Notes: generated by a model from the sequence alone, not told the origin. DNA of 64,000 bases from Candidatus Omnitrophota bacterium (GCA_022703055.1 JAKLEP010000002.1:352480-416479); one strand, 5' to 3'; positions 1 through 64,000 are shown, counted from the stretch's first letter. Program-made: numbers and translations.

Positions 1-1138
1 GAAAAGCGATGATGACCGGCTCGATTAAGCTGGTTAAACCCGAAATAGCCGCATCGACTTGTTCATCGTAGAAATCTGAAACTTTGCCCAACATCTTTTC
101 TAGTTCTCCGGTTTGCTCGCCGACTGAAATCATTCTTGTGACCATCGGAGGAAAAACGCCGCTTTTAATTAAAGGAGTCGCTATACTTTCTCCTTCCTTG
201 ACGTTGGTCCTGACATTTTCTATGGCATTCTCCACAACCTTGTTACCCGATGTCTTACCGACAATCTCCAACGCCGCCAATATTGGCACACCGCTTTGAA
301 TAAGAGTAGAAAGAGTTCTGCTGAACCTACTTATGGCTACCTTCCTAAACAGTTCTCCAAAAACAGGAAGGTTTAATTTTAATTGGTCTATTTTATAACT
401 TCCCTTTTCCGTCCTGGCCCATCGGCCAACTAAAAAACCAATAACTATTATCGCGCCGATCAAATAAAGAACCCACTTGCTAAACAAGTCGCTGACCAAA
501 ATCAATATCCTCGTCGGCAGAGGCAATTCTCCGCCTAACATATCGAAGATGCCCTTAAACGTAGGAACGACTTTTAACATAAGTATGGCAGTAATAATTA
601 TGGCCATTGATACAACCATAATTGGATACACCATAGCCGTCTTAATCTTCCTTTTTAGTCCGCTCATTTTCTCCAGATACGCAGCTAGCCTCTCAAGGAT
701 AATATTAAGCATACCGCTGCTTTCGCCTGCTTTAACCATATTGATATATAAAGCATCAAATACATTGGGATATTTTGCGAAAGAGTTGGAAAGACTATTC
801 CCTACCTCGATATCGTCGTGAAGGCTGCCGATAACTCTCTTAAATTCGCCGTGTTTAATCTGATCCTTAAGAACATCCAAGCTTTGCATTAGAGGGATGC
901 CAGCATCAACCATTGTTGCCAGCTGGCGCGAAAAAATTACCAAGTCATCTGTTTTAACTTTCTTGGCTACCCCGAACTTAAATTCCATTGCCGCGGCACC
1001 TTTGGTTTCGGTGACAGAGATCACGACGAGCTTTCTTTTTCTTAGTTCTTCTACTACTGTCTCCTTATCTTTGGCGACTATTTTCCCTGATACACTTCTT
1101 GCTGCCTGGTCTTTAGCGGTATACTTAAAAGTGGCCAT
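1..1138 (-). CDS. pilC: Type IV pilus / T2SS inner-membrane platform protein, PilC/GspF family (3' end cut by window edge)
   Basis: Absent from the ORF track because no stop lies inside the window. Manual minus-strand translation from the ATG (complement of 1136-1138) gives MATFKYTAKDQAARSVSGKIVAKDKETVVEELRKRKLVVISV... and stays open to position 1. It shows the duplicated T2SSF-type segments FSRQLATMVDAGIPLMQSL and FSRTLSTLIQSGVPILAAL plus hydrophobic TM stretches. It starts 3 nt after the upstream stop. Confidence 0.9.
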   Translation of the reverse strand, partial: MATFKYTAKDQAARSVSGKIVAKDKETVVEELRKRKLVVISVTETKGAAAMEFKFGVAKKVKTDDLVIFSRQLATMVDAGIPLMQSLDVLKDQIKHGEFKRVIGSLHDDIEVGNSLSNSFAKYPNVFDALYINMVKAGESSGMLNIILERLAAYLEKMSGLKRKIKTAMVYPIMVVSMAIIITAILMLKVVPTFKGIFDMLGGELPLPTRILILVSDLFSKWVLYLIGAIIVIGFLVGRWARTEKGSYKIDQLKLNLPVFGELFRKVAISRFSRTLSTLIQSGVPILAALEIVGKTSGNKVVENAIENVRTNVKEGESIATPLIKSGVFPPMVTRMISVGEQTGELEKMLGKVSDFYDEQVDAAISGLTSLIEPVIIAF

Positions 1139-1141
1139 ATC

Positions 1142-1603
1142 CTACTCCTTTTTTGAATAACAACGTTTTATCGCTTCTTCAATTTCGGTTTTAGTTGCAA
1201 TGAAAGTTGCAACTTTACAATTCGATATTTTCTCGATTTCTTCGATGGTAGATATATCCAAAGGATTAGCCATAACCACGCTTAAAACATCTCCGACCTT
1301 ATCCAGAGGTATAGCGTTAAATTGCCTTGCCTTCTCTTCCGGCAATAAAGTCAGGACTTTAGGATCTATATCATATTTATTTACGGCTATGTAGGGGAAA
1401 CCGCATTGCACAATCAAAGCTACGACCACATCCCTTTCGGTAAGATAACCCAGCTTAACAAGGATTTCTCCCAAGACACCCCCGTGTTTCTTCTGGGCCT
1501 CAAGAGCATCCCGGAGCTGCTCATCTGTTATTAAACCCCTTTTAAGCAGGATCTGCCCAAACAACTGCTTCTTTGAAATTATCTCTCTTCTTGAATAAAC
1601 CAT
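1142..1603 (-). CDS. Stand-alone MshEN / T2SSE_N (GSPII) domain protein, 153 aa, no ATPase domain
   Basis: Residues 14-66 show two 24-aa MshEN-type motifs separated by a 5-aa spacer: LFGQILLKRGLITDEQLRDALEAQ - KKHGG - VLGEILVKLGYLTERDVVVALIVQ. The rest matches the GspE/PilB N-terminal fold pattern (GFPYI..., ANPLD). The protein ends before any Walker A. Confidence 0.8.
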   Translation of the reverse strand: MVYSRREIISKKQLFGQILLKRGLITDEQLRDALEAQKKHGGVLGEILVKLGYLTERDVVVALIVQCGFPYIAVNKYDIDPKVLTLLPEEKARQFNAIPLDKVGDVLSVVMANPLDISTIEEIEKISNCKVATFIATKTEIEEAIKRCYSKKE

Positions 1604-1605
1604 TT

Positions 1606-4600
1606 TTAAATCTCCTTTTTCTCTCTTATTCTATTTTCGATTTCTTTTATAGCATCATCAGTATCTTTACCAATAATCTTGTCTGAAATATAACTTCTTA
1701 AAGTCTCAAGAATCGAGACATCTCCGATTTTTCCGAGAATCTTAACCGCTTTCATGCGGATGCTATTATCTTTATCTCTCAAAGCCTTAGCGACTAACTG
1801 TACGCTTTCCGTTCCTCCGATCTTGCCCAAAGCAAAAACCGCCCGAGAGCGGATATTGGCATCTTCATGGCTAAGTAGTTTCTCCATAGATTTAACCAAC
1901 AAAGGATCATTAATAAAAACTATCAATTCTATCGCATTTCTGACAATGTATAATCTGGCGTCGGATATTTTATCCAATAATTCCAGGTAAACAGCTTCTT
2001 TAATTTTTGTTTTCATTAGTTTGGAAAGCATCCCTCCGATTGCCCGACGGCGGAGAAAAGCGGCAAAATAACCTAAGGAACTAAGGACTTTATCCTCGAT
2101 CATGGCCTCTTCTATCAGCAATTTTACAATCTGAAGGTTCTCAAATTCCAGAATAAATTCGACAACATCATCGTAATAGGCATTTTCATCTACTTTTTTT
2201 ATCAGCTCGGCAACAATACTTTTTAACCTTGAAGGATCCGTAATCTTATCTATCGCATCCTGGAGACATCTTTTTTGTTTTTCGGGAAGATTGGGACGCA
2301 AATTCTCCTTATTTAATTTGTTTATAATTTTCTTGGCAGCATAGAAACTTTTATTATCTATTAATACTAACGATGGATTTGTTAGATGAGTAACTAATTG
2401 AACGTAGACATCTAAATCTTTCTCGTTTCTAAACTCGTCAAAAAGAAAATCCACTAGATTAATCAATGCTTCTTCTTTAGCGGAAGGAATCAAGTCTATC
2501 ATTGAATCAAAGATGCTGCTAATCCTTGATTTTACTTCCGGTGATTTATCTCTTAAAAACTCCCTCCATGTATTTAAAATTTTCTTAAGCAGATCCTCTT
2601 TATTCTGCTTGAAAGCTTCCTGCATAAGAGAATAAACATCTATTTCTCTTTCTAATCCCAGAAAATCCTTGGCCGACATTTTTGATAACTTCTCTACGCG
2701 TTCCTCAAGGGGCAAGTCTTGCCAATTCTTCTCTCCTATGGCCCAAGCGACATCTTCTTTGGGCATACCCGCTCTGGAGAATTTATCTTTCAATAAAGGG
2801 AGCAATCTTTTTTTCTGATTGGGGTTAATCAGGAATCTCTGGATAAGCATGCGCATCTTCGTAGCAGAAGCCTTGGCCTCGGAAAATTCATCGGCTAATA
2901 AATCCAATACTACCTCGTCGGGAAACTCTGGTATGAGCTCTTTTATAATGTCTTTCCCCGAGGCAGTAGACTGACTTCCAGAAAACAACACATCTTTCCT
3001 AAGCTGAGGCTCAAGATTCAAAATGGTATTTGCCAAGTTCTTTTTTTGCTTATCCCACTCTTGAGGATCCTTCTGTATAATCTGATTGGCGATTTTTTGC
3101 ACGGATTTTATTACTACGTCAGCTTGCGCCTCTTTTTTATCTAATGGGCCTTTCCCTTCTTTGGCGATCATATCGCTCATTTTCGACAATGCATCGGCTA
3201 TCTCACTGGGATTGTTTGCCAACTTCTCCAAGAAATCCTCTTTCCCACTGGTCGATATTTTACCCATCAAATAATCAACCAACATTACTTCTTCTAACTT
3301 TTCGCGCTGCTGGGACCTTTTGCCCTTGCTGGCTATTTCAAAACTTATTTCGTTAATAATTATATTGTTTATTTCTTTTGCTTTAAGCTCATCCGATAAA
3401 GAAGCCGTCTCGGAAATCGTATTTAAAATCTCAATGAAAGCGACTAATTCTTTTTTAGTCAAACCCTTCTTCAAAGACAATGTCTCAATATGATGAGCTT
3501 TTAGTATTGACAAAAAAGCATCCTTAAAAGACTTCTTAAGAATCTGGCTGCCAAAAAGTTTGCCATTTACAACTAATTCGTCCTTTACTTCGCTAAAAAC
3601 TATGACTTCATCTCGGGCGAAAACTTCAGTTAACTTCTGGTATATCTGATCAATTGGACTCTGCAGCATCTGGCTAGCCTTAGGATACAGAGAAAAATTA
3701 ATATTAACTAAATAAAGCAGCCTTATTATATCCGGCAATAATTCCAGGCTCTTGGAGCTTAGCTGCTCCACTTTCTTAGTCTCGGTCTCTTCTAGGATTT
3801 CTTTAGCGTAATCTATCGCCCTGCCTATGATAGCCTTATCTGATTCTTTAATCCGCTTTGCATATTGCGTCGCCCGATGATAATCTTCGGCTTTTTTGAA
3901 ATGAAAATACAACTCTCCGGCTATCTTATTAATATCTCCGGAATGAATACCCTCTTGTATCTCGCCTACCTGCTGGTGTAAATTCTTCAATTTGTCCTGC
4001 TCGATAAGATCATAGAGCACTTTTCTTATCTCGCCGCTCACAAAACTCATCTCATCGCCGGACTCGCTAACCTTTTGTCTAATGATACCTGCTTTCTTGG
4101 CGCTTTCAAGGATATCTAAAATATACCCCTCGTTTTCTTTGCCCATCTGGTGCAGCAGATTAACATTAAAATCCTGGCCGATGACAGCTGCCTTGGAAAT
4201 TATCTCTTGGGCTGCGGTATCCATGGCCTTAATTCTTTCCTGAATTACCTCAATAAGAGAATGCGGTATATCCGACTCATTAATTTCTATCTTCCCCCAT
4301 TGGCCCTTCTTTAGGTAAATAAATCCTTTCTGAATCAAGAATTTAAGAAGTTCTTCAACAAATAACGGATTTCCCATGCTTATTTTATAAATCAAATTAC
4401 CTAGCCCGGAAGTCAGTTCGATATTCACCAAGATTGTATGCATCATCTGGCTCGTCCCGTTTTCGGAAAGGCCAGAAAGACTTATTTCTTCTGATAAGCT
4501 ATTCTTAACATTACTGAACTCGCTCACGAAAGGATATTCGGCTAATGCTGAGTCTATGGCATCTTTATCCCTGAATGCCACACAAATCATAATCGCAGAA

Positions 4601-5739
4601 TTTTGTTCTTTCAAAGACAAGATAACACCTAGAGACTGCTTATCTATAAAATAAAAATCATCCAAAATAATAGTTAAAGGACTTTTACTAGCAATGTTGC
4701 TGCATAACTGAATCAACGAATTCTTAATTTGCTCCTCTGTTTTTTGTTCAGCAAGTTCTTGGCTCAAAGAATAATCTTCTTGGACGATATCTCCCAAAGC
4801 AGGGATAAGCCTAGTCAACAAAAAGAGCTGTTGGTTAGATAAATCTTTTAGAAAATCTTCTTTATTTATTGTCAATTTTCTTTCTTTTAAGTTCAGCAGA
4901 AAACCTTGAATGCTGGCAACGCAGCAACTATAAGGTTGGTTAATATGCTGCTCTAAACAAGCAGAATAAAAATATGCGGATTTATTTGAAGACAGGAACT
5001 TAATGAATTCATCCAATAACCTTGATTTACCTATACCGGCTTCCCCGGTAATAGCTACGATTTTAGTTTTTTTGTTTTGAGCCGTAGCAGACAATAAGTC
5101 TTTAAGATGGCTCAATTGGTTTTGTCTTTCAATCAGCGACGGACAAGGAAAACGCTCCAAGATTTCTTTTTCTCTTAAAACTTCCGTCGAGATATCGCTT
5201 GTCAAAGATATACGGTTTTTACCTTTCTGTTTAGAGACATACAGGGCTTTATCTGCCAGGTCTATAAGACGCAACGCATCAGGAGCATCATCTGGAAAAT
5301 TGGCCACGCCTATACTTAAATTAACGTTTGAGATTATTTGACCGGAGCTGGTTTTGAATTTATTTTCGGAAACAGACTTGGTAATCCTGCCTGCTACCGC
5401 TAAAGCATTAGATAATTCCCCACCGGGTAAAATTACGGTAAATTCATCGCCGGCGTATCTTATGACCGTGTCTCCTCCTCTGACGCATCTACCTAAGATT
5501 TCTACAACTCCTTTCAAAATATCATCTCCGGCAAGATGACCGTACTTATCATTTATTGTCTTAAAATCATCTATGTCTATCATGAATAACCAAATATCTT
5601 TACCTGTCCCTTTAAAATTAGATATCTCACTCGGCAAATACTGAAATAGATAGCGGCGGTTAAAGGCATTGGTTAACTCATCCCTGAATACCAACTGTTC
5701 TACTCTTTTTTCTGGCGCTCTATCTTCTATATCTGGCAT
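1606..5739 (-). CDS. Multidomain signalling protein: GGDEF (AGDEF signature, RxxD I-site) - AAA_16/STAND P-loop NTPase - long helical repeat region - C-terminal HEAT repeats
   Basis: The N-terminus carries IDIDDFKTINDKYGH and RGGDTVIRYAGDEF (nt 5440-5481). Walker A is GEAGIGKS (nt 5023-5046), with a Walker B-like IILDDF and GNPLFVEELLKFL, which is typical of AAA_16 signalling ATPases. The C-terminus has HEAT/PBS-lyase-like repeats (DANIRSRAVFALGKIG, DNSIRMKAVKILGKIG). Confidence 0.85.
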   Translation of the reverse strand: MPDIEDRAPEKRVEQLVFRDELTNAFNRRYLFQYLPSEISNFKGTGKDIWLFMIDIDDFKTINDKYGHLAGDDILKGVVEILGRCVRGGDTVIRYAGDEFTVILPGGELSNALAVAGRITKSVSENKFKTSSGQIISNVNLSIGVANFPDDAPDALRLIDLADKALYVSKQKGKNRISLTSDISTEVLREKEILERFPCPSLIERQNQLSHLKDLLSATAQNKKTKIVAITGEAGIGKSRLLDEFIKFLSSNKSAYFYSACLEQHINQPYSCCVASIQGFLLNLKERKLTINKEDFLKDLSNQQLFLLTRLIPALGDIVQEDYSLSQELAEQKTEEQIKNSLIQLCSNIASKSPLTIILDDFYFIDKQSLGVILSLKEQNSAIMICVAFRDKDAIDSALAEYPFVSEFSNVKNSLSEEISLSGLSENGTSQMMHTILVNIELTSGLGNLIYKISMGNPLFVEELLKFLIQKGFIYLKKGQWGKIEINESDIPHSLIEVIQERIKAMDTAAQEIISKAAVIGQDFNVNLLHQMGKENEGYILDILESAKKAGIIRQKVSESGDEMSFVSGEIRKVLYDLIEQDKLKNLHQQVGEIQEGIHSGDINKIAGELYFHFKKAEDYHRATQYAKRIKESDKAIIGRAIDYAKEILEETETKKVEQLSSKSLELLPDIIRLLYLVNINFSLYPKASQMLQSPIDQIYQKLTEVFARDEVIVFSEVKDELVVNGKLFGSQILKKSFKDAFLSILKAHHIETLSLKKGLTKKELVAFIEILNTISETASLSDELKAKEINNIIINEISFEIASKGKRSQQREKLEEVMLVDYLMGKISTSGKEDFLEKLANNPSEIADALSKMSDMIAKEGKGPLDKKEAQADVVIKSVQKIANQIIQKDPQEWDKQKKNLANTILNLEPQLRKDVLFSGSQSTASGKDIIKELIPEFPDEVVLDLLADEFSEAKASATKMRMLIQRFLINPNQKKRLLPLLKDKFSRAGMPKEDVAWAIGEKNWQDLPLEERVEKLSKMSAKDFLGLEREIDVYSLMQEAFKQNKEDLLKKILNTWREFLRDKSPEVKSRISSIFDSMIDLIPSAKEEALINLVDFLFDEFRNEKDLDVYVQLVTHLTNPSLVLIDNKSFYAAKKIINKLNKENLRPNLPEKQKRCLQDAIDKITDPSRLKSIVAELIKKVDENAYYDDVVEFILEFENLQIVKLLIEEAMIEDKVLSSLGYFAAFLRRRAIGGMLSKLMKTKIKEAVYLELLDKISDARLYIVRNAIELIVFINDPLLVKSMEKLLSHEDANIRSRAVFALGKIGGTESVQLVAKALRDKDNSIRMKAVKILGKIGDVSILETLRSYISDKIIGKDTDDAIKEIENRIREKKEI

Positions 5740-5753
5740 ATTTTCTAAAAATA

Positions 5754-7466
5754 TTATTCTTCGCTTGTAACCCTTAAGACCTCTTCTAGCGAAGTCAACC
5801 CTAAAGTAAATTTCTTAACTGCATCATCCCAAAGGGTGACCATACCGTTATTTTTAATGGCGTAATTCTTGATTTCATCGGACGGGATTCTTTTTACAAT
5901 CATTTCTCTTATCTGGTCGTCAATCATTAAAACTTCCAATAAACCCATTCTTCCCCTGTATCCGGTGTTAAGGCAGGCGCTGCAACCCCTGCCGCGATAA
6001 AAAACTGTCCCTTTCTCGGGTTTTAAACCGATCTTATCTAACATTTCTCTCGGCACCTCATATGGTTCCTTACAGGCAGGACAAATTTTCCTGCATAATC
6101 TTTGGGCGCAGGCCATAATCAATGAAGAAGCCACCAAAAACGGCTCAACGCCCATATCTATAAGACGCGCGATGGCACCCGAAGCATCGTTAGTATGCAG
6201 AGTAGAAAATAATAACTGTCCAGTAAGCGATGCCTTAACCGCAATATCGGCGGTCTCGGAATCTCTGATTTCTCCGACCATGATTACATCGGGGTTCTGT
6301 CTTAGAAGAGCCCTTAAACCATTGGCAAAGGTCAACCCTATATCTGGTTGAACATGAATCTGAGTGATGCCGTCGATTTCATATTCAACAGGATCTTCTA
6401 CGGTAATTATATTTCTTTCCGGCGTATTAAGTTGGTTGACTATAGAATATAACGTTGTTGATTTTCCGCTTCCTGTCGGACCGGTGACTAAAAGCATACC
6501 GTACGGACGCGATATCGCTTCTTTAAAAAGAGCTGTTGTTTCCGGAAAGAATCCTAAGCCATCCAAACCAATAGCAAGATTGGCTTTATCAAGAAGCCTT
6601 AATACAACTTTCTGCCCATATGTAGTAGGCAACACCGAAACGCGGAAATCTATTTCTTTATTGGCAATCCTTATCTTGAATCTTCCGTCTTGAGGAAGCC
6701 GCCACTCGGTGATATCGAGCCTGGACATAATCTTGAGCCTGACTAAAATCGCATTCTGATTTTTTTTGGGAAAACGATAAACATCATGTAATGCGCCGTC
6801 GACGCGGTAGCGGACCCGCATACCATCCTGTTCAGGCTCAAGATGAATATCAGAAGCCCTTTGCTTTACCGCTTCTTTTATCGCCAAATTAACTACCTGA
6901 ACTATGGGAGCTTTGCGGCTTTCATCAACAAGTGATGTACCGATTTCCAACTTCTCGTCAGCGTCATCAATGACTTTTATGGTGTCATCTTCGCCGATCT
7001 CCTTAACCATGTCGGACATGGTTTTCAAAACATCCTTGGTGTAATATTTTTTTATGGCATTTTCTATATCCGAATCGGTAGACATTACAATATCTACCTC
7101 GTATCCGGTAATATTCTTAATATCGTCTAAGGCAAAAATATTTAGCGGGTCGGCAGTCGCCAATGTCAACGTCCTTCCAATCTGAGAGATAGGAATCAAA
7201 TGATACTGCCGGGCGATTCTTTCGGGAACCATAGTCAAAATCTGAGGGTCTATTTTATACCTGGAAAGGTCTATCGGTGGAATATTCAATTCCTTGGCCA
7301 AAAGTATCAAAAGCTCTTTTTCTGTCACCCAGCCCTTCTGCACCAGAACCTTATCCAGGCCGATATTCTTCTCTTTCTGGATTCGTATCGCCTCATCAAC
7401 CTGATCTTTGGTAAGGTTTCTGCTGTTGATAAGGATCTCAATTATTTTTTCTTTTAAGGTCTTCAT
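5754..7466 (-). CDS. pilB: Type IV pilus assembly / T2SS ATPase, PilB/GspE family (paralogue 1)
   Basis: Has an N-terminal T2SSE_N-like region, Walker A GPTGSGKST, Walker B DPDVIMVGEIRD, a His-box STLHTNDA, and a tetracysteine motif CPAC...CSAC followed by GYRGR. Confidence 0.9.
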   Translation of the reverse strand: MKTLKEKIIEILINSRNLTKDQVDEAIRIQKEKNIGLDKVLVQKGWVTEKELLILLAKELNIPPIDLSRYKIDPQILTMVPERIARQYHLIPISQIGRTLTLATADPLNIFALDDIKNITGYEVDIVMSTDSDIENAIKKYYTKDVLKTMSDMVKEIGEDDTIKVIDDADEKLEIGTSLVDESRKAPIVQVVNLAIKEAVKQRASDIHLEPEQDGMRVRYRVDGALHDVYRFPKKNQNAILVRLKIMSRLDITEWRLPQDGRFKIRIANKEIDFRVSVLPTTYGQKVVLRLLDKANLAIGLDGLGFFPETTALFKEAISRPYGMLLVTGPTGSGKSTTLYSIVNQLNTPERNIITVEDPVEYEIDGITQIHVQPDIGLTFANGLRALLRQNPDVIMVGEIRDSETADIAVKASLTGQLLFSTLHTNDASGAIARLIDMGVEPFLVASSLIMACAQRLCRKICPACKEPYEVPREMLDKIGLKPEKGTVFYRGRGCSACLNTGYRGRMGLLEVLMIDDQIREMIVKRIPSDEIKNYAIKNNGMVTLWDDAVKKFTLGLTSLEEVLRVTSEE

Positions 7467-7472
7467 TTCTGT

Positions 7473-9197
7473 TTATATTTTATCTGCGATTGTAGTTCTC
7501 AGCACTTCTTCCAGCGAAGTTATGCCGGCGATCGCCTTTTCGATACCGTCCTGCCTCAAAGTAATCATGCCTTCTTTTATCGCCTGTTCTTTTATCTTGT
7601 GTTCTTCTGCGCGCTGAAAAATCAAGTCTTTAATTTTAGGAGTAAGGACTAAGGTCTCGGCAATACCGACCCTGCCTTTGTATCCAGAATTAAAACAAAA
7701 CTTGCATCCTTTGCCTCTATAGAATGTAGTTGTTTTGTTAGGGATACTGGCACCCAACCTTTTTGCCATTTCCTCGCTGATTTCATAAGATGTCTTACAT
7801 TTATCGCATATCTGTCTCAAAAGCCTTTGCGAAACGATACAAATTACTGACGAGGCAATCAAAAACGGTTCAACGCCCATATTGACTAAACGAACAATAG
7901 TTCCTGGCGCGGTAGTGGTATGTATAGTACTTAAAACCAAATGCCCTGTGAGTGCTGCTTTAATGGCGATGTCAACGGTTTCAAAATCCCTTATTTCTCC
8001 GACCATGATTACATCGGGATCCTGACGCAACATTGATCTTAAAGTCGCGGCGAATGTCAGACCAATATCGACCTTTGCGGTAACCTGATTTATCCCAGGG
8101 AGATCATATTCCACAGGATCTTCGACGGTAATGATATTAATCTCCGGCGCATCTACGTATTTCAAAATTGAATAAAGCGTAGTTGTTTTACCCGTGCCGG
8201 TAGGCCCTGTAACTAAAATCATGCCGTGCGGCCTCTTGGAGCAAGACTTTAGATCTCCAAGAGCTTTATTATTAAAACCAAGTTTATTGACATCTAGCAT
8301 GGCCATCTTTTTATCCAAAATTCTAAGGGCAACTTTTTCGCCAAAAGTAGAAGGCAGTATGGAAACACGGAAATCAACCTCTCTATCGTCAGCCTTAGTC
8401 TTGAATCTTCCGTCTTGCGGTAGCCGATGCTCGGCGATATCCAAACCAGAAATAACCTTTATTCTTGAAACCATGGGAGCTTGCAGTGCCTTAGGAGGGG
8501 ATTCAATTTCTCTTAAAACTCCGTCTATCCTGAAACGAATCCTTAACCTTTTCTCCATAGGCTCAATTAAAATATCGCTTGCCTTTGCATCGATAGCTTG
8601 TTTTAATATCGCCTCGGTGAATTTTATTACCGGCGCTTCCTGGGTCAGGCGCGCCAATTCTTCAACATTGAAAGATTCTTCTACGCCTCCGCCGTCGATA
8701 AATTCAAGCTTTTCTTCTTCACTGGTGATATCTTTTATGATTTTTTCCATCATCCGATGAGAATCTTCCCCGTAATAAGCCTCAATTGCCTGAGAGATTT
8801 CCTGCGGCCGACCGATAATAGGATTTATCTCAAATCCGGTTAAAGCCTTAACATCATCTATAGCAAAAATATTCAAAGGATCGGCCATTGCCAGGGTTAA
8901 AGAATTACCAATCTTTGAAACAGGTATTATCTGGTAGTAAACTGCGATATCCCGGGGGATTATTTTTATGACTTCGGGGTCTATTTTGACGCGTGATAAA
9001 TCCAACGGCGGCAAACCTAAACTTTGGCTTAAAACTATCGCCAAATCATTTTCGTTAACTAGCTTCAGTTGTACCAATATTTCACTTAGTCTTCCGCCCT
9101 TTTCCTTCTGGACCTCGAGAGCCTTTTCGAGATCCTTGGGGTCTAGTAATTTATTCTTGATTAATAATTCGGTTAAGCGGTCCTTTAAGGAAATCAT
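7473..9197 (-). CDS. pilB: Type IV pilus assembly / T2SS ATPase, PilB/GspE family (paralogue 2)
   Basis: The N-terminal T2SSE_N region has RL-containing MshEN-like motifs. Also present are Walker A GPTGTGKTT, Walker B DPDVIMVGEIRD, a His-box STIHTTTA, and a tetracysteine motif CDKC...CKFC followed by GYKGR. Confidence 0.9.
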   Translation of the reverse strand: MISLKDRLTELLIKNKLLDPKDLEKALEVQKEKGGRLSEILVQLKLVNENDLAIVLSQSLGLPPLDLSRVKIDPEVIKIIPRDIAVYYQIIPVSKIGNSLTLAMADPLNIFAIDDVKALTGFEINPIIGRPQEISQAIEAYYGEDSHRMMEKIIKDITSEEEKLEFIDGGGVEESFNVEELARLTQEAPVIKFTEAILKQAIDAKASDILIEPMEKRLRIRFRIDGVLREIESPPKALQAPMVSRIKVISGLDIAEHRLPQDGRFKTKADDREVDFRVSILPSTFGEKVALRILDKKMAMLDVNKLGFNNKALGDLKSCSKRPHGMILVTGPTGTGKTTTLYSILKYVDAPEINIITVEDPVEYDLPGINQVTAKVDIGLTFAATLRSMLRQDPDVIMVGEIRDFETVDIAIKAALTGHLVLSTIHTTTAPGTIVRLVNMGVEPFLIASSVICIVSQRLLRQICDKCKTSYEISEEMAKRLGASIPNKTTTFYRGKGCKFCFNSGYKGRVGIAETLVLTPKIKDLIFQRAEEHKIKEQAIKEGMITLRQDGIEKAIAGITSLEEVLRTTIADKI

Positions 9198-9655
9198 TTC
9201 TTATCTTTTTCTTTGTAGTATTTATCTATCGCCCTGCGGATATCCGATGAGGTACTTACGAAGGTCTGAATAGTACAACCAGTTATCAATTCCACGTCTT
9301 CTACCGCCTGGATATTCAAAGGGTTAGACATCGCCAAAGTCAAGCTCTTGCCCATTACATCTATCGGTATAAGACAATATTGAGCGGCTACGTTCTTAGG
9401 AACCATGTTTATAATTTGGGCATCTATTTCATAATTTGTTAAGGGCAGGTATGGAAAACCGTATTGGCAAGTCAGCGCCTGAGCAATATCCTCCTCTTTG
9501 GCAAAATTGAGTTCAACCAATACTTCACCGATAAGACCGCCCTTTTCCTTCTGGACCAAAAGGGCTTTCTCAAGCTGCTTCTGATTGATTATGCCCCTTT
9601 CAATAAGAAGCTCACCTAATTGTTTCCTGGTTATTTTATTTAAAGGCTCTGCCAT
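9194..9655 (-). CDS. Stand-alone MshEN / T2SSE_N (GSPII) domain protein, 153 aa, no ATPase domain
   Basis: Residues 12-64 read QLGELLIERGIINQKQLEKALLVQ - KEKGG - LIGEVLVELNFAKEEDIAQALTCQ. The remainder is GspE-N-like (GFPYLPL, SNPLN). Its stop overlaps the next gene's start by 4 nt. Confidence 0.8.
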   Translation of the reverse strand: MAEPLNKITRKQLGELLIERGIINQKQLEKALLVQKEKGGLIGEVLVELNFAKEEDIAQALTCQYGFPYLPLTNYEIDAQIINMVPKNVAAQYCLIPIDVMGKSLTLAMSNPLNIQAVEDVELITGCTIQTFVSTSSDIRRAIDKYYKEKDKK

Positions 9656-9656
9656 A

Positions 9657-11096
9657 TTATGACCAAATCTGATTCTTTCCCTTGGGACTGTTTTTCTTTA
9701 AGGTTTCCAAGGCCTTGGTGATTAATTCATCGGCGCTAACTCCATCAATAGGATTCTCGGTAACCGTACCGCTTAGCGTTAATCTCTTTTTATTATCCGG
9801 TTCACCCTGGAAGACCAGCTCTATCTTTTTTCTCATCTCTTCAGCAAAATTAAGGCTTTGGCGCTTATTCTTTTCCGGCAAAACGACTGCGAATTCGCTG
9901 TCGGAAAATCTGGCTGCCTTATCGATGTCACTGGTGCCTTCCCGGATTAGCGTAGCTATCTTTTTTAAAACTGACTCTTCGGCGATTTTTCCATAACGCT
10001 GCTCGTAATCGCCAAAATCATCGAGGCTTAACAGCACAAAAGAGCAGGGTCTCTGAAAGTTAATCGCCCTCTTTATTTCCTCGTCCAGACGGCTACGGAT
10101 ATATGATTCGTTAAAAAGCCCAGTCAAGACATCTCTTATTTCCAGTTTATCAATTTTCTTAAGCAGGATGTCATTTTCCACTGCGATTGAAGTCTGTTTT
10201 GCAAAAATACTCATCAGCTCCGTATCAGAAATAGAATAAGTAAAATTCTGGTTGTCATTGCCTATGCCTATAAGACCGTATGATTTATCGTGAACGACCA
10301 CAGGAACGATTAAGGCATTAACCACCATTAGATGCTTCTGCAACTCTTCGATATCTGCGTTGACTTCCTGACGGCTATCTAAAACTAATGTTTCCCTACC
10401 AGCAAGAAGCCTACCCAGAGCATTTTTCCCCATGACTACCCTGAACTGCTCCAGGCCCATGCTTTTTAGCCTCAAGCTTTTAGGGCCGTGCATGGATTTT
10501 AAAACATACTCCTTGGAGGATTCTTCAAACAAAATCAAAAAACCCAGATTAGCGTCGCCAATCTGGGTGACTTTCTCTACGATTACTTCAAGCACCTCAT
10601 TTAAATCATCACCTTGCGATATAAGATTACTTATATGAAGCAAACTAGACAAGGCAAGAACACGTTTGTTTATCTCAAGATTTATCTCTTTGGTCCTTTC
10701 GCTATAAGTCTGTAATTCGGACATATTGTCTTTAATGCGGCCAGTAAGCTCGGCCAGGGATTTGCCCAGATCGCCTATTTCGTCCTGCCTCTTGACGGAG
10801 ATTTTGTGTTCAAAATCCCCATTGGCTATTATTTTTGCGTCAGAACTTATTTTAAGTATATTATCTACCATCTCTTTGACGATGGTAAAACCCAATAGGG
10901 CAAAGATTACAGAAGAAGCTAGCAGGAAAGTAATAGAAATATTGCTTTTACTCAAGAAAAAACCCTGAAACCAACTGGGAAAGATATAATTGAAGCAAAC
11001 AAGGATAGGGATGACCGACATTAAACAAAAGGCCACTATTAACTTTGGCCTTATTCCTCTTGAACTAATGGAAAATTTATTGGTAAATTTACTCAT
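9657..11096 (-). CDS. Membrane sensor: 2 TM - HAMP - GAF - degenerate GGDEF domain (SDSEF)
   Basis: Two N-terminal hydrophobic helices are followed by a HAMP-like segment (res ~72-125) and a GAF-like region (res ~150-310). The C-terminal GGDEF fold begins RDVLTGLFNESY. Its signature is replaced by SDSEF (nt 9891-9905), and the substrate-binding block is degenerate (LDDFGDYEQRYG instead of DxDxFKxxNDxxGH). Confidence 0.8.
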   Translation of the reverse strand: MSKFTNKFSISSRGIRPKLIVAFCLMSVIPILVCFNYIFPSWFQGFFLSKSNISITFLLASSVIFALLGFTIVKEMVDNILKISSDAKIIANGDFEHKISVKRQDEIGDLGKSLAELTGRIKDNMSELQTYSERTKEINLEINKRVLALSSLLHISNLISQGDDLNEVLEVIVEKVTQIGDANLGFLILFEESSKEYVLKSMHGPKSLRLKSMGLEQFRVVMGKNALGRLLAGRETLVLDSRQEVNADIEELQKHLMVVNALIVPVVVHDKSYGLIGIGNDNQNFTYSISDTELMSIFAKQTSIAVENDILLKKIDKLEIRDVLTGLFNESYIRSRLDEEIKRAINFQRPCSFVLLSLDDFGDYEQRYGKIAEESVLKKIATLIREGTSDIDKAARFSDSEFAVVLPEKNKRQSLNFAEEMRKKIELVFQGEPDNKKRLTLSGTVTENPIDGVSADELITKALETLKKNSPKGKNQIWS

Positions 11097-11123
11097 AATT
11101 ATCTACCCCTTTCTATTCTTTTT

Positions 11124-11152
11124 AATATACTTGACAATTCACAAATTGTCAA
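11124..11152 (-). promoter_or_regulatory. Sigma70-like promoter of the pilus/c-di-GMP operon with an embedded 9-4-9 inverted repeat
   Basis: The minus strand reads TTGACA-17 nt-TATATT, with the -10 hexamer ending 27 nt upstream of the ATG at 11096. The palindrome TTGACAATT-tgtg-AATTGTCAA (11131-11152) covers the -35 box and spacer. Confidence 0.4.
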
Positions 11153-11247
11153 TTATTTTAGTGGGTTTTTAAGGCATTTCTCTATCAAGTTCGCACTAAT
11201 TTTATTATATTTTTATAATTCGGCTTAATTTAACTTATGGTTGGCGA

Positions 11248-12345
11248 TTAAAAGACTATTCTTTTCTTATTGATATTCAAAAGGATAGCAATAAAAATTA
11301 AGAAGATAAACATTGAGGAACCACCGTAGCTAATTAAAGGCAGGCATAGGCCAACAACCGGGCATATTCCAATGGTCATTGAAATATTGATTACTATCTG
11401 CGAAACCAGCAAAGCTATAAAGCCGCTGGATAAATATTTCGCGAATTTATCTTTGGATTGAAAAGCGATCAAAAGCAAATAATATATTAACGCAGCATAA
11501 AGCAACAAGAGCAGCATCGCACCCAGAAACCCCCATTCTTCTCCAATAACGGAAAATATGAAATCCGTATGCCGCTCAGGAAGGAAATTTAGCTGATTCT
11601 GCGTTCCAGCCAACCAGCCCTTGCCTAAGAATCCTCCCGAGCCAACAGCGATCTTTGATTGAATGACAGTATATCCGGCTCCCAAAGGATCAACATTGGG
11701 ATTAAGAAAAACCATCAGCCTGTCTTTCTGATAAGGCTTCAAAAAATGCCAACCTACAGGTACGCTTAATATCATCAAGATAAAAAGCGACAAAATATAT
11801 TTTATCTTGGCCCCGCCTACAATAAGCATTGCGAAGAAAACCGGGATAAATAAAAGAGCGGTTCCTAAATCGGGCTGCAAAAATATAAGTCCGACTGGCA
11901 CCAAGGTTATGAGTATAGGAATTAACAATTCCTGAACAAAGCTTGTACCTGAGAAATAATTCCTTGCATAACTCTGTCTTTGACTAAAAATTCTAGCCAA
12001 GACTAAAACAATCCCTAATTTGGCGATTTCGGAAGGCTGAAAATTCAACCCAAACAGCTCAACCCAGCGACGGGCTCCCAATATTTCCCGCCCTGTTAAC
12101 AAAACTATAAGTAAAAATACAATACTAAGCCCATAGATAAAAAAAGCGAGATCGAAAAATCTTCTGTAATTAATATTACTTACAAGAAACAAAACAAAGA
12201 TACCTATCCCGGCCCAAGTTAATTGATCCAGGAATACATCCCTGAATAATTGCCCCCTCTGATAAGTTACGCTGTATAACACTGAAAGACCAAAGGCTAA
12301 TATCAAAATTACCAGACCAATAATTATCTTATTATAATTATTCAT
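11248..12345 (-). CDS. rodA: Peptidoglycan glycosyltransferase RodA (FtsW/RodA/SpoVE family)
   Basis: Polytopic membrane protein with QPSEIAKLGIVL and the C-terminal LPLISYGGSS motif. It follows mrdA in the mre operon. Confidence 0.9.
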   Translation of the reverse strand: MNNYNKIIIGLVILILAFGLSVLYSVTYQRGQLFRDVFLDQLTWAGIGIFVLFLVSNINYRRFFDLAFFIYGLSIVFLLIVLLTGREILGARRWVELFGLNFQPSEIAKLGIVLVLARIFSQRQSYARNYFSGTSFVQELLIPILITLVPVGLIFLQPDLGTALLFIPVFFAMLIVGGAKIKYILSLFILMILSVPVGWHFLKPYQKDRLMVFLNPNVDPLGAGYTVIQSKIAVGSGGFLGKGWLAGTQNQLNFLPERHTDFIFSVIGEEWGFLGAMLLLLLYAALIYYLLLIAFQSKDKFAKYLSSGFIALLVSQIVINISMTIGICPVVGLCLPLISYGGSSMFIFLIFIAILLNINKKRIVF

Positions 12346-12347
12346 TA

Positions 12348-14057
12348 TTAGTTCAACATGCCTTCCGACGACATAAACTCAAGCAGTTCTTGCGCCACAG
12401 CTACAGCGCTGTGGCTTGATCCGCCGTACTCTAAAAATACGCAAAAAGCAACCTTGGGCTTATCTGCGGGACAAAAACCCACAAACCAAGCATGTGTTTT
12501 CCCGTTAGATGCCTGAGCCGTCCCGGTTTTTCCGGCTGCTTTCAAAGTATCCAAACCTGATAAATGCGCGGTACCGGAATCCGCCTCCACAACTTTTCTT
12601 AAGGAAATTTTTACAAACTCCAAGTTAGACTGCTTAAAAGGTAATTTGCCAGGCGTCTTATCCTTGTGAGCTTTTTCGTTGGCTACGTACTCTACTATGT
12701 GAGGGGTCGGGACAAATCCTCCATTTGCAACCGAGGCAACAAGTCTCGTTGCCTGCAGTGGCGTAACTAGGATTTCTCCTTGGCCGATGGCGAAATTTGC
12801 CGTATCACCCTTGTACCAATCCTGCTTACGTTTCAATTTTCTTAGCATCCTATCGGGGATATTGCCTTTATCCTCCCCGGGCAAATCTATTTGAGTCTTT
12901 GAGCCCAAGCCGAATTCTTTTGCATATCTTGTCAGCATGTCTGGACCGACTAACAAACCGAGGCTATAAAAATAGACATCGCAAGAATGAATAATTGCTT
13001 GCATAAAATTTTGCAAACCGTGAGTCTCCCAACAGGCAAAACTCCTATTGCCAACCCGTAGGCTACCATTGCAGACAAAACTGGTATTTGGCGTTGCCTT
13101 TTTAGTTTCTAAAGCAGCTATAGCGGTTACGATTTTAAAAACTGAACCGGGAGCAAACGAACTGCTGATTGCCCGGTTAATCATAGGAGAACGATAATCG
13201 TTCAGGATTCTTTTTATCTCCGCATTTGAGTTATCGACCGTAAACAAATTAGGATCAAAACTTGGGGAGCTGACCATACCAAGTATCTCGCCGGTGTAAG
13301 GCTGCATGGCAACTATCGCTCCTCTTTTATCGGCTAATAATTCGGCGGCTTTTTTCTGGATCCTGGAATCAACGGTCAATACTATATCTTTGCCTTTTAC
13401 CGTCGGACGTATCCCCAAGACCCTTTTCTGGCGACCTCTGTTATCCACCTCTATCTGAATACCGCCGCTTTCTCCTCTTAAATTTATGTCACAATACTCT
13501 TCCACCCCGCCATAACCGATAATATCCTGGATTTCATAACCGTAATTCTTTAATTTAGTAATCCGGGAACGGTCAATTAATCCCACATAGCCTAAAATAT
13601 TTGCTCCCGCCTCCCGATCGGGGTAATAACGCTTGGGCTGTATCTGGACTAAAACTCCAGGCAAATCGAATTTCTCCTGTTCGGCCAGAAGGGCCTCTCT
13701 TTTCGTCGCATTCTCCCGGATGATTATTGGAGAAAAAGGCGAGAGATACCCTAATTTAATCTTTTTCTTTATTTTATCGATATTGATGTTTAATATTTCG
13801 CTTAAACGCCTAAGATTCTTGTCTCTAAAATCTTGAGGAATAACGACAATGTCAAAAGTTAATTTACTATCGGCTAAAACTTTGCCGTTTCTATCAAATA
13901 TTCTTCCGCGCATAGCATCCCATTCGATTATGCGTATGTGATTTCTTTCGGCTAATTCGTAATAATACCCTCCCCTGATCAGCTGGATATATACTAGACC
14001 AAAGAAAATCACCAGAAAAGAAAAAACCAGAATTAAACTGAATATCTTAAATCGCAT
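12348..14057 (-). CDS. mrdA: Penicillin-binding protein 2 (elongasome transpeptidase)
   Basis: Has an N-terminal anchor and a PBP dimerisation region. Transpeptidase motifs are SVFK (SxxK), SCD and KTGTA. It sits in mreBCD-mrdA-rodA synteny. Confidence 0.9.
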   Translation of the reverse strand: MRFKIFSLILVFSFLVIFFGLVYIQLIRGGYYYELAERNHIRIIEWDAMRGRIFDRNGKVLADSKLTFDIVVIPQDFRDKNLRRLSEILNINIDKIKKKIKLGYLSPFSPIIIRENATKREALLAEQEKFDLPGVLVQIQPKRYYPDREAGANILGYVGLIDRSRITKLKNYGYEIQDIIGYGGVEEYCDINLRGESGGIQIEVDNRGRQKRVLGIRPTVKGKDIVLTVDSRIQKKAAELLADKRGAIVAMQPYTGEILGMVSSPSFDPNLFTVDNSNAEIKRILNDYRSPMINRAISSSFAPGSVFKIVTAIAALETKKATPNTSFVCNGSLRVGNRSFACWETHGLQNFMQAIIHSCDVYFYSLGLLVGPDMLTRYAKEFGLGSKTQIDLPGEDKGNIPDRMLRKLKRKQDWYKGDTANFAIGQGEILVTPLQATRLVASVANGGFVPTPHIVEYVANEKAHKDKTPGKLPFKQSNLEFVKISLRKVVEADSGTAHLSGLDTLKAAGKTGTAQASNGKTHAWFVGFCPADKPKVAFCVFLEYGGSSHSAVAVAQELLEFMSSEGMLN

Positions 14058-14533
14058 TTTTTAAGTATAGTGTAGATAAGCGGGGACACCAAGGTAGTAT
14101 AAAAAGCTTCCGGTATCATAATGAAGAATAAAGATTTTACAAAAGTTAATTCTACGGCAATCATTTTTATATTAAGAAAATAAAAAATCAATGAATTCAA
14201 GAGGCTGATTAAAAAAACCAAGGCAAGCTGGAGGAATTTTTCGAATTCATCCTGATAGACCGATGATTTGATTTTATCGATCGCGAGGCTGCAGATCATA
14301 AAAGAAACTGCATTGGTTCCGAACCTTGCGAAACTAAGAATATCTTTTATCAAACCCAAAAGTCCAGAAAATAAAATTGCATTTTTTCTTTTTAGATGCA
14401 GATTAAAATAGACGACAAAAATAATAAAAAAATCCGGGCGGATTCCAAATAAACTTAAGAACCTGGGATAATTTAATTCCAAGAAAACTGCTACAAAAAT
14501 TATTGCCGCCAAAATAAAATATTTCTTGAGCAT
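14033..14533 (-). CDS. mreD: Rod shape-determining protein MreD
   Basis: Small polytopic membrane protein located directly between mreC and mrdA. The call rests on position and hydrophobic profile. Confidence 0.7.
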   Translation of the reverse strand: MLKKYFILAAIIFVAVFLELNYPRFLSLFGIRPDFFIIFVVYFNLHLKRKNAILFSGLLGLIKDILSFARFGTNAVSFMICSLAIDKIKSSVYQDEFEKFLQLALVFLISLLNSLIFYFLNIKMIAVELTFVKSLFFIMIPEAFYTTLVSPLIYTILKKCDLRYSV

Positions 14534-14535
14534 AT

Positions 14536-15318
14536 TTAATTTAATATAACCAGAACCTCTTCTAGCCTAGATAAATTTGTTGCGGGTTTTATAGAGCAAT
14601 TTTTCATAAGGCCCGTAGAGTCTAAATCAACATCTATTACTCGCCCAATAAGCAAGCCTTTGGGAAAAACGTCTCCTAGGCCGGAAGTTACTACAATATC
14701 GTTATCTTTTACATCGGTATCTAACGATAGAAAGTACATTTTACAACTTCCGCCTATACTACCCGATACAATGCCCTCGTCCCGGCTATCCTGGATTAGG
14801 GCAGCCGCCTTAAAATTCGGATCATTAATTAAAAGGACTCTGCTGCTATCCTTGCTTACCTCGATAATTTTTCCTACTAAACTGACATCACTTATCACCG
14901 GCATTCCGTTTTCCAAGCCGTCTCTTTTGCCTTTATTAATAATTAAAATTGAAAGCCAGTTGGAAGGATCACGCCCGATTACCTGGGCGGCTTTAGTAGA
15001 AAAAGTGGTTTTACTCTTAAAAGACAATAACCTATTTAATCTTTCATTTTCCCTGAAGACTTCTTCGTATGCAGAAAGTTGCTGGTGCAAAGGAGCTATC
15101 TCTTTGTTCAAAAATAGATTTTCCCGATAAAGTTTGCGGTAGGAAACAATCAGCTTTATTTCATTAAAAATACTATGGGTAAGTTTTAGAGGCAACAGAA
15201 ATACATCGGCTAAACCTTTTTTGAGACTTAATATTGCGGCGGGCTGCAAGAAAAAAAGGATAATGATAAGGATGGAAACAACAGAAGGAACTAAGAATTT
15301 TTTCTTAAATCTTATCAC
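14536..15318 (-). CDS. mreC: Rod shape-determining protein MreC
   Basis: Has an N-terminal anchor, a coiled-coil segment, and a conserved C-terminal VVTSGLGDVFPKGLLIGRV. Confidence 0.85.
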   Translation of the reverse strand: MIRFKKKFLVPSVVSILIIILFFLQPAAILSLKKGLADVFLLPLKLTHSIFNEIKLIVSYRKLYRENLFLNKEIAPLHQQLSAYEEVFRENERLNRLLSFKSKTTFSTKAAQVIGRDPSNWLSILIINKGKRDGLENGMPVISDVSLVGKIIEVSKDSSRVLLINDPNFKAAALIQDSRDEGIVSGSIGGSCKMYFLSLDTDVKDNDIVVTSGLGDVFPKGLLIGRVIDVDLDSTGLMKNCSIKPATNLSRLEEVLVILN

Positions 15319-15343
15319 ATTTATTTAAAGTAAGAATGGTTAG

Positions 15344-16408
15344 CTATTCTATTTTTTTGGTGACGGTGACTTTTTTCAAATATTTAATTTCGTCCAAAAC
15401 TTTTCCCGTCCCCAAAGCAACCGCAGTTAGCGGATCTTCGGCAATATGCACCGGTAAACCAGTTTCTTCAGAAATTAATTTATCTAGACCGCGAAGCAGA
15501 GAACCTCCTCCGGCCAAAACTATGCCACGCTCAATTAAATCAGCCGATAACTCAGGAGGGGTTCTTTCTAGAGTAATTTTCGCAGCATCAAGTATCGCTC
15601 TTATCGGTTCCTGCAAAGCCTCCCTTACTTCCGAAGATGAAATTACAACCATTTTAGGCAAACCAGAAACCAGATCTCTTCCTTTTACTTCCATGGTCAG
15701 TTCTTCATCCAACGGATACGCAGAACCAACCCTTATCTTGATTTCTTCGGATGTTCTTTCCCCGATCATTAAATTATAAGTTTTCTTTATATGTTCGATG
15801 ATTGCAACATCCATTTCATCGCCTGCAATATTAATTGATTTAGAAAATACGATTCCTGCTAAAGAAATAACCGCCATTTCTGTGGTTCCGCCACCGATAT
15901 CAACAATCATATTGCCTGCAGGTTCAACTATGGGTAAGCCCGTTCCGATTGCTGCAGCCATTGGTTCTTCAATCAGAAAAACTGCTCTCGCTCCTGCTCT
16001 TTCCGCGGAATCTCTTACTGCTCTTTTTTCAACTTCGGTAATTCCTGAAGGTATAGCGATGACAATTCTCGGCCTCACTAAAACTTTACGCCTATGCACC
16101 TTCTTTATAAAATAGCGAAGCATCGCTTCAGTGATTTCAAAATCAGCAATGGCCCCGTCTTTCATCGGTCTGATGGCAACAATGTTACCGGGGGTACGTC
16201 CGAGCATGCGCTTCGCCTCTTCACCAACGGCCAAAACGTTTGTGGTATCCTTTTGGATTGCGACAACCGAAGGTTCGCATAAAACTACCCCCTCGCCCTT
16301 GACATAAACAAGGGTGGTCGCAGTACCCAGGTCAATACCCATGTCATTGGAAAAAAGACCAAGAATAAAGTCAAAAGTCTTCTTCAAATAATCAATGAAT
16401 TTGCCCAT
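15344..16408 (-). CDS. mreB: Rod shape-determining actin homologue MreB
   Basis: Contains [15 protein letters not shown] and DIGGGTTE motifs. I moved the start to MGKFIDYL (16408) because AGGAG lies 6 nt upstream. The track ORF extends to 16435. Confidence 0.95.
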
Positions 16409-16545
16409 TTTATCTCCTTTGGTTGGTTTCATCATAATATATCAAAACTTATTGTCTGTCAAATAGTTTTTGCTCTGTAAAAATGCCCTCTATAGGGCTT
16501 AATTTGTTGCTTAAGTTGAACTTTGGAGTAATTTACCAATCTGGG

Positions 16546-17832
16546 CTAGGCAACCCTAAGGTTAGCTCCCAGCTTTTTTAGGTCTTGCAGGAAACCTGGG
16601 TAGGATTTACTTATGCATTGTATATCCCGGATAGCTAGGGATGTTTTCAGGCCTAATATAGCAAACGCCATAGCCAACCTATGGTCTTTATGGGGGTCAA
16701 GCATGCAGCCACTTCTTATGCTCTTAATCGGAAGAATTGTCATTTCATCTTGGGATTCTTGGACTTTTGCACCTAATTTAATCAGTTCTTTTGCGAAATC
16801 ACTTATCCTATCCGACTCTTTAGCATGTAAATGGCCGATTCCATAGAAGCGACTTGGCTTGTTACCAAATAATGCCAATATGCCCAAGACCGGAACCAAA
16901 TCCGGGCAGTCAGAACAATCAAAATCTCCGCCTTTAATTCGTTGAGGGCCTTTTATTCTGACAGCTTGATTAGAGATATTTAGCTTAATGCCCATCCTCT
17001 TTAATAATACAACGATCTTTTTGTCTGCTTGGACAAGATTATCCTTTGCTATCTCTAAGATTACATCTGATTTAATCAAGCTGGCTGCAGCCATCAAAAA
17101 GCCGCTCAAACCATAATCAACCGGAACTTTAAAAGTCTTTAATCCGCCGTATCTTTGTCGACCTTTTATTTCATAAGTACGTATATTTCTTTTTTTAATT
17201 TTTATCCCTGCAAGCTTAAGAACTGATACGGTCATATCAATATACGGCGCGGAGACTAAATAATCGCCAACTACTTCGATTACTGAATTGCCATTTAATA
17301 GTGGGGCAGTGATCAATAGAGACGAAATGAATTGAGAGCTTAATGTCCCGTCAATTTTAATTCTTCCCGGCTTAAGCCCTCCTCTATTAATAAAAATCGG
17401 GACAGTTTCTGTCTTACCGCTTCCTTTTATTTGTGCAGACATTTTCCTCAAGACAGAAATCAAAGGCTTGTTGGGCCTTGATCTTAATGTCCCCTCGGCG
17501 TTGATGATCATTTTTCCTGAGGAAAGTGCCGCCAATGAAATCAAGAAGCGTAAAGTTGTTCCGGATTCTTTAGTATTTAAGACTTTAGGAAAATTAATTT
17601 TTCCTTTGACGCCTTCGACCTGCCAAATATTATTTCTTATTTTCTTTATACTGGCGCCCAGATTCTTGCAGCAACTAATTGCCGCTTTTACATCATCGCT
17701 TAAAGAAGGATTAGCTATCAGGGATTTTGTTCCTAAGGATGCGACGATAAAGGCTCTTATGCTGTAAGATTTTGATGGCGGGGGTATCATCTTCCCTCTT
17801 AAGCAGGAGGAGGGCCAAACAAAAAGCTTCAT
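16546..17832 (-). CDS. aroA: 3-phosphoshikimate 1-carboxyvinyltransferase (EPSP synthase)
   Basis: 428 aa with KSYSIRAF near the N-terminus and HAKESDRI, plus overall EPSPS-like repeats. Confidence 0.9.
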   Translation of the reverse strand: MKLFVWPSSCLRGKMIPPPSKSYSIRAFIVASLGTKSLIANPSLSDDVKAAISCCKNLGASIKKIRNNIWQVEGVKGKINFPKVLNTKESGTTLRFLISLAALSSGKMIINAEGTLRSRPNKPLISVLRKMSAQIKGSGKTETVPIFINRGGLKPGRIKIDGTLSSQFISSLLITAPLLNGNSVIEVVGDYLVSAPYIDMTVSVLKLAGIKIKKRNIRTYEIKGRQRYGGLKTFKVPVDYGLSGFLMAAASLIKSDVILEIAKDNLVQADKKIVVLLKRMGIKLNISNQAVRIKGPQRIKGGDFDCSDCPDLVPVLGILALFGNKPSRFYGIGHLHAKESDRISDFAKELIKLGAKVQESQDEMTILPIKSIRSGCMLDPHKDHRLAMAFAILGLKTSLAIRDIQCISKSYPGFLQDLKKLGANLRVA

Positions 17833-18566
17833 TTCTTCGTCTTTACTATATCGCCTTCCTTGACGACAGAGATGATATCCGGACCTTGGGGCGTAGCCAC
17901 TGACATCGCGTTTTCAACTTTTTCTACCTTTAATTCTCCGACGAGCTTATCGCCTTGATACAGGTAAAGTGGCTGGCCAACTTGAATATTATCTCTTTGA
18001 CCGAGGTTGGTAACAACAAAATTATATTCTTTATTTACCGTCATAACCTGACCTTCGGAAGATTCTGAATAGCTGACGACAATCTTGTCTAGTTGAACGC
18101 CAGCGGCTTCCAAGTCTTTAAGTTTTTTAGCTAAAGCCTCTTTTTCCTGTGTGACGGTATTTAGTTTTGCTTGAATATCTTCCAATTCTTTCTGGGCACT
18201 AGTCAATTTGCCCAATACTTCTTCTTTTGATGCCTTGAGAGCTTCTAGCTCCACTTTGAGGCCATCACGCTCGGATAGCAAAGAAGTTGCACCTTCTCTG
18301 GCCTGAGCCATCTCCTGGTTAAGATTGACCATTTTTGCATCCGATTCTTTTATTGATTCATTGAGCTGCAGCACCAATTTATTTGACTCATCGAGTTTCG
18401 TCTGTAAGGTCTGGACCATCTTTTCTGTCTGCTCTAATCTTTTTTCAACAGCGGCTTTTGAGTCTTTTTCCTTTTTAAGAAACATTAATGATGACATGGT
18501 TAAAACAAGCAATACTGCAATCAAGGCTATTAAAATTGGCGTAACTGTTTTGGCTCTTATGTTCAT
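17829..18566 (-). CDS. Membrane-anchored coiled-coil protein, function unknown
   Basis: One N-terminal TM helix is followed by ~140 aa of heptad-like E/K/L/Q-rich sequence and a small beta-rich C-terminus. Its stop overlaps the aroA start by 4 nt. Confidence 0.5.
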   Translation of the reverse strand: MNIRAKTVTPILIALIAVLLVLTMSSLMFLKKEKDSKAAVEKRLEQTEKMVQTLQTKLDESNKLVLQLNESIKESDAKMVNLNQEMAQAREGATSLLSERDGLKVELEALKASKEEVLGKLTSAQKELEDIQAKLNTVTQEKEALAKKLKDLEAAGVQLDKIVVSYSESSEGQVMTVNKEYNFVVTNLGQRDNIQVGQPLYLYQGDKLVGELKVEKVENAMSVATPQGPDIISVVKEGDIVKTKK

Positions 18567-18639
18567 GAAAACCGCCTCCTTCTATTCTTCTTAAGTTTAT
18601 TGAAATATATTATATACAATTTATTTTATAAAAACAAGT

Positions 18640-19548
18640 TTATTCTTGCAATATATTTTTGAATTCTACAGGCAGGTCGGATTCGAACAGCATGTTCTTT
18701 TTGGTGCGGGGATGAACAAAACCTATGCTCTTGGCATGTAAGGCTAGGCGACATTGGTCGTTGGCCTTGCCGTATTTTCTGTCCCCTAAAATTGGGTGCC
18801 CCAAATAAGCCAGATGCACCCTTAACTGATGAGTTCTTCCAGTCTGGGGAAAAAGCTCTAACAAACTAATCCCTTTTTTTCTTTTTATCACGCGGTAGAT
18901 GGTTTTAGCTTCTTTGGATTGCTTGAAAGTCACGGCCATCTTTTCTCTTGTCCTGGGATGCCTTCCCACCGGAGCTTCTATCGCGCCTTCGTCAAATTCA
19001 ACTTCGCCGTGAACCAAGGCGACATATTTTCTTTTTATGCTGTGATCCTGAAATTGCTTGGCCAAATTCATGTGCGACTGATTATTCTTTGCAACCAACA
19101 GAAGCCCTGATGTATCCTTATCCAGGCGATGCACTATGCCGGGACGGTGCGATTGGTTGATATCGGAAAGTTTTTCGCAGTGATGAACAAGCGCGTTAAC
19201 TAAAGTATTAGAATAATTCCCTGGCGCTGGATGAACCACCATCCCGTAAGGCTTATTTACCACCAACAGATCTTTGTCTTCGTAAACTATATCCAAGGGG
19301 ATATCCTGAGGCTTGATGTCGGTCTTCTCTTCGGGGGGAATATCTATACGCACCTCATCATCGATTTTTAATTTCTGGTGGGCTTTTACTTTTTTACCGT
19401 TGATAAGGACACGGCCGTCAGTTATTATCTGCTGCAAGAAACGGCGGGAAAACTGCTCCTTGAAATTTCCTGCTAAAAATAAATCCAGTCTTTGCCCCTG
19501 AGATTTATCTTCGACTTTTAAGGTATAGGATTGCATAAATTGAACCAA
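18640..19548 (-). CDS. rluD: 23S rRNA pseudouridine synthase, RluA/RluD family
   Basis: Has an S4-like N-terminus and the catalytic HRLDKDTSGLLLVAK motif. Confidence 0.9.
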   Translation of the reverse strand: MVQFMQSYTLKVEDKSQGQRLDLFLAGNFKEQFSRRFLQQIITDGRVLINGKKVKAHQKLKIDDEVRIDIPPEEKTDIKPQDIPLDIVYEDKDLLVVNKPYGMVVHPAPGNYSNTLVNALVHHCEKLSDINQSHRPGIVHRLDKDTSGLLLVAKNNQSHMNLAKQFQDHSIKRKYVALVHGEVEFDEGAIEAPVGRHPRTREKMAVTFKQSKEAKTIYRVIKRKKGISLLELFPQTGRTHQLRVHLAYLGHPILGDRKYGKANDQCRLALHAKSIGFVHPRTKKNMLFESDLPVEFKNILQE

Positions 19549-20233
19549 AAAACAGAAGTATCGCTATTATCTGAAATATAGTCAAGCCAAATAATTCTCG
19601 AGGAGAATCAGCTCTTAAGAATTCAACGGCAAAACGTATGAATGAATATGAAGCCAGGTATAAAAAGAATACCGTCCCCCTCTTATGCTTCTTTTCTCTT
19701 AAGGCAAGAAGCACGCTGAACACCATGAATAGCAAAAATGACTCAATAAGCTGTGTAGGAATTAACTTTTCTTGATGAGCAGGAAAATATATGCCCCATT
19801 TTGCCGGCCTGCCATAACAACAGCCATTTAGAAAGCAACCGATTCTTCCAATAGCATGGCCTAGTGCTACATAAGGAGCAAAAAAATCTAAGGTTTTAAG
19901 TATGGGCAGATTATTTTTCTTTAAGAATACGACCCCTCCCGCAAGCGCAAAACCGAACGCCCCAAACCAAACCAATCCTCCATGATGAAGCATTATTATT
20001 TCTAAGGGGTTCTCCAGATAATACGGCAAATTCAGGATTACATACAGGATTCTGCCGCCGATTATCCCACTCACAAGAACAAAAAAAGACAAATCATAAA
20101 TCTTATCGGGATCCAAATCATAGCGGCGCGCATCTCTCCTGGCAAGAAAAATGCACACCAAGAAAGCTATGGCAATCATCAATCCGTAAGAATATATTCT
20201 CAGCGGGCCTATTTGTAAAAGGATCGGATACAT
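19505..20233 (-). CDS. lgt: Prolipoprotein diacylglyceryl transferase
   Basis: Polytopic membrane protein with GRIGCFLNGCCYGRP. It is adjacent to lspA. Confidence 0.9.
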   Translation of the reverse strand: MYPILLQIGPLRIYSYGLMIAIAFLVCIFLARRDARRYDLDPDKIYDLSFFVLVSGIIGGRILYVILNLPYYLENPLEIIMLHHGGLVWFGAFGFALAGGVVFLKKNNLPILKTLDFFAPYVALGHAIGRIGCFLNGCCYGRPAKWGIYFPAHQEKLIPTQLIESFLLFMVFSVLLALREKKHKRGTVFFLYLASYSFIRFAVEFLRADSPRELFGLTIFQIIAILLFFGSIYAILYLKSRR

Positions 20234-20655
20234 CTTATTAAGATTAAAATTACCCCAATCGTAATTGCCGAATCGGCAACATTGAACACCGGCCAGACGC
20301 GAAAATCCAAGAAATCCACAACGAAACCAAGACGGAACCTATCGACGAGATTACCAATGGCACCTGATAGAATTAAATACAACGCAAAAATCTCCAGGTG
20401 GCTCACATCTTTTCTTTTTCGTTGATCTAAGATGCTCAAAATTATCAATGCGATAACAAAAAAAGAGACTGCGCTAAATAAAAGTGTCTGATTCTTAAAC
20501 AGGCCAAAAGCTATCCCGGTGTTATAAACCAAGGTAAGATGGAATATATTCGGTATTACCGGAACCGACTGACCCAAATAAAAATTACTAAAAATAATGC
20601 CCTTTGAAACCTGGTCAACTATTAGAATTAAAATAAAAACTATTATGTTTAACAT
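20209..20655 (-). CDS. lspA: Lipoprotein signal peptidase (signal peptidase II)
   Basis: Contains NTGIAFGLF, GAIGNLVDR and FNVADSAI motifs. Confidence 0.9.
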   Translation of the reverse strand: MLNIIVFILILIVDQVSKGIIFSNFYLGQSVPVIPNIFHLTLVYNTGIAFGLFKNQTLLFSAVSFFVIALIILSILDQRKRKDVSHLEIFALYLILSGAIGNLVDRFRLGFVVDFLDFRVWPVFNVADSAITIGVILILIRCIRSFYK

Positions 20656-20691
20656 GTAATGTAAAGCGACAGGATTAATGTTCCTGCTAGA

Positions 20692-21069
20692 TTATCTTTC
20701 CAGTTTCTTTTGACAACCTAGGCATAACTTTGTATAAGGAATGGCTTTTAGTCGAGATTTAGTGATTGGCTTGCCGCATTCTTCACAGGAACCGAATTTA
20801 CCATCTTCTAGTTTCTTGATAGCATCATCTATATCGTAAAGAAGCTGCCTGTCATTGGAAGCCAGGCCTAAAGAAAATTCTCTATCATATGTATCGGTGG
20901 CTACATCGGCCATATGGAATGAATACCCTGATATATCCCCCGAAGCATCCCTCTGGGACTTTTTGGTATCCTCAGAAATATGTTTTATCTGGTCTATGAT
21001 TTCGTCCCTTAAATCAGTAAGTATTTTTTTGTAAACTTTAAGATCTTTCTTGGTTATCTTGCCCTTCAT
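20692..21069 (-). CDS. DksA/TraR-family C4 zinc-finger regulator
   Basis: Has a coiled-coil N-terminus and a C-terminal CEECGKPI...CLGC zinc finger. Confidence 0.8.
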   Translation of the reverse strand: MKGKITKKDLKVYKKILTDLRDEIIDQIKHISEDTKKSQRDASGDISGYSFHMADVATDTYDREFSLGLASNDRQLLYDIDDAIKKLEDGKFGSCEECGKPITKSRLKAIPYTKLCLGCQKKLER

Positions 21070-23885
21070 TGCTGACCTCCGCTAATTGCTTCGATACATC
21101 TTGAACATAACGCAGTGTGGGTTATGTCTCTCCCTACTGTATCAGAATAGTTCCAACAGCGCAAGCATTTATTGCCAGTAGCCTTTTTGACCTCAATAAA
21201 TAAACCAGAAAAACCATTTTCCGTCAAGTCTTTATTTAATTTTTTAACGCTTAACACTTGCACATCGGATACGATAAAGAAAGCATTTAGTTGCCTCTGC
21301 ATCTGAGTTAAGTATTTGAGCCATTTTGGATTATCCGTGCTGATTATTATCTGGGCTTCCAGCGAACTTCCTATATTACCAGCACTTCTGTAATCCTCTA
21401 GCTTCTTAAGCACTATCGGCCTTAAACTAACTAAGTCTTTAAAAAGCTCCTCCATATTTTTATTCTGCCACTCGCGATTTAATGTCGGCCAATCCAACAA
21501 ATGTACGCTTGCCTTATCCATATCTTCTTTAGATTTTGGCATAGTTTTGAAAATTTCTTCCGCGCTAAAGGCCAAAATCGGAGCCAAAATCCTCACCAAG
21601 ACATTCAAGACTTCATACATGACGGTCTGTGCTGCCCGACGGGCAACCGACTTTTTGGCAAAGGTATAAAGCCTATCCTTTAAGATATCTAGATAGACTG
21701 CCGAAAGATCTTCGTTGCAGAAACTATAAATCAGACGGTATGCCTTAGCAAAATTGAACTCCTCTTTATTTTTCAATCCATAAGCCTCTTCAACCTGGGA
21801 TAACATTAACGCCAATTTATTCAAGCACCATTTATCTATATCCAGTAAATCTCCATAAGGTATTTTATCCTTATCTGGATCAAAATCGTATAAGTTCCCC
21901 AGGAGGAATCTTATGGTATTTCGGATTTTTCTGTACGCTTCAATAAGACGCAAAAGTATCTCTTTGGAAACCCTGATATCTTCGGCGTAATCGCTGGATG
22001 CCACCCACAGCCTTAAGATGTCAGCGCCGTAATCTTTCATCACATCGTGCGGCGAGACGACATTTCCTAAAGATTTTGACATCTTGCGGCCATCGCTGTC
22101 AACAGTAAATCCGTGAGTAAGCACTGCCTTAAACGGCGGCCTCTCGTCTATAGCCATAGATGGAATTAACGAAGACTGGAACCATCCTCTGTGCTGGTCT
22201 GAACCTTCCAGATAAAGGTCTGCGGGCAGCGCATTTATCGGCTTTAACACCGCCTGATGGCTTACGCCCGAATCAAACCAGACATCGACAATATCCACGC
22301 CTTTTTCGAAATTGCTAGTTTTGCAATTCGAACATTGATAATTGGGCGGCAATAATTCATTTAAATTTTTAGCAAACCAGGAATCGGTCCCTTCTTTTAA
22401 AACTATCTCCGCGAAACGGCTCACGATATTTTCATCCAAAATCCATTTTCCGCAATCGCGGCATTTTATCGCCGGAATCGGTACGCCCCAGTATCTCTGA
22501 CGGGAAAGACACCAATCCGGCCTCAATTCAATCATGGCCGCAATTCTTTCCATACCGGCAGCAGGAATCCATCTGATTGATCTCTGGACTGCATTAATTA
22601 ATTTACTACGCAAGTTTTTGTGGTCGATTTTCATAAACCATTGCTCGGTGGCGCGAAAGATAATCGGGCTCTTGCAGCGCCAACAATGAGGATAAGCATG
22701 GCTTAATTTTTCCGCTAAAAGTAAAATTCCTTTTTCCTGCAGGCGAGCGATAATCCTGTCGTTAGCATCAAAAACATGCAAGCCTTGCAAATCCTGGGCA
22801 TAGGAAGTAAATTTGCCTTTGTCGTCAACCGGCATGACTACTTCCAGATTGTATCTCTGTCCGGTCACATGATCTTCCTGTCCATGGCCGGGCGCGGTAT
22901 GCACTAAACCCGTTCCTTCCTCTTTAGTGACATAATCCGCCAAAACCACTTTGCAATCCTGCCTTAATCCTAAAGGATGAACGTAAGATGTGCCTTCTAA
23001 ATTCTTGCCGAAAACTTCCTGGATTACTTTATAATCTTTAAGATTGCACTTTTCTAAAACTGAAATTGCCAGGCTATTCTCAAGGATCAAAATCTCACCG
23101 GCAACTTCGACTAAAGAATATTTATAGTGCGGATGGGCGGCCACTGCGACGTTGGCGACCAATGTCCAGGGAGTTGTGGTCCAAACGACTAAAAATACGT
23201 TTTTATTCTTTAAGCTAACATCAATATGCTCGGGATTATTTACTTTAAACTTGATGTATATGGACGGCGAAGAATGATTTTCGTATTCTACTTCTGCCTC
23301 GGCTAATGCCGTCTCGCATTTATAACACCAGTTGACGGGTTTTAGGCCACGATAGATATATCCCTTTTTTACCAAATCGGCAAAGGATTTCACAATCCAA
23401 TATTCGTATTCATGATTTAGGGTAAGGTAGGGATTCTGCCAGTCGCCAAAAACTCCCAAGCGTTTAAATTGCTCCTTCTGGATACCCACGTAGCGCATGG
23501 CATAATCGTGGGCTTTCTTGCGAAACTCCACTTGCGGAATCTGTGATTTATGGATTCCTAATTCTTTAAGTAGCTGATGTTCTACCGGTAGGCCATGGCA
23601 ATCCCATCCGGGAATATACGGAGCATCAAAACCTTGCATAGTCTTATATTTGACAATAATGTCCTTTAAAGTCTTATTTAAGGCATGACCAAGGTGAATG
23701 TCACCGTTGGCATAGGGCGGTCCGTCGTGCAGTATATATTTTGGCTTGCCTTGATATTTTTTTCTGATCAGGCCATAGATATCCTGTTTTTCCCATTCGG
23801 CTAAAATAGACGGCTCCTTTTGGGCAAGATTGGCCTTCATGGGAAAATCTGTCTTGGGTAGATTTAAGGTCTCTCGGTAATCCAT
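21066..23885 (-). CDS. ileS: Isoleucyl-tRNA synthetase
   Basis: 939 aa with the HIGH motif (GDIHLGHALN), KMSKS (GRKMSKSLGN) and a C-terminal zinc-binding cysteine cluster. Confidence 0.97.
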   Translation of the reverse strand: MDYRETLNLPKTDFPMKANLAQKEPSILAEWEKQDIYGLIRKKYQGKPKYILHDGPPYANGDIHLGHALNKTLKDIIVKYKTMQGFDAPYIPGWDCHGLPVEHQLLKELGIHKSQIPQVEFRKKAHDYAMRYVGIQKEQFKRLGVFGDWQNPYLTLNHEYEYWIVKSFADLVKKGYIYRGLKPVNWCYKCETALAEAEVEYENHSSPSIYIKFKVNNPEHIDVSLKNKNVFLVVWTTTPWTLVANVAVAAHPHYKYSLVEVAGEILILENSLAISVLEKCNLKDYKVIQEVFGKNLEGTSYVHPLGLRQDCKVVLADYVTKEEGTGLVHTAPGHGQEDHVTGQRYNLEVVMPVDDKGKFTSYAQDLQGLHVFDANDRIIARLQEKGILLLAEKLSHAYPHCWRCKSPIIFRATEQWFMKIDHKNLRSKLINAVQRSIRWIPAAGMERIAAMIELRPDWCLSRQRYWGVPIPAIKCRDCGKWILDENIVSRFAEIVLKEGTDSWFAKNLNELLPPNYQCSNCKTSNFEKGVDIVDVWFDSGVSHQAVLKPINALPADLYLEGSDQHRGWFQSSLIPSMAIDERPPFKAVLTHGFTVDSDGRKMSKSLGNVVSPHDVMKDYGADILRLWVASSDYAEDIRVSKEILLRLIEAYRKIRNTIRFLLGNLYDFDPDKDKIPYGDLLDIDKWCLNKLALMLSQVEEAYGLKNKEEFNFAKAYRLIYSFCNEDLSAVYLDILKDRLYTFAKKSVARRAAQTVMYEVLNVLVRILAPILAFSAEEIFKTMPKSKEDMDKASVHLLDWPTLNREWQNKNMEELFKDLVSLRPIVLKKLEDYRSAGNIGSSLEAQIIISTDNPKWLKYLTQMQRQLNAFFIVSDVQVLSVKKLNKDLTENGFSGLFIEVKKATGNKCLRCWNYSDTVGRDITHTALCSRCIEAISGGQQ

Positions 23886-23886
23886 A

Positions 23887-24789
23887 TTATTTAAAGTGCA
23901 TTAATTTTTTAAAATTTCTTACTCTCTGGTTAACTTCTTTCAAGGTAAGTCGCGATGTCCGCTCTACTCCGAATCCTTCGACATTAAACGAGGCAATAAT
24001 TGTACCATAACAAATCGCTTTCTTAAGCGTATTTTTGTTTATTTTCTTGGCCTTGGCCAGGTAGCCGATAAAACCTCCGGCAAAAGAATCGCCTGCGCCG
24101 GTTGGGTCAACCAGGTTGTCTACCGGGTATGCCGGAAGAGAAAATATCGTATTGTCGAAATAGGCAATGACGCCATGCTCTCCCTTTTTTATCAAGACTA
24201 TCTCTGGGCCAAGTCTCTTTAGTGACTTGGCGGCATTTATCAAATACCTTTCCCCGGAAATTGCCCTGGCTTCGGCATCATTAGCCAAAAATATGTCTGA
24301 CTTTTTTAAAATCTTAAAAAGCGACTGCCTTTTAGTGTCTATCCAATAATTCATGGTATCCAAGGCCACCAAGCGTGGTGATTTTATAGTTTCTAGAAGC
24401 CTCAGCTGGATATCAGGATCGACATTGGCCAAGAAAACATTACTGATTTTGCGCTGCCCAGGGTTAATCCTCGGAGAAAACTCACTCAATACTCCCAAAA
24501 TCGTCTTTAAAGTAATGGCTGCGTTTAAATCTCCCCTATATTCTCCGCTCCACCTGAAGCTTGCCCCCGGCTGCCTCCTGATCGAAGAGACATCCACGCC
24601 TTTCTTGCGCAAGAAATCTAAATGTTTACTAGGAAAATCCTCGCCTATTACTGAAACCAAATTAACATCACAAAAGAATCTTGCGGCTAAAGCAAAATGC
24701 GTAGCCGATCCTCCGAGGATGTCGCATCTTTTTCCTGACGGAGTTTTCACCGTATCTAAAGCAACTGTACCTAGAGCTAATAATTTCAT
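23887..24789 (-). CDS. PfkB-family carbohydrate/nucleoside kinase
   Basis: Carries the C-terminal DPTGAGDSFAGGF signature of the ribokinase/PfkB family. Confidence 0.8.
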   Translation of the reverse strand: MKLLALGTVALDTVKTPSGKRCDILGGSATHFALAARFFCDVNLVSVIGEDFPSKHLDFLRKKGVDVSSIRRQPGASFRWSGEYRGDLNAAITLKTILGVLSEFSPRINPGQRKISNVFLANVDPDIQLRLLETIKSPRLVALDTMNYWIDTKRQSLFKILKKSDIFLANDAEARAISGERYLINAAKSLKRLGPEIVLIKKGEHGVIAYFDNTIFSLPAYPVDNLVDPTGAGDSFAGGFIGYLAKAKKINKNTLKKAICYGTIIASFNVEGFGVERTSRLTLKEVNQRVRNFKKLMHFK

Positions 24790-24790
24790 A

Positions 24791-25651
24791 TTATTTTATA
24801 TATTTGCCAATAATCAAAGAAAGGTCCTTTTTGACTTTGGCAGGAATCATATCTTTTGCAGTAACTACAGCAAACTTCATCGCGTCTTTGCACTCGCAGG
24901 TCCTTGGTTTATCCAGCCGAGGAATAGTTAACTGCAAAATCTTCTTGGCATTCTCGATATTTTTCTGAAGATTCTGGATGACCATATCGATAGATACATC
25001 TTCTTCGGTCTGATGCCAGCAATCAAAATCTGTAACTGCAGCCAAGGTGGCATAACAGATTTCCGCTTCCCTGGCCAATTTTGCTTCTGCAAGATTTGTC
25101 ATACCAATTATATCCATTCCCCATTTGCGATAAAGCTCGGATTCGGCGCGAGTGGAAAATGCCGGACCTTCCATATTAAGATAGGTGCCGCCAAAATGGG
25201 CTTTGATACCTAATTCTCTTGTCGCAGAATATAACGCAGTAGCCAGATCCTTGCATATCGGATCGGCGAAGACAACGTGGGCGACAATACCACCAGTGAA
25301 AAAACTGTCTTGCCTGGCTTTATTTGTCCTGTCGACAAATTGGTCGGGAATCACGAAATCCAAAGGCTTGAGTTCTTCCTTGAGGCTTCCGCAGGCCGTA
25401 ACCGAAATAATCTGCTCTACTCCGAGTTTTTTCATGCCGAAGATATTCGCCCGGAAATTCAATTCTGACGGCGAAATACGATGGCCCTTGCCGTGACGAG
25501 GCAAGAATGCAACTTCTGTATCTGCTAGTTTTCCGATTACAAATTTATCAGAGGGATCGCCAAAGGGGGTTTTGATTGCGACTTCTTTGACATTCTTCAA
25601 ACCTTCAATCTGATAAAGCCCACTGCCGCCGATTATTCCGATTTTTGCCAT
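24791..25651 (-). CDS. mtnP: S-methyl-5'-thioadenosine phosphorylase
   Basis: Contains GIIGGSGLY and LPRHGKGHRISPSELNFRANI, which are typical of MTAP. Confidence 0.9.
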   Translation of the reverse strand: MAKIGIIGGSGLYQIEGLKNVKEVAIKTPFGDPSDKFVIGKLADTEVAFLPRHGKGHRISPSELNFRANIFGMKKLGVEQIISVTACGSLKEELKPLDFVIPDQFVDRTNKARQDSFFTGGIVAHVVFADPICKDLATALYSATRELGIKAHFGGTYLNMEGPAFSTRAESELYRKWGMDIIGMTNLAEAKLAREAEICYATLAAVTDFDCWHQTEEDVSIDMVIQNLQKNIENAKKILQLTIPRLDKPRTCECKDAMKFAVVTAKDMIPAKVKKDLSLIIGKYIK

Positions 25652-25654
25652 TGA

Positions 25655-26476
25655 TTAACCTTTCTTGGATAATTCTTTCGCCCGTTTTAAAGCTGCCTTG
25701 ACCGCCGCTTCTAAAGATCCGCCTTTATGCAAAACTTCCAAAGCTGCTTCGGTAGTGCCGCCCTTTGAAACAACTTGTTTTTTCGCTTCTTGCGGCGAAA
25801 GTTTTGCCTTTTCAAGATATGCGATGCTCCCCTCGGCAGTAACCTTAGCTAAAACCTCTGCCTCAAGCTTAGAAAAACCGATACTTTCCGCCGAAGATAT
25901 AAGTTTTGTGACAAAATCCTGTTCATAATCTTTTATTTCTTTAAGGTCTTTACCTTCGGATAAATCATAAAAATATCCCGGACCACTGCCGGAAATCGCC
26001 GTTGCCGCATCGATCATATCTTCCTTCAATATCAAAGTCTCTCCTAATTGATCAAAAACAAATTTGGCAAAATCCAAATCTTCATCGGAGGCAAATTTTC
26101 CTTTAGCCAGACAGCTCATGCCTTTGCCGATTTTAGCCGGCATATTCGGCATGACTCTTATTACTTTGACTTTGCCTAAAATCTTTTGGATATATTCCAT
26201 GGTTATTCCTGCGGCGATCGAAATAACCAGCTTGTTATCTATATCATCTTTCAATTCCTTCAATGAACTCTCAAAATCTTGCGGTTTTATGGCTAAAATT
26301 ACTGCCTCTGATTTATTGAGTAAATCAGCAATGTTTTTTGCGACATTCCCGCTGGATAGATCTCTGGTCTTGACAGAATCCTTATCAAAAACTAAAAGAG
26401 AATAATCATCCTTCAATCTCTCAAAGATTGCCCTGCCCATATTCCCGCAACCGATTATTCCGATTTTATTGTACAT
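25655..26476 (-). CDS. proC: Pyrroline-5-carboxylate reductase
   Basis: Has an N-terminal Rossmann motif IGIIGCGNMGRAI and a P5CR C-terminal dimerisation region. Confidence 0.9.
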   Translation of the reverse strand: MYNKIGIIGCGNMGRAIFERLKDDYSLLVFDKDSVKTRDLSSGNVAKNIADLLNKSEAVILAIKPQDFESSLKELKDDIDNKLVISIAAGITMEYIQKILGKVKVIRVMPNMPAKIGKGMSCLAKGKFASDEDLDFAKFVFDQLGETLILKEDMIDAATAISGSGPGYFYDLSEGKDLKEIKDYEQDFVTKLISSAESIGFSKLEAEVLAKVTAEGSIAYLEKAKLSPQEAKKQVVSKGGTTEAALEVLHKGGSLEAAVKAALKRAKELSKKG

Positions 26477-27167
26477 TAGAGAATACCGCCCTCCCCAGCC
26501 TAAGCATATTAGAACCTTCCTCTATAGCGATCTCGTAATCGTCGGTCATCCCCATGGAAAGATAATTCATTTTGATATTGGAAAAAGAATAATTTTTAGC
26601 GGCTTGCTCTTTAAGTTTCCTTAGACTGGCGAAAGCCTGCCTTATTCTGTTCTCGTCAGAAGTAAGAGGACCAACTGTCATCAGCCCTGAAATCCGAATA
26701 TTTTCTAAAGCTGAAATTTTATCCATCAATTCAAAAGCTTTGTCGTTTTCTATGCCAGATTTTGATGCTTCGCCGGAAGTGTTTACTTCAACCAATATAT
26801 CAACAACCCTATTATTCATGCTAGCATCGGAATTAATCTTTTCTGCCAAACGCAAGCTATCCACTGATTGAATCATATCAAACATTTCCAAGGCTTTTTT
26901 CACTTTATTAGTCTGCAGATGGCCAATCATATGCCATTTTACTCCTGATTCTTTACATAATCCCTTTAGCCGCAGATACTTATCTTCAGCTTCCTGTATG
27001 CGGTTCTCTCCGATATGTTTAATACCGGAATTTACGGCCTCAATAATTTTTTCAGGGATAACACCTTTTGTCACTGCGACTATAGTGATCTCGTCGGAAG
27101 AACGAGAGACTTTTTTGGCGGCAAGATAAATTCTTTCTTTGATACGCGCGATATTATCCTTAATCAT
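26466..27167 (-). CDS. yggS: PLP homeostasis protein YggS/PROSC family
   Basis: Contains VAVTKGV (PLP lysine) and HMIGHLQTNKVK. Confidence 0.9.
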   Translation of the reverse strand: MIKDNIARIKERIYLAAKKVSRSSDEITIVAVTKGVIPEKIIEAVNSGIKHIGENRIQEAEDKYLRLKGLCKESGVKWHMIGHLQTNKVKKALEMFDMIQSVDSLRLAEKINSDASMNNRVVDILVEVNTSGEASKSGIENDKAFELMDKISALENIRISGLMTVGPLTSDENRIRQAFASLRKLKEQAAKNYSFSNIKMNYLSMGMTDDYEIAIEEGSNMLRLGRAVFSNVQ

Positions 27168-27175
27168 TTTTGATT

Positions 27176-27204
27176 AAATTAACACAAAACCGCCGTGGTG
27201 TCAA
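27176..27204 (-). promoter_or_regulatory. Sigma70-like promoter placed for a leaderless or near-leaderless yggS transcript
   Basis: The minus strand reads TTGACA-17 nt-TAATTT, with only 8 nt (aatcaaaa) between the -10 hexamer and the yggS ATG. There is no Shine-Dalgarno sequence. Confidence 0.35.
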
Positions 27205-27244
27205 TATAATATGCTGACGAGAGACCGATAGGCGGGGAAATAAA

Positions 27245-27279
27245 ATGGGCGGCTGCCACATTCTGTGGCAGCCGCCCAT
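27245..27279 (-). terminator. Rho-independent terminator (perfect 16-bp GC-rich stem, 3-nt loop)
   Basis: The hairpin is ATGGGCGGCTGCCACA-ttc-TGTGGCAGCCGCCCAT. On the minus strand it is followed by TTTTATTT. It lies 130 nt downstream of the 115-aa ORF stop. Confidence 0.65.
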
Positions 27280-27409
27280 TATCAATAGCTTGTTTAGATC
27301 AGTTAAAGCTTAATATTCTATTATCATTTACCGCATCGGCATTACGACCGGTATCGGCTCAAAGTTCGTTTTTTTCTCTACCGTAAACCGAATAGACTCT
27401 GATTAAACC

Positions 27410-27757
27410 TTACGACAATATTTCGTGCGCCTCTTCGCTAAGGGCTATCCTTAATGAATGGCAATATACAACAAGATACATTTTCTGGTTGCAACTGACG
27501 TAGAAATTACCCTTTATCTTAAAAAGAAATTTCTCCACTCTTAGTTTTGAATCATGTATTTTATAAATGAAAAACTCCGGCTTCTCGGCGATCTCGCCTG
27601 CTCCGGTAACTTCTCTTACCAGATAAATAAAGCTTCTATTAACCCGAGTCAAGACTCCGTCCTTGTTGAAAGCCTCAGACAGAGAAAGTATCTTTCTTTT
27701 TTTATTTATGGAAGTAAGATTTTTTAAAAGCAGTTCTCTCATTTCTATTTCTCCCAT
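27410..27757 (-). CDS. Hypothetical protein, 115 aa, no family recognised
   Basis: The ORF has a plausible RBS (GGTGAGGA, 9 nt upstream of the ATG), its own promoter-like element and its own terminator. I recognise no motif. Confidence 0.45.
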   Translation of the reverse strand: MGEIEMRELLLKNLTSINKKRKILSLSEAFNKDGVLTRVNRSFIYLVREVTGAGEIAEKPEFFIYKIHDSKLRVEKFLFKIKGNFYVSCNQKMYLVVYCHSLRIALSEEAHEILS

Positions 27758-27780
27758 TGCTTATTTCCTCACCTAATAAA

Positions 27781-27830
27781 GCTGGGCTATCGGTTCATCC
27801 TCTTAAGACTTAACCATCTGATAGCCCAGC
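27781..27830 (-). promoter_or_regulatory. Terminator/attenuator-like hairpin in the 5' leader of the 115-aa ORF
   Basis: GCTGGGCTATC (27781-27791) pairs with GATAGCCCAGC (27820-27830), extended internally by GGTT/AACC. On the minus strand it is followed by TTTATT, then the RBS and ATG 23 nt later. The upstream CCAGC (complement of 27846-27850) can pair with the 5' arm instead. Confidence 0.4.
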
Positions 27831-27925
27831 TGCCCCTCTTCTATGGCTGGTGGGGACGATTCTTAAACTTCAAATCTTTTTAAAAGTCTTTAGAAAATAA
27901 CCATTAAAAAACTTTTTCTACCTTA

Positions 27926-27954
27926 AGTATAAAGGGAAAAAGTCATAAAATCAA
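27926..27954 (-). promoter_or_regulatory. Sigma70-like promoter for the structured leader and 115-aa ORF
   Basis: The minus strand reads TTGATT-17 nt-TATACT. It starts 15 nt downstream of the plsY stop and predicts a leader of about 160 nt. Confidence 0.4.
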
Positions 27955-27969
27955 TAGTTCCAAGGGGTT

Positions 27970-28617
27970 TTAGAGAAAGCGTTTTCTTTTAAAAGGCAGG
28001 ATATTAAAACGCGACTCTTCTCCTCTAAGCAACCTATTAATATTGGAGGTATGCTTATAGACGATAATTATGCAGAGAATGATTCCAAGAAGCACTATTT
28101 CTAATGACTGGTTAAAAATAAGCATGTAAATAGGAACAAAAAGTACGGTCAAGATCGACGCCAAAGACACAAAACCGCCGATAAGGAATATAGCTACCCA
28201 GCTGGACAGAGCCAAGGCAAGCACTATTCTTAAGGAAGTAATCTTTATTGCTAAACCGAACATGACTCCGAGGCTAGTCGCCACTCCTTTGCCGCCTTTA
28301 AAATGTAAAAATACAGTCCAGATGTGGCCTACCACCGCCAGCAAACCAAATAAAGCCCGATAAATATCTTCCGGTAGTCCCAGTAAATCTGGGAGATAGA
28401 CAACCGCTAATAATCCCTTGGCGATATCGAAAATCAGAACTAAAATGCCCGGCAATTTTCCAAGGACCCTGAATACATTTGTAGCGCCCACATTTCCCGA
28501 GCCATGCTTACGGATATCGACCTTCGAGAAAATATTAGCGATAATATAGGCGGAAGGAATCGACCCTAGAAGATAACTTATTATTATTCCCAGAATTATT
28601 TTAAGCGCCGCTAACAT
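27970..28617 (-). CDS. plsY: Glycerol-3-phosphate acyltransferase PlsY
   Basis: Polytopic membrane protein with GSGNVGATNVFRVLG. Confidence 0.9.
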   Translation of the reverse strand: MLAALKIILGIIISYLLGSIPSAYIIANIFSKVDIRKHGSGNVGATNVFRVLGKLPGILVLIFDIAKGLLAVVYLPDLLGLPEDIYRALFGLLAVVGHIWTVFLHFKGGKGVATSLGVMFGLAIKITSLRIVLALALSSWVAIFLIGGFVSLASILTVLFVPIYMLIFNQSLEIVLLGIILCIIIVYKHTSNINRLLRGEESRFNILPFKRKRFL

Positions 28618-29164
28618 TGAGAATCTTTACACCTCTTCGTAAATATCCGATACCGGATATAACCGTAAATATAACGGTCAGACACCATATCAAAAAAGAA
28701 AATTCAAATTGTAAAAAAAGACCCATAACGGATAAAACCTGAAAAAACGTCGTCGCCTTCCCCCATTTAGTCGGAACAACTTCCAGATCGCCCTGGATGG
28801 CATAAATTATCCCCGCTCCCAATAGGATAATTGCGTCGCGGCTGACAACTACTAAAACAAACCAAAGCGGGAACTTCAAACCCACAGGGAATTTATCTGC
28901 CACCAGATACAAGCAGATAAACGCGCTGATAAGAAGCAATTTATCGGCTATCGGATCGAGTATCGCCCCTGCCTTGGTCTTTTCTCTCCAGCGCCTTGCG
29001 ATATATCCGTCGATCACATCAGATAAAACCGCCAAAGAGAAAATCCCCAGAGAGATAAATCTCAAAATATCTCTCTGAGGATTATAGTAAAGGACAGAAG
29101 CGATAAAAACCGGAACTGAAATAATCCTAAAAATCGTAACTTTATTTGCGAAACTTAAAGACAT
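28601..29164 (-). CDS. pgsA: CDP-diacylglycerol--glycerol-3-phosphate 3-phosphatidyltransferase (CDP-alcohol phosphatidyltransferase family)
   Basis: The CDP-alcohol motif DVIDGYIARRWREKTKAGAILDPIADK is present. Confidence 0.85.
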   Translation of the reverse strand: MSLSFANKVTIFRIISVPVFIASVLYYNPQRDILRFISLGIFSLAVLSDVIDGYIARRWREKTKAGAILDPIADKLLLISAFICLYLVADKFPVGLKFPLWFVLVVVSRDAIILLGAGIIYAIQGDLEVVPTKWGKATTFFQVLSVMGLFLQFEFSFLIWCLTVIFTVISGIGYLRRGVKILNVSGA

Positions 29165-29464
29165 TTATTCTTTAATCGTTTCTAGTTTCGTACCGTCATC
29201 AGCACAGAATTCTGCGCTCGCCGGATATCTTTTTCCGCAAACTGGACAGAATTTCTTATCCATCTTCTCGCCGATAAGTGCGCCAGAAATACCCCCTACC
29301 GCCGCTCCTATAGCTGCGCCTTCTCCGGTATGTCCTGATTGATGTCCTATAATTGCACCTAGACCTGCTCCGGCACCACCACCGAGCACCGCTCCCTTTT
29401 GGGTTGATGAACAACCAACCAATGCTACAGCTGCCAAAACCAAAACTACAACACAAATCTTCAT
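29165..29464 (-). CDS. Small lipoprotein with a glycine-zipper segment and a C-terminal zinc-ribbon-like CxxC...C motif
   Basis: Has a lipobox LVGC, the Gly/Ala-rich GGGAGAGLGAIIG...GAAIGAAVGGISGALIG, and then CPVCGKRYPASAEFCADDG. Confidence 0.7.
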   Translation of the reverse strand: MKICVVVLVLAAVALVGCSSTQKGAVLGGGAGAGLGAIIGHQSGHTGEGAAIGAAVGGISGALIGEKMDKKFCPVCGKRYPASAEFCADDGTKLETIKE

Positions 29465-29523
29465 GCTCCCCTCCTTGTCGTCAAATTATAATATCTTTCT
29501 TTATCAATGTCAATTTTTTGAAG

Positions 29524-30105
29524 CTATTTAATTAATCTGATACGATTTAGCGGCCAGTAAATCAATATCGCATTACCCAGGACTAAATTCTTATCGACAA
29601 AACCCCAATAGCGGCTATCTCGGCTGGAGACAGAATTATCCCCTAAAACAAAATAGCTATTTTCAGGGACTTTAATAGTCTTCCCCTCTTCGCCAAAATC
29701 ACCGCGATTGTAGTAGTAGATCTTTCTTACCAAAGAATCGTCAAGCTTCTTGCCATCTACAAAAATCTCGCCGTTTTTCAGTTCAACAGTTTCTCCGCCT
29801 TTGGCGATAAGACGCTTGATAAAATCCCTTTTTTTATCTTCGGGATAGATAAAAACTACAACATCCAAACGCTTAGGGTCCCTGAATTTAGGAAGGCGTA
29901 TTTTCGTAAAAGGAATTTTAGCCCCATAGATAAATTTATTTACTAAAATCCTATCTCCTTCTAATAGCGTCGGGCGCATTGAACCGGTGGGAATCTTGAA
30001 CGCCTGGACAATAAAAGTCCTGATGAACATGGCTAAAATAATCGCTATTACGATTGATTCGATCCATTCCCTTGCCGCTGATTTTTTCTTAATTTCTTTT
30101 GGCAT
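29524..30105 (-). CDS. lepB: Signal peptidase I
   Basis: Contains TGSMRPTL (catalytic Ser box), KRLIAKGGETV (Lys box) and GDNSVSSRDSRYWGFV. Confidence 0.9.
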   Translation of the reverse strand: MPKEIKKKSAAREWIESIVIAIILAMFIRTFIVQAFKIPTGSMRPTLLEGDRILVNKFIYGAKIPFTKIRLPKFRDPKRLDVVVFIYPEDKKRDFIKRLIAKGGETVELKNGEIFVDGKKLDDSLVRKIYYYNRGDFGEEGKTIKVPENSYFVLGDNSVSSRDSRYWGFVDKNLVLGNAILIYWPLNRIRLIK

Positions 30106-30119
30106 ATTCTATCCTTTGT

Positions 30120-31910
30120 TTATATTTTTAATACTTCCAAAAACGCCTCTTGGGGAATTTCGACGTTACCAAATTGCTTTAAGCGTTTTTTTCCTTTTTT
30201 CTGAATCTCCCATAATTTGCGTTTCCTGGTGATATCTCCGCCGTAGCATTTTCCGGTAACGTGTTTCGCCAAAGACCTAACTTTCGCTGAAGCAATAATT
30301 TTGTTATCGGCAGTCGCCTGAATAATAACTTCAAAAAGCTGCCGCGGAATAAGCTCTCTTAATTTATCGACGAGAGCCCTGGCTTTATAATAAGCTTTGT
30401 CTTTATGCACAAGGCAAGAAAAGGCATCGCAAAGTTTCCCGTTTAATAAAATATCCAATTTGGATATCTGAGAAGGTTTATAACTTCCAAGTTCATAATC
30501 CAGAGAACCGTAACCTCTGGTCAAAGATTTAATTTTGTCATAAAAATCGACGATGGCCTCGGAAAGCGGCATCTCAAAAAGAATCCTGACTCTGTCCGTT
30601 AAATATTCGCTTGATTTATATTCTCCTCGTCGCTCTTTAACCATCTCGATAACATTCTCCATAAACTCCATGGGCGTCATGGTATGAGCGAATATGTAAG
30701 GCTCTTCGATGGAAGCGATATCCTGCGACGGTGGTAGCTGAGCAGGATTGTGCACTTCGATAATCTGTCCGTCTCTTTTTTTCACCCGATAGACGACATT
30801 AGGCGTCGTAAGGATTAGATTTAAATCGTATTCTCTCTCAAGGCGCTCCTGGATAATTTCCATATGCAATAGGCCCAAAAAACCGCAGCGGAAACCATGG
30901 CCGAAAGATTGCGAACTTTCCGGCTCAAAAATAAACGATGAATCATTTAGCCTTAATTTATCCATGGCTTCACGAAGATTGTGGAAATCTGCGGCATTGA
31001 CCGGATAAATCCCGCAAAACACCAGAGGCTTCATCTGCTTGTAGCCGGGCAGAGGTTCACTTGCAGGATTGACGACATCGGTGACGGTATCGCCGATGAC
31101 AATCTCATGCGGATTGCGAAGATTGCAAGTGATATATCCGACTTCGCCGCTCTGCAGTCCGTTAATTTTCTCTGCCTGAGGCCTAAACACTCCGATTTCT
31201 TCAATCTTGTATTCTTTTCCTGAATTCATCATTCTGATGGAAGCATTCGGCGAGATCTTGCCGTCTATAATTCTTAAATAAACTATGACTCCCTTAAAAA
31301 CATCAAAATTTGAATCAAAAAGCAGCGCGCGAAGAGGCTTATCCGGATCTCCGCTTGGCGGCGGAACATCCCTTACGATTCTTTCTAAAATTTGATCAAT
31401 TCCAATACCTTCTTTTGCCGAAGCAAGGATTACATCCTCTTCCTTAAACTTCAAAACTTCCATAAGCTGAAGTTTGACTCTATCAATATCGGCATTGGCT
31501 ATATCAATTTTATTTATTACCGGGATAATTACAAGTTTGTGTTCTTTTGCCATATAAAAATTGGCTACAGTCTGAGCCTCGATTCCCTGAGTGGCATCAA
31601 CGACCAGTAGCGCTCCTTCGCAGGCGGCTAAAGATTTTGCCACCTCGTAAGTAAAATCCACATGTCCTGGCGTATCAATGAGATTTAAAACGTAATCTTT
31701 CGAATCTTTGGCCTTGTAATTAAGCCTTACTGCCGAAGCCTTGATGGTTATACCGCGCTCTCTTTCCAGGTCCATATCATCGAGTATTTGGGCGCGAAAA
31801 TGCCTCTGATCCACGGTGCCGGTAATTTGAATCAACCTATCGGCTAAAGTAGATTTGCCATGGTCGATATGCGCGATAATTGAAAAATTTCTGATTAAAC
31901 TTTTATCCAT
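30120..31910 (-). CDS. lepA: Translation elongation factor 4 (LepA)
   Basis: Contains FSIIAHIDHGKSTLADRL and DTPGHVDF, plus the LepA-specific C-terminal domain. lepA-lepB synteny is present. Confidence 0.97.
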   Translation of the reverse strand: MDKSLIRNFSIIAHIDHGKSTLADRLIQITGTVDQRHFRAQILDDMDLERERGITIKASAVRLNYKAKDSKDYVLNLIDTPGHVDFTYEVAKSLAACEGALLVVDATQGIEAQTVANFYMAKEHKLVIIPVINKIDIANADIDRVKLQLMEVLKFKEEDVILASAKEGIGIDQILERIVRDVPPPSGDPDKPLRALLFDSNFDVFKGVIVYLRIIDGKISPNASIRMMNSGKEYKIEEIGVFRPQAEKINGLQSGEVGYITCNLRNPHEIVIGDTVTDVVNPASEPLPGYKQMKPLVFCGIYPVNAADFHNLREAMDKLRLNDSSFIFEPESSQSFGHGFRCGFLGLLHMEIIQERLEREYDLNLILTTPNVVYRVKKRDGQIIEVHNPAQLPPSQDIASIEEPYIFAHTMTPMEFMENVIEMVKERRGEYKSSEYLTDRVRILFEMPLSEAIVDFYDKIKSLTRGYGSLDYELGSYKPSQISKLDILLNGKLCDAFSCLVHKDKAYYKARALVDKLRELIPRQLFEVIIQATADNKIIASAKVRSLAKHVTGKCYGGDITRKRKLWEIQKKGKKRLKQFGNVEIPQEAFLEVLKI

Positions 31911-32570
31911 CTATTTTATATAACTCAATACCTTTTCGATAACCTCTTCAATACTTAGATTGGTTGTATCTAAAAGTATTGCATCTTTTGCCTGTTTTAA
32001 AGGCCCGACTGACCTTGTCATATCGGCGTTGTCGCGTTTTTTTAAATCATCTTCCACTTCTTTTAGACTTATATTCTGACCCAGGGTTTGAAAATCTCCC
32101 ATTCGCCGATTTACCCGCACATTGAAATCCGCATCTAAATAAAATTTTCTGTCGGCGTTAGGAAATACAACAGTTCCGATATCCCGGCCTTCAACAACAA
32201 TGTCATTTGTCTTACCAAACTGGCGCTGCAGCTTGACCATTTCCGTTCTTATACCAGGAATCTTGGCGATAAAAGAAACTTTTTGGGTGACCAACGATTT
32301 TCTTATTTCCACTGTTACGTCTTCTTTATCGAGAAAAACTTTGAGGCTGCCGTCTTTTTGGGCGATGATATCAATTTTTGTCTTCTTGATCAAATCAATC
32401 AAACTTTCCGAGCCTTCTAGGTTTGCATTGGCTCTTATTGCTTTTAAGGTAAGCGCGCGATACATCGCGCCCGTATCAAGATAGGTAAATCCCAGTCTCT
32501 TTGCCACTTCTCTGGCTATAGTACTTTTACCTGAGCCAGCCGGTCCATCTATGGTTATAATCTTTGGCAT
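31911..32570 (-). CDS. cmk: Cytidylate kinase
   Basis: Has the P-loop ITIDGPAGSGKSTIA and the typical Cmk length. Confidence 0.93.
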   Translation of the reverse strand: MPKIITIDGPAGSGKSTIAREVAKRLGFTYLDTGAMYRALTLKAIRANANLEGSESLIDLIKKTKIDIIAQKDGSLKVFLDKEDVTVEIRKSLVTQKVSFIAKIPGIRTEMVKLQRQFGKTNDIVVEGRDIGTVVFPNADRKFYLDADFNVRVNRRMGDFQTLGQNISLKEVEDDLKKRDNADMTRSVGPLKQAKDAILLDTTNLSIEEVIEKVLSYIK

Positions 32571-32574
32571 ATCT

Positions 32575-33429
32575 TTATTCCAACTTATCTCTTTTATTTT
32601 TTATTGCGGAAAGAATTTTGGTAAGCTTAGCTGCATCATTGGAACTAACCAGTTTTACAAAAGTCTCTAGACTTGATAAAAAGGCGCCAACAGCATTCAA
32701 AACTTGACGCTTGTTTGAAGAAAAAATGTCCCGCCAAAGAACAGGGTCTGATGAGGCAATGCGCGTCATATCTTTAAGCCCTCGAGGTGATAATTTCAAG
32801 AATTCTTCCGGAATAGACTGAATTAGGCTAAAAGCAATGATATGGGGAAGATGGCTAATATATGCCAATATGCGGTCGTGATTCTGTGGAGTCAGGGTCT
32901 TTACACTGGCGCCGACACTTATCCATAGTTTTTTAATCTTATTAAGGGCTCCCCGGTCAGTCCTGGAAGTCGGCGTCAGTATACACAGTGATTGCTTAAA
33001 AATATCTGCGGATGCAAACTCAACGCCTTTCTTCTCAGAACCCGCCAAAGGATGTCCCCCGACAAACTTAATGTCTTTCGGTAATCTTTTTTCGATCGAG
33101 GATACTATCGCTAATTTGCTGCTTCCTACGTCGGTAATTATGCAATTTTTCTTTGCCAGCTTTAATATCTTCTGCGCCAAGGTTACGATTGTCTGAGTAG
33201 AAGTCGCTAAAACAACCAAGTCAGCGTCTTTAACCGCTTCTTTAAGCTCAAGCGTGCCCTTATCGATGACCTTCAGCTTTAAAGCCTGCCTGATAGTTGC
33301 TTTTCTATGGGGAAAACCAACAACTCTTCTGGCAAGCCTATTCTTTTTGATAGCCATTCCCAGCGAGCCGCCGATTAAACCTACCCCGATGATTGTAACC
33401 TGATTGAACAAAAACTTGTCTTTTTTCAT
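32575..33429 (-). CDS. tyrA: Prephenate dehydrogenase
   Basis: Has the Rossmann motif IIGVGLIGGSLG and GGHPLAGSE. It sits in an aromatic amino-acid gene context. Confidence 0.85.
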   Translation of the reverse strand: MKKDKFLFNQVTIIGVGLIGGSLGMAIKKNRLARRVVGFPHRKATIRQALKLKVIDKGTLELKEAVKDADLVVLATSTQTIVTLAQKILKLAKKNCIITDVGSSKLAIVSSIEKRLPKDIKFVGGHPLAGSEKKGVEFASADIFKQSLCILTPTSRTDRGALNKIKKLWISVGASVKTLTPQNHDRILAYISHLPHIIAFSLIQSIPEEFLKLSPRGLKDMTRIASSDPVLWRDIFSSNKRQVLNAVGAFLSSLETFVKLVSSNDAAKLTKILSAIKNKRDKLE

Positions 33430-34446
33430 TTAAATGGTTCTTCCTATGGCCTTGCTCAAAACTCTTAATTGCTGCATTAATTCTGAGAAATTATCGGGCA
33501 CCAATGACTGAGCACCGTCGGAAAGCGCCTCTTCTGGCTTGGTATGGACTTCGACCATCAAACCATCACAGCCGGCTGCTACCGCCGCTTTAGAAGCCGC
33601 AGAAACCAACCCCCATTTTCCTGTAGCATGGGAAGGATCCACAATAACCGGCAGATGAGACAGCTGTTTTACAACTGAGATAGCAACAACGTCTAAGGTA
33701 TTTCTAGTCATATCCTCAAAAGTTCTAATCCCCCGCTCGCAAAGAATAACATTGAAATTACCGTTGGCTAAAATGTATTCCGCTGACATAAGCCATTCTT
33801 TTATGGTCGAGCTCATCCCGCGCTTCAAAACTACAGGTTTTTTCGCACGGCCGACTTCTTTTAAGAGGTTAAAATTCTGCATATTCCTTGCGCCAATCTG
33901 CAAGATATCGGCATATTTTGCCACCAAAGGAATCTGGCTTGCATCCATAACCTCGGTTATTGTTGCCATACCTAATCGCTTTCCGACCTCATGTAGATAT
34001 TTTAACCCTTTTTCTCCTAAGCCCTGAAAACTGTACGGCGATGTCCTGGGCTTGAATGCTCCTGCCCTTAATACCGTTGCGCCGGCTTCTTTCACTTTCT
34101 TTCCAATTTCCAAGAGAAGGTCTTTCTTTTCTACTGCGCAAGGACCAGCCATAACTATTATTCTATTCCCGCCGATCTTTATGCCCCCGTCTATTTTAAC
34201 TACGGTATCTTCTTTCTGGAATTCGCGAGAAACAAGCTTGTATTCCTTCAAAACCGGCATGACTTTCTCAACGCCCGGAAATACTTCCAAAGGTGTAACT
34301 CTTAATACATCCTCGGGCCCGATAAGCCCAATAATGGTTCTTTCTACGCCTCTTGAAACATGAGGTTTAAGCCCAAGCTCTTTTACCCGCTTGATTATGT
34401 GGTCGATCTGCTTTTTTGTCGCATCCGGTCGTAAGACAACTATCAT
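33430..34446 (-). CDS. aroF: 3-deoxy-7-phosphoheptulonate (DAHP) synthase, type I-beta with N-terminal regulatory domain
   Basis: Contains [13 protein letters not shown] and VDPSHATG. It also has a ~70-aa N-terminal ferredoxin-like extension, as in Thermotoga-type DAHPS. Confidence 0.9.
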
Positions 34447-35522
34447 AAAATCCTCCTTAAGGAATTAATGAACCTAGTATTTTCTTTTTTGGTCCCGATT
34501 GTTACGCGTATAAAGTTCTTCAGATTATAAGTTCCCATGGGCCTGACGATTACTCCCTCTTTTAGCAATTTATTAAAAACTATCCTGCAATCCTGTTTGA
34601 GATCAATCAAAATAAAATTTGCCACAGAAGAAACGTAAGGAAAGCCTAACCTATCAAGTTCGCGGTAAAGATATTTCTTTCCGTCGAGCGTTATCTTTCT
34701 TGTCCGTCCTAAGAACGCGATATCATCTATTGCTTCCAATGCTGCCGCCTGGGCTAAAAGATTCACGTTGAATGGCTGCCTAACCCTATTCATGCACTCA
34801 ATGAATTCTGGCCTAGCTATGGCATAACCGATTCTTAACCCCGCCAAACCATAAGTCTTAGAAAAAGTACGAAGCAAAATGACATTTTTATTTATATAAT
34901 TCAAGCCTTTAGGGAAATCTTTAACATCGACAAACTCATTGTAGGCCTCATCGAGCACAACGATGATATTCTTCGGCAGGCCTCTTAAGAAATCTTCCAA
35001 CTCTTTTTTATTCACATATGTCCCCGTGGGATTGTTGGGATTGGCGATAAAAATGGCCTTGGTATTTTTTCCGATAGCCATTTTTATTGCTCTCAAATCA
35101 TATTTAAAATTCTTTAACGGGATATCCCTGAATTTACGGTTATTAGAGCGAGAAACGATTTCGTATTCTACAAAACTAACCTTGGACGTCAGAACTTCTT
35201 CATCCGGCCCGACAAAGGTTTTAATGACTACATCTATTAGCTCATCCGAGCCATTGCCAAAGATTAGATTCTGCGGCTTAAGTCCGAGTTTCTTAGCCAG
35301 CTTATTCTTAAGATAAAAACAATTACCGTCGGGATAACGATTGAGAGTGCCAAGCTTCTTCTTGATCGCTGAAAGCGCACGAAGAGAACTGCCCAAAGGA
35401 TTCTCGTTTGAGGCGAGCTTAATGACATTTTTTAAGCCTAATTCTCTTTCGACCTCTTCTATCGGTTTGCCCGGCTCGTAAGGTTTTATCTTTAAAACAT
35501 TTTTATTAACGATATTTTTCAT
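34443..35522 (-). CDS. hisC: Histidinol-phosphate / aromatic aminotransferase (class II)
   Basis: Contains ASNENPLG and the PLP-lysine block [16 protein letters not shown]. Confidence 0.85.
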
Positions 35523-36580
35523 TCTCCCACTGGGTATGAACCCAAAATTTTTAGATATTTACATTTGTCCTCTAATTCGCCAAGCGCCTTCTTGACATTG
35601 GCGTCTAGCCTATGCCCGGCTAAATCAACAAAGAAATAATAATCCCAAACCTTCCTTTTAGAAGGACGGGATTCAATCTTGGTTAGATTGATTTTGTATT
35701 TCTTAAAAGGCACCAGCATATCATGTAGCGCTCCCACTTTATCTTTAATCATGAACATAATCAAAGTCTTGGCATCTTTAGTCTGCGGAACATCTTCTTG
35801 CCCGATTACCAAAAAGCGAGTTATGTTATGAGGATTATCCTCTATGTCTTTGGCAACCACTTTTAGGCCATACTGTTTGGCTGCCAGGATAGATGCGATA
35901 CAGGCAGAGTCTTTAGACCTGGCGCTAATCTGGGCTGCTTTTGTCGTACTCGTGACTTCTACGAATTCTACCGTCGGCAAATTGGTCTCGAGCCAAATAC
36001 GGCATTGTCCGAATACCTGAGGATTGGAATAAACCTTCTTGATTTTATTTTTCGGACAATTGGATAACAGATTGTGCGATATTTCTAAGGTTATCTCGGA
36101 GCAAATCTTCAAATCCGAATCTACGAACATATCCAACGTATGGCTTACCGCGCCTTCAATGGAATTTTCGACAGGAACAACTCCATAATCGGCATTCTGC
36201 CTTTCTACTTCAGTGAATATATCGGTAATTGTATGGCAAGGAATATAGTCGACCTGCGAGCCAAATTTCTTTAAAGCTGCCAAATTAGTGAATGTCGCCG
36301 GCGGGCCGAGATACGCAATCTTTAAAGGCTTCTCTAAGGATAACGAACCAGACATTATCTCGCGATAAACCGCCTCCAGCGCCTCATTATTTAAAGGGCC
36401 TTTATTCAAAAGGGCTATTCTCTTTAATATTTCTCTTTCACGCTCGGGTGAATAAACCCCTTTATTAGCTTTAGATTTTAGCTTGCCGATATCCAAGCTT
36501 GCCTCGGCTCTCTTATTTAAAAGCTTAATTACTTCTAAATCGATCTTATCTATTTTCTTGCGCAGGTTCTGTAGATTCAT
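35519..36580 (-). CDS. pheA: Bifunctional chorismate mutase / prephenate dehydratase
   Basis: Has a chorismate mutase helix (LRKKIDKIDLEVIKLLNKRAE), prephenate dehydratase motifs (IAYLGPPATFT, TRFLVIG) and an ACT region (ESRPSK). I moved the start to MNLQNL (36580). The track ORF's K/R-rich extension to 36682 overlaps scpB. Confidence 0.9.
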   Translation of the reverse strand: MNLQNLRKKIDKIDLEVIKLLNKRAEASLDIGKLKSKANKGVYSPEREREILKRIALLNKGPLNNEALEAVYREIMSGSLSLEKPLKIAYLGPPATFTNLAALKKFGSQVDYIPCHTITDIFTEVERQNADYGVVPVENSIEGAVSHTLDMFVDSDLKICSEITLEISHNLLSNCPKNKIKKVYSNPQVFGQCRIWLETNLPTVEFVEVTSTTKAAQISARSKDSACIASILAAKQYGLKVVAKDIEDNPHNITRFLVIGQEDVPQTKDAKTLIMFMIKDKVGALHDMLVPFKKYKINLTKIESRPSKRKVWDYYFFVDLAGHRLDANVKKALGELEDKCKYLKILGSYPVGE

Positions 36581-37196
36581 TTTGTTCCTCTTTCTTTTCT
36601 TCTGTATTTGCTTCGGGAATCTGTACTGCCTTTTCTGCTTCTGCGGTTTTTTCTTCCTCTGCCTTAGCTGCAGCCTGAACAAATTCTTCTATTTTGGGTA
36701 ACTCATCCAAAGACTTAAGACCAAAATATTCCAAAAACAACCTAGTAGTTCCGTAGACAAACGGCCTTCCCGCGGTATCCCGTCTTCCGGCGATCCTAAT
36801 TAAACCTTTATCGGTAAGGCTTTTAATTACTCCGTCGACATTAACGCCACGTATTGATTCGATTTCAATCCTGGTCACCGGCTGTTTATAGGCGACGATG
36901 GCCAATGTCTCCAGTGTCGGCATAGTAAGTTTTTCAGCGTGTTTAATCTTATAAAATTTCTTTAGGTAAGGGGCTGAAGTTGTTGAAGTGCACATCTGAA
37001 AACCGCCGGCCACCTCGACAATATCCATACCGGAACCCCTTGCTTGGTATTCGGCTTTCAGTTCAGCGATAGTCTGACGGATAGAAGCAATGTCTACACC
37101 TTCTAAAACATCCTTGATCTGTTCCGGCATCAAAGGTTTTTCACTAACGAAAAGTAAAGACTCAATAATGGTTTTAATCTGCTGGTTTTCAGGCAT
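36546..37196 (-). CDS. scpB: Segregation and condensation protein B
   Basis: Has IESLLFVSEKPL and tandem winged-helix regions, with an acidic/lysine-rich C-terminal tail. Confidence 0.9.
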   Translation of the reverse strand: MPENQQIKTIIESLLFVSEKPLMPEQIKDVLEGVDIASIRQTIAELKAEYQARGSGMDIVEVAGGFQMCTSTTSAPYLKKFYKIKHAEKLTMPTLETLAIVAYKQPVTRIEIESIRGVNVDGVIKSLTDKGLIRIAGRRDTAGRPFVYGTTRLFLEYFGLKSLDELPKIEEFVQAAAKAEEEKTAEAEKAVQIPEANTEEKKEEQNESTEPAQENR

Positions 37197-37197
37197 A

Positions 37198-37821
37198 TTA
37201 TTTTTTCCTTTGTCGATAAACTTCGTTTAAAAGCTCTTCGGCAGAACTGATGTCTTGTTTTCTATCTAAGGCCTTACGGATCATCTCCTGCGCCTCTTTT
37301 CTCTTATACTGAAGCTGCAGCAAAACTTCCAAAGCCTCTTCCTGCCAGTTAGTTTTACCTTCCGAAATGTCTTTAACTCTCTTATCTTGGATAAGGCCGA
37401 ATTTTCCGACTTTTCCCTGTAGCTTAGCGATAATTTCTTTGGCCCGCTGTGTTCCTATCCCCGGTAAAGTTGTCAAAACTCCTGCGTCACCTTCATCTAT
37501 TGCCTTAACAATTTCGGAAATCGGCCGGCTGAATGCCTTGACCGCAGCGCGCGGCCCTATCCCGGAAACGGTAATGAATTCTTCAAAGAATTCTTTTTCC
37601 ACTTCGTTTAAGAAACCGATTAATATCGGAGTGCTTCTTGCCATATCAGTCTGGAGATAATGATAAGTAATCAAACAGATATTCCCATCGGTGCTTATCT
37701 TCTCGTCTAACTGATTCATAATTATCGAAGGGATTAATACCTCGTAGCATATTCCGCCGACATCGACGAGAATATTATTTTTCCCTCTTTGAGCTATTTT
37801 TCCTTTTATCTGTGCAATCAT
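37198..37821 (-). CDS. ruvA: Holliday junction DNA helicase subunit RuvA
   Basis: Has an MIAQIKGKI N-terminal OB-fold and HhH motifs (VSGIGPRAA, LPGIGTQRA). Confidence 0.9.
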   Translation of the reverse strand: MIAQIKGKIAQRGKNNILVDVGGICYEVLIPSIIMNQLDEKISTDGNICLITYHYLQTDMARSTPILIGFLNEVEKEFFEEFITVSGIGPRAAVKAFSRPISEIVKAIDEGDAGVLTTLPGIGTQRAKEIIAKLQGKVGKFGLIQDKRVKDISEGKTNWQEEALEVLLQLQYKRKEAQEMIRKALDRKQDISSAEELLNEVYRQRKK

Positions 37822-38297
37822 AAGTTTCTTTGTGAAATATTAATGTGGGCCATCGCTATTGCTAAGGCATCGGCGGTATCTTCTTGAATCGGCTGTTTTA
37901 AATTCAGCGCGTGTTCGACCATTCTCTGCATCTGATTTTTCGAAGCGTGACCCTTACCGACGATAGCTTTTTTTATGCGTGTGCTGCCGTATTCAAAAAA
38001 TGGAATATCTTCAATCGCTGACAACAGGCATATCACGCCGCGCACATGGCCCAACAAACACGCTGTCACCGGGTGGCGATAATGGGCGTATAATTTTTCC
38101 AAAACTAGCGCATCGGGCTTTAATGCCTTTATCAGATCTAACAATGATTTATAAATTTTATCTAGGCGCTTTTCAATCTTATCTTTGCTAGTTGTCTTGA
38201 TAAATCCGGCCTCAAGTATCTTGATACCTGTGCCTCTATTTTCCACAACTGCATAGCCGGTAATATTCAAACCGGGATCTATACCTAGAATCTTCAT
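37818..38297 (-). CDS. ruvC: Holliday junction resolvase RuvC
   Basis: Has ILGIDPGLNITGYAVV and the C-terminal acidic catalytic residues (EDTADALAIA). Confidence 0.93.
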   Translation of the reverse strand: MKILGIDPGLNITGYAVVENRGTGIKILEAGFIKTTSKDKIEKRLDKIYKSLLDLIKALKPDALVLEKLYAHYRHPVTACLLGHVRGVICLLSAIEDIPFFEYGSTRIKKAIVGKGHASKNQMQRMVEHALNLKQPIQEDTADALAIAMAHINISQRNL

Positions 38298-39055
38298 TTA
38301 TTTTCTGAAGATGCAATCTCTTCTAAAATTTCTTCCGGTATATCAAAATTGGCGTAAACCGACTGGACATCTTCATGCTCTTCGAGCGCCTCAATCAATG
38401 CCAAAACCGCTTTTGCGTCTGCGCCTGTTACCTTAACGGTAGAAGTCGGTATCATAGTAACTTCGGCGGATATCGTTTCGATCTTATTCTTGTTTAAAGC
38501 CTCTTTGACTTTTTCAAACTCCTGAGGCGATGTAGATATCTCATAGTTTTGGCCTTCAGTTTTCATATCTTCGGCTCCGGCATCCAAGACCAATTCCATC
38601 AATTTATCTTCGCCGATTTTAGTTTTATCGACCAGGATGAAGCCTTTTTTCTGGAATTGCCAAGCGGTGCTGCCTGCCCCGGCAAGGTTTCCGCCTTTCT
38701 TGTTAAGCAGGTTTCTTAGTTCCGCGGATGTCCTATTTTTATTGTCGGTGAGCGCATCAACAATAAAAGCAACTCCACCGGGAGCATACCCTTCGTAAGT
38801 GATGGATTCGTAGGTAACTCCGGGGAGCTCGCCCGTGCCCCTTTTTATCGCGTTTTTTACGTTGTCTGAAGGCATATTGTACTCTTTTGCCTTGGTCATT
38901 GCAGCACGCAAAGCTACGTTTGTATCTGGATTACCGCCGCCTTGCCTGGCTGCTGCGGTCAGCTCCTTGATTAATTTAGTGAACTGCGCGCCTCTTTTTG
39001 CGTCGGTCGCCGCCTTTTTATGCTTGATACTTGCCCATTTTGAATGTCCTGACAT
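38294..39055 (-). CDS. yebC: YebC/PmpR-family DNA-binding regulator
   Basis: Has the MSGHSKWASIKHKKAATDAKRG N-terminus. yebC-ruvC-ruvA synteny is present. Confidence 0.93.
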   Translation of the reverse strand: MSGHSKWASIKHKKAATDAKRGAQFTKLIKELTAAARQGGGNPDTNVALRAAMTKAKEYNMPSDNVKNAIKRGTGELPGVTYESITYEGYAPGGVAFIVDALTDNKNRTSAELRNLLNKKGGNLAGAGSTAWQFQKKGFILVDKTKIGEDKLMELVLDAGAEDMKTEGQNYEISTSPQEFEKVKEALNKNKIETISAEVTMIPTSTVKVTGADAKAVLALIEALEEHEDVQSVYANFDIPEEILEEIASSENK

Positions 39056-39186
39056 TATTTCCTCCTATTTTCTATTTGAATAAATAAAAACAACCGAAAC
39101 AAATTTATCTGATTTGTATCAAAAAGGGAAACTTATTTAAGAATTTAGAATTCATTTCTAAAACCATAATATTATTTTTAATATTT

Positions 39187-39573
39187 GAAAGCAGGCGATA
39201 AGCCGAGTTCTGTTTTATGGTACATAGGTATCGAATTTTTTAAAAAGGCGATACCGCGTATCCATGTTGATGACCATTTCTCTCGATCCCGAAGTTGCCA
39301 TCGGGACTCTAGCAGCCTACCCTCTCGACGCTACTTTTTACAAAGTATTCGGCCGGATCAGCCTTTAACCTTGGACGCCGAGACTATTCGACCTTGCTTC
39401 ACGTAGAGATTGCCGCGTTTCACTTCCTCCTAGCTTACGCCAGGATTATTCGTCACTGTGGCTCTGAATCCTATCCCGAAGGACGGCGGCACTTAGCCGC
39501 TACGCTATCCTCTGAAGCCCGGACTTTCCTCCCGCCATTATTCAATGGCGAGCGGTCACCTTCGCCTGCTCTC
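39187..39573 (-). ncRNA. rnpB: RNase P RNA, bacterial type A
   Basis: The minus strand contains GGAGGAAAGUCCGGGCUUC near the 5' end, GCAAGGUCGAAUAG, GGUAGGCUGCUAGAG, and the 3' ACAGAACUCGGCUUAUCGCCUGCUUUC. A 12-bp P1 helix forms between GAGAGCAGGCGA (5') and UCGCCUGCUUUC (3'). The plus-strand ORFs here are spurious. Confidence 0.9.
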
Positions 39574-39967
39574 TAATTGCCTTTGTCGCCAGTTTGTCAG
39601 CCCCCTTGTTTTGTTCTCGGGGGATATGCACAATCTTAAATCCATCAAAACCTGAAATCATATGCTGCGCCTGTTCAAAAAGAGCTTTTAAATTACCGCT
39701 TTTAACCTTGAAGCTTTTATTTATCTGATTACAAAGCAGCTGGCTATCTGTCTTAACGATAACTTCTGAAGCCCGAATTATCAATGCTTCCTGGAGAGCA
39801 AAAATCAACGCCATGTATTCAGCCACGTTGTTTGTCGTCTCTCCGATATATTTAGAAATATTATTTATGACTTCGCCATCCTCGGAGATTACTACACCTA
39901 TTCCGGATTTTCCGGGGTTTCCTTCCGAGGCTCCGTCAATATGTATCTCTAAGCTTCGTTTCTTCAA
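39542..39967 (-). CDS. rnhA: Ribonuclease HI family protein
   Basis: Carries the DEDD catalytic pattern: IDGASEGNPG, NNVAEYMALIFAL, KTDSQLL and REQNKGADKLA. Confidence 0.85.
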   Translation of the reverse strand: MKKRSLEIHIDGASEGNPGKSGIGVVISEDGEVINNISKYIGETTNNVAEYMALIFALQEALIIRASEVIVKTDSQLLCNQINKSFKVKSGNLKALFEQAQHMISGFDGFKIVHIPREQNKGADKLATKAIREQAKVTARH

Positions 39968-40689
39968 AGCTCCTCTTCAAGAAATAAGATCCTGGCGCAG
40001 GCTTCACAAACAACCAAGCTTTTTTTCATCTTGATTTCATTTATTACCTGCGGCGGTAAATTCAAGAAACAGCCCTGGCAGGCACCGTTTTTAATCGGAA
40101 CCAGAGCCAGACCTGCGCGGTTTTTCAATATCCGCTCGTATTGCGCAAGCACCTTTTTTTCGATATTGGGGGTAATCTGATTTCGATTTGACTCTAAGAC
40201 TGCCATCCTGTCGTTGACTTCCCTAATGCGGTCATCGACTTCCTTTTTCTGTTGATTGAACTTCTTCTCTTCTTCCGCTAAAACTGTTTTTTCTTTCTCT
40301 ATCTCTTTATTGACGGCGTCAGTATCGTCGAAAAACTTCAATATACTTTCTTCCAAAACCGACTTATCTGCTCCCAGGCCATTAATTTCTTTTAATTTTG
40401 CCTGATATTCTTCGTTCTTCTTGATTTGATAAAGCTGGACCTGCGATTTTTTGATAGCATCTTCTTTGGCTGCCAATTCTACTTCTTTTTCTTTTCTCTT
40501 AACTTGTATCTGCTTGGATTTATCTTCGAGCGCTTTTAAGCTAGCTTTTTTCTCTTCAAATTTCTTCTGTAATTCTTCTATCTGCCTGGGTTTTTCCTCC
40601 AGCTCAGCTTTCAGACCATAGATTTCTTTATCTACCGTCTGAAGTGCAAACAACTGCCTCATCTGTTCTTGTAGATTACTCTCTGCCAC
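39964..40689 (-). CDS. Coiled-coil protein with C-terminal C4 zinc ribbon (COG1579-like)
   Basis: A long E/K-rich coiled coil is followed by CQGC...CEAC. Pairing with an RNase HI gene is a known conserved neighbourhood. Confidence 0.7.
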   Translation of the reverse strand: MAESNLQEQMRQLFALQTVDKEIYGLKAELEEKPRQIEELQKKFEEKKASLKALEDKSKQIQVKRKEKEVELAAKEDAIKKSQVQLYQIKKNEEYQAKLKEINGLGADKSVLEESILKFFDDTDAVNKEIEKEKTVLAEEEKKFNQQKKEVDDRIREVNDRMAVLESNRNQITPNIEKKVLAQYERILKNRAGLALVPIKNGACQGCFLNLPPQVINEIKMKKSLVVCEACARILFLEEEL

Positions 40690-40731
40690 TTTCTAAATCC
40701 TTCTTTTATCGCCGTTATATCCATATTTTCC

Positions 40732-40808
40732 TGGTGGGCGGTGCCCGACTTGAACGGGCGACCTTTGCGATGTGAGCGCAACGCTCTAACCAGCTGAGCT
40801 AACCGCCC
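40732..40808 (-). tRNA. tRNA-Val (anticodon CAC), CCA encoded
   Basis: A full cloverleaf was drawn by hand: acceptor GGGCGGT/ACCGCCC, D stem GCTC/GAGC, anticodon stem TTGCG/CGCAA with loop CTCACAT, T stem GCCCG/CGGGC, and a 3' ACCA. Confidence 0.9.
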
Positions 40809-40819
40809 GACGCTCTATA

Positions 40820-40844
40820 TGGGCCCAAGAGGGCTTGCAAGCTC
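40820..40844 (-). repeat. Partial duplicate of the 3' end (T arm and acceptor) of the upstream tRNA(CAU)
   Basis: TGGGCCCAAGAGG (40820-40832) is identical to 41006-41018. Similarity extends to about 25 nt with one indel and a few mismatches. No complete cloverleaf can be drawn around it. Confidence 0.6.
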
Positions 40845-41005
40845 CATAGGAGCGCAGTTCCGAGACCCAACCTATTAAAATCTTGGGTCGAGGAAAACCT
40901 CTAAAGCCCTAAATTCTTTTACAAAAATCTATGTCATCTTCAGCCCTCGCAACCGAATTATCAGCAGCTGTTGCTCGGGACTTCGTCTAGCTTCGCTAGA
41001 CTACG

Positions 41006-41079
41006 TGGGCCCAAGAGGACTTGAACCTCTGACCCGCTGATTATGAGTCAGCTGCTCTAACCAACTGAGCTATGGGCCC
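41006..41079 (-). tRNA. tRNA with CAU anticodon (elongator Met or lysidine-modified Ile2), CCA not encoded
   Basis: Cloverleaf: acceptor GGGCCCA/TGGGCCC, D stem GCTC/GAGC, anticodon stem GCTGA/TCAGC with loop CTCATAA, T stem AGAGG/CCTCT. It lacks the initiator features, since the anticodon stem has no GGG/CCC. Confidence 0.85.
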
Positions 41080-41114
41080 CAAAATAGCCATTTTCCCTGT
41101 TTACGTAAAGATTT

Positions 41115-41143
41115 ATTATACCTGTCTTTTAGCAAACTGTAAA
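41115..41143 (-). promoter_or_regulatory. Sigma70-like promoter of the tRNA pair
   Basis: The minus strand reads TTTACA-17 nt-TATAAT, with the -10 hexamer ending about 35 nt upstream of the tRNA(CAU) 5' end. Confidence 0.45.
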
Positions 41144-41182
41144 GAGAGATTTTTAAAGCAAAAATGGGGAGAAATTTATACT

Positions 41183-41401
41183 TTATTCTTTGATTTCTAC
41201 GGACTTACGGCTTGAATGCAACCCTTTTATTATGGAAATTTTGTCTTTTTTTACCCCGAAATGCTCGCAAAGCAGCTCCAAGACGGCTTTGTTTGCCTTG
41301 CCTTCCACGGCTGGCGAAGAGACATAAACCTTTAGATAATCATTTTCTTTTTTTATGAGATTTTTCTTGGCAGAGGCAACGACTTTGATATTGATTATCA
41401 T
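41183..41401 (-). CDS. DUF167/YggU-family small protein
   Basis: 72 aa. The pattern VKVxxxAKKNxI...LKVxVxxPAVEGKANKAVxELL is typical of YggU-like proteins. Confidence 0.7.
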   Translation of the reverse strand: MIINIKVVASAKKNLIKKENDYLKVYVSSPAVEGKANKAVLELLCEHFGVKKDKISIIKGLHSSRKSVEIKE

Positions 41402-41413
41402 TTAAGTGGACTT

Positions 41414-42931
41414 TTAGGTAATAAAAAGATTCTTGCTAGAGAAATTAGGATCGCTGGTTAAGTTAACCCCCAGCTTCCTTAAACCCGCCTCATCTCCCGG
41501 AGTAGGTATGTGGGTTATATGCACTTCACAATTGGAAAGCTCCTTTAATTTCTCCATCGCCAGTTGCGATGTAGGATTATTCCCCGCGCTTATGCTTAAG
41601 GCAATAAGGGCCTCCTCTAAATCCAAATTAAGATTTTTGCTATCTGAAATACTTCTCTTAAGGCTTCTTATAGACTCTATAGTATTAGGCGCAAGAAGAT
41701 GTATTTTATCGGGGATACCTGCCAATTTTTTAATCGCATTCAATACAAGACTTGATGAAGCATGCATAAGCGCCGAGTTTTTACCTGTAATTATAGTGCC
41801 GTCTTCTAACTCTATGGCAGCACCGCAAAATATACCTTCATGTCCTTTGCCTTTTTTTTCTGCTTCGACTGCAGCCTGGCGGGCGGGAACAACAACATTC
41901 CTGTCTTCAGGTTTTACTCCCACCTCTTTCATTAAAGCTTCTACTCTTTCCACTGTCTCTTTATCGGCAAAACCTATAGCATATTCACAGCTATACCTGA
42001 AATATCTCCTGATTATTTCCTGTTTGGCTGCATCCTGGACAACCTTATCATCGATGATCCCGAACCCAGCCCTGTTTACGCCCATATCCGTCGGAGATTG
42101 GTATATAGATTCAGCTCCGGTTATCTTCTCCAGAATCCTTTTTAACACCGGAAAAACCTCTACATCACGATTGTAATTAATTGCTGTTTCCTTGTGGGCT
42201 TCAAAATGAAAGGGATCAACAAGATTATAGTCTCTGATATCTGAAGTGGCCGCCTCATAGGCGACGTTTACCGGATGCTTAAGCGGGATATTCCAAATCG
42301 GAAAAGTCTCAAACTTCGCATATCCGGATTTTATGCCTTTTTTATAATCGTGATACAACTGGGAAAGGCAGGTCGCTAGCTTTCCGCTTCCCGGTCCGGG
42401 AGCAGTCACTACGACCAGCGGTTTTTTCGTCTCGATATAAGTGTTTGCGCCGTACCCTTCATCACTTACTATTGTATCGATATCAGTAGGATACCCTTTG
42501 GTAAACCGATGAGTGTAGACCTTAATGTTCCTGCGCTCTAATTTATTCTTGAATATCTTTGCCGCCGGCTGATTGTCAAAACGCGTAATCACAACCGCCC
42601 TTATATCGATATCCCAAACCTTTAAATCATCGATAAGTTTCAAGGCATCAACATCATAGGTAATACCGAAATCGGCCCTTACTTTTCTTCTCTCGATATC
42701 GCCGGCATAAATACAAAGGATTATATCGGCGTTATCCTTTAGTTTATGCAGTAGCCTCATTTTCACATTAGGATCAAAGCCGGGTAAAACCCTGGCGGCG
42801 TGATAATCATAAATAATTTTCCCGCCGAATTCCAGATACAGCTTGTTATTGAAACGTTTAACCCTCTCTAAGATCGCCGCGCTTTGCTCCTCAAGGTATT
42901 TCTCGTTATCAAAACCTATCTTTCCTATCAT
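41414..42931 (-). CDS. DUF1846 (UPF0371) family protein
   Basis: Contains [19 protein letters not shown] and [26 protein letters not shown], which are characteristic of the UPF0371 family. I moved the start to MIGKIGFD (42931). Confidence 0.8.
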
Positions 42932-43058
42932 CTTTCTCTCCAATCCCCACAAAAGTGAAAAAGGCGCCAGCAATTTAGCCGACGCCTTTGTCTTTTCTTG
43001 CGCACACCCTTAATCACATCATTAATACTTTAATTGTTTTAATCTTGTGGTTTTATGT

Positions 43059-43073
43059 TGTGATATTATCACA
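43059..43073. promoter_or_regulatory. Perfect 15-bp palindrome (candidate operator) overlapping a promoter-like element upstream of the DUF1846 gene
   Basis: The palindrome is TGTGATA-T-TATCACA. On the minus strand, TTGACA-16 nt-TAATAT places the -10 hexamer inside it. Confidence 0.3.
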
Positions 43074-43099
43074 AATAAAACTATTGTCAAGCGGGAAAG

Positions 43100-44005
43100 C
43101 TATTTAATCTCTAACATCTTGTCGATGGCCTTCCTGGCCCGCTTTCGAATATCGTCTGGGACCCTTACTTCTTCCCTTAATTCCTCAAGCGACCAAAGGA
43201 CTTTCTCGAGGCTGATGCGTTTCATGTTTGGGCAAACTGCAAGCTCAGAAGCCGGGTAAAATTTCTTGCCCGGGTTATCCTTGTGAAGCCTATGAATAAT
43301 ACCAACGTCTGTTCCTATGATAAATTCCTTGGCATCCGATTCTTTCACATATTTACACATCCTGCTAGTTGACAAGGCTACATCGGCAAGATCAACAACT
43401 TCGGGTATGCACTCAGGATGCACTATTACTTTGGCATGAGGATGCAATCTTACCTGCTTAACAATATTTTCTGGCAAAATCTTAACATGAGTCGGACAAT
43501 AGCCATCCCAAGATATAAGCCTTTTGCCGGTTCTTCTGGAAACAAAATCGGCCAGATATTTATCCGGAACAAATATTATCTCTTCTGCGTCTTTAAGGTA
43601 ATTTACCACTTCGACTGCGTTAGTAGAAGTGCAGCAAATATCCAATTCCGCTTTTACATCCGCAGAAGTGTTGACATATCCTACGACAACCGCTTTTGGG
43701 TGGCGCTTTTTTAATTCTCTTAAGTCTTCGGCGGTAATCATATTTGCCATGGGGCAACCTGCCATCAAATCAGGCATAAGAATCATTTTATTAGGACAGA
43801 GTATTGAAGCGGTCTCAGCCATAAAATGCACTCCGCAAAAAATCACTACCTTGGCTTCGGTGGAGGCGGCGATTCTACTGAGCTCCAGAGAATCTCCGCC
43901 GTAATCAGCTATATCCTGGATTTCTGGCGGTTGATAATTGTGCGATAAAATTATCGCCTTCCTCTGCTGTTTAAGCTTATTTATCTTCTCGATGAGCTGT
44001 TTCAT
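43100..44005 (-). CDS. nadA: Quinolinate synthase A
   Basis: 301 aa with ILSHNYQ, GVHFMAETA and HPEC blocks, plus three Fe-S cysteines spaced as in NadA. Confidence 0.93.
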   Translation of the reverse strand: MKQLIEKINKLKQQRKAIILSHNYQPPEIQDIADYGGDSLELSRIAASTEAKVVIFCGVHFMAETASILCPNKMILMPDLMAGCPMANMITAEDLRELKKRHPKAVVVGYVNTSADVKAELDICCTSTNAVEVVNYLKDAEEIIFVPDKYLADFVSRRTGKRLISWDGYCPTHVKILPENIVKQVRLHPHAKVIVHPECIPEVVDLADVALSTSRMCKYVKESDAKEFIIGTDVGIIHRLHKDNPGKKFYPASELAVCPNMKRISLEKVLWSLEELREEVRVPDDIRKRARKAIDKMLEIK

Positions 44006-44009
44006 ATTT

Positions 44010-44942
44010 TTATTTTTTGATCTCCTTTATATAATCTCTGGCTGCGATGGCCGCGATGGTGGCGTCGGCGCAGGCAGAATCTATCTGACGCACTTTCTTG
44101 GAACGGATATCGCCAACAGCAAATATCCCCGGAACAGAAGTCTGCATATCTTCATTGGTAACTATATATTTGTACTTATCCAAATCCGCAATCCCTTCCA
44201 AGAATTTTGAATTGGGGATGAATCCCGCATAGATAAAAACTCCGGAAAGCGAAATCTTTTTTTCTTCGCCGGTTTTACGATCTTTAACGGTAACTGAATC
44301 GACTATATTCTTCCCGTTTATGGCAGTCAACGCATGATTAAGCAAAAATTTTGTTTTAGGATTTTTCTGCAATCTATCCTGCAGAATCTTCTCGGCTGTC
44401 ATATAAGGCAGGAATTCTATAAAAGTGATAGTTTTTACATGCCCAAGAAGCGGACCGGCCTCTTGTAAACCGGAATTCCCACAGCCAATTATCGCGACGT
44501 CTTTATTCTTATACAACGGCCCGTCACAAATCGCGCAATAAGATACGCCTTTACCCATAAATTCGGATTCTCCCGGGACATTCAATTTCTTTGGCACACT
44601 TCCCGAGGCAACAATGAGCGCATGAGCTTCGTATTCTGTTTTATCGGTGATAACTCTTATTAAGTTACCTTGCGATTCTATTTTCCTTACTTCTTCAAAT
44701 TCATTAATCTTGACGCCGAATCTTTCCGACTGTTGCTTAAACTTTGCCATTAAATCCGCGCCGTTTACGCCATCGGGAAACCCTGGATAATTTTCTATTG
44801 ATTCGGTGCTTGCAGGAAGCCCTCCGCAGGTGTCTTTCTCTATCAAAAGCGTATCGAGCATTTCTCTTGCAGTATAAATCCCGGCAGTCATACCAGCGGG
44901 GCCGCCACCTATGATAACAACATCATGTGAATTTGTTGCCAT
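44010..44942 (-). CDS. trxB: Thioredoxin-disulfide reductase-like flavoprotein
   Basis: Has the FAD motif VVIIGGGPAGMTAG, a redox-active CAIC, a second dinucleotide motif IIGCGNSG, and a C-terminal FAVGD. Confidence 0.85.
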   Translation of the reverse strand: MATNSHDVVIIGGGPAGMTAGIYTAREMLDTLLIEKDTCGGLPASTESIENYPGFPDGVNGADLMAKFKQQSERFGVKINEFEEVRKIESQGNLIRVITDKTEYEAHALIVASGSVPKKLNVPGESEFMGKGVSYCAICDGPLYKNKDVAIIGCGNSGLQEAGPLLGHVKTITFIEFLPYMTAEKILQDRLQKNPKTKFLLNHALTAINGKNIVDSVTVKDRKTGEEKKISLSGVFIYAGFIPNSKFLEGIADLDKYKYIVTNEDMQTSVPGIFAVGDIRSKKVRQIDSACADATIAAIAARDYIKEIKK

Positions 44943-45047
44943 ATTATAATTACCTCCTAGAATAATCTTTTATAGGTAGTATTATACTCACTTTTATAAT
45001 TTTGACCAGCTTTTCTTAAATTGATATAAAAAATAAACTAAAAATAA

Positions 45048-45074
45048 AAACCCCCTTTTAATCAAAGGGGGTTT
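45048..45074 (-). terminator. Rho-independent terminator
   Basis: The hairpin is AAACCCCCTTT-gatta-AAAGGGGGTTT on the minus strand, followed by a T-rich run. It lies 24 nt downstream of the stop at 45098. Confidence 0.7.
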
Positions 45075-45097
45075 ATTATTTGCTTATTAAATTATTA

Positions 45098-45667
45098 TTA
45101 TATAGGGCTTGCTATACCTTCCATCTCAGGATTCTCTGGTGCTGGGGGTATTCCTGCTCCGCCTCCTGCAACCTCTCCTGGACCCGCTCCTGTCGTCCCG
45201 AACACATTGGGAGCGCTGTAGGCCTGCGCGATAGCTGAGGAAAGCTCAGGGATATTTAAAATAGATAATACATCGTCTGCATTCATTATCTCGCATTTAT
45301 AGTCTGGGTTGGCTGCCATATAACCCTTGTCTGTAAGATAATCGAACTTTGCTTGGATGGATACCTGATTAGGGCCTACCAATGCATCATAAAGAACATT
45401 GGCTAAATCGCAGCTGAAAACCTTCCAATTCGAGCCAGCTTTTGAAAATAACGTAATGCCTCTTTCTGCCAATAGCTTTGATTGGATTGCATAAATCTCA
45501 GAGTCGGAAAGATTATCTGTGTTATTAGGCATCGTAATACCTAATTTATTCACAAGGATACTCGCCAACTCGCCCTTAGTCATATCTGCAGCCTGACACA
45601 GGGAAGAGCCCACAAAAACCAAAATACTAGCTAATAATACCGCTATGCCGATCTTTGAAATTTTCAT
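45098..45667 (-). CDS. Secreted hypothetical protein with Gly/Pro-rich C-terminus
   Basis: Has a signal peptide (MKISKIGIAVLLASILVFVGSSLCQA). I moved the start to 45667 because AGGAG lies 10 nt upstream and the promoter TSS would fall inside the longer ORF. It shows weak SLH-like similarity (GELASILVNKLGI). Confidence 0.5.
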   Translation of the reverse strand: MKISKIGIAVLLASILVFVGSSLCQAADMTKGELASILVNKLGITMPNNTDNLSDSEIYAIQSKLLAERGITLFSKAGSNWKVFSCDLANVLYDALVGPNQVSIQAKFDYLTDKGYMAANPDYKCEIMNADDVLSILNIPELSSAIAQAYSAPNVFGTTGAGPGEVAGGGAGIPPAPENPEMEGIASPI

Positions 45668-45707
45668 TACTCCACTGCTCCTTTCTTTCTTTTGCAAATT
45701 GCGCTAA

Positions 45708-45736
45708 AGTATAACACGTATTATAAAAAATGTCAA
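45708..45736 (-). promoter_or_regulatory. Sigma70-like promoter (proximal) for the 45098-45667 gene
   Basis: The minus strand reads TTGACA-17 nt-TATACT. Confidence 0.45.
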
Positions 45737-45912
45737 GAAAGCGCTTTCTCTTTATCACAGCGCTAACTCATTGATAATATTAAAGTTACAAATAAAACCT
45801 GATATTTTATTTAAAAAATAAAGAATTTCTCTGAAGAAATAAAATAATAATTGACTTTACGAAAGTTTAAAAAGTAAAAACAGGAAAGGATTGTTTCTAT
45901 TTTTGTGCCTTT

Positions 45913-45941
45913 ATCATACGATAAGAAGCAAATGCTGTCAA
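45913..45941 (-). promoter_or_regulatory. Second sigma70-like promoter (distal) in the same intergenic region
   Basis: The minus strand reads TTGACA-17 nt-TATGAT. It starts 24 nt after the stop of the upstream gene. Confidence 0.35.
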
Positions 45942-45965
45942 CACTTTTTAAAATATTTTAATATC

Positions 45966-46544
45966 TCACTCTTCCAAGTGAAGCTCTATAAATTGACTGA
46001 GTAGTTCGCCGACCTTGTCCGGCGGCAAGATCAGAAAGTAATGATCGGCTATTGCATGGCCCATTTCATGGGCAATAACCCCTTCAGAAATCGCGGCCTC
46101 AGAGGTATAAATAGTTGTATATTTATGTACATAGAAAGAAATTCTTTCTTTACCATCTAAAGAACTAAATATTTTGGCATATTCCTTATCCAACTGAGAC
46201 TGATTTTTAAAAATCTTAACTATAGGATGTATTCTACGGGGGTACATATCCAGGATTTTTTCGGCTTTGCGGAATAGGCGGTCGAATTTCTCGGCTACCT
46301 GCTTATCAACACTTTTGTTTTTTGGAGAGTAGCGGCCCCAATCATCATCATAAAATTTAACCGCAATTCTGTTGTTAAGCTTCTCCATATTGATTTCCGG
46401 GTGGCAGAAAATAGTGAAATATTTCGACTCAATTATTTTCCAGCCTTCGGTATCTAGAGCCGAAGCGTAATCGGCAAAAGGAATCCTAGGAAATTGAAAA
46501 AGCGCTATTACAAAAATAAATGTTAAGACTAGCTTACGTATCAT
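45966..46544 (-). CDS. Secreted hypothetical protein with HExxH zinc-metallopeptidase-like motif
   Basis: Has an N-terminal signal/anchor and VIAHEMGHAIADH near the C-terminus. No further family assignment is possible. Confidence 0.5.
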   Translation of the reverse strand: MIRKLVLTFIFVIALFQFPRIPFADYASALDTEGWKIIESKYFTIFCHPEINMEKLNNRIAVKFYDDDWGRYSPKNKSVDKQVAEKFDRLFRKAEKILDMYPRRIHPIVKIFKNQSQLDKEYAKIFSSLDGKERISFYVHKYTTIYTSEAAISEGVIAHEMGHAIADHYFLILPPDKVGELLSQFIELHLEE

Positions 46545-46562
46545 TATATCTTATATAATTGC

Positions 46563-47114
46563 CTAAACTTTAAAATAACCGACCGCCCTGGATAATTCCT
46601 CTTTCTTCTGGACTAAGTTTTCCCGTCTTTCTTGCGCCTCTATAGCCTTCCCCAAATCAATAGATTTTGACTTTATCTCTGAAAGAATATTTTTCAGATT
46701 CTCGGTCATTTCATTAATGCAACCGGCCAACTTTGCCATCTCATCAGTTGAACGAAGCTGAATCTTGGTAGTCAAATCGCCCTTTCCCACCTCTTTAATG
46801 CTGCGCTCGATGTTATACAGAGGACCGGCAATACGATGCGAAAGATACATTACCACTATTGCGGTAGCAATACCAACTAACGCCACGGAAATCAAGCTCG
46901 AAACAATAAGCGAAGGCACGACATAATCAGAAGTACTGACAATTGACAGGCGTGAATTTACAAAGGCCGTGGTCACCGTATTCCTCAAGAATAGATATAG
47001 AGCGACTCCGGAAATAACTGAAGTCAAAACCACCAAGCCGCAAAATTTAAGGATGAAATTGCGCTGGAATTCTTTATCGATAAAATATTCCTTCCTTCTG
47101 TTCTGGGCATCCAT
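46563..47114 (-). CDS. Two-TM HAMP-domain protein without an output domain
   Basis: Starts with an N-terminal FIDKEFQRNF box and has two TM helices. A HAMP-like segment (HRIAGPLYNIERSIKEVGKGDLTTKI) is followed by a short coiled coil. Confidence 0.65.
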   Translation of the reverse strand: MDAQNRRKEYFIDKEFQRNFILKFCGLVVLTSVISGVALYLFLRNTVTTAFVNSRLSIVSTSDYVVPSLIVSSLISVALVGIATAIVVMYLSHRIAGPLYNIERSIKEVGKGDLTTKIQLRSTDEMAKLAGCINEMTENLKNILSEIKSKSIDLGKAIEAQERRENLVQKKEELSRAVGYFKV

Positions 47115-47132
47115 TTTCTACCTCCAGATTTA

Positions 47133-47594
47133 TTATTTCCCTTTCATTTCTTGCAAGGCTTCTTTGTTTATTTCTATTCTGGATTTTTTATAAAGTCCTT
47201 CCATCCAAATATTCAAAGCTTCTTCTTGTTTGTCCTTACTGACCCTCTGGGAAATAATCGCGCTTTCTCTCTGAATTAATTCCCTGATCAGGGTTTGTTC
47301 CCAATAACGCTCTATAGTTTTCATAAATGACTGCTTTCTATCCAGCCCCTGCCTTTGAGCCTCTTGGATGAGAACCTGTTTTCTTATTGCCAAATCAAGG
47401 ATATTCTCAAGGCCGTTTTCTTTACGCGTAGTATACGGGGAATGCTCAATTTCATCCTGCAGGTCCTGGACGGTCATAGAATAATTATTGATCTTGGCGA
47501 TGATCTTACCGTCTTGGTTCTTTTTAGAGCAACCGAAACAGAAACAGATAATGCTAAACGCTATCAACATCATCCAAACAAAATTTCTTCTCAT
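47133..47594 (-). CDS. Lipoprotein, SurA N-terminal-domain-like chaperone fragment
   Basis: Has a lipobox (FGCS). The helical region resembles the N-terminal domain of SurA/PrsA-type chaperones, and there is no PPIase domain. Confidence 0.45.
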   Translation of the reverse strand: MRRNFVWMMLIAFSIICFCFGCSKKNQDGKIIAKINNYSMTVQDLQDEIEHSPYTTRKENGLENILDLAIRKQVLIQEAQRQGLDRKQSFMKTIERYWEQTLIRELIQRESAIISQRVSKDKQEEALNIWMEGLYKKSRIEINKEALQEMKGK

Positions 47595-47677
47595 TGTCTT
47601 CCTCCTTGTAAATCATAATATTAACAAAATTATATTACACTATAATTCTGTGTTTGTCTATTCTAAAAGCTATATTA

Positions 47678-48931
47678 TTATACTCTTCTTGAGATTATTC
47701 CGGCAAGAACCGAGAGGGTTAACATATTGGCGGGTATGTGAAAATTAAAATCGACCAAGCCGTGTATAGATAAACTTAATATGCCTATTGCGCTTCCCAA
47801 TACAACAGCCTCAAGCAGGCCTAAGCTACCTTTTGATTTATCAAATTTGGATTTATCTTCCCATTTTAGCCCTGAGGAGACTAAAAAGAAAATTATCCAC
47901 AGCATTAATGGCAATGCCAAGAGACCCATTTCTGTCATCATCTGCAGATACTCATTATGGGCAAAGTTTGCCCGCACATTTAAGCCCTCGGGCCGATATC
48001 GGGGGAATCCCCATTCAAAGGTTCCGATGCCTGTTCCTATTAAAGGATTGGCTTTTATCATTTCGATGCTGCCTTTCCACATCTTTTCGCGGCCTTCCAG
48101 AAAACCTTCATTATTAACCTGTTCGACAAAACGAAGTCTCTGAGCAACATCATCTGTGCCGCTTAAAATATATACCGCTGCCACAAAAATAAAAAGCAGA
48201 AATATAATTATGGTTATCTTGGGAAGTATTTTCTTTTTAATCAAGACGATACTCATTACTAATAAGGAGAGCCCGAGGGAAATCCAGGCTCCACGGGATT
48301 GAGCGACTAATAGGGCAACAAACATGAATGCCAATGATAAAATCAAACCAAAGCGTAAAATTATCAATCTAGCCATAGATGACATCTTATCCGACTTAAG
48401 GCTTAAAAGTACAGCTATCGCAAGCGGGATAGCCATTTCAAGATAACCAGCAAAATGGTTATGATTAACATAGGTCGAGGAAAGGAAATTCTCCGGAACC
48501 CACCAGGAATGATCTAGCCCTAAAAAATACTGCGCAAGGCCAAAAACGGACATGGCTGTCCCCATAATGATTATTGTCGCTACTAAGCGGAGGCTCATCA
48601 AGCGGTCAAAATTATTCACAACAAGATAAAACGCTCCAATATACATAAGGAGTTTAAATATCTCCAAAAAAGAGGCATTTTTATAAATACTAAACACCGT
48701 CGAAATAACCGCAAGAACCACAAATAACCAAATCGGCAAATCTATTTTTGTTTTTCTGAAAGGCTCGTTATCATTATTTGCCTTCCATAGCCAAAGAAAA
48801 ACTAAAACAAGCACGACTAATTCAACTAGAGTTATCGACCAGATCTTCACGGACCCGCGGGCAAAAGGTATAAAAATCATTACCGCAATCAAGCCGAACT
48901 GCAAAATATTCCTATAAAGTTTGCTAGGCAT
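47678..48931 (-). CDS. O-antigen ligase / Wzy_C-family membrane protein
   Basis: Has about 10 TM helices. AQSRGAWISLGL and a periplasmic loop with FAHNEYLQMMTEMG are typical of the Wzy_C family. Confidence 0.8.
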   Translation of the reverse strand: MPSKLYRNILQFGLIAVMIFIPFARGSVKIWSITLVELVVLVLVFLWLWKANNDNEPFRKTKIDLPIWLFVVLAVISTVFSIYKNASFLEIFKLLMYIGAFYLVVNNFDRLMSLRLVATIIIMGTAMSVFGLAQYFLGLDHSWWVPENFLSSTYVNHNHFAGYLEMAIPLAIAVLLSLKSDKMSSMARLIILRFGLILSLAFMFVALLVAQSRGAWISLGLSLLVMSIVLIKKKILPKITIIIFLLFIFVAAVYILSGTDDVAQRLRFVEQVNNEGFLEGREKMWKGSIEMIKANPLIGTGIGTFEWGFPRYRPEGLNVRANFAHNEYLQMMTEMGLLALPLMLWIIFFLVSSGLKWEDKSKFDKSKGSLGLLEAVVLGSAIGILSLSIHGLVDFNFHIPANMLTLSVLAGIISRRV

Positions 48932-48934
48932 AGT

Positions 48935-50104
48935 TTATGGAGCTCCTGATTCTATCTTAACATCTCCTATATATAAATTACGATCTTCGCCCTTATCCGT
49001 ATTTGAGCCGTCATTGACAAAAGTAATGCTCAAGACTTTCTGGCCGCCATTAGTATCAACCGCAAAAGAATATTCTACCCAATCAGGGCTATCTACAAAA
49101 CTATCTCCAATTTCTTCTCCGTCAAGCTCAACGATCATATATGGCCAGATATTATCCGTCTGTTCACCTTTAGCCTGAATTTTAATAGAGAACTCTCCTT
49201 TAGGCAAATCTATTAAACAATACATAGTTCCTGTCCAATACATATTCCCATTGTTATAGATGTTGTTACCTCCATCCTCAGACTTACCTTGCCATTGTTC
49301 GGGAGAAATAAAATCGTTTGCAGCTTTCTCTTTCTTTAATTTATTTATTCTTTCTATTTTGGCAATCTGCTCTTTCTTGAATTCTTCAGCTTGTTCTCTC
49401 TGTCTGTAAATATCCAATAAATCTTTAACCTTTTTGCGATATTTCCAAAGATTTTTTTTCTCCAAGAAAGAATATAGAATTTTATAGCCAAGATAAGTCT
49501 TGGGAGCCACATCTAAAGCTAATTTAAAATCTTTGGCGTAATACAGTATCGCTGGATAAATTGAGGAGCCGTACCACGGTTCCAATTTAAGGGCTCTTTC
49601 AAGACATCCCAAAACAAATGTTTTCTGCTTGTCATTGAGCGAGTCCCATGATTTTAACATTTCGAATCCTACCAAATAATTATTGTGTAGATTATGCCTA
49701 TCTCTTTCGATAGTATTTTGAAAACTATCAAAAGCGCCTTTTTTATCTTTTAGCTCCAATTGTACTTTTCCCAGCAAATATCTATACTCTGCGTGTTGGG
49801 GGTTGATCCAAATCGCCTTTTGATAAATTTTTTCAGCACTTTCAAATAGCGACGTTTTTTCTCTGTCAATAAACAAACTCTTATCAACCAAACAATCTGC
49901 GTATTTGGCAAAATATTCAGAATTAAACGGATTTATCGAAACTGCTTCTAAAAAATTTTTTTCTGCCTTTTGCCATTTATGTTCTTTCTCTGATTTGATT
50001 GCTTGGCCAAACTGTAATTCGGCAATAAACGGCAAAACTATAATCACACTAAACGCAACAAACACTAAAATTAAGATAATATTCATAGCTATTCTATTCA
50101 TCAT
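48935..50104 (-). CDS. Membrane-anchored TPR-repeat protein with beta-rich C-terminal domain (possible carbohydrate-binding module)
   Basis: Has an N-terminal TM helix and several TPR-like repeats. The C-terminal ~110 aa include VNDGSNTDKGEDRNLYIGDV. The start is probably at MMNRIAM, because the longer ORF overlaps the upstream gene. Confidence 0.55.
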   Translation of the reverse strand: MMNRIAMNIILILVFVAFSVIIVLPFIAELQFGQAIKSEKEHKWQKAEKNFLEAVSINPFNSEYFAKYADCLVDKSLFIDREKTSLFESAEKIYQKAIWINPQHAEYRYLLGKVQLELKDKKGAFDSFQNTIERDRHNLHNNYLVGFEMLKSWDSLNDKQKTFVLGCLERALKLEPWYGSSIYPAILYYAKDFKLALDVAPKTYLGYKILYSFLEKKNLWKYRKKVKDLLDIYRQREQAEEFKKEQIAKIERINKLKKEKAANDFISPEQWQGKSEDGGNNIYNNGNMYWTGTMYCLIDLPKGEFSIKIQAKGEQTDNIWPYMIVELDGEEIGDSFVDSPDWVEYSFAVDTNGGQKVLSITFVNDGSNTDKGEDRNLYIGDVKIESGAP

Positions 50105-51215
50105 AATCCACCGTGCTTGTAACTTTTTCGTATACTTCCAGGGTTTTTTTGGCGATCTCATCCCAGGAGTAATTCTTCTTAAGCATCTCTATCTGTTTGT
50201 GTTTTTCTTCTTCGGAAAGATTTTTCTGGCTGAATTCGCGTAATTTCTGAATTAATTCTTCAAGATTTTCGGGAGAAAAGTAATTATCATAAGGCAGACC
50301 GATATATCTATTAGCCGGGATATCGCTTGCCAAACATAACAATCCATAACCCATAGCCTCAAGTAAGGTTATAGGTAAGCCCTCATAAGTTGAAGGCAAT
50401 ACAAAAAGGCCGGCGTGGCTATACAGCTCCTTTAATCCTATACCATTCAAATACCCTGTCAAAACGACATCATTGCTTATTTTAGCGCGCTTTTCCAGAT
50501 CCCGGCTGTATTTACTTTCATGGTCAGCCCGCCCCACAATAACTAATTTCATATTCTTTAATTGAGCTAACAGAAAGGAGTCGATCAAATTAATGAACCC
50601 TTTCTCAGGAACAAACCTGCCAACCGCTAGAATATATCTACCCTTTTTTAAATCATACTTCTTCAGCACCTCATCGGATTTTAAAGGCTCGTGGACATCG
50701 ACTCCGTTAGGAATGACATGTGAATCGCGATTATATTTACTTTTAAGGTCTTGAGCTACCATTTGAGAAATAGCTATTACCTCGTCAGCAAAACTGCTAC
50801 TTAATCTTTCTCCAACCCTCAAAACGAACTTGGCAAAACGCCCCCATTTTCTACGCCTGTAGTCAGGTCCGTGATGGGTCATTACCACCTTAAAACCCAG
50901 AATTTTTGCTAAGGGAACTAAAATTGCGGGCCCAATAGCATGAATATGAAGAATATCTGGCTTTAGTTTTCTTGCTTGAAAAATGCCTTTAAAAGTATGA
51001 ACTATGGCTTCAAGTATCTTATTCTTTGGGCAATCAAGAGGAATTAACTCTACGCCATTATAATTTTTAAGCCCTGGGTCAACGTAAGGTTTTCTGGTAA
51101 AAACAGTGATATCGCAGCCGAGCTTGGATAATTTAGGGTATAATTTCTCGCAATGCGACTCTACACCGCCCTGAACTCCCGGAAAACCTCTTGTCCCTAT
51201 AGCTACTATTTTCAT
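50094..51215 (-). CDS. Glycosyltransferase family 4 (DUF1972-type N-terminus)
   Basis: Contains GTRGFPGVQGGVESHCEKL and the GT4 C-terminal EGLPITLLEAMGYG. Confidence 0.85.
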   Translation of the reverse strand: MKIVAIGTRGFPGVQGGVESHCEKLYPKLSKLGCDITVFTRKPYVDPGLKNYNGVELIPLDCPKNKILEAIVHTFKGIFQARKLKPDILHIHAIGPAILVPLAKILGFKVVMTHHGPDYRRRKWGRFAKFVLRVGERLSSSFADEVIAISQMVAQDLKSKYNRDSHVIPNGVDVHEPLKSDEVLKKYDLKKGRYILAVGRFVPEKGFINLIDSFLLAQLKNMKLVIVGRADHESKYSRDLEKRAKISNDVVLTGYLNGIGLKELYSHAGLFVLPSTYEGLPITLLEAMGYGLLCLASDIPANRYIGLPYDNYFSPENLEELIQKLREFSQKNLSEEEKHKQIEMLKKNYSWDEIAKKTLEVYEKVTSTVDYDE

Positions 51216-52177
51216 TGTCTCAATCTAAATTTGTTTTTTAATACCCATAAAACTGGTTTTAATGGATGGTGCCATATTGCTGGAGCCGCGCTACCAATCA
51301 TCCAACATTGTTTGTTACAGCTCTTAACCATACATCTAACTTCTTTTGCGCTTTTACTGTCCCAAATCTCTTCCCAGGTCTGTACTTTTAAATTCCCCAT
51401 AGGTTGTTTTTGATTCATGCCATTACAAGCCAAAACATCTCCCCAAGGATCCAGAAAGAATCCGTTTTGACCCATCTCACAGGGAAGTAGACGCTGATTG
51501 CCTTTTATATAATTAATAAGTCCATAATTAAAATACGCCCTAAACCAATCTTTAGGTCTTTTTGATTTAAGCAGTAAATTTATCAATTTTGTAAACTCTG
51601 CGCAAACTTTATCCTTATCTTCGATGTGATTATCCCATTTTTGAAAATAATGGGAATTATGCAAAGTTGCGGTAGCGAATTCATAACCTAATTCTTTGGA
51701 TAAGAGGTAAAGCTTGGTAAGATCACCACAGTTTAAATCCTGGACAGTCATCCCGAAACCGATATCTTTAATTCCCATTTCTCTGAGCTTATAAAGCGTT
51801 TTTAATCCTCGGTTAAATCCCTCGGGTATTCTGCGAATTTCATCATTGGTCTTCTGCATTCCCTCGATGCTGATTCGAATTCCAATATCGGGGAAACGTT
51901 TAAATAGCTCAACAATCCTATCGGTAAAATAACCATTTGTGCTTATAACGACCCTCTTGGACTTCTTTCTTAAAACCTCAACTATCTTTGGCAGATCCTG
52001 GCGCACAAACGATTCTCCGCCGGTAATATTGCAAAAAAACATATTGGGAAGTTTTTCAATTATATCCACACCTATTTCCTCTGAAGGCATGGTAGGATTA
52101 TTCCACACCTGGCACATATTGCATCGCGCGTTGCATCTGTAGGTTATAATGATTGAGCCGTGTAATTTAGTTTTCAT
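51212..52177 (-). CDS. Radical SAM enzyme with C-terminal SPASM/twitch-like cysteine cluster
   Basis: The N-terminus has a CNARCNMC (CxxxCxxC) motif. The C-terminus has CEMGQNGFFLDPWGDVLAC and CMVKSCNKQC. Confidence 0.8.
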   Translation of the reverse strand: MKTKLHGSIIITYRCNARCNMCQVWNNPTMPSEEIGVDIIEKLPNMFFCNITGGESFVRQDLPKIVEVLRKKSKRVVISTNGYFTDRIVELFKRFPDIGIRISIEGMQKTNDEIRRIPEGFNRGLKTLYKLREMGIKDIGFGMTVQDLNCGDLTKLYLLSKELGYEFATATLHNSHYFQKWDNHIEDKDKVCAEFTKLINLLLKSKRPKDWFRAYFNYGLINYIKGNQRLLPCEMGQNGFFLDPWGDVLACNGMNQKQPMGNLKVQTWEEIWDSKSAKEVRCMVKSCNKQCWMIGSAAPAIWHHPLKPVLWVLKNKFRLRQ

Positions 52178-53750
52178 TCTTGCTCTCTGCTATCTCTATC
52201 GCCGTTAAGGAATGCGGCTCAAAGGTAAACTTAAAAATTGGTCTATCTATTCTAAACTCGCCATCCTTTATTCTTATATTGTTGTGGTTTACCTCATTTG
52301 TTGCATCTATGCTTGGACCATTTAAAACCCAGAAATGACCTGTTTTTGAGGGCTTAAAATCTTTTAATTCTATAGATGCAGTGATGCTGCCTTGCAAGTT
52401 TTTATTTATAACCATCAGATAAACTTTATTTTTATCTTTATCAATACTGGCGTTTACAGACAAATAAGGAATTCTATTATTTTCAACCATATAGTAACCG
52501 GAATCGACCTTCGTCAATAATAAACTATCCCCAAAATGCTTATGATACAATTCAAATACATAAAAATTAGGCCTTTTATAATAATTGTTATAGAGGGTTT
52601 TGCGAGTTCCGTCAAAATCATTGGCAATCATTCCCCAGTATTCATTCACGAAATTCCAATAATTAGCCATTAATATCCTATTCTGTGGTTCCATAAAAAT
52701 GCGTATTAACTCGGCATTTAACAATGCCGTACCTAAGCAATATCTGTAGGGAACTGGTTTTTCCTGAGCAAATCCGCCATTGTATTCAGTAACAGCAATC
52801 AGCACATCTTTTCCGGATGTCTTCTTCAAAAGTCTTAAACTGCCTTGAAAAATATTTTCATATTCAAATATAGGTATTCCTAAAGATATTTCAAAGATAT
52901 TTTCTGGTTTCATGCGTTCTAGTCTTTCTCCCCGGGCAGGCGTAGGATAAAGATGAATAATAGCAAAATCCAAGTTGTCATTTACTATCCTCAACAACTT
53001 CCTGTTCCAATCATCAGTATACAAAACAACACCTATTTTAATTTTAGGGTCAATTGCCTTCATTGCGTAATAATACTTTAGATATCTTGCTGCGTATTCC
53101 TCAGCAGAAACGTTCTTTATTCGTCTGCTATCTCCGTCATAAACTTCGTTACCTATCTCAAAATAATTCACACCATAAGGCAAAGGGTGGACGTTTTTAG
53201 CCCTTTGTTTGGCCCAGTCAATACCGCCGTTTAAATTACTTCCATCATTAGGCGCATTAAGATATTCTACTAGATCAGTGGCATCATGCTCGTCACCAGT
53301 AAAATAACTCACAGTTAAAATCGGTTCTGCTTTTATCTCTTCGCAAGTTTTTAGAAACTCGTCTATCCCATACAAGAAATGTTTACGCTTACTACCGATA
53401 GCCGTTTTCCAGTCATAATGATGCGCCCCGCAACCACCGGGAAAACGCACAGCGGAAATTCCCGCCTCTATTGCTAACGCCGTTACTTCATTAACAAAAG
53501 TTTTTTTCTCAGGATCCCAAAGTCCTGCACCGTAATCTGAATAACCATAATATTGTTTTGACCAAGATTCATAAGTTGTTGGGTCATATCCTAGAAAATT
53601 GTTGCCAAGAATTTTCTTCTCCACAGTAATAGAACTTTTGCCAACATCTACTAAAATTACATTATTCTTTGGAACAGCACATATATTATAAAAAGTAAAG
53701 ATAAATACGAAAATTAAAAGAAGAAGAAAGGCGTTGTTAACGATCTTCAT
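52167..53750 (-). CDS. Secreted/anchored clan GH-A-like glycoside hydrolase
   Basis: Has an N-terminal signal/anchor, FEIGNEVY (acid/base NE) and AVTEYNGG (nucleophile E), spaced as in (beta/alpha)8 GH-A enzymes, plus a beta-rich C-terminus. Confidence 0.6.
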   Translation of the reverse strand: MKIVNNAFLLLLIFVFIFTFYNICAVPKNNVILVDVGKSSITVEKKILGNNFLGYDPTTYESWSKQYYGYSDYGAGLWDPEKKTFVNEVTALAIEAGISAVRFPGGCGAHHYDWKTAIGSKRKHFLYGIDEFLKTCEEIKAEPILTVSYFTGDEHDATDLVEYLNAPNDGSNLNGGIDWAKQRAKNVHPLPYGVNYFEIGNEVYDGDSRRIKNVSAEEYAARYLKYYYAMKAIDPKIKIGVVLYTDDWNRKLLRIVNDNLDFAIIHLYPTPARGERLERMKPENIFEISLGIPIFEYENIFQGSLRLLKKTSGKDVLIAVTEYNGGFAQEKPVPYRYCLGTALLNAELIRIFMEPQNRILMANYWNFVNEYWGMIANDFDGTRKTLYNNYYKRPNFYVFELYHKHFGDSLLLTKVDSGYYMVENNRIPYLSVNASIDKDKNKVYLMVINKNLQGSITASIELKDFKPSKTGHFWVLNGPSIDATNEVNHNNIRIKDGEFRIDRPIFKFTFEPHSLTAIEIAESKNEN

Positions 53751-54903
53751 ATTTTTCCACTCTCAATAGTTCATACACTTCTTTTGTTTTATAAGCTGAC
53801 TCCATCCAGTCCCATTTTTGATTAGATAATTCTCTTGCATTCATAGAAATTTTTTCTGCAAGCAATCGATCAGTTAAAAGCACTCTTATTTTCTCTGACA
53901 GATCTCGAGCATCGCCTCTTTTAAAAATCAAACAATTTTCCATATCAACTGCAAATTCCTTAAATATATCTATATCGCTCGCAATAACTGGCACTCCGCA
54001 GGAAAATGCATATCTTAATACACCACTCTCAAATGCATTCTCGTATGGCACTAAAATAATATCAGAAGCCTTATAATATGATTCGATAAATTCATCGCTG
54101 ATAAAATTATTCCTAAAAACAATTCTACTCTTTAAAAACTCATTCTCTAATTCTTTCCTTAGCCATCCTATATCATAATTTTTAGAAACTTTCCCTACTA
54201 TTAAAAACATGCTATCAGTACAATCTTTTAACATTTTAAAAGCCGAGATCGCTGTTTCCAACCCCTTACCAGGTCTAATATTGCCAAAAAATAGAATTAT
54301 TTTTTTATCAAGACAAATGCCTATTTTTTCCCTCGCTTCCTTTTTACCTAACTCAGTATTAAGGAAGATACTATAATTGCCATGTGGAATTATTTTTACT
54401 TTTTCCCTTCTTATATGGTATTCATTAACTAACTCTGCTACATTTGATTTATTATGAACTATAATGAAATTACTTAATTTAAACATTAAATTAGAAAAAA
54501 GATTTAAATTGGAATTTTTGAATGAGCGGACATCATGGGGCGTAAATACAATACTAACGCCGCATATTCTCAGCATAGCAAAAAAGATAACATCAATAAT
54601 AGGCAATTCCAATATCTGGCAATGTACGATTCTGAATTTATGTTTTAAAATATAACAATAAATTTTAACCATACACCATATATATGATAGCCCTTTCTTA
54701 ATCTTATTTGACTCCCCATAAGTACCAGAAAACATTCTTTTAATTTCATAAGAAGTTACCTCGGGGTTAATTATACGGAATTTCGAAGTTATTAAAACTA
54801 TTGTGAAACCAATAGCGCTTAATTTCTCGCTTAAACTATGATCATAGTAAGCTATTCCTGTATAACCTAAAGGGCTTATTATGCAAATTTTCTTGTTAAC
54901 CAT
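53737..54903 (-). CDS. Glycosyltransferase family 4
   Basis: Has the GT-B fold pattern, a C-terminal ESGVLRYAFSCGVPVIASD and an E-x7-E-like region. Confidence 0.8.
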   Translation of the reverse strand: MVNKKICIISPLGYTGIAYYDHSLSEKLSAIGFTIVLITSKFRIINPEVTSYEIKRMFSGTYGESNKIKKGLSYIWCMVKIYCYILKHKFRIVHCQILELPIIDVIFFAMLRICGVSIVFTPHDVRSFKNSNLNLFSNLMFKLSNFIIVHNKSNVAELVNEYHIRREKVKIIPHGNYSIFLNTELGKKEAREKIGICLDKKIILFFGNIRPGKGLETAISAFKMLKDCTDSMFLIVGKVSKNYDIGWLRKELENEFLKSRIVFRNNFISDEFIESYYKASDIILVPYENAFESGVLRYAFSCGVPVIASDIDIFKEFAVDMENCLIFKRGDARDLSEKIRVLLTDRLLAEKISMNARELSNQKWDWMESAYKTKEVYELLRVEKYEDR

Positions 54904-56077
54904 TCTTTAATGTTAAGTCTTTAAGCTCCCCAATTTTTCCCATAATTAAATCATATCGCGATTCCCACGTATTATTTCTTGCAAAAGAAACCAAATCTTC
55001 TTTTATAGCAATAAATCTTTTTTGTTTCAAATTATTAATTAATGATATAAATTCTGCTTGATCGTTTGCCAAGAAAATTGGCATATTAATCTCCCTTAAT
55101 TCCTTCCATGAGGTGCTAATAACAGGCTTACCTAAAGCTAGGAACTCATATATTTTAATTGGGCTTATAAAATCAACTAAATCATTTCTCTGAAAAGGGA
55201 CTATTCCAAAATCACAATGAAATATAAAAGACGGTATTTCCTTATAGTCTTTTTTCCCTAGGAAAAATATATTATTTCCGATATTATTCGGGATTATTAT
55301 ATTCTGTGGTCCGACGATAACAAAATTGATTTCTGGATATTGCCGACCGATATTTACCAACAGGTCGATGTCAAACCATAAATCAACGGCTCCTACATAA
55401 AGTGCGATAGGTTTATTTTTTAAAATTTGGTATTCTTTTGGGACAGGATATGTTTCCTTTTGGAAATTGGATAAGTCTACACCGTTAGGGCAATAAATGA
55501 TTTTATCCTTAAATTTCTTATTTTCTTGCTTGTCTATCAGTAACTTGGAAGAAAATAGTATGACATCGGCTCGATGCATTAACTCAAAGTGCGACGCTAT
55601 AGTAGCTTTACTTATATTTTTGAAAGAAGAAAAGTTATCAAAAATCCTATAGATCAGTTTTTTGTATTTAATTATCTTTGGCCAGAATGATTGACTACTA
55701 TAGTCGATCCAAAGCAAATCAACTGCTCCAATATTTTTATGACGTATAATAGATTTAAGTGGCGGAAATATAAACTTATAATAATTATCTAAGAATAGCT
55801 TATTATTTAAGAACATAATATTATTATGATGAGGTACTAACGTAAGAGGCACATAAGACCAAACTCCTTCGGAATAAACACCCTGTTGTTTATAAATCTT
55901 GACTCTTTCTTTTATATTCTTTTTATCCGCCCCAAAGCAAATACTCAAAATTGATAGGGGTTGAGAAAAATAATACACTTCCCACTCCCTCTTGCTGAAT
56001 TCTCTAGCATACTGATATCCGCCTACCTTAATCGTACCTGTAAAATGATGAGGAGCAGCAAATAGTATCTTTTTCAT
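54896..56077 (-). CDS. Glycosyltransferase (GT-B, GT4-like)
   Basis: The C-terminal SPIKIYEFLALGKPVISTS region is typical of GT1/GT4-like enzymes such as TuaH-type transferases. Confidence 0.65.
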   Translation of the reverse strand: MKKILFAAPHHFTGTIKVGGYQYAREFSKREWEVYYFSQPLSILSICFGADKKNIKERVKIYKQQGVYSEGVWSYVPLTLVPHHNNIMFLNNKLFLDNYYKFIFPPLKSIIRHKNIGAVDLLWIDYSSQSFWPKIIKYKKLIYRIFDNFSSFKNISKATIASHFELMHRADVILFSSKLLIDKQENKKFKDKIIYCPNGVDLSNFQKETYPVPKEYQILKNKPIALYVGAVDLWFDIDLLVNIGRQYPEINFVIVGPQNIIIPNNIGNNIFFLGKKDYKEIPSFIFHCDFGIVPFQRNDLVDFISPIKIYEFLALGKPVISTSWKELREINMPIFLANDQAEFISLINNLKQKRFIAIKEDLVSFARNNTWESRYDLIMGKIGELKDLTLKNG

Positions 56078-57456
56078 GGCTTAATATTATCGGCTAATTG
56101 GCTTTTTCTCAATAAGATTCCAGACAACATCCCTATAAAGTAATACAGAGGAAGATTGTCGAACCCGCTTCCTACAGTCAAAAATGAAAAAATAGTTAGG
56201 ACTAAATAATAAAATATAAATATAACCATTCTATCTAAATAAATAAGGTTGTTCCTTCTCAGGATTAGTTCTTTGAATAAGCTAAAGCTTTTTAACATGC
56301 CCCCTAATAACATGATTAAAAGAAAGAACCCCCCGCCGATACCAAATGTACTTAGAATTGATAGATAAGCTCCATGTCCTCCACTAATTAGTTGTTCATC
56401 AATAAATTTTGAATATTCTAATTGCACAATGCCTCCATAGAAACCTATACCTTTGCCGAAAATAGGATTTTGTGCAAATATTAACCAATAATATTGATAA
56501 GTTGCAAGCCTTAATGGATCTTCACGATATAGGTTATTTATTCTCAATATGCTATTCAATTGTTCTGGGAGCCGTATATAATCTGAAAAATAAATAAAAA
56601 AAGCTATTATTAATAATAAAAATATAAATATTAAAATTATTTTTTTTCTTTCTGTTAAGAATAAATCAACGAGTAATAAAAGTATAAAACTAAAAAATAT
56701 TGTCTTCCCGCCTCCAATTACCGCGACTATAAAAAAACAAGCAAGAAAAACGTATTTTAATCTTGTTCTATAATAATAAGCCAGTACTGCGGGGATGCCT
56801 ATAATACATGCTTGATCAATTCCTCCCAATCTATGTCTCCATATTTGAGCACCCTCTTCTATGTAGTTAAATGCACTTCCAAAAAAAGGGATATAAAAAT
56901 CGCCAAAATAGCTTAGTATTCTTAAAATGCTAAGAATAAGGCTCGACAAAGCTAAAAAGCATAAGAATCTTTTTTCATTTATTCGATATTCTTTAAAATA
57001 AAATAAATTGATGAAAAAAATAAAAATTCCAGTAATGATATAAAAATATTCTTTAATTATAATTTTGTTATTTAAACTAATGCTAATTGGATCTCTTATA
57101 TAGCCTATAGCCGCCCAAACAAAAATAATACCTAGACCTGTAATAAATAAGGCGATATTCCTTGAGAATATTTTTTCGTTATTTTTGATGGCTAAAAATA
57201 CGGTCATAACGAACAGCGGTGGCGAAAGAACAAAAATAATGGGTAATTCGTTAATTGGCCCGAATGATGCAATGATTGGGAAAAGAGCACAAATAGAAAA
57301 AATTAAAAAATTGATTTTATATTTCCAAAAAGTAAATAAAAAAACAAAGAAAATAATTATTGGTAATATTGACCAATTAATAATTATTAATACGGATGAC
57401 AAAAAGGCCAACGTAACTATAAAGGGATTGGATAAAAAAGATGTTCTTTCTTTCAT
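56074..57456 (-). CDS. Polytopic membrane protein, O-antigen polymerase (Wzy)-like
   Basis: Has about 11-12 TM helices and a large loop containing WRHRLGG. It lies between the GT genes and wzx. Confidence 0.6.
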   Translation of the reverse strand: MKERTSFLSNPFIVTLAFLSSVLIIINWSILPIIIFFVFLFTFWKYKINFLIFSICALFPIIASFGPINELPIIFVLSPPLFVMTVFLAIKNNEKIFSRNIALFITGLGIIFVWAAIGYIRDPISISLNNKIIIKEYFYIITGIFIFFINLFYFKEYRINEKRFLCFLALSSLILSILRILSYFGDFYIPFFGSAFNYIEEGAQIWRHRLGGIDQACIIGIPAVLAYYYRTRLKYVFLACFFIVAVIGGGKTIFFSFILLLLVDLFLTERKKIILIFIFLLLIIAFFIYFSDYIRLPEQLNSILRINNLYREDPLRLATYQYYWLIFAQNPIFGKGIGFYGGIVQLEYSKFIDEQLISGGHGAYLSILSTFGIGGGFFLLIMLLGGMLKSFSLFKELILRRNNLIYLDRMVIFIFYYLVLTIFSFLTVGSGFDNLPLYYFIGMLSGILLRKSQLADNIKP

Positions 57457-57614
57457 TGTTTTTGACTTTTTCCGATGATTTTAATTTTTGAACCAACTGA
57501 TAAAAAATAACGAAATAGAACTTTCTTATTCATAATTTACGACTAATCTATCCTATTCTTTAATCACTATATAAATCTCAATTAAACATCAACTAATATT
57601 ACTTATCCCAGTTT

Positions 57615-59084
57615 TTAGATGCTAGTGGAACATCTAAAGAATTGTTTTATCGCTTTTTTCTCTTGCGAGTTGAATTCACGCAACCAAAGAAGAGCTAAAA
57701 AATAAACCAGTCCACCTATAAATATGCCTACAGCTAAATTTATCCATATCACTGATGTCAAGCCCTTGCCAATAAAATATACAACCGTTCCCATTATTGC
57801 TGTAGCACAAGATATCTTTATTAAAGATTTGAAAGGAAATTTCCAAGAGAAAATTCGTCGTGAAGTAAACACCATCAATATAAAAAGAAAAATATACGAG
57901 AATAAAGTAGTCAACGCCGCTGCCATATAACCGTATTTCGGAATAAAAATAAAATTAAGGCACATATTTAACAACCCTGATATCGAAATCGCAAATGTAA
58001 CAAAGCCTGTCCTTTTGTAAAATAGAAAGCCTATTTGAAAAAAACTTTGAAGACCCAAAAATAAAACTCCTAAGGTAATAAAGGAAATGATTTTGTATGC
58101 ATCATGATATTGCACTCCGGTCAAAATAGCGATCACGGGCTTAGAGAGAGCACTTAATCCTGCTACCGCAGGAATACATACCATCAAATAATAACGAGCT
58201 AGCTTACTTTCGTATTCCTTGGCTTTATCTACTCCGTCTCTTTCCCATATTTGCATTGAAATAGGCCCTGATGCTAATGCAAATAAACTAAAAAGAACCA
58301 TGATGCTTTTTTCTGCTATATTATAGCCGGCTGAATAAATTCCAACTTCTCTTGCACCTCTAAAAAACTCCAAAAAGTATCTATCAGATAGGCTTAATAT
58401 CCAAGCGGCAAGATTGCCAATTACCAAAGGAAAACTGTACGTTACCATTTTCTTCAATAAAGAATAATTTATTTGAAACTGCACAAACTTTATGTCTCTT
58501 ATTGACATTTTCCATAATAAAGGCGAGATTATAACTATGCTCAAAATAGCTCCCCAAAGCAAAGCTTCAATACCAAATTTAAACAAGATTACCAGTGCTA
58601 TTCCTAATCCAAAACCCATCATGCTTTTCCATATAGCAAACCCACTATATTGGTTTATCTGTCTTTTAGCCCTTAGAAAAGATTGAAATACTTCAAATAT
58701 AGCGTAAACGATAAAAACCCCTACCCCAAGGTACATCAAGGTCCTTAATGTTGGAGAAATATATTGCTTAATACAAAAAACAAAAATAAGAAATGCAATC
58801 GTTATGACCGCCGAAGAAATAAACATTAGATTAACTACATTTCCATAGAAAATTCCTAATTTTTTTTCTAGTTCATAAACAGGATAGAACCTTATTATCG
58901 ACATAGACAACCAACCTGATAATGTAGTTAATATCATTACTACTGCCATCGCTAAACTGTAGTTGCCATAAGCTTCGGGAGAAAAAAATCTGGTAATAAT
59001 AGGAGTGCTAATAATACTTACAATGGCCGGAATAATATGCGCCGGTAAATACTTAATCATATCTTTAATAAAATTTTTAACCAT
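57615..59084 (-). CDS. wzx: Oligosaccharide flippase, Wzx / MOP superfamily
   Basis: 489 aa with about 14 TM helices. The N-terminus is typical of polysaccharide biosynthesis protein family members. Confidence 0.8.
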   Translation of the reverse strand: MVKNFIKDMIKYLPAHIIPAIVSIISTPIITRFFSPEAYGNYSLAMAVVMILTTLSGWLSMSIIRFYPVYELEKKLGIFYGNVVNLMFISSAVITIAFLIFVFCIKQYISPTLRTLMYLGVGVFIVYAIFEVFQSFLRAKRQINQYSGFAIWKSMMGFGLGIALVILFKFGIEALLWGAILSIVIISPLLWKMSIRDIKFVQFQINYSLLKKMVTYSFPLVIGNLAAWILSLSDRYFLEFFRGAREVGIYSAGYNIAEKSIMVLFSLFALASGPISMQIWERDGVDKAKEYESKLARYYLMVCIPAVAGLSALSKPVIAILTGVQYHDAYKIISFITLGVLFLGLQSFFQIGFLFYKRTGFVTFAISISGLLNMCLNFIFIPKYGYMAAALTTLFSYIFLFILMVFTSRRIFSWKFPFKSLIKISCATAIMGTVVYFIGKGLTSVIWINLAVGIFIGGLVYFLALLWLREFNSQEKKAIKQFFRCSTSI

Positions 59085-59091
59085 GGCTAAA

Positions 59092-60534
59092 TTAACTTAA
59101 TGTGCCACCAAGTCCAATAGGTAGTTTTTGAATCAAATACAGGTATTTTTCTCTTTTTGATCTGGCGATATCATCAACGAATTCTATAAAAAACTCAACA
59201 TTGTCTCCCATTTTCTCTTTGAGCGTTGCGAGGATATACTGAGAGTCTTTTACGGTATAATCTGGCATCCTCACTATACGTAAAATCACCTCGCCCTGCA
59301 CCTCTTGATAGAACTGGAATTGCCACACATTATTAATAAATGAATATGGTATAGTAGTTAAAGGAATTAAATGTCCGGTTTTAGAGACAACAAAATCCTG
59401 CAATCTACCTTCTATTCTCTTAAGTAAATGATATGCCCTGCCACAGTTGCATCTTTCATTTGTCCAAACGGCTATATCTTTTGTCCTATATCTAATAAAA
59501 GGCATTGCATAATTATAAAAGCCGGTACCAACAATCTCCCCTAATGCGCCTTCTTGGCTTACTGGCTCATCCGACTGTCCAATTATTTCCGTTATGCCAT
59601 ATTCAGGGAAAATGTGAAATGTATTGTTTATTTCACATCCGCCAGCTAACACAACATGCTCTGTTTGACCATAAAAATCGAGAACCCTGCATTTAAAAAC
59701 TCGCTCTATTATTTCTCTTTGCCAAGAGAATAAAGTTTCTGAACAACAAAGGATAGCTTTAAGGGAAGAAACACAAGCTATTCCGTGCCGTTCCATAAAA
59801 CTAGCTAAGATAAAAATTAAAGAAGGCAAAGCCTGTATTGCCGTAGGTTTAAATTCCCTTATTTTCTTAACATACTTATATAAATTTTCTTCTGTCATTT
59901 GGTGAGGTGAAAGTATTAAATAATTATATATGGGATCCCATTCCCACCAATTCTCCTTATCTCTCGCCGATTTCTTGGGAGTATTTTCTCTTAAGATAAC
60001 ACATCTGTCGCCAATTTTATACCCGCTCCAATTCCACATACGCCATATAAATGCAGATTCAATCGAATCCGCTATTACTTTTTGATGATAGAGTATCAAT
60101 GGAATCCCTGTTGAGCCGCTTGTGCGAAGGGAAGCCAACTTAGACTTTGGTATATTTTTTGCTATCAGGTTATTAAGTTCTTTCATTATAATATCTTTTG
60201 TCAAACATGGAAGCTTCCGCAAATCTCTAAAAGACCTAATATCTTTAGGCAGTAACCTTCTTTCGTCAAATATCCTTCGGTAATAAGGAACATTTACGTA
60301 GCAGTGATTCAACAGATTTTGTAATTGCTGCATTTGATATTCTTCTAATTTTTCTCTACTCCAGTATTGTGATTTCTGAAGAAAGTCGTATGTTTTCCAA
60401 AAAGTTTTACTAAATCGAAAATAAAAGGGAATAATGCTATAAAGATATTTAAGCCCTTGTCTTATTGGAAATGGTAACTTCCTCACTAAAGCACGCATAT
60501 AGCTACCGCACTCTCTTTTTATATCTCTGAACAA
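59092..60534 (-). CDS. Adenylate-forming enzyme, phenylacetate-CoA ligase / CapK-like
   Basis: Contains the LRTSGSTGIPL AMP-binding motif. Its length and context resemble CapK-type capsule enzymes. Confidence 0.7.
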   Translation of the reverse strand: MFRDIKRECGSYMRALVRKLPFPIRQGLKYLYSIIPFYFRFSKTFWKTYDFLQKSQYWSREKLEEYQMQQLQNLLNHCYVNVPYYRRIFDERRLLPKDIRSFRDLRKLPCLTKDIIMKELNNLIAKNIPKSKLASLRTSGSTGIPLILYHQKVIADSIESAFIWRMWNWSGYKIGDRCVILRENTPKKSARDKENWWEWDPIYNYLILSPHQMTEENLYKYVKKIREFKPTAIQALPSLIFILASFMERHGIACVSSLKAILCCSETLFSWQREIIERVFKCRVLDFYGQTEHVVLAGGCEINNTFHIFPEYGITEIIGQSDEPVSQEGALGEIVGTGFYNYAMPFIRYRTKDIAVWTNERCNCGRAYHLLKRIEGRLQDFVVSKTGHLIPLTTIPYSFINNVWQFQFYQEVQGEVILRIVRMPDYTVKDSQYILATLKEKMGDNVEFFIEFVDDIARSKREKYLYLIQKLPIGLGGTLS

Positions 60535-60546
60535 TGCCTATCTTGT

Positions 60547-61737
60547 CTAAAATAAGTCTTTGACACAATGTATAGCCAATTTCTCATGAAAATCAGAAAT
60601 AAAATCTTCACGGATGCCACAATCACCTTCTCCGTATCGATAAATAAATAACTTAGAGATGCCTTCTAGATAATAATCATTATATAACTTTTCAAAATCG
60701 CTTTTACAGATAGGCTTTGCTGACTCTAGAAATATAGCACTATTAAGTTTGTTTTTCTCGCTGTAGATAAAAGGGTTATTAAGGAAAAAACCTCTCGTAC
60801 CTGTTGTTTCTGACAGTTGTTTAACCAAAAAACTCGAGGAGAATCCGCTATGAATTCGCAACCCCCATTTCTTTTTATATTGTAATACTCCATCTTTTAA
60901 AAATGGCCTTGTCAACCCTGATCCTAATCTTTTAAAACCTTTTCCTTTCAAGTGGAAAATAGAAAAATAGTATAGCGCACCTAAAGCACCATCTTTAATA
61001 TAATTTGAATTGCCATCTTTGACACCGAGATACCATAAGCGTGCTTTCGTTTTCGTGGAAATTATCAAAACCCCAGCTATATATTCTTTATCTTTCTTTA
61101 CAAGCATTAAATCGCAACCTTTGAATCTGTTTGCGATAAAATCATAGTCCATAACAATGGCTTCATTGCCATGAGCTTTTGTTATATATGGCAAATACAT
61201 GTTATAATAAAAATAATTCAATTGAGATAGTTCGTTTGTTAATTCAAAACATAATTTATTTTTTCTTATCCGCCTTAAGTCAGATTTAAGACTTTCTCTT
61301 GTTGTCAATGAATTGATGGCAGTGGCAATATCTATCTCTCCAGAAACCCAGCAAGGAATAAAAAAACAATTATTTTTGCTAAATAATACGCTGAGGACTG
61401 TAGACACTTCAGCAACCATAAGGGAACTATTATGTCTTTTTTCTTTAATCACTTTGAAGAAAACCCATAACCATATTTTGCCAAGATATTTCTCTTTATA
61501 AGAATCGCCAAATGCCAGTTTAGCCAAATAATTTTTATTTTTTTCACTTCCGGCGTAGCTAATATCTAGGTGTTGTTTGCTGCTGACTTCTTCGCCCTCT
61601 ATAGTCCATAGATCCAACCTAAAAATACTTAAGTATCTAAACACTGCTTTTAAGGGCAAAAATATCCAGCGAAAACAAACAGGAGTTTTACGATAAACCG
61701 TCCTCAACTTTAAAACAATTCTCTCAAAAATGTTCAT
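60547..61737 (-). CDS. Hypothetical protein, possibly GNAT/FemAB-like acyl- or aminoacyl-transferase
   Basis: The only support is a weak pattern resemblance in the C-terminal half (IAGVLIIS...LWYLGVKDG...GALGALYYF). It is translationally coupled to the neighbouring genes. Confidence 0.3.
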   Translation of the reverse strand: MNIFERIVLKLRTVYRKTPVCFRWIFLPLKAVFRYLSIFRLDLWTIEGEEVSSKQHLDISYAGSEKNKNYLAKLAFGDSYKEKYLGKIWLWVFFKVIKEKRHNSSLMVAEVSTVLSVLFSKNNCFFIPCWVSGEIDIATAINSLTTRESLKSDLRRIRKNKLCFELTNELSQLNYFYYNMYLPYITKAHGNEAIVMDYDFIANRFKGCDLMLVKKDKEYIAGVLIISTKTKARLWYLGVKDGNSNYIKDGALGALYYFSIFHLKGKGFKRLGSGLTRPFLKDGVLQYKKKWGLRIHSGFSSSFLVKQLSETTGTRGFFLNNPFIYSEKNKLNSAIFLESAKPICKSDFEKLYNDYYLEGISKLFIYRYGEGDCGIREDFISDFHEKLAIHCVKDLF

Positions 61738-63671
61738 GCCAATTTTATAAAAGTACTGATAGTTTTAGACTCCATACAATTGCCGCTATTGACTGATAAA
61801 ACTTTTGCCTTTGTTCTCTTACCATATGCCGGAGAATAATCATATTCTCTATTCTCTAATTCATAACCTTCAGTGTTAATTGAAGCTATTTTTCCCCCCG
61901 TTCTTTTTGAAAGAAAGCAGCCATTTTCAAAAGTTACATAAGGCGATAAATGAAATATCAATTCCCTACTTAACGGATCTTTGCATGAAACTGTGTCTTT
62001 GAATAACCAGTTTTTTGAGAACTTATCCAACATTACGATTCTTTTGTGTGTAATCCCTGCGTATCTAATTTCCCCTTCAAAAGTAACTTCGCCATCAGTC
62101 TCTCTTAGATCCGCAAACTCAATCTTTACCAAATCAGGTAAGCTGAATATATTTTTTTTACAGAACTCATTCTGTTCATAATTATTGAATTTAATTGCAT
62201 TGTGGTATTCTGTGGAACGGAATCTGTTTCTTTGGACTGGGTAAGAAGTATAGGCATAAGTACCAGGATCTACAATTATATCCTCGCCATTTAACATCAG
62301 CTCAAAACTTAACTTATCATTATGCGCGTGTCCGCCTCTGCCATCTTGTCCGTTTGGGCCGCAAGAGATAAAACAATAATCATTACCGTGACGCACAATA
62401 TACCATCCAGCATCCGCAAATGCCTTAGAAGCAAGTGGCCATTTCCTCAAAGACAGGCTTTGAAAAATCTCTACCCCCTCTTTCCCGAATACCCAAAAAG
62501 TCTCTTCATCAAACCCAAACTCTGAAAGATTAAATTCTGAATCCTTGTAATAAACAGCAGCGATGGATAATAGATATTTATGTTCAAGGACAGGCCGTTT
62601 ACAAAAGACAAGAAATCTTCCGTTGTCATTATCACCTATCTGGGGAATTCTACCGTTGGGCTTAACACTATAAAGCAAAAACTCAAACATTTTTCTTAGG
62701 CGCTGCTGATATTTAAAAGAAAAAACTGTACCATTGCGCTTCGCCAACAAATCACAATAAAAAAACATCTCCAAAGCAAGGCGATGATACGATGTCGAAG
62801 CTTCAAAATCGCATCCGTCAGGATAAACCTGATGTAGCATCTCTTTTTCTAATTCTTTTACGGCAAAGCTCTGCCATTTTTTACTTTCTTTAAAAAACGG
62901 ACAGTAAATCGAGATAAAAAATAATCCTGCGATATTAGCTAAATAATGATTATTTCTTACCGGCCTAGTCTTAAGGTAGTACCTAATGAATGCACCATGT
63001 TCATAAACACTGGTATAGAATTTTTCTAAGAATTCAATTGTGATGGTGCTGCTCCCAGAAAAATATTCTAACGCCACTAACCAATTAGCCGCTCGTATTG
63101 CCACATCCATAGTACTAAACCAGTTCACGCCGAATCCAATAGGATTATATCTAATCCAGTCACCAACTTGACTGACAAATTCCTGAGCATATTTCTCGTC
63201 TCTATTCAAAATGTAGGCTTGACCAAGAAAAATAAGATGTTGAAAGCGCGACAGTTCCCAAGGAACGATAACGTCCACTCCTTCTTTATCGCCAAAACGT
63301 ATATTTCTAAAAAATGTTTTGTGATTCCACTTAAAACCACTTTTAAAATCACTATGCCAGTCTATATCCTGATAACCTTCACCTTCTCCGCTTAACTTTT
63401 TCGGTCCGCTTCCTAACAGATCAAAGATATGCTCACAGACTAAATCAGATTCTTTAATTTTACTTTCTATCTTATCGGGGAATTGTTTTTTGAATAACTC
63501 CGCGATTTCAATGGTCTCACCTTTAATAAAGTATGTCAACGTAGCTCTAGGAGTACCTATTTGTTTTGGTTTGATATAAAAGAAATCGTAATACAAATAC
63601 TCAATCTTATAAAAGCATTCTCGAAAGGCTTTTTGTGGAATTTTAACAAAAATAAATTTTAATAAATTCAT
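61734..63671 (-). CDS. Heparinase II/III-like (alginate-lyase-fold) protein
   Basis: An N-terminal alpha/alpha toroid-like region carries NHYLANIAGL. The C-terminal block GRGGHAHNDKLSFEL is typical of the heparinase II/III family. Confidence 0.75.
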   Translation of the reverse strand: MNLLKFIFVKIPQKAFRECFYKIEYLYYDFFYIKPKQIGTPRATLTYFIKGETIEIAELFKKQFPDKIESKIKESDLVCEHIFDLLGSGPKKLSGEGEGYQDIDWHSDFKSGFKWNHKTFFRNIRFGDKEGVDVIVPWELSRFQHLIFLGQAYILNRDEKYAQEFVSQVGDWIRYNPIGFGVNWFSTMDVAIRAANWLVALEYFSGSSTITIEFLEKFYTSVYEHGAFIRYYLKTRPVRNNHYLANIAGLFFISIYCPFFKESKKWQSFAVKELEKEMLHQVYPDGCDFEASTSYHRLALEMFFYCDLLAKRNGTVFSFKYQQRLRKMFEFLLYSVKPNGRIPQIGDNDNGRFLVFCKRPVLEHKYLLSIAAVYYKDSEFNLSEFGFDEETFWVFGKEGVEIFQSLSLRKWPLASKAFADAGWYIVRHGNDYCFISCGPNGQDGRGGHAHNDKLSFELMLNGEDIIVDPGTYAYTSYPVQRNRFRSTEYHNAIKFNNYEQNEFCKKNIFSLPDLVKIEFADLRETDGEVTFEGEIRYAGITHKRIVMLDKFSKNWLFKDTVSCKDPLSRELIFHLSPYVTFENGCFLSKRTGGKIASINTEGYELENREYDYSPAYGKRTKAKVLSVNSGNCMESKTISTFIKLA

Positions 63672-64000
63672 AGATTCTGTATAAGAATTTTAACAATTCT
63701 GCTTGAGGTGTTACCATCCCAGTATTTAGGAACACGCCCTTTTTTAATCTTATCACTGAGAATTTGCTGCACGCAGAATAAGATTTCGCGTCTGTCTCTC
63801 CCAACCAAATAATTAGTTCCTTGCGAAATCGTCACGGGGCGCTCAGTATTCTCGCGCATCGTCAGACACGGCACATCCAAAACAGTGCTTTCTTCCTGTA
63901 TGCCACCGGAATCAGTCAATACAAAACTCGACTCTTTGACTAATTTTATAAAATCTATGTATCCCAGCGGATTGATCATCTTTAAGCCAGATAAGCTCTC
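63668..64000 (-). CDS. wecB: UDP-N-acetylglucosamine 2-epimerase, C-terminal part (5' end outside window)
   Basis: Contains LTDSGGIQEESTVLDVPCLTMRENTERP. The frame stays open upstream of the track's first Met through to position 64000 (ESLSGLKMINPLGY...). Confidence 0.85.
   Translation of the reverse strand, partial: ESLSGLKMINPLGYIDFIKLVKESSFVLTDSGGIQEESTVLDVPCLTMRENTERPVTISQGTNYLVGRDRREILFCVQQILSDKIKKGRVPKYWDGNTSSRIVKILIQNL

Follow-up and report, generated by a model that had tools for sequence, protein, structure and literature searches.

A stand-alone MshEN gene in a type IV pilus locus

The window analyzed here, a stretch of 64,000 nucleotides from a Candidatus Omnitrophota bacterium, contains a group of genes for type IV pilus assembly and c-di-GMP signaling, all on the minus strand. 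The gene under study (copy B, 9194..9655) was called from its open reading frame and translation, begins with ATG and encodes 153 amino acids; the first-pass annotation of this DNA was silent on its strand. The copy B stop codon overlaps the start of pilB1 by 4 nt in the sequence ATGA (9194..9197). PilB1 (7473..9197, 574 amino acids) and a second paralog, PilB2 (5754..7466, 570 amino acids), each contain an MshEN domain and a T2SSE ATPase domain by Pfam and NCBIfam. On the other side of copy B, a HAMP-GAF-GGDEF membrane protein (9657..11096, Pfam) ends 1 nt before the copy B start.

Beyond pilB2 lie a GGDEF-STAND/AAA_16-HEAT protein of 1377 amino acids (1606..5739, Pfam), which has an AGDEF motif with an RxxD I-site, and a second stand-alone MshEN protein of 153 amino acids (copy A, 1142..1603; Pfam and NCBIfam). 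These are followed by pilC, which encodes the T2SSF platform protein and from which the N-terminal 379 codons could be translated (1..1138) before the gene is cut off by the start of the window. A complete pilC of 404 amino acids with T2SSF domains was present in a related locus (L001), and related loci continue downstream with PilC, pilins, PilM/N/O and secretin. Where copy A occurs in related loci, the gene order is B-PilB1-PilB2-A-PilC. A REC-HD-GYP protein with intact HHE/HD/GYP motifs lies between pilB2 and pilC in 47 of 58 loci, and by slot comparison the GGDEF-STAND/AAA_16-HEAT protein fills in this genome the place that REC-HD-GYP holds in most Omnitrophota. The window encodes two GGDEF proteins; between 24 and 46 kb we found no further pilus or c-di-GMP genes, and housekeeping genes are present there.

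Domain identity and predicted structure

Copy B consists of one complete MshEN/GSPII domain, in which a five-residue spacer separates two 24-residue motifs, and has no ATPase. The first predicted c-di-GMP half-site, motif I, comprises residues 12–35 (QLGELLIERGIINQKQLEKALLVQ; 9551..9622), and the second, motif II, comprises residues 41–64 (LIGEVLVELNFAKEEDIAQALTCQ; 9464..9535). The spacer between them, KEKGG (residues 36–40; 9536..9550), was read from the translation and the family columns. Residues 65–150 (9206..9463) form an MshEN_C or N1E-like alpha/beta subdomain, as identified by Pfam, AlphaFold2 (AF2) secondary structure and column conservation, and its YGFPYLPL linker is nearly invariant in the family columns.

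The MshEN assignment is far above chance. Pfam PF05157 (MshEN) matched residues 65–150 (E 9.1e-20; 70.9 bits, cut-off 23.1), and NCBIfam NF053729, an MshE-related c-di-GMP-binding domain, matched residues 12–62 (60.1 bits, cut-off 38). A sequence search of the PDB recovered Vibrio cholerae MshE (5HTL, E 4.9e-17), and the NCBIfam NfrB model aligned with residues 9–150 (E 7.6e-17). The translation and these matches bear out the first-pass annotation, which had described a stand-alone MshEN protein with a 24-5-24 layout and given its motif residues correctly. It had also described a protein that stops after the GspE-N fold at 153 amino acids, and indeed Pfam found no match to the T2SSE ATPase domain (PF00437) in copy B. 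TIGR02538 scored 82.8 bits over model positions 2–141 only, far under its equivalog cut-off of 675.65, and together with the missing PF00437 match this means that copy B is not a PilB. We found no match to a PilZ family in Pfam or NCBIfam, and the fold is that of MshEN.

The AF2 model of copy B (pLDDT 88.1) contains helices at residues 13–19, 25–38, 42–48 and 54–65, followed by the alpha/beta unit. Residues 1–10 are disordered in the model and helix alpha-1 begins at L13, so the predicted pocket is not occluded by an extended, capped helix. The best Foldseek match was MshE with c-di-GMP (5HTL, E 2.2e-11, TM 0.68–0.74); GSPII-A of PilF (9G1W) matched with a TM of 0.83, and the 7LKM family was also among the fold matches in the PDB.

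Conservation and independence from pilB

Copy B belongs to a family of short proteins found in Omnitrophota. The best 120 of 3810 homologs were all ATPase-less, with lengths of 137–221 amino acids (mostly ~149), and every entry among them with an organism name was from Omnitrophota. Among ten divergent short representatives of the family, the named members were Omnitrophota or an unclassified "bacterium". We note that short length is not in itself proof of a stand-alone gene, since one short Wallbacteria entry proved to be a GspE fragment at a contig end. Members of the copy B family are mis-annotated in public metagenome-assembled genomes as "PilB" or "hypothetical protein", and the JGI label is "type IV pilus assembly protein PilB".

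For comparison we used 194 genomic relatives and analyzed 80 species loci. An identical copy B protein was found on eight independent contigs from different samples. Mean pairwise identity was 74% for copy B, close to that of the PilB ATPase cores (71–75%) and above that of the two PilB N-domains (68% and 57.5%) and the GGDEF neighbor (51%). Copy B is thus a real, strongly conserved and selected gene. It was 38%–42% identical to each of copy A, the PilB1 and PilB2 N-domains and the N-domains of Geobacter and Myxococcus PilB, and this similar distance to all comparators does not support an origin by recent duplication of the PilB1 N-domain.

In all 79 of the Omnitrophota species loci compared, a full-length pilB1 gene lies directly downstream of the ~149-amino-acid copy B gene, and the family of ATPase-less MshEN proteins extends across the phylum. 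The first-pass annotation had allowed that copy B might be the detached N-terminus of a frameshifted pilB, and what speaks for this or for an assembly artifact is limited to the JGI "PilB" labels and the 4 nt shared with the start of pilB. The comparative data refute it, and we give it practically no chance: PilB1 is full length with a complete MshEN domain of its own, to which copy B is just 42% identical, and copy B is a separate reading frame in all 79 species, with gaps of up to 225 nt, besides being found unchanged on the eight contigs.

The 4-nt overlap had further been taken to suggest translational coupling and matched stoichiometry with the downstream ATPase. The overlap is real in this genome, but it recurs in only 6 of 79 loci. 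The distance between copy B and pilB1 ranged from −29 to +225 nt (median 20, IQR 3–87) and exceeded 50 nt in 36 of 79 loci, and the gap to the upstream GGDEF gene was tighter (median 5 nt). We therefore reject the overlap as a conserved coupling device, and with it the argument for matched stoichiometry.

Motif positions and the predicted ligand

The residues that matter most for c-di-GMP binding in MshEN domains are strictly conserved in the copy B family. Across 81 orthologs the 24-5-24 spacing is identical. In motif I, the consensus residue was present at Q12 in 75, L13 in 81, G14 in 81, G21 in 64, L28 in 80, L32 in 75 and Q35 in 79 orthologs; in motif II, at L41 in 81, I42 in 78, G43 in 80, I57 in 81, L61 in 77 and Q64 in 81. 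The critical glycine at motif position 3 (G14, G43) and the glutamine at position 24 (Q35, Q64) are thus nearly invariant in both halves, and all four are present in this protein. K11, directly N-terminal of motif I, was found in 80 of 81 orthologs, and the spacer glycines G39 and G40 in 80 and 81. Copy A, from its own conserved family, is 41% identical to copy B and scored 64.7 bits with NF053729; in that family Gly3 and Gln24 occur in 119 of 119 sequences, Gly3 in both motifs, and position 1 is Leu in one motif and Phe/Val in the other.

At position 1, where the canonical motif has Arg, copy B carries Gln12 (motif I) and Leu41 (motif II). The first-pass annotation had singled out this substitution; the residues are as it reported, but they are not anomalous, as Gln and Leu occupy these columns in 75 and 81 of the 81 orthologs. 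Absence of Arg characterizes the family and is not a defect, and the case of Thermus PilF GSPII-B, described below, speaks against its weakening binding. It had also pointed to Asn in place of the central glycine of motif II. Asn50 is present, at the Gly position of the alpha-3/alpha-4 turn, and is not a sequencing error, since the identical protein occurs on eight independent contigs. As a feature of the family, however, it does not hold: position 50 was Gly in 74 orthologs, Lys in 3, Asn in 2 and Ser in 1, which marks Asn50 as a rare local or strain-level variant.

None of the 81 orthologs fit the strict published MshEN motif, and in none did both halves fit the relaxed motif (R, K, P or N at position 1), because position 1 is Gln or Leu. 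When position 1 was ignored, the relaxed motif matched twice in 58 of 81 copy B proteins and at least once in 77 of 81; motif II of the present protein also misses at motif position 10, which is Asn50. The same search matched none of 79 PilB1 proteins, one half-site in 2 of 72 PilB2 proteins and both in 0 of 72. The published consensus has since been widened to (R/K/L)LG (PMC11731258), which fits Leu41 but not Gln12 and leaves motif II still off at position 10.

Mutational data from other MshEN domains suggest which of these positions carry weight. In MshE, G11L abolished binding, G40I weakened it 72-fold and G11I was the severest mutation in vivo, whereas changes to Arg9 cost less than 5-fold (PMC5013675). 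Replacement of Gly by Ala cost 10-fold in another study (PMC12002112). GSPII-B of Thermus PilF has K167 and L196 at position 1 and binds c-di-GMP with a KD of 6 nM; the variant L196R was 4-fold worse and K167L had a KD of 2 nM (PMC11731258). Gln at position 1 of motif I, for which these studies offer no precedent, and Asn50 in this genome's copy would argue against binding by copy B. A Ser at the first position of motif II, together with Ala41, led to complete loss of binding in GSPII-A of PilF, and binding did not return when the full domain was given a perfect consensus (PMC12002112). Given that precedent, conformity to the motif is no proof of c-di-GMP binding.

With both position-1 Arg residues replaced, copy B might bind another nucleotide, such as cGAMP or a different cyclic dinucleotide. 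The MshEN domain of V. cholerae does bind cGAMP, though only weakly (KD 3.3e-4 M; PMC5013675), and neither of the stand-alone families, A or B, has the canonical residue at position 1. However, the guanine specificity of MshEN comes from backbone amides at Gly3 and the next residue, which are conserved here, and Leu or Lys at position 1 tightens c-di-GMP binding in PilF GSPII-B (PMC11731258). The neighboring signaling genes are, moreover, all of GGDEF or HD-GYP types, and no CD-NTase was found among the genes annotated in the window, which are those outside the operon at 47–64 kb. We consider a different ligand very improbable.

A candidate trans-acting c-di-GMP receptor

The sequences indicate a division of labor between copy B, which keeps the critical Gly and Gln residues, and the adjacent PilB1 and PilB2, which have largely lost them. 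At position 3, PilB1 had Thr in 57, Ile in 6 and Lys in 5 sequences in motif I and Ser in 68 in motif II, with Gly in 0 of 73 in each. PilB2 had Ile in motif I and Arg or Asp in motif II in place of Gly, which remained in 0 of 63 and 3 of 63 sequences. The PilB2 N-domain scored 35.0 bits with NF053729, under the cut-off of 38. The N-domain of PilB1 (NF053729 residues 7–58, PF05157 residues 60–145) still scored 49.3 bits, above that cut-off; PilB1 is a putative non-binder by its Gly to Thr/Ser changes. The first-pass annotation had suggested that the locus supplies MshEN domains in trans to the PilB proteins, and the retention of Gly3 in copy B with its loss from both PilBs makes this plausible suggestion stronger.

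We propose, with a probability of roughly 0.5, that copy B acts in trans as a c-di-GMP receptor for a type IVa pilus motor with two PilB ATPases. We infer its binding of c-di-GMP, its partner and the sign of regulation from sequence features. The four-helix bundle (residues 12–64) would bind one extended c-di-GMP molecule through the backbone amides of Gly14 and Gly43, through Gln35 and Gln64, and through the triads L13/I57/L61 and L28/L32/I42, and the guanine-stacking role of the canonical Arg would fall to Gln12 and Leu41. The N1E-like subdomain (residues 65–150) would dock to the motor, either to PilB1/PilB2 or to the platform partners PilM/PilC, and pilus extension would so be coupled to the local c-di-GMP level. 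Action in trans is proposed because neither PilB1 nor PilB2 retains the critical glycines in its cis MshEN sites. Sensory input and local signal turnover would come from the membrane protein with the degenerate GAF-GGDEF architecture and from the phosphodiesterase REC-HD-GYP. In this genome the REC-HD-GYP slot is filled by the GGDEF-STAND-HEAT protein together with copy A.

The GGDEF protein directly upstream of copy B is probably not a cyclase. Its active site is degenerate (SDSEF here and R-x-G-D-[D/N]-E-F in the family), and, by the motif columns of 65 orthologs, the family has no RxxD I-site, which makes a role as the local cyclase unlikely. Since copy B is tighter to this gene (directly upstream in 71 of 80 loci, 1 nt away in the window) than to pilB, that sensor could be its primary partner. 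Copy B might then be the output adaptor of the HAMP-GAF-GGDEF sensor, recruiting or positioning the PilBs in the manner of FimX-PilZ-PilB, with c-di-GMP binding secondary or absent. A degenerate GGDEF domain with no I-site throughout the family also recalls scaffold-type FimX (PMC11656802). We consider this unlikely, as three species in which a radical-SAM-like gene replaces the GGDEF gene keep B-PilB1-PilB2, and a PilT-like gene splits the GGDEF gene from copy B in six species. The GGDEF protein is also far less conserved than copy B, and an adaptor role leaves the strict conservation of the Gly, Gln and Leu contacts for c-di-GMP unexplained.

A ligand-independent role is also conceivable, in which copy B serves as a decoy and its N1E-like subdomain takes the PilM/PilC docking site, gating or alternating the access of PilB1 and PilB2. 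Copy B does have the full MshEN_N and MshEN_C architecture and shares ~40% identity with the N-domains of PilB1 and PilB2, and PilM is encoded in related loci. According to work cited in PMC12002112 and PMC11656802, GspE/PilF of homologous systems binds GspL/PilM through its N-terminal domain, and copy B gave weak local Foldseek hits to two complexes, EpsE-N/EpsL and GspE/GspL (2BH1, 4PHT; E 0.16–0.73, probability 0.91–0.99, 63–65 columns). A decoy has no need for invariant Gly14, Gly43, Gln35 and Gln64 or for the pocket Leu triads. In addition, some related loci carry in the copy B slot a variant with a duplicated MshEN_N, which adds a 53-residue site and suggests that the nucleotide-binding module is the selected part. 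We regard the decoy role as quite unlikely.

Comparison with known systems

MshEN is one of few widely distributed c-di-GMP receptor domains, and how nucleotide binding by the PilB N-domain leads to motor output is still unclear in the literature (review PMC11656802). We found no characterized stand-alone MshEN protein acting on PilB in the literature searched. V. cholerae MshEN (5HTL) shares with copy B the two-subdomain fold, the 24-5-24 layout, Gly3, the Leu triads and Gln24, with 29% identity in the structural alignment, and basic residues precede motif I in both (R/K6, R/K7 and K11 in copy B; K5/R7/K8 in MshE). Unlike MshE, copy B has no fused T2SSE ATPase, and its position 1 is Gln/Leu rather than Arg/Arg. 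GSPII-B of Thermus thermophilus PilF (8PDK/8PE0; 31% identity) is, as proposed for copy B, an additional MshEN module for a PilB-type ATPase, and at position 1 it has, like copy B, Leu in motif II (L196, L41 in copy B) and a non-Arg residue in motif I. That residue is Lys in PilF and Gln in copy B, and GSPII-B works in cis as one of three tandem GSPII domains, whereas copy B is a separate polypeptide.

Pseudomonas aeruginosa PA3740 is also an ATPase-less MshEN protein (MshEN followed by a divergent T2SSE_N1), but its C-terminal subdomain is highly diverged, whereas copy B has a canonical MshEN_C and is invariably adjacent to pilB. To our knowledge, no pilB operon surrounds the PA3740 gene. PA3740 is listed as a c-di-GMP binder and has been tied to surface motility (PMC5013675, Supplementary Table 4). 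The 2016 architecture table contains PA3740 and (MshEN_N)2 proteins, but no protein that consists of MshEN alone and is encoded in a pil operon (PMC5013675). In E. coli NfrB, a C-terminal MshEN module also lies outside an ATPase and serves as a c-di-GMP switch; unlike copy B, it shares a polypeptide with a glycosyltransferase and regulates polysaccharide production rather than pili. The PilZ-FimX-PilB system of Xanthomonas and Pseudomonas follows a similar logic, with a PilB N-domain that does not sense c-di-GMP and a signal carried by separate proteins, among them one with a degenerate GGDEF domain and a small adaptor bound to the N-domain of PilB (PMC11656802). Its PilZ fold and EAL receptor are unrelated to the MshEN fold of copy B, and the likeness is one of analogy only.

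Implications for pilus regulation in Omnitrophota

The phylum Omnitrophota is uncultivated and its cells are very small, with attachment to surfaces or hosts considered central. Extending the trans-receptor proposal to the phylum, we tentatively suggest, at somewhat short of even odds, that Omnitrophota may have split the c-di-GMP receptor from the extension motor. A dedicated 149-amino-acid MshEN protein, with a hydrophobic-stacking site in place of Arg, would signal in trans to two PilBs with putatively dead cis sites, within a self-contained signaling operon. That operon comprises the degenerate GAF-GGDEF protein, MshEN, PilB1, PilB2, REC-HD-GYP and PilC. In some lineages copy A is present as a second MshEN protein, or the binding module is doubled.

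If this is true, copy B would represent a new class of PilB cofactor, joining a list that so far holds PilZ, FimX, CpiA and PlzR, and would be a natural trans counterpart of the tandem GSPII array of Thermus PilF. With receptor and ATPase on separate polypeptides, the biochemistry of signal binding could be separated from that of ATPase activity with no need to truncate domains. Copy B would also offer a specific starting point for tests of how pili are regulated in Omnitrophota.

Gene context and predicted fold of copy B

The gene at 9194–9655 (minus strand, ATG at 9655) encodes a stand-alone MshEN protein of 153 aa, copy B, as the first-pass annotation had observed. Its translated ORF contains motif I at residues 12–35 (QLGELLIERGIINQKQLEKALLVQ) and motif II at residues 41–64 (LIGEVLVELNFAKEEDIAQALTCQ), separated by the spacer KEKGG, and all three are identical to those first reported. 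Residues 12–62 match NCBIfam NF053729, which models the 53-residue MshE-type c-di-GMP-binding module, at 60.1 bits (cut-off 38 bits), and residues 65–150 match Pfam PF05157 (MshEN, E 9.1e-20). The T2SSE ATPase domain was absent from copy B in the comparison with Pfam and NCBIfam profiles, in agreement with its description as ATPase-less. The AlphaFold2 model (pLDDT 88.1, pTM 0.79) predicts a bundle of four helices and, C-terminal to it, an alpha/beta subdomain, with residues 1–10 disordered and helix alpha-1 starting at L13. The top PDB structural match was c-di-GMP-bound V. cholerae MshE (5HTL, E 2.2e-11), followed by the GSPII-A and GSPII-B domains of Thermus PilF.

Gene order on the minus strand is mreB-mreC-mreD-pbp2-rodA, GGDEF*, copy B, PilB1 (574 aa), PilB2 (570 aa), a GGDEF-STAND-HEAT protein (1606–5739, 1377 aa), a second stand-alone MshEN protein, copy A (1142–1603), and PilC, which continues past the window edge. 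GGDEF*, a HAMP-GAF-GGDEF membrane protein with a degenerate active site (9657–11096), lies directly 5' of copy B and ends 1 nt ahead of its start codon. On related contigs, genes for pilins, PilM/N/O and a secretin come next, so gene content places the operon within a complete type IVa pilus system. The cell-shape cluster (11248–16435, minus strand) is immediately 5' of the pilus motor operon in the same orientation, a linkage kept in most species (most loci from L007 to L086). Elsewhere in the window, a DUF1846 protein (41414–42973, minus strand, 519 aa, E 2.8e-170) lies among otherwise ordinary housekeeping genes (24–46 kb), with tRNA-Val and tRNA-Met at 40732–41079.

Conservation across Omnitrophota

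Relatives were scanned at one genome per species, and the best 80 of the 194 loci found were analysed together with the window's own contig, giving 81 orthologues. All analysed loci are Omnitrophota MAGs or SAGs, some under other labels: several have record titles reading 'uncultured Planctomycetales/Planctomycetia' or 'Patescibacteria group' and are probably mislabelled (L013, L014, L028, L031, L041, L042, L044, L058, L059, L064, L079, L081, L083, L086). Among the matches listed, close homologues carrying an organism name were all Candidatus Omnitrophota, and an identical protein occurs on 8 contigs from different samples.

One concern raised at first pass was that copy B might be the detached N-terminus of a frameshifted pilB. 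This origin is refuted, since a full-length pilB1 directly follows the small MshEN gene in 79/79 loci with downstream sequence, the gap between them varies (−29 to +225 nt, median 20, more than 50 nt in 36 loci), a complete MshEN domain is also part of PilB1 (Pfam, NCBIfam), and copy B is only 42% identical to that region. The 4-nt overlap with pilB1, from which translational coupling had been suggested, is present here (ATGA, 9194–9197) but is not conserved, occurring in only 6 loci. For the 51 species whose loci are complete, pairwise identity averaged 74% for copy B, 71–75% for the PilB ATPase cores, 68% and 57.5% for the N-domains of PilB1 and PilB2, and 51% for GGDEF*. These comparisons show copy B to be a genuine gene in its own right, under strong selection; an artefact is refuted.

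The locus varies in other respects. In six species, a PilT-like ATPase gene (~350–380 aa, Walker A GATGSGKST, no MshEN domain) lies between GAF-GGDEF* and the MshEN gene (L065, L075, L079:8908–9969, L082, L083, L084). In another clade, the slot from GAF-GGDEF* to pilB1 is filled by (MshEN_N)2-MshEN_C variants of 212–221 aa with an extra N-terminal 53-residue MshEN_N module (P0018 at L087:8001–8639; also P0005 and P0015).

Motif deviations and predicted c-di-GMP binding

The initial reading had also singled out a missing Arg at position 1 and an Asn replacing the central Gly of motif II. Across the 81 orthologues, position 1 is Gln in motif I (75/81) and Leu in motif II (81/81), and its non-Arg identity is therefore a family trait. 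Asn50 is indeed found here, but position 10 of motif II is Gly in 74 and Asn in 2 of 81, which makes it an uncommon, local replacement at a turn; in motif I this position is Gly in 64 of 81. Gly3 (81/81 and 80/81) and Gln24 (79/81 and 81/81) are nearly invariant in motifs I and II, and the hydrophobic positions stay Leu or Ile. Ahead of motif I, Lys11 (80/81) together with the basic positions 6–7 resembles the K5/R7/K8 patch of MshE (PMC5013675). Applied literally, neither the strict motif nor the relaxed published one ([RKPN] at position 1) is matched by the copy B family; once position 1 is ignored, both half-motifs match in 58/81 proteins.

Published work shows position 1 to be the most tolerant key motif position. 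Changes to Arg9 of MshE cost less than 5-fold in binding, while G11L abolished it and G40I cost 72-fold (PMC5013675). In natural PilF GSPII-B, position 1 is occupied by Lys167 and Leu196, and c-di-GMP is bound at 6 nM; L196R is 4-fold weaker, K167L binds at 2 nM, and the authors of that study widened the consensus to (R/K/L)LG (PMC11731258). Leu41 of copy B thus has a direct high-affinity precedent in Leu196; Gln12 has none. Restoring the consensus does not make PilF GSPII-A bind, as its site is blocked by contacts between the subdomains and by a helix alpha-1 that is extended and capped; in a truncated GSPII-A construct, the combination of Ala41 with Ser at position 1 of motif II abolished binding (PMC12002112). 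Unlike GSPII-A, modelled copy B has no N-terminal helix extension (AlphaFold2). We infer c-di-GMP binding by copy B; a preference for another dinucleotide seems very improbable.

Degenerate sites in the adjacent PilB paralogues

Both PilB paralogues carry degenerate sites phylum-wide. The Gly3 positions of PilB1 are Thr (57/73) and Ser (68/73), with Gly in 0/73 in both motifs, and the central Gly and motif II Gln are also missing; those of PilB2 are Ile and Arg (Gly in 0/63 and 3/63). Even the relaxed motif with position 1 ignored matched 0/79 PilB1 proteins and, in PilB2, one half-site in 2/72 and both in 0/72. Since Gly to Ala alone costs 10-fold (PMC12002112) and bulky replacements abolish binding (PMC5013675), these cis sites are predicted to be impaired. 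Copy B keeps the full set of contacting residues except Arg1, and this difference is the strongest argument that it supplies predicted c-di-GMP sensing in trans.

Proposed role within the operon

Our leading explanation, with a probability of roughly 0.5, is that copy B is a trans-acting c-di-GMP receptor. Its MshEN_N bundle would hold the nucleotide, and its N1E-like MshEN_C subdomain would dock on PilB1/PilB2 or the platform partners PilM/PilC; homologous GspE/PilF N-domains bind GspL/PilM, as cited in PMC12002112 and PMC11656802. That copy B instead acts as a ligand-independent decoy at the platform-docking site is improbable. GAF-GGDEF* is directly 5' of the MshEN gene in 71/80 loci, and the tighter gene coupling of copy B to this sensor would fit a protein serving mainly as its adaptor, an unlikely reading given that some loci lack the sensor and the nucleotide pocket is conserved. 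In three species, a radical-SAM-like gene (~583 aa, CxxxCxxC) takes the place of GAF-GGDEF* and MshEN-pilB1-pilB2 is still there (L023:8173–9918, L047:7990–9747, L077:994–2748). Adaptor and decoy functions are both compatible with c-di-GMP binding and may join the receptor model as a relay analogous to FimX-PilZ-PilB.

Other genes of the operon have c-di-GMP-related domains. GGDEF* has the family motif R-x-G-D-[D/N]-E-F (SDSEF in the window) and S/T-E-I-D at the I-site instead of RxxD; the degenerate active site and the missing RxxD give it a probable role as sensor or scaffold, not as cyclase. Between pilB2 and pilC, 47/58 loci have a REC-HD-GYP gene (e.g., L030:14045–15112, L055:13898–14974, L074:14001–15101), a probable c-di-GMP phosphodiesterase response regulator inside the pilus motor operon, because 45/47 keep the HHE, HD and GYP motifs intact. 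The window has none: in its lineage the slot holds GGDEF(AGDEF, RxxD)-STAND-HEAT plus copy A, and in other lineages copy A alone. The GGDEF-AAA_16/STAND-HEAT protein, an unusual fusion of cyclase domain, STAND NTPase and HEAT repeats, replaces REC-HD-GYP only in L001, L007 and L008. Copy A belongs to a second stand-alone MshEN family (326 matches, ~153 aa; e.g., L089:10001–10462, L090:10001–10465), always immediately 5' of pilC, with invariant Gly3 and Gln24 and a hydrophobic position 1 (Leu; Phe/Val). The nucleotide-binding module is the part that this operon repeatedly retains or gains.

Databases hold many proteins that consist of a PF05157 domain alone, and the 24,203 matches include many representatives of 145–215 aa. 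MshEN proteins of 149 aa are often labelled 'type IV pilus assembly protein PilB' despite having no ATPase. The domain family and motif are already known, as are ATPase-less MshEN receptors such as PA3740 (PMC5013675). In the c-di-GMP and Omnitrophota papers searched, no conserved MshEN protein that stands alone beside degenerate-site pilB genes is described, and a 2024 review of PilB cofactors names none (PMC11656802). Copy B would represent not a new principle but a clean, testable natural split between receptor and motor.
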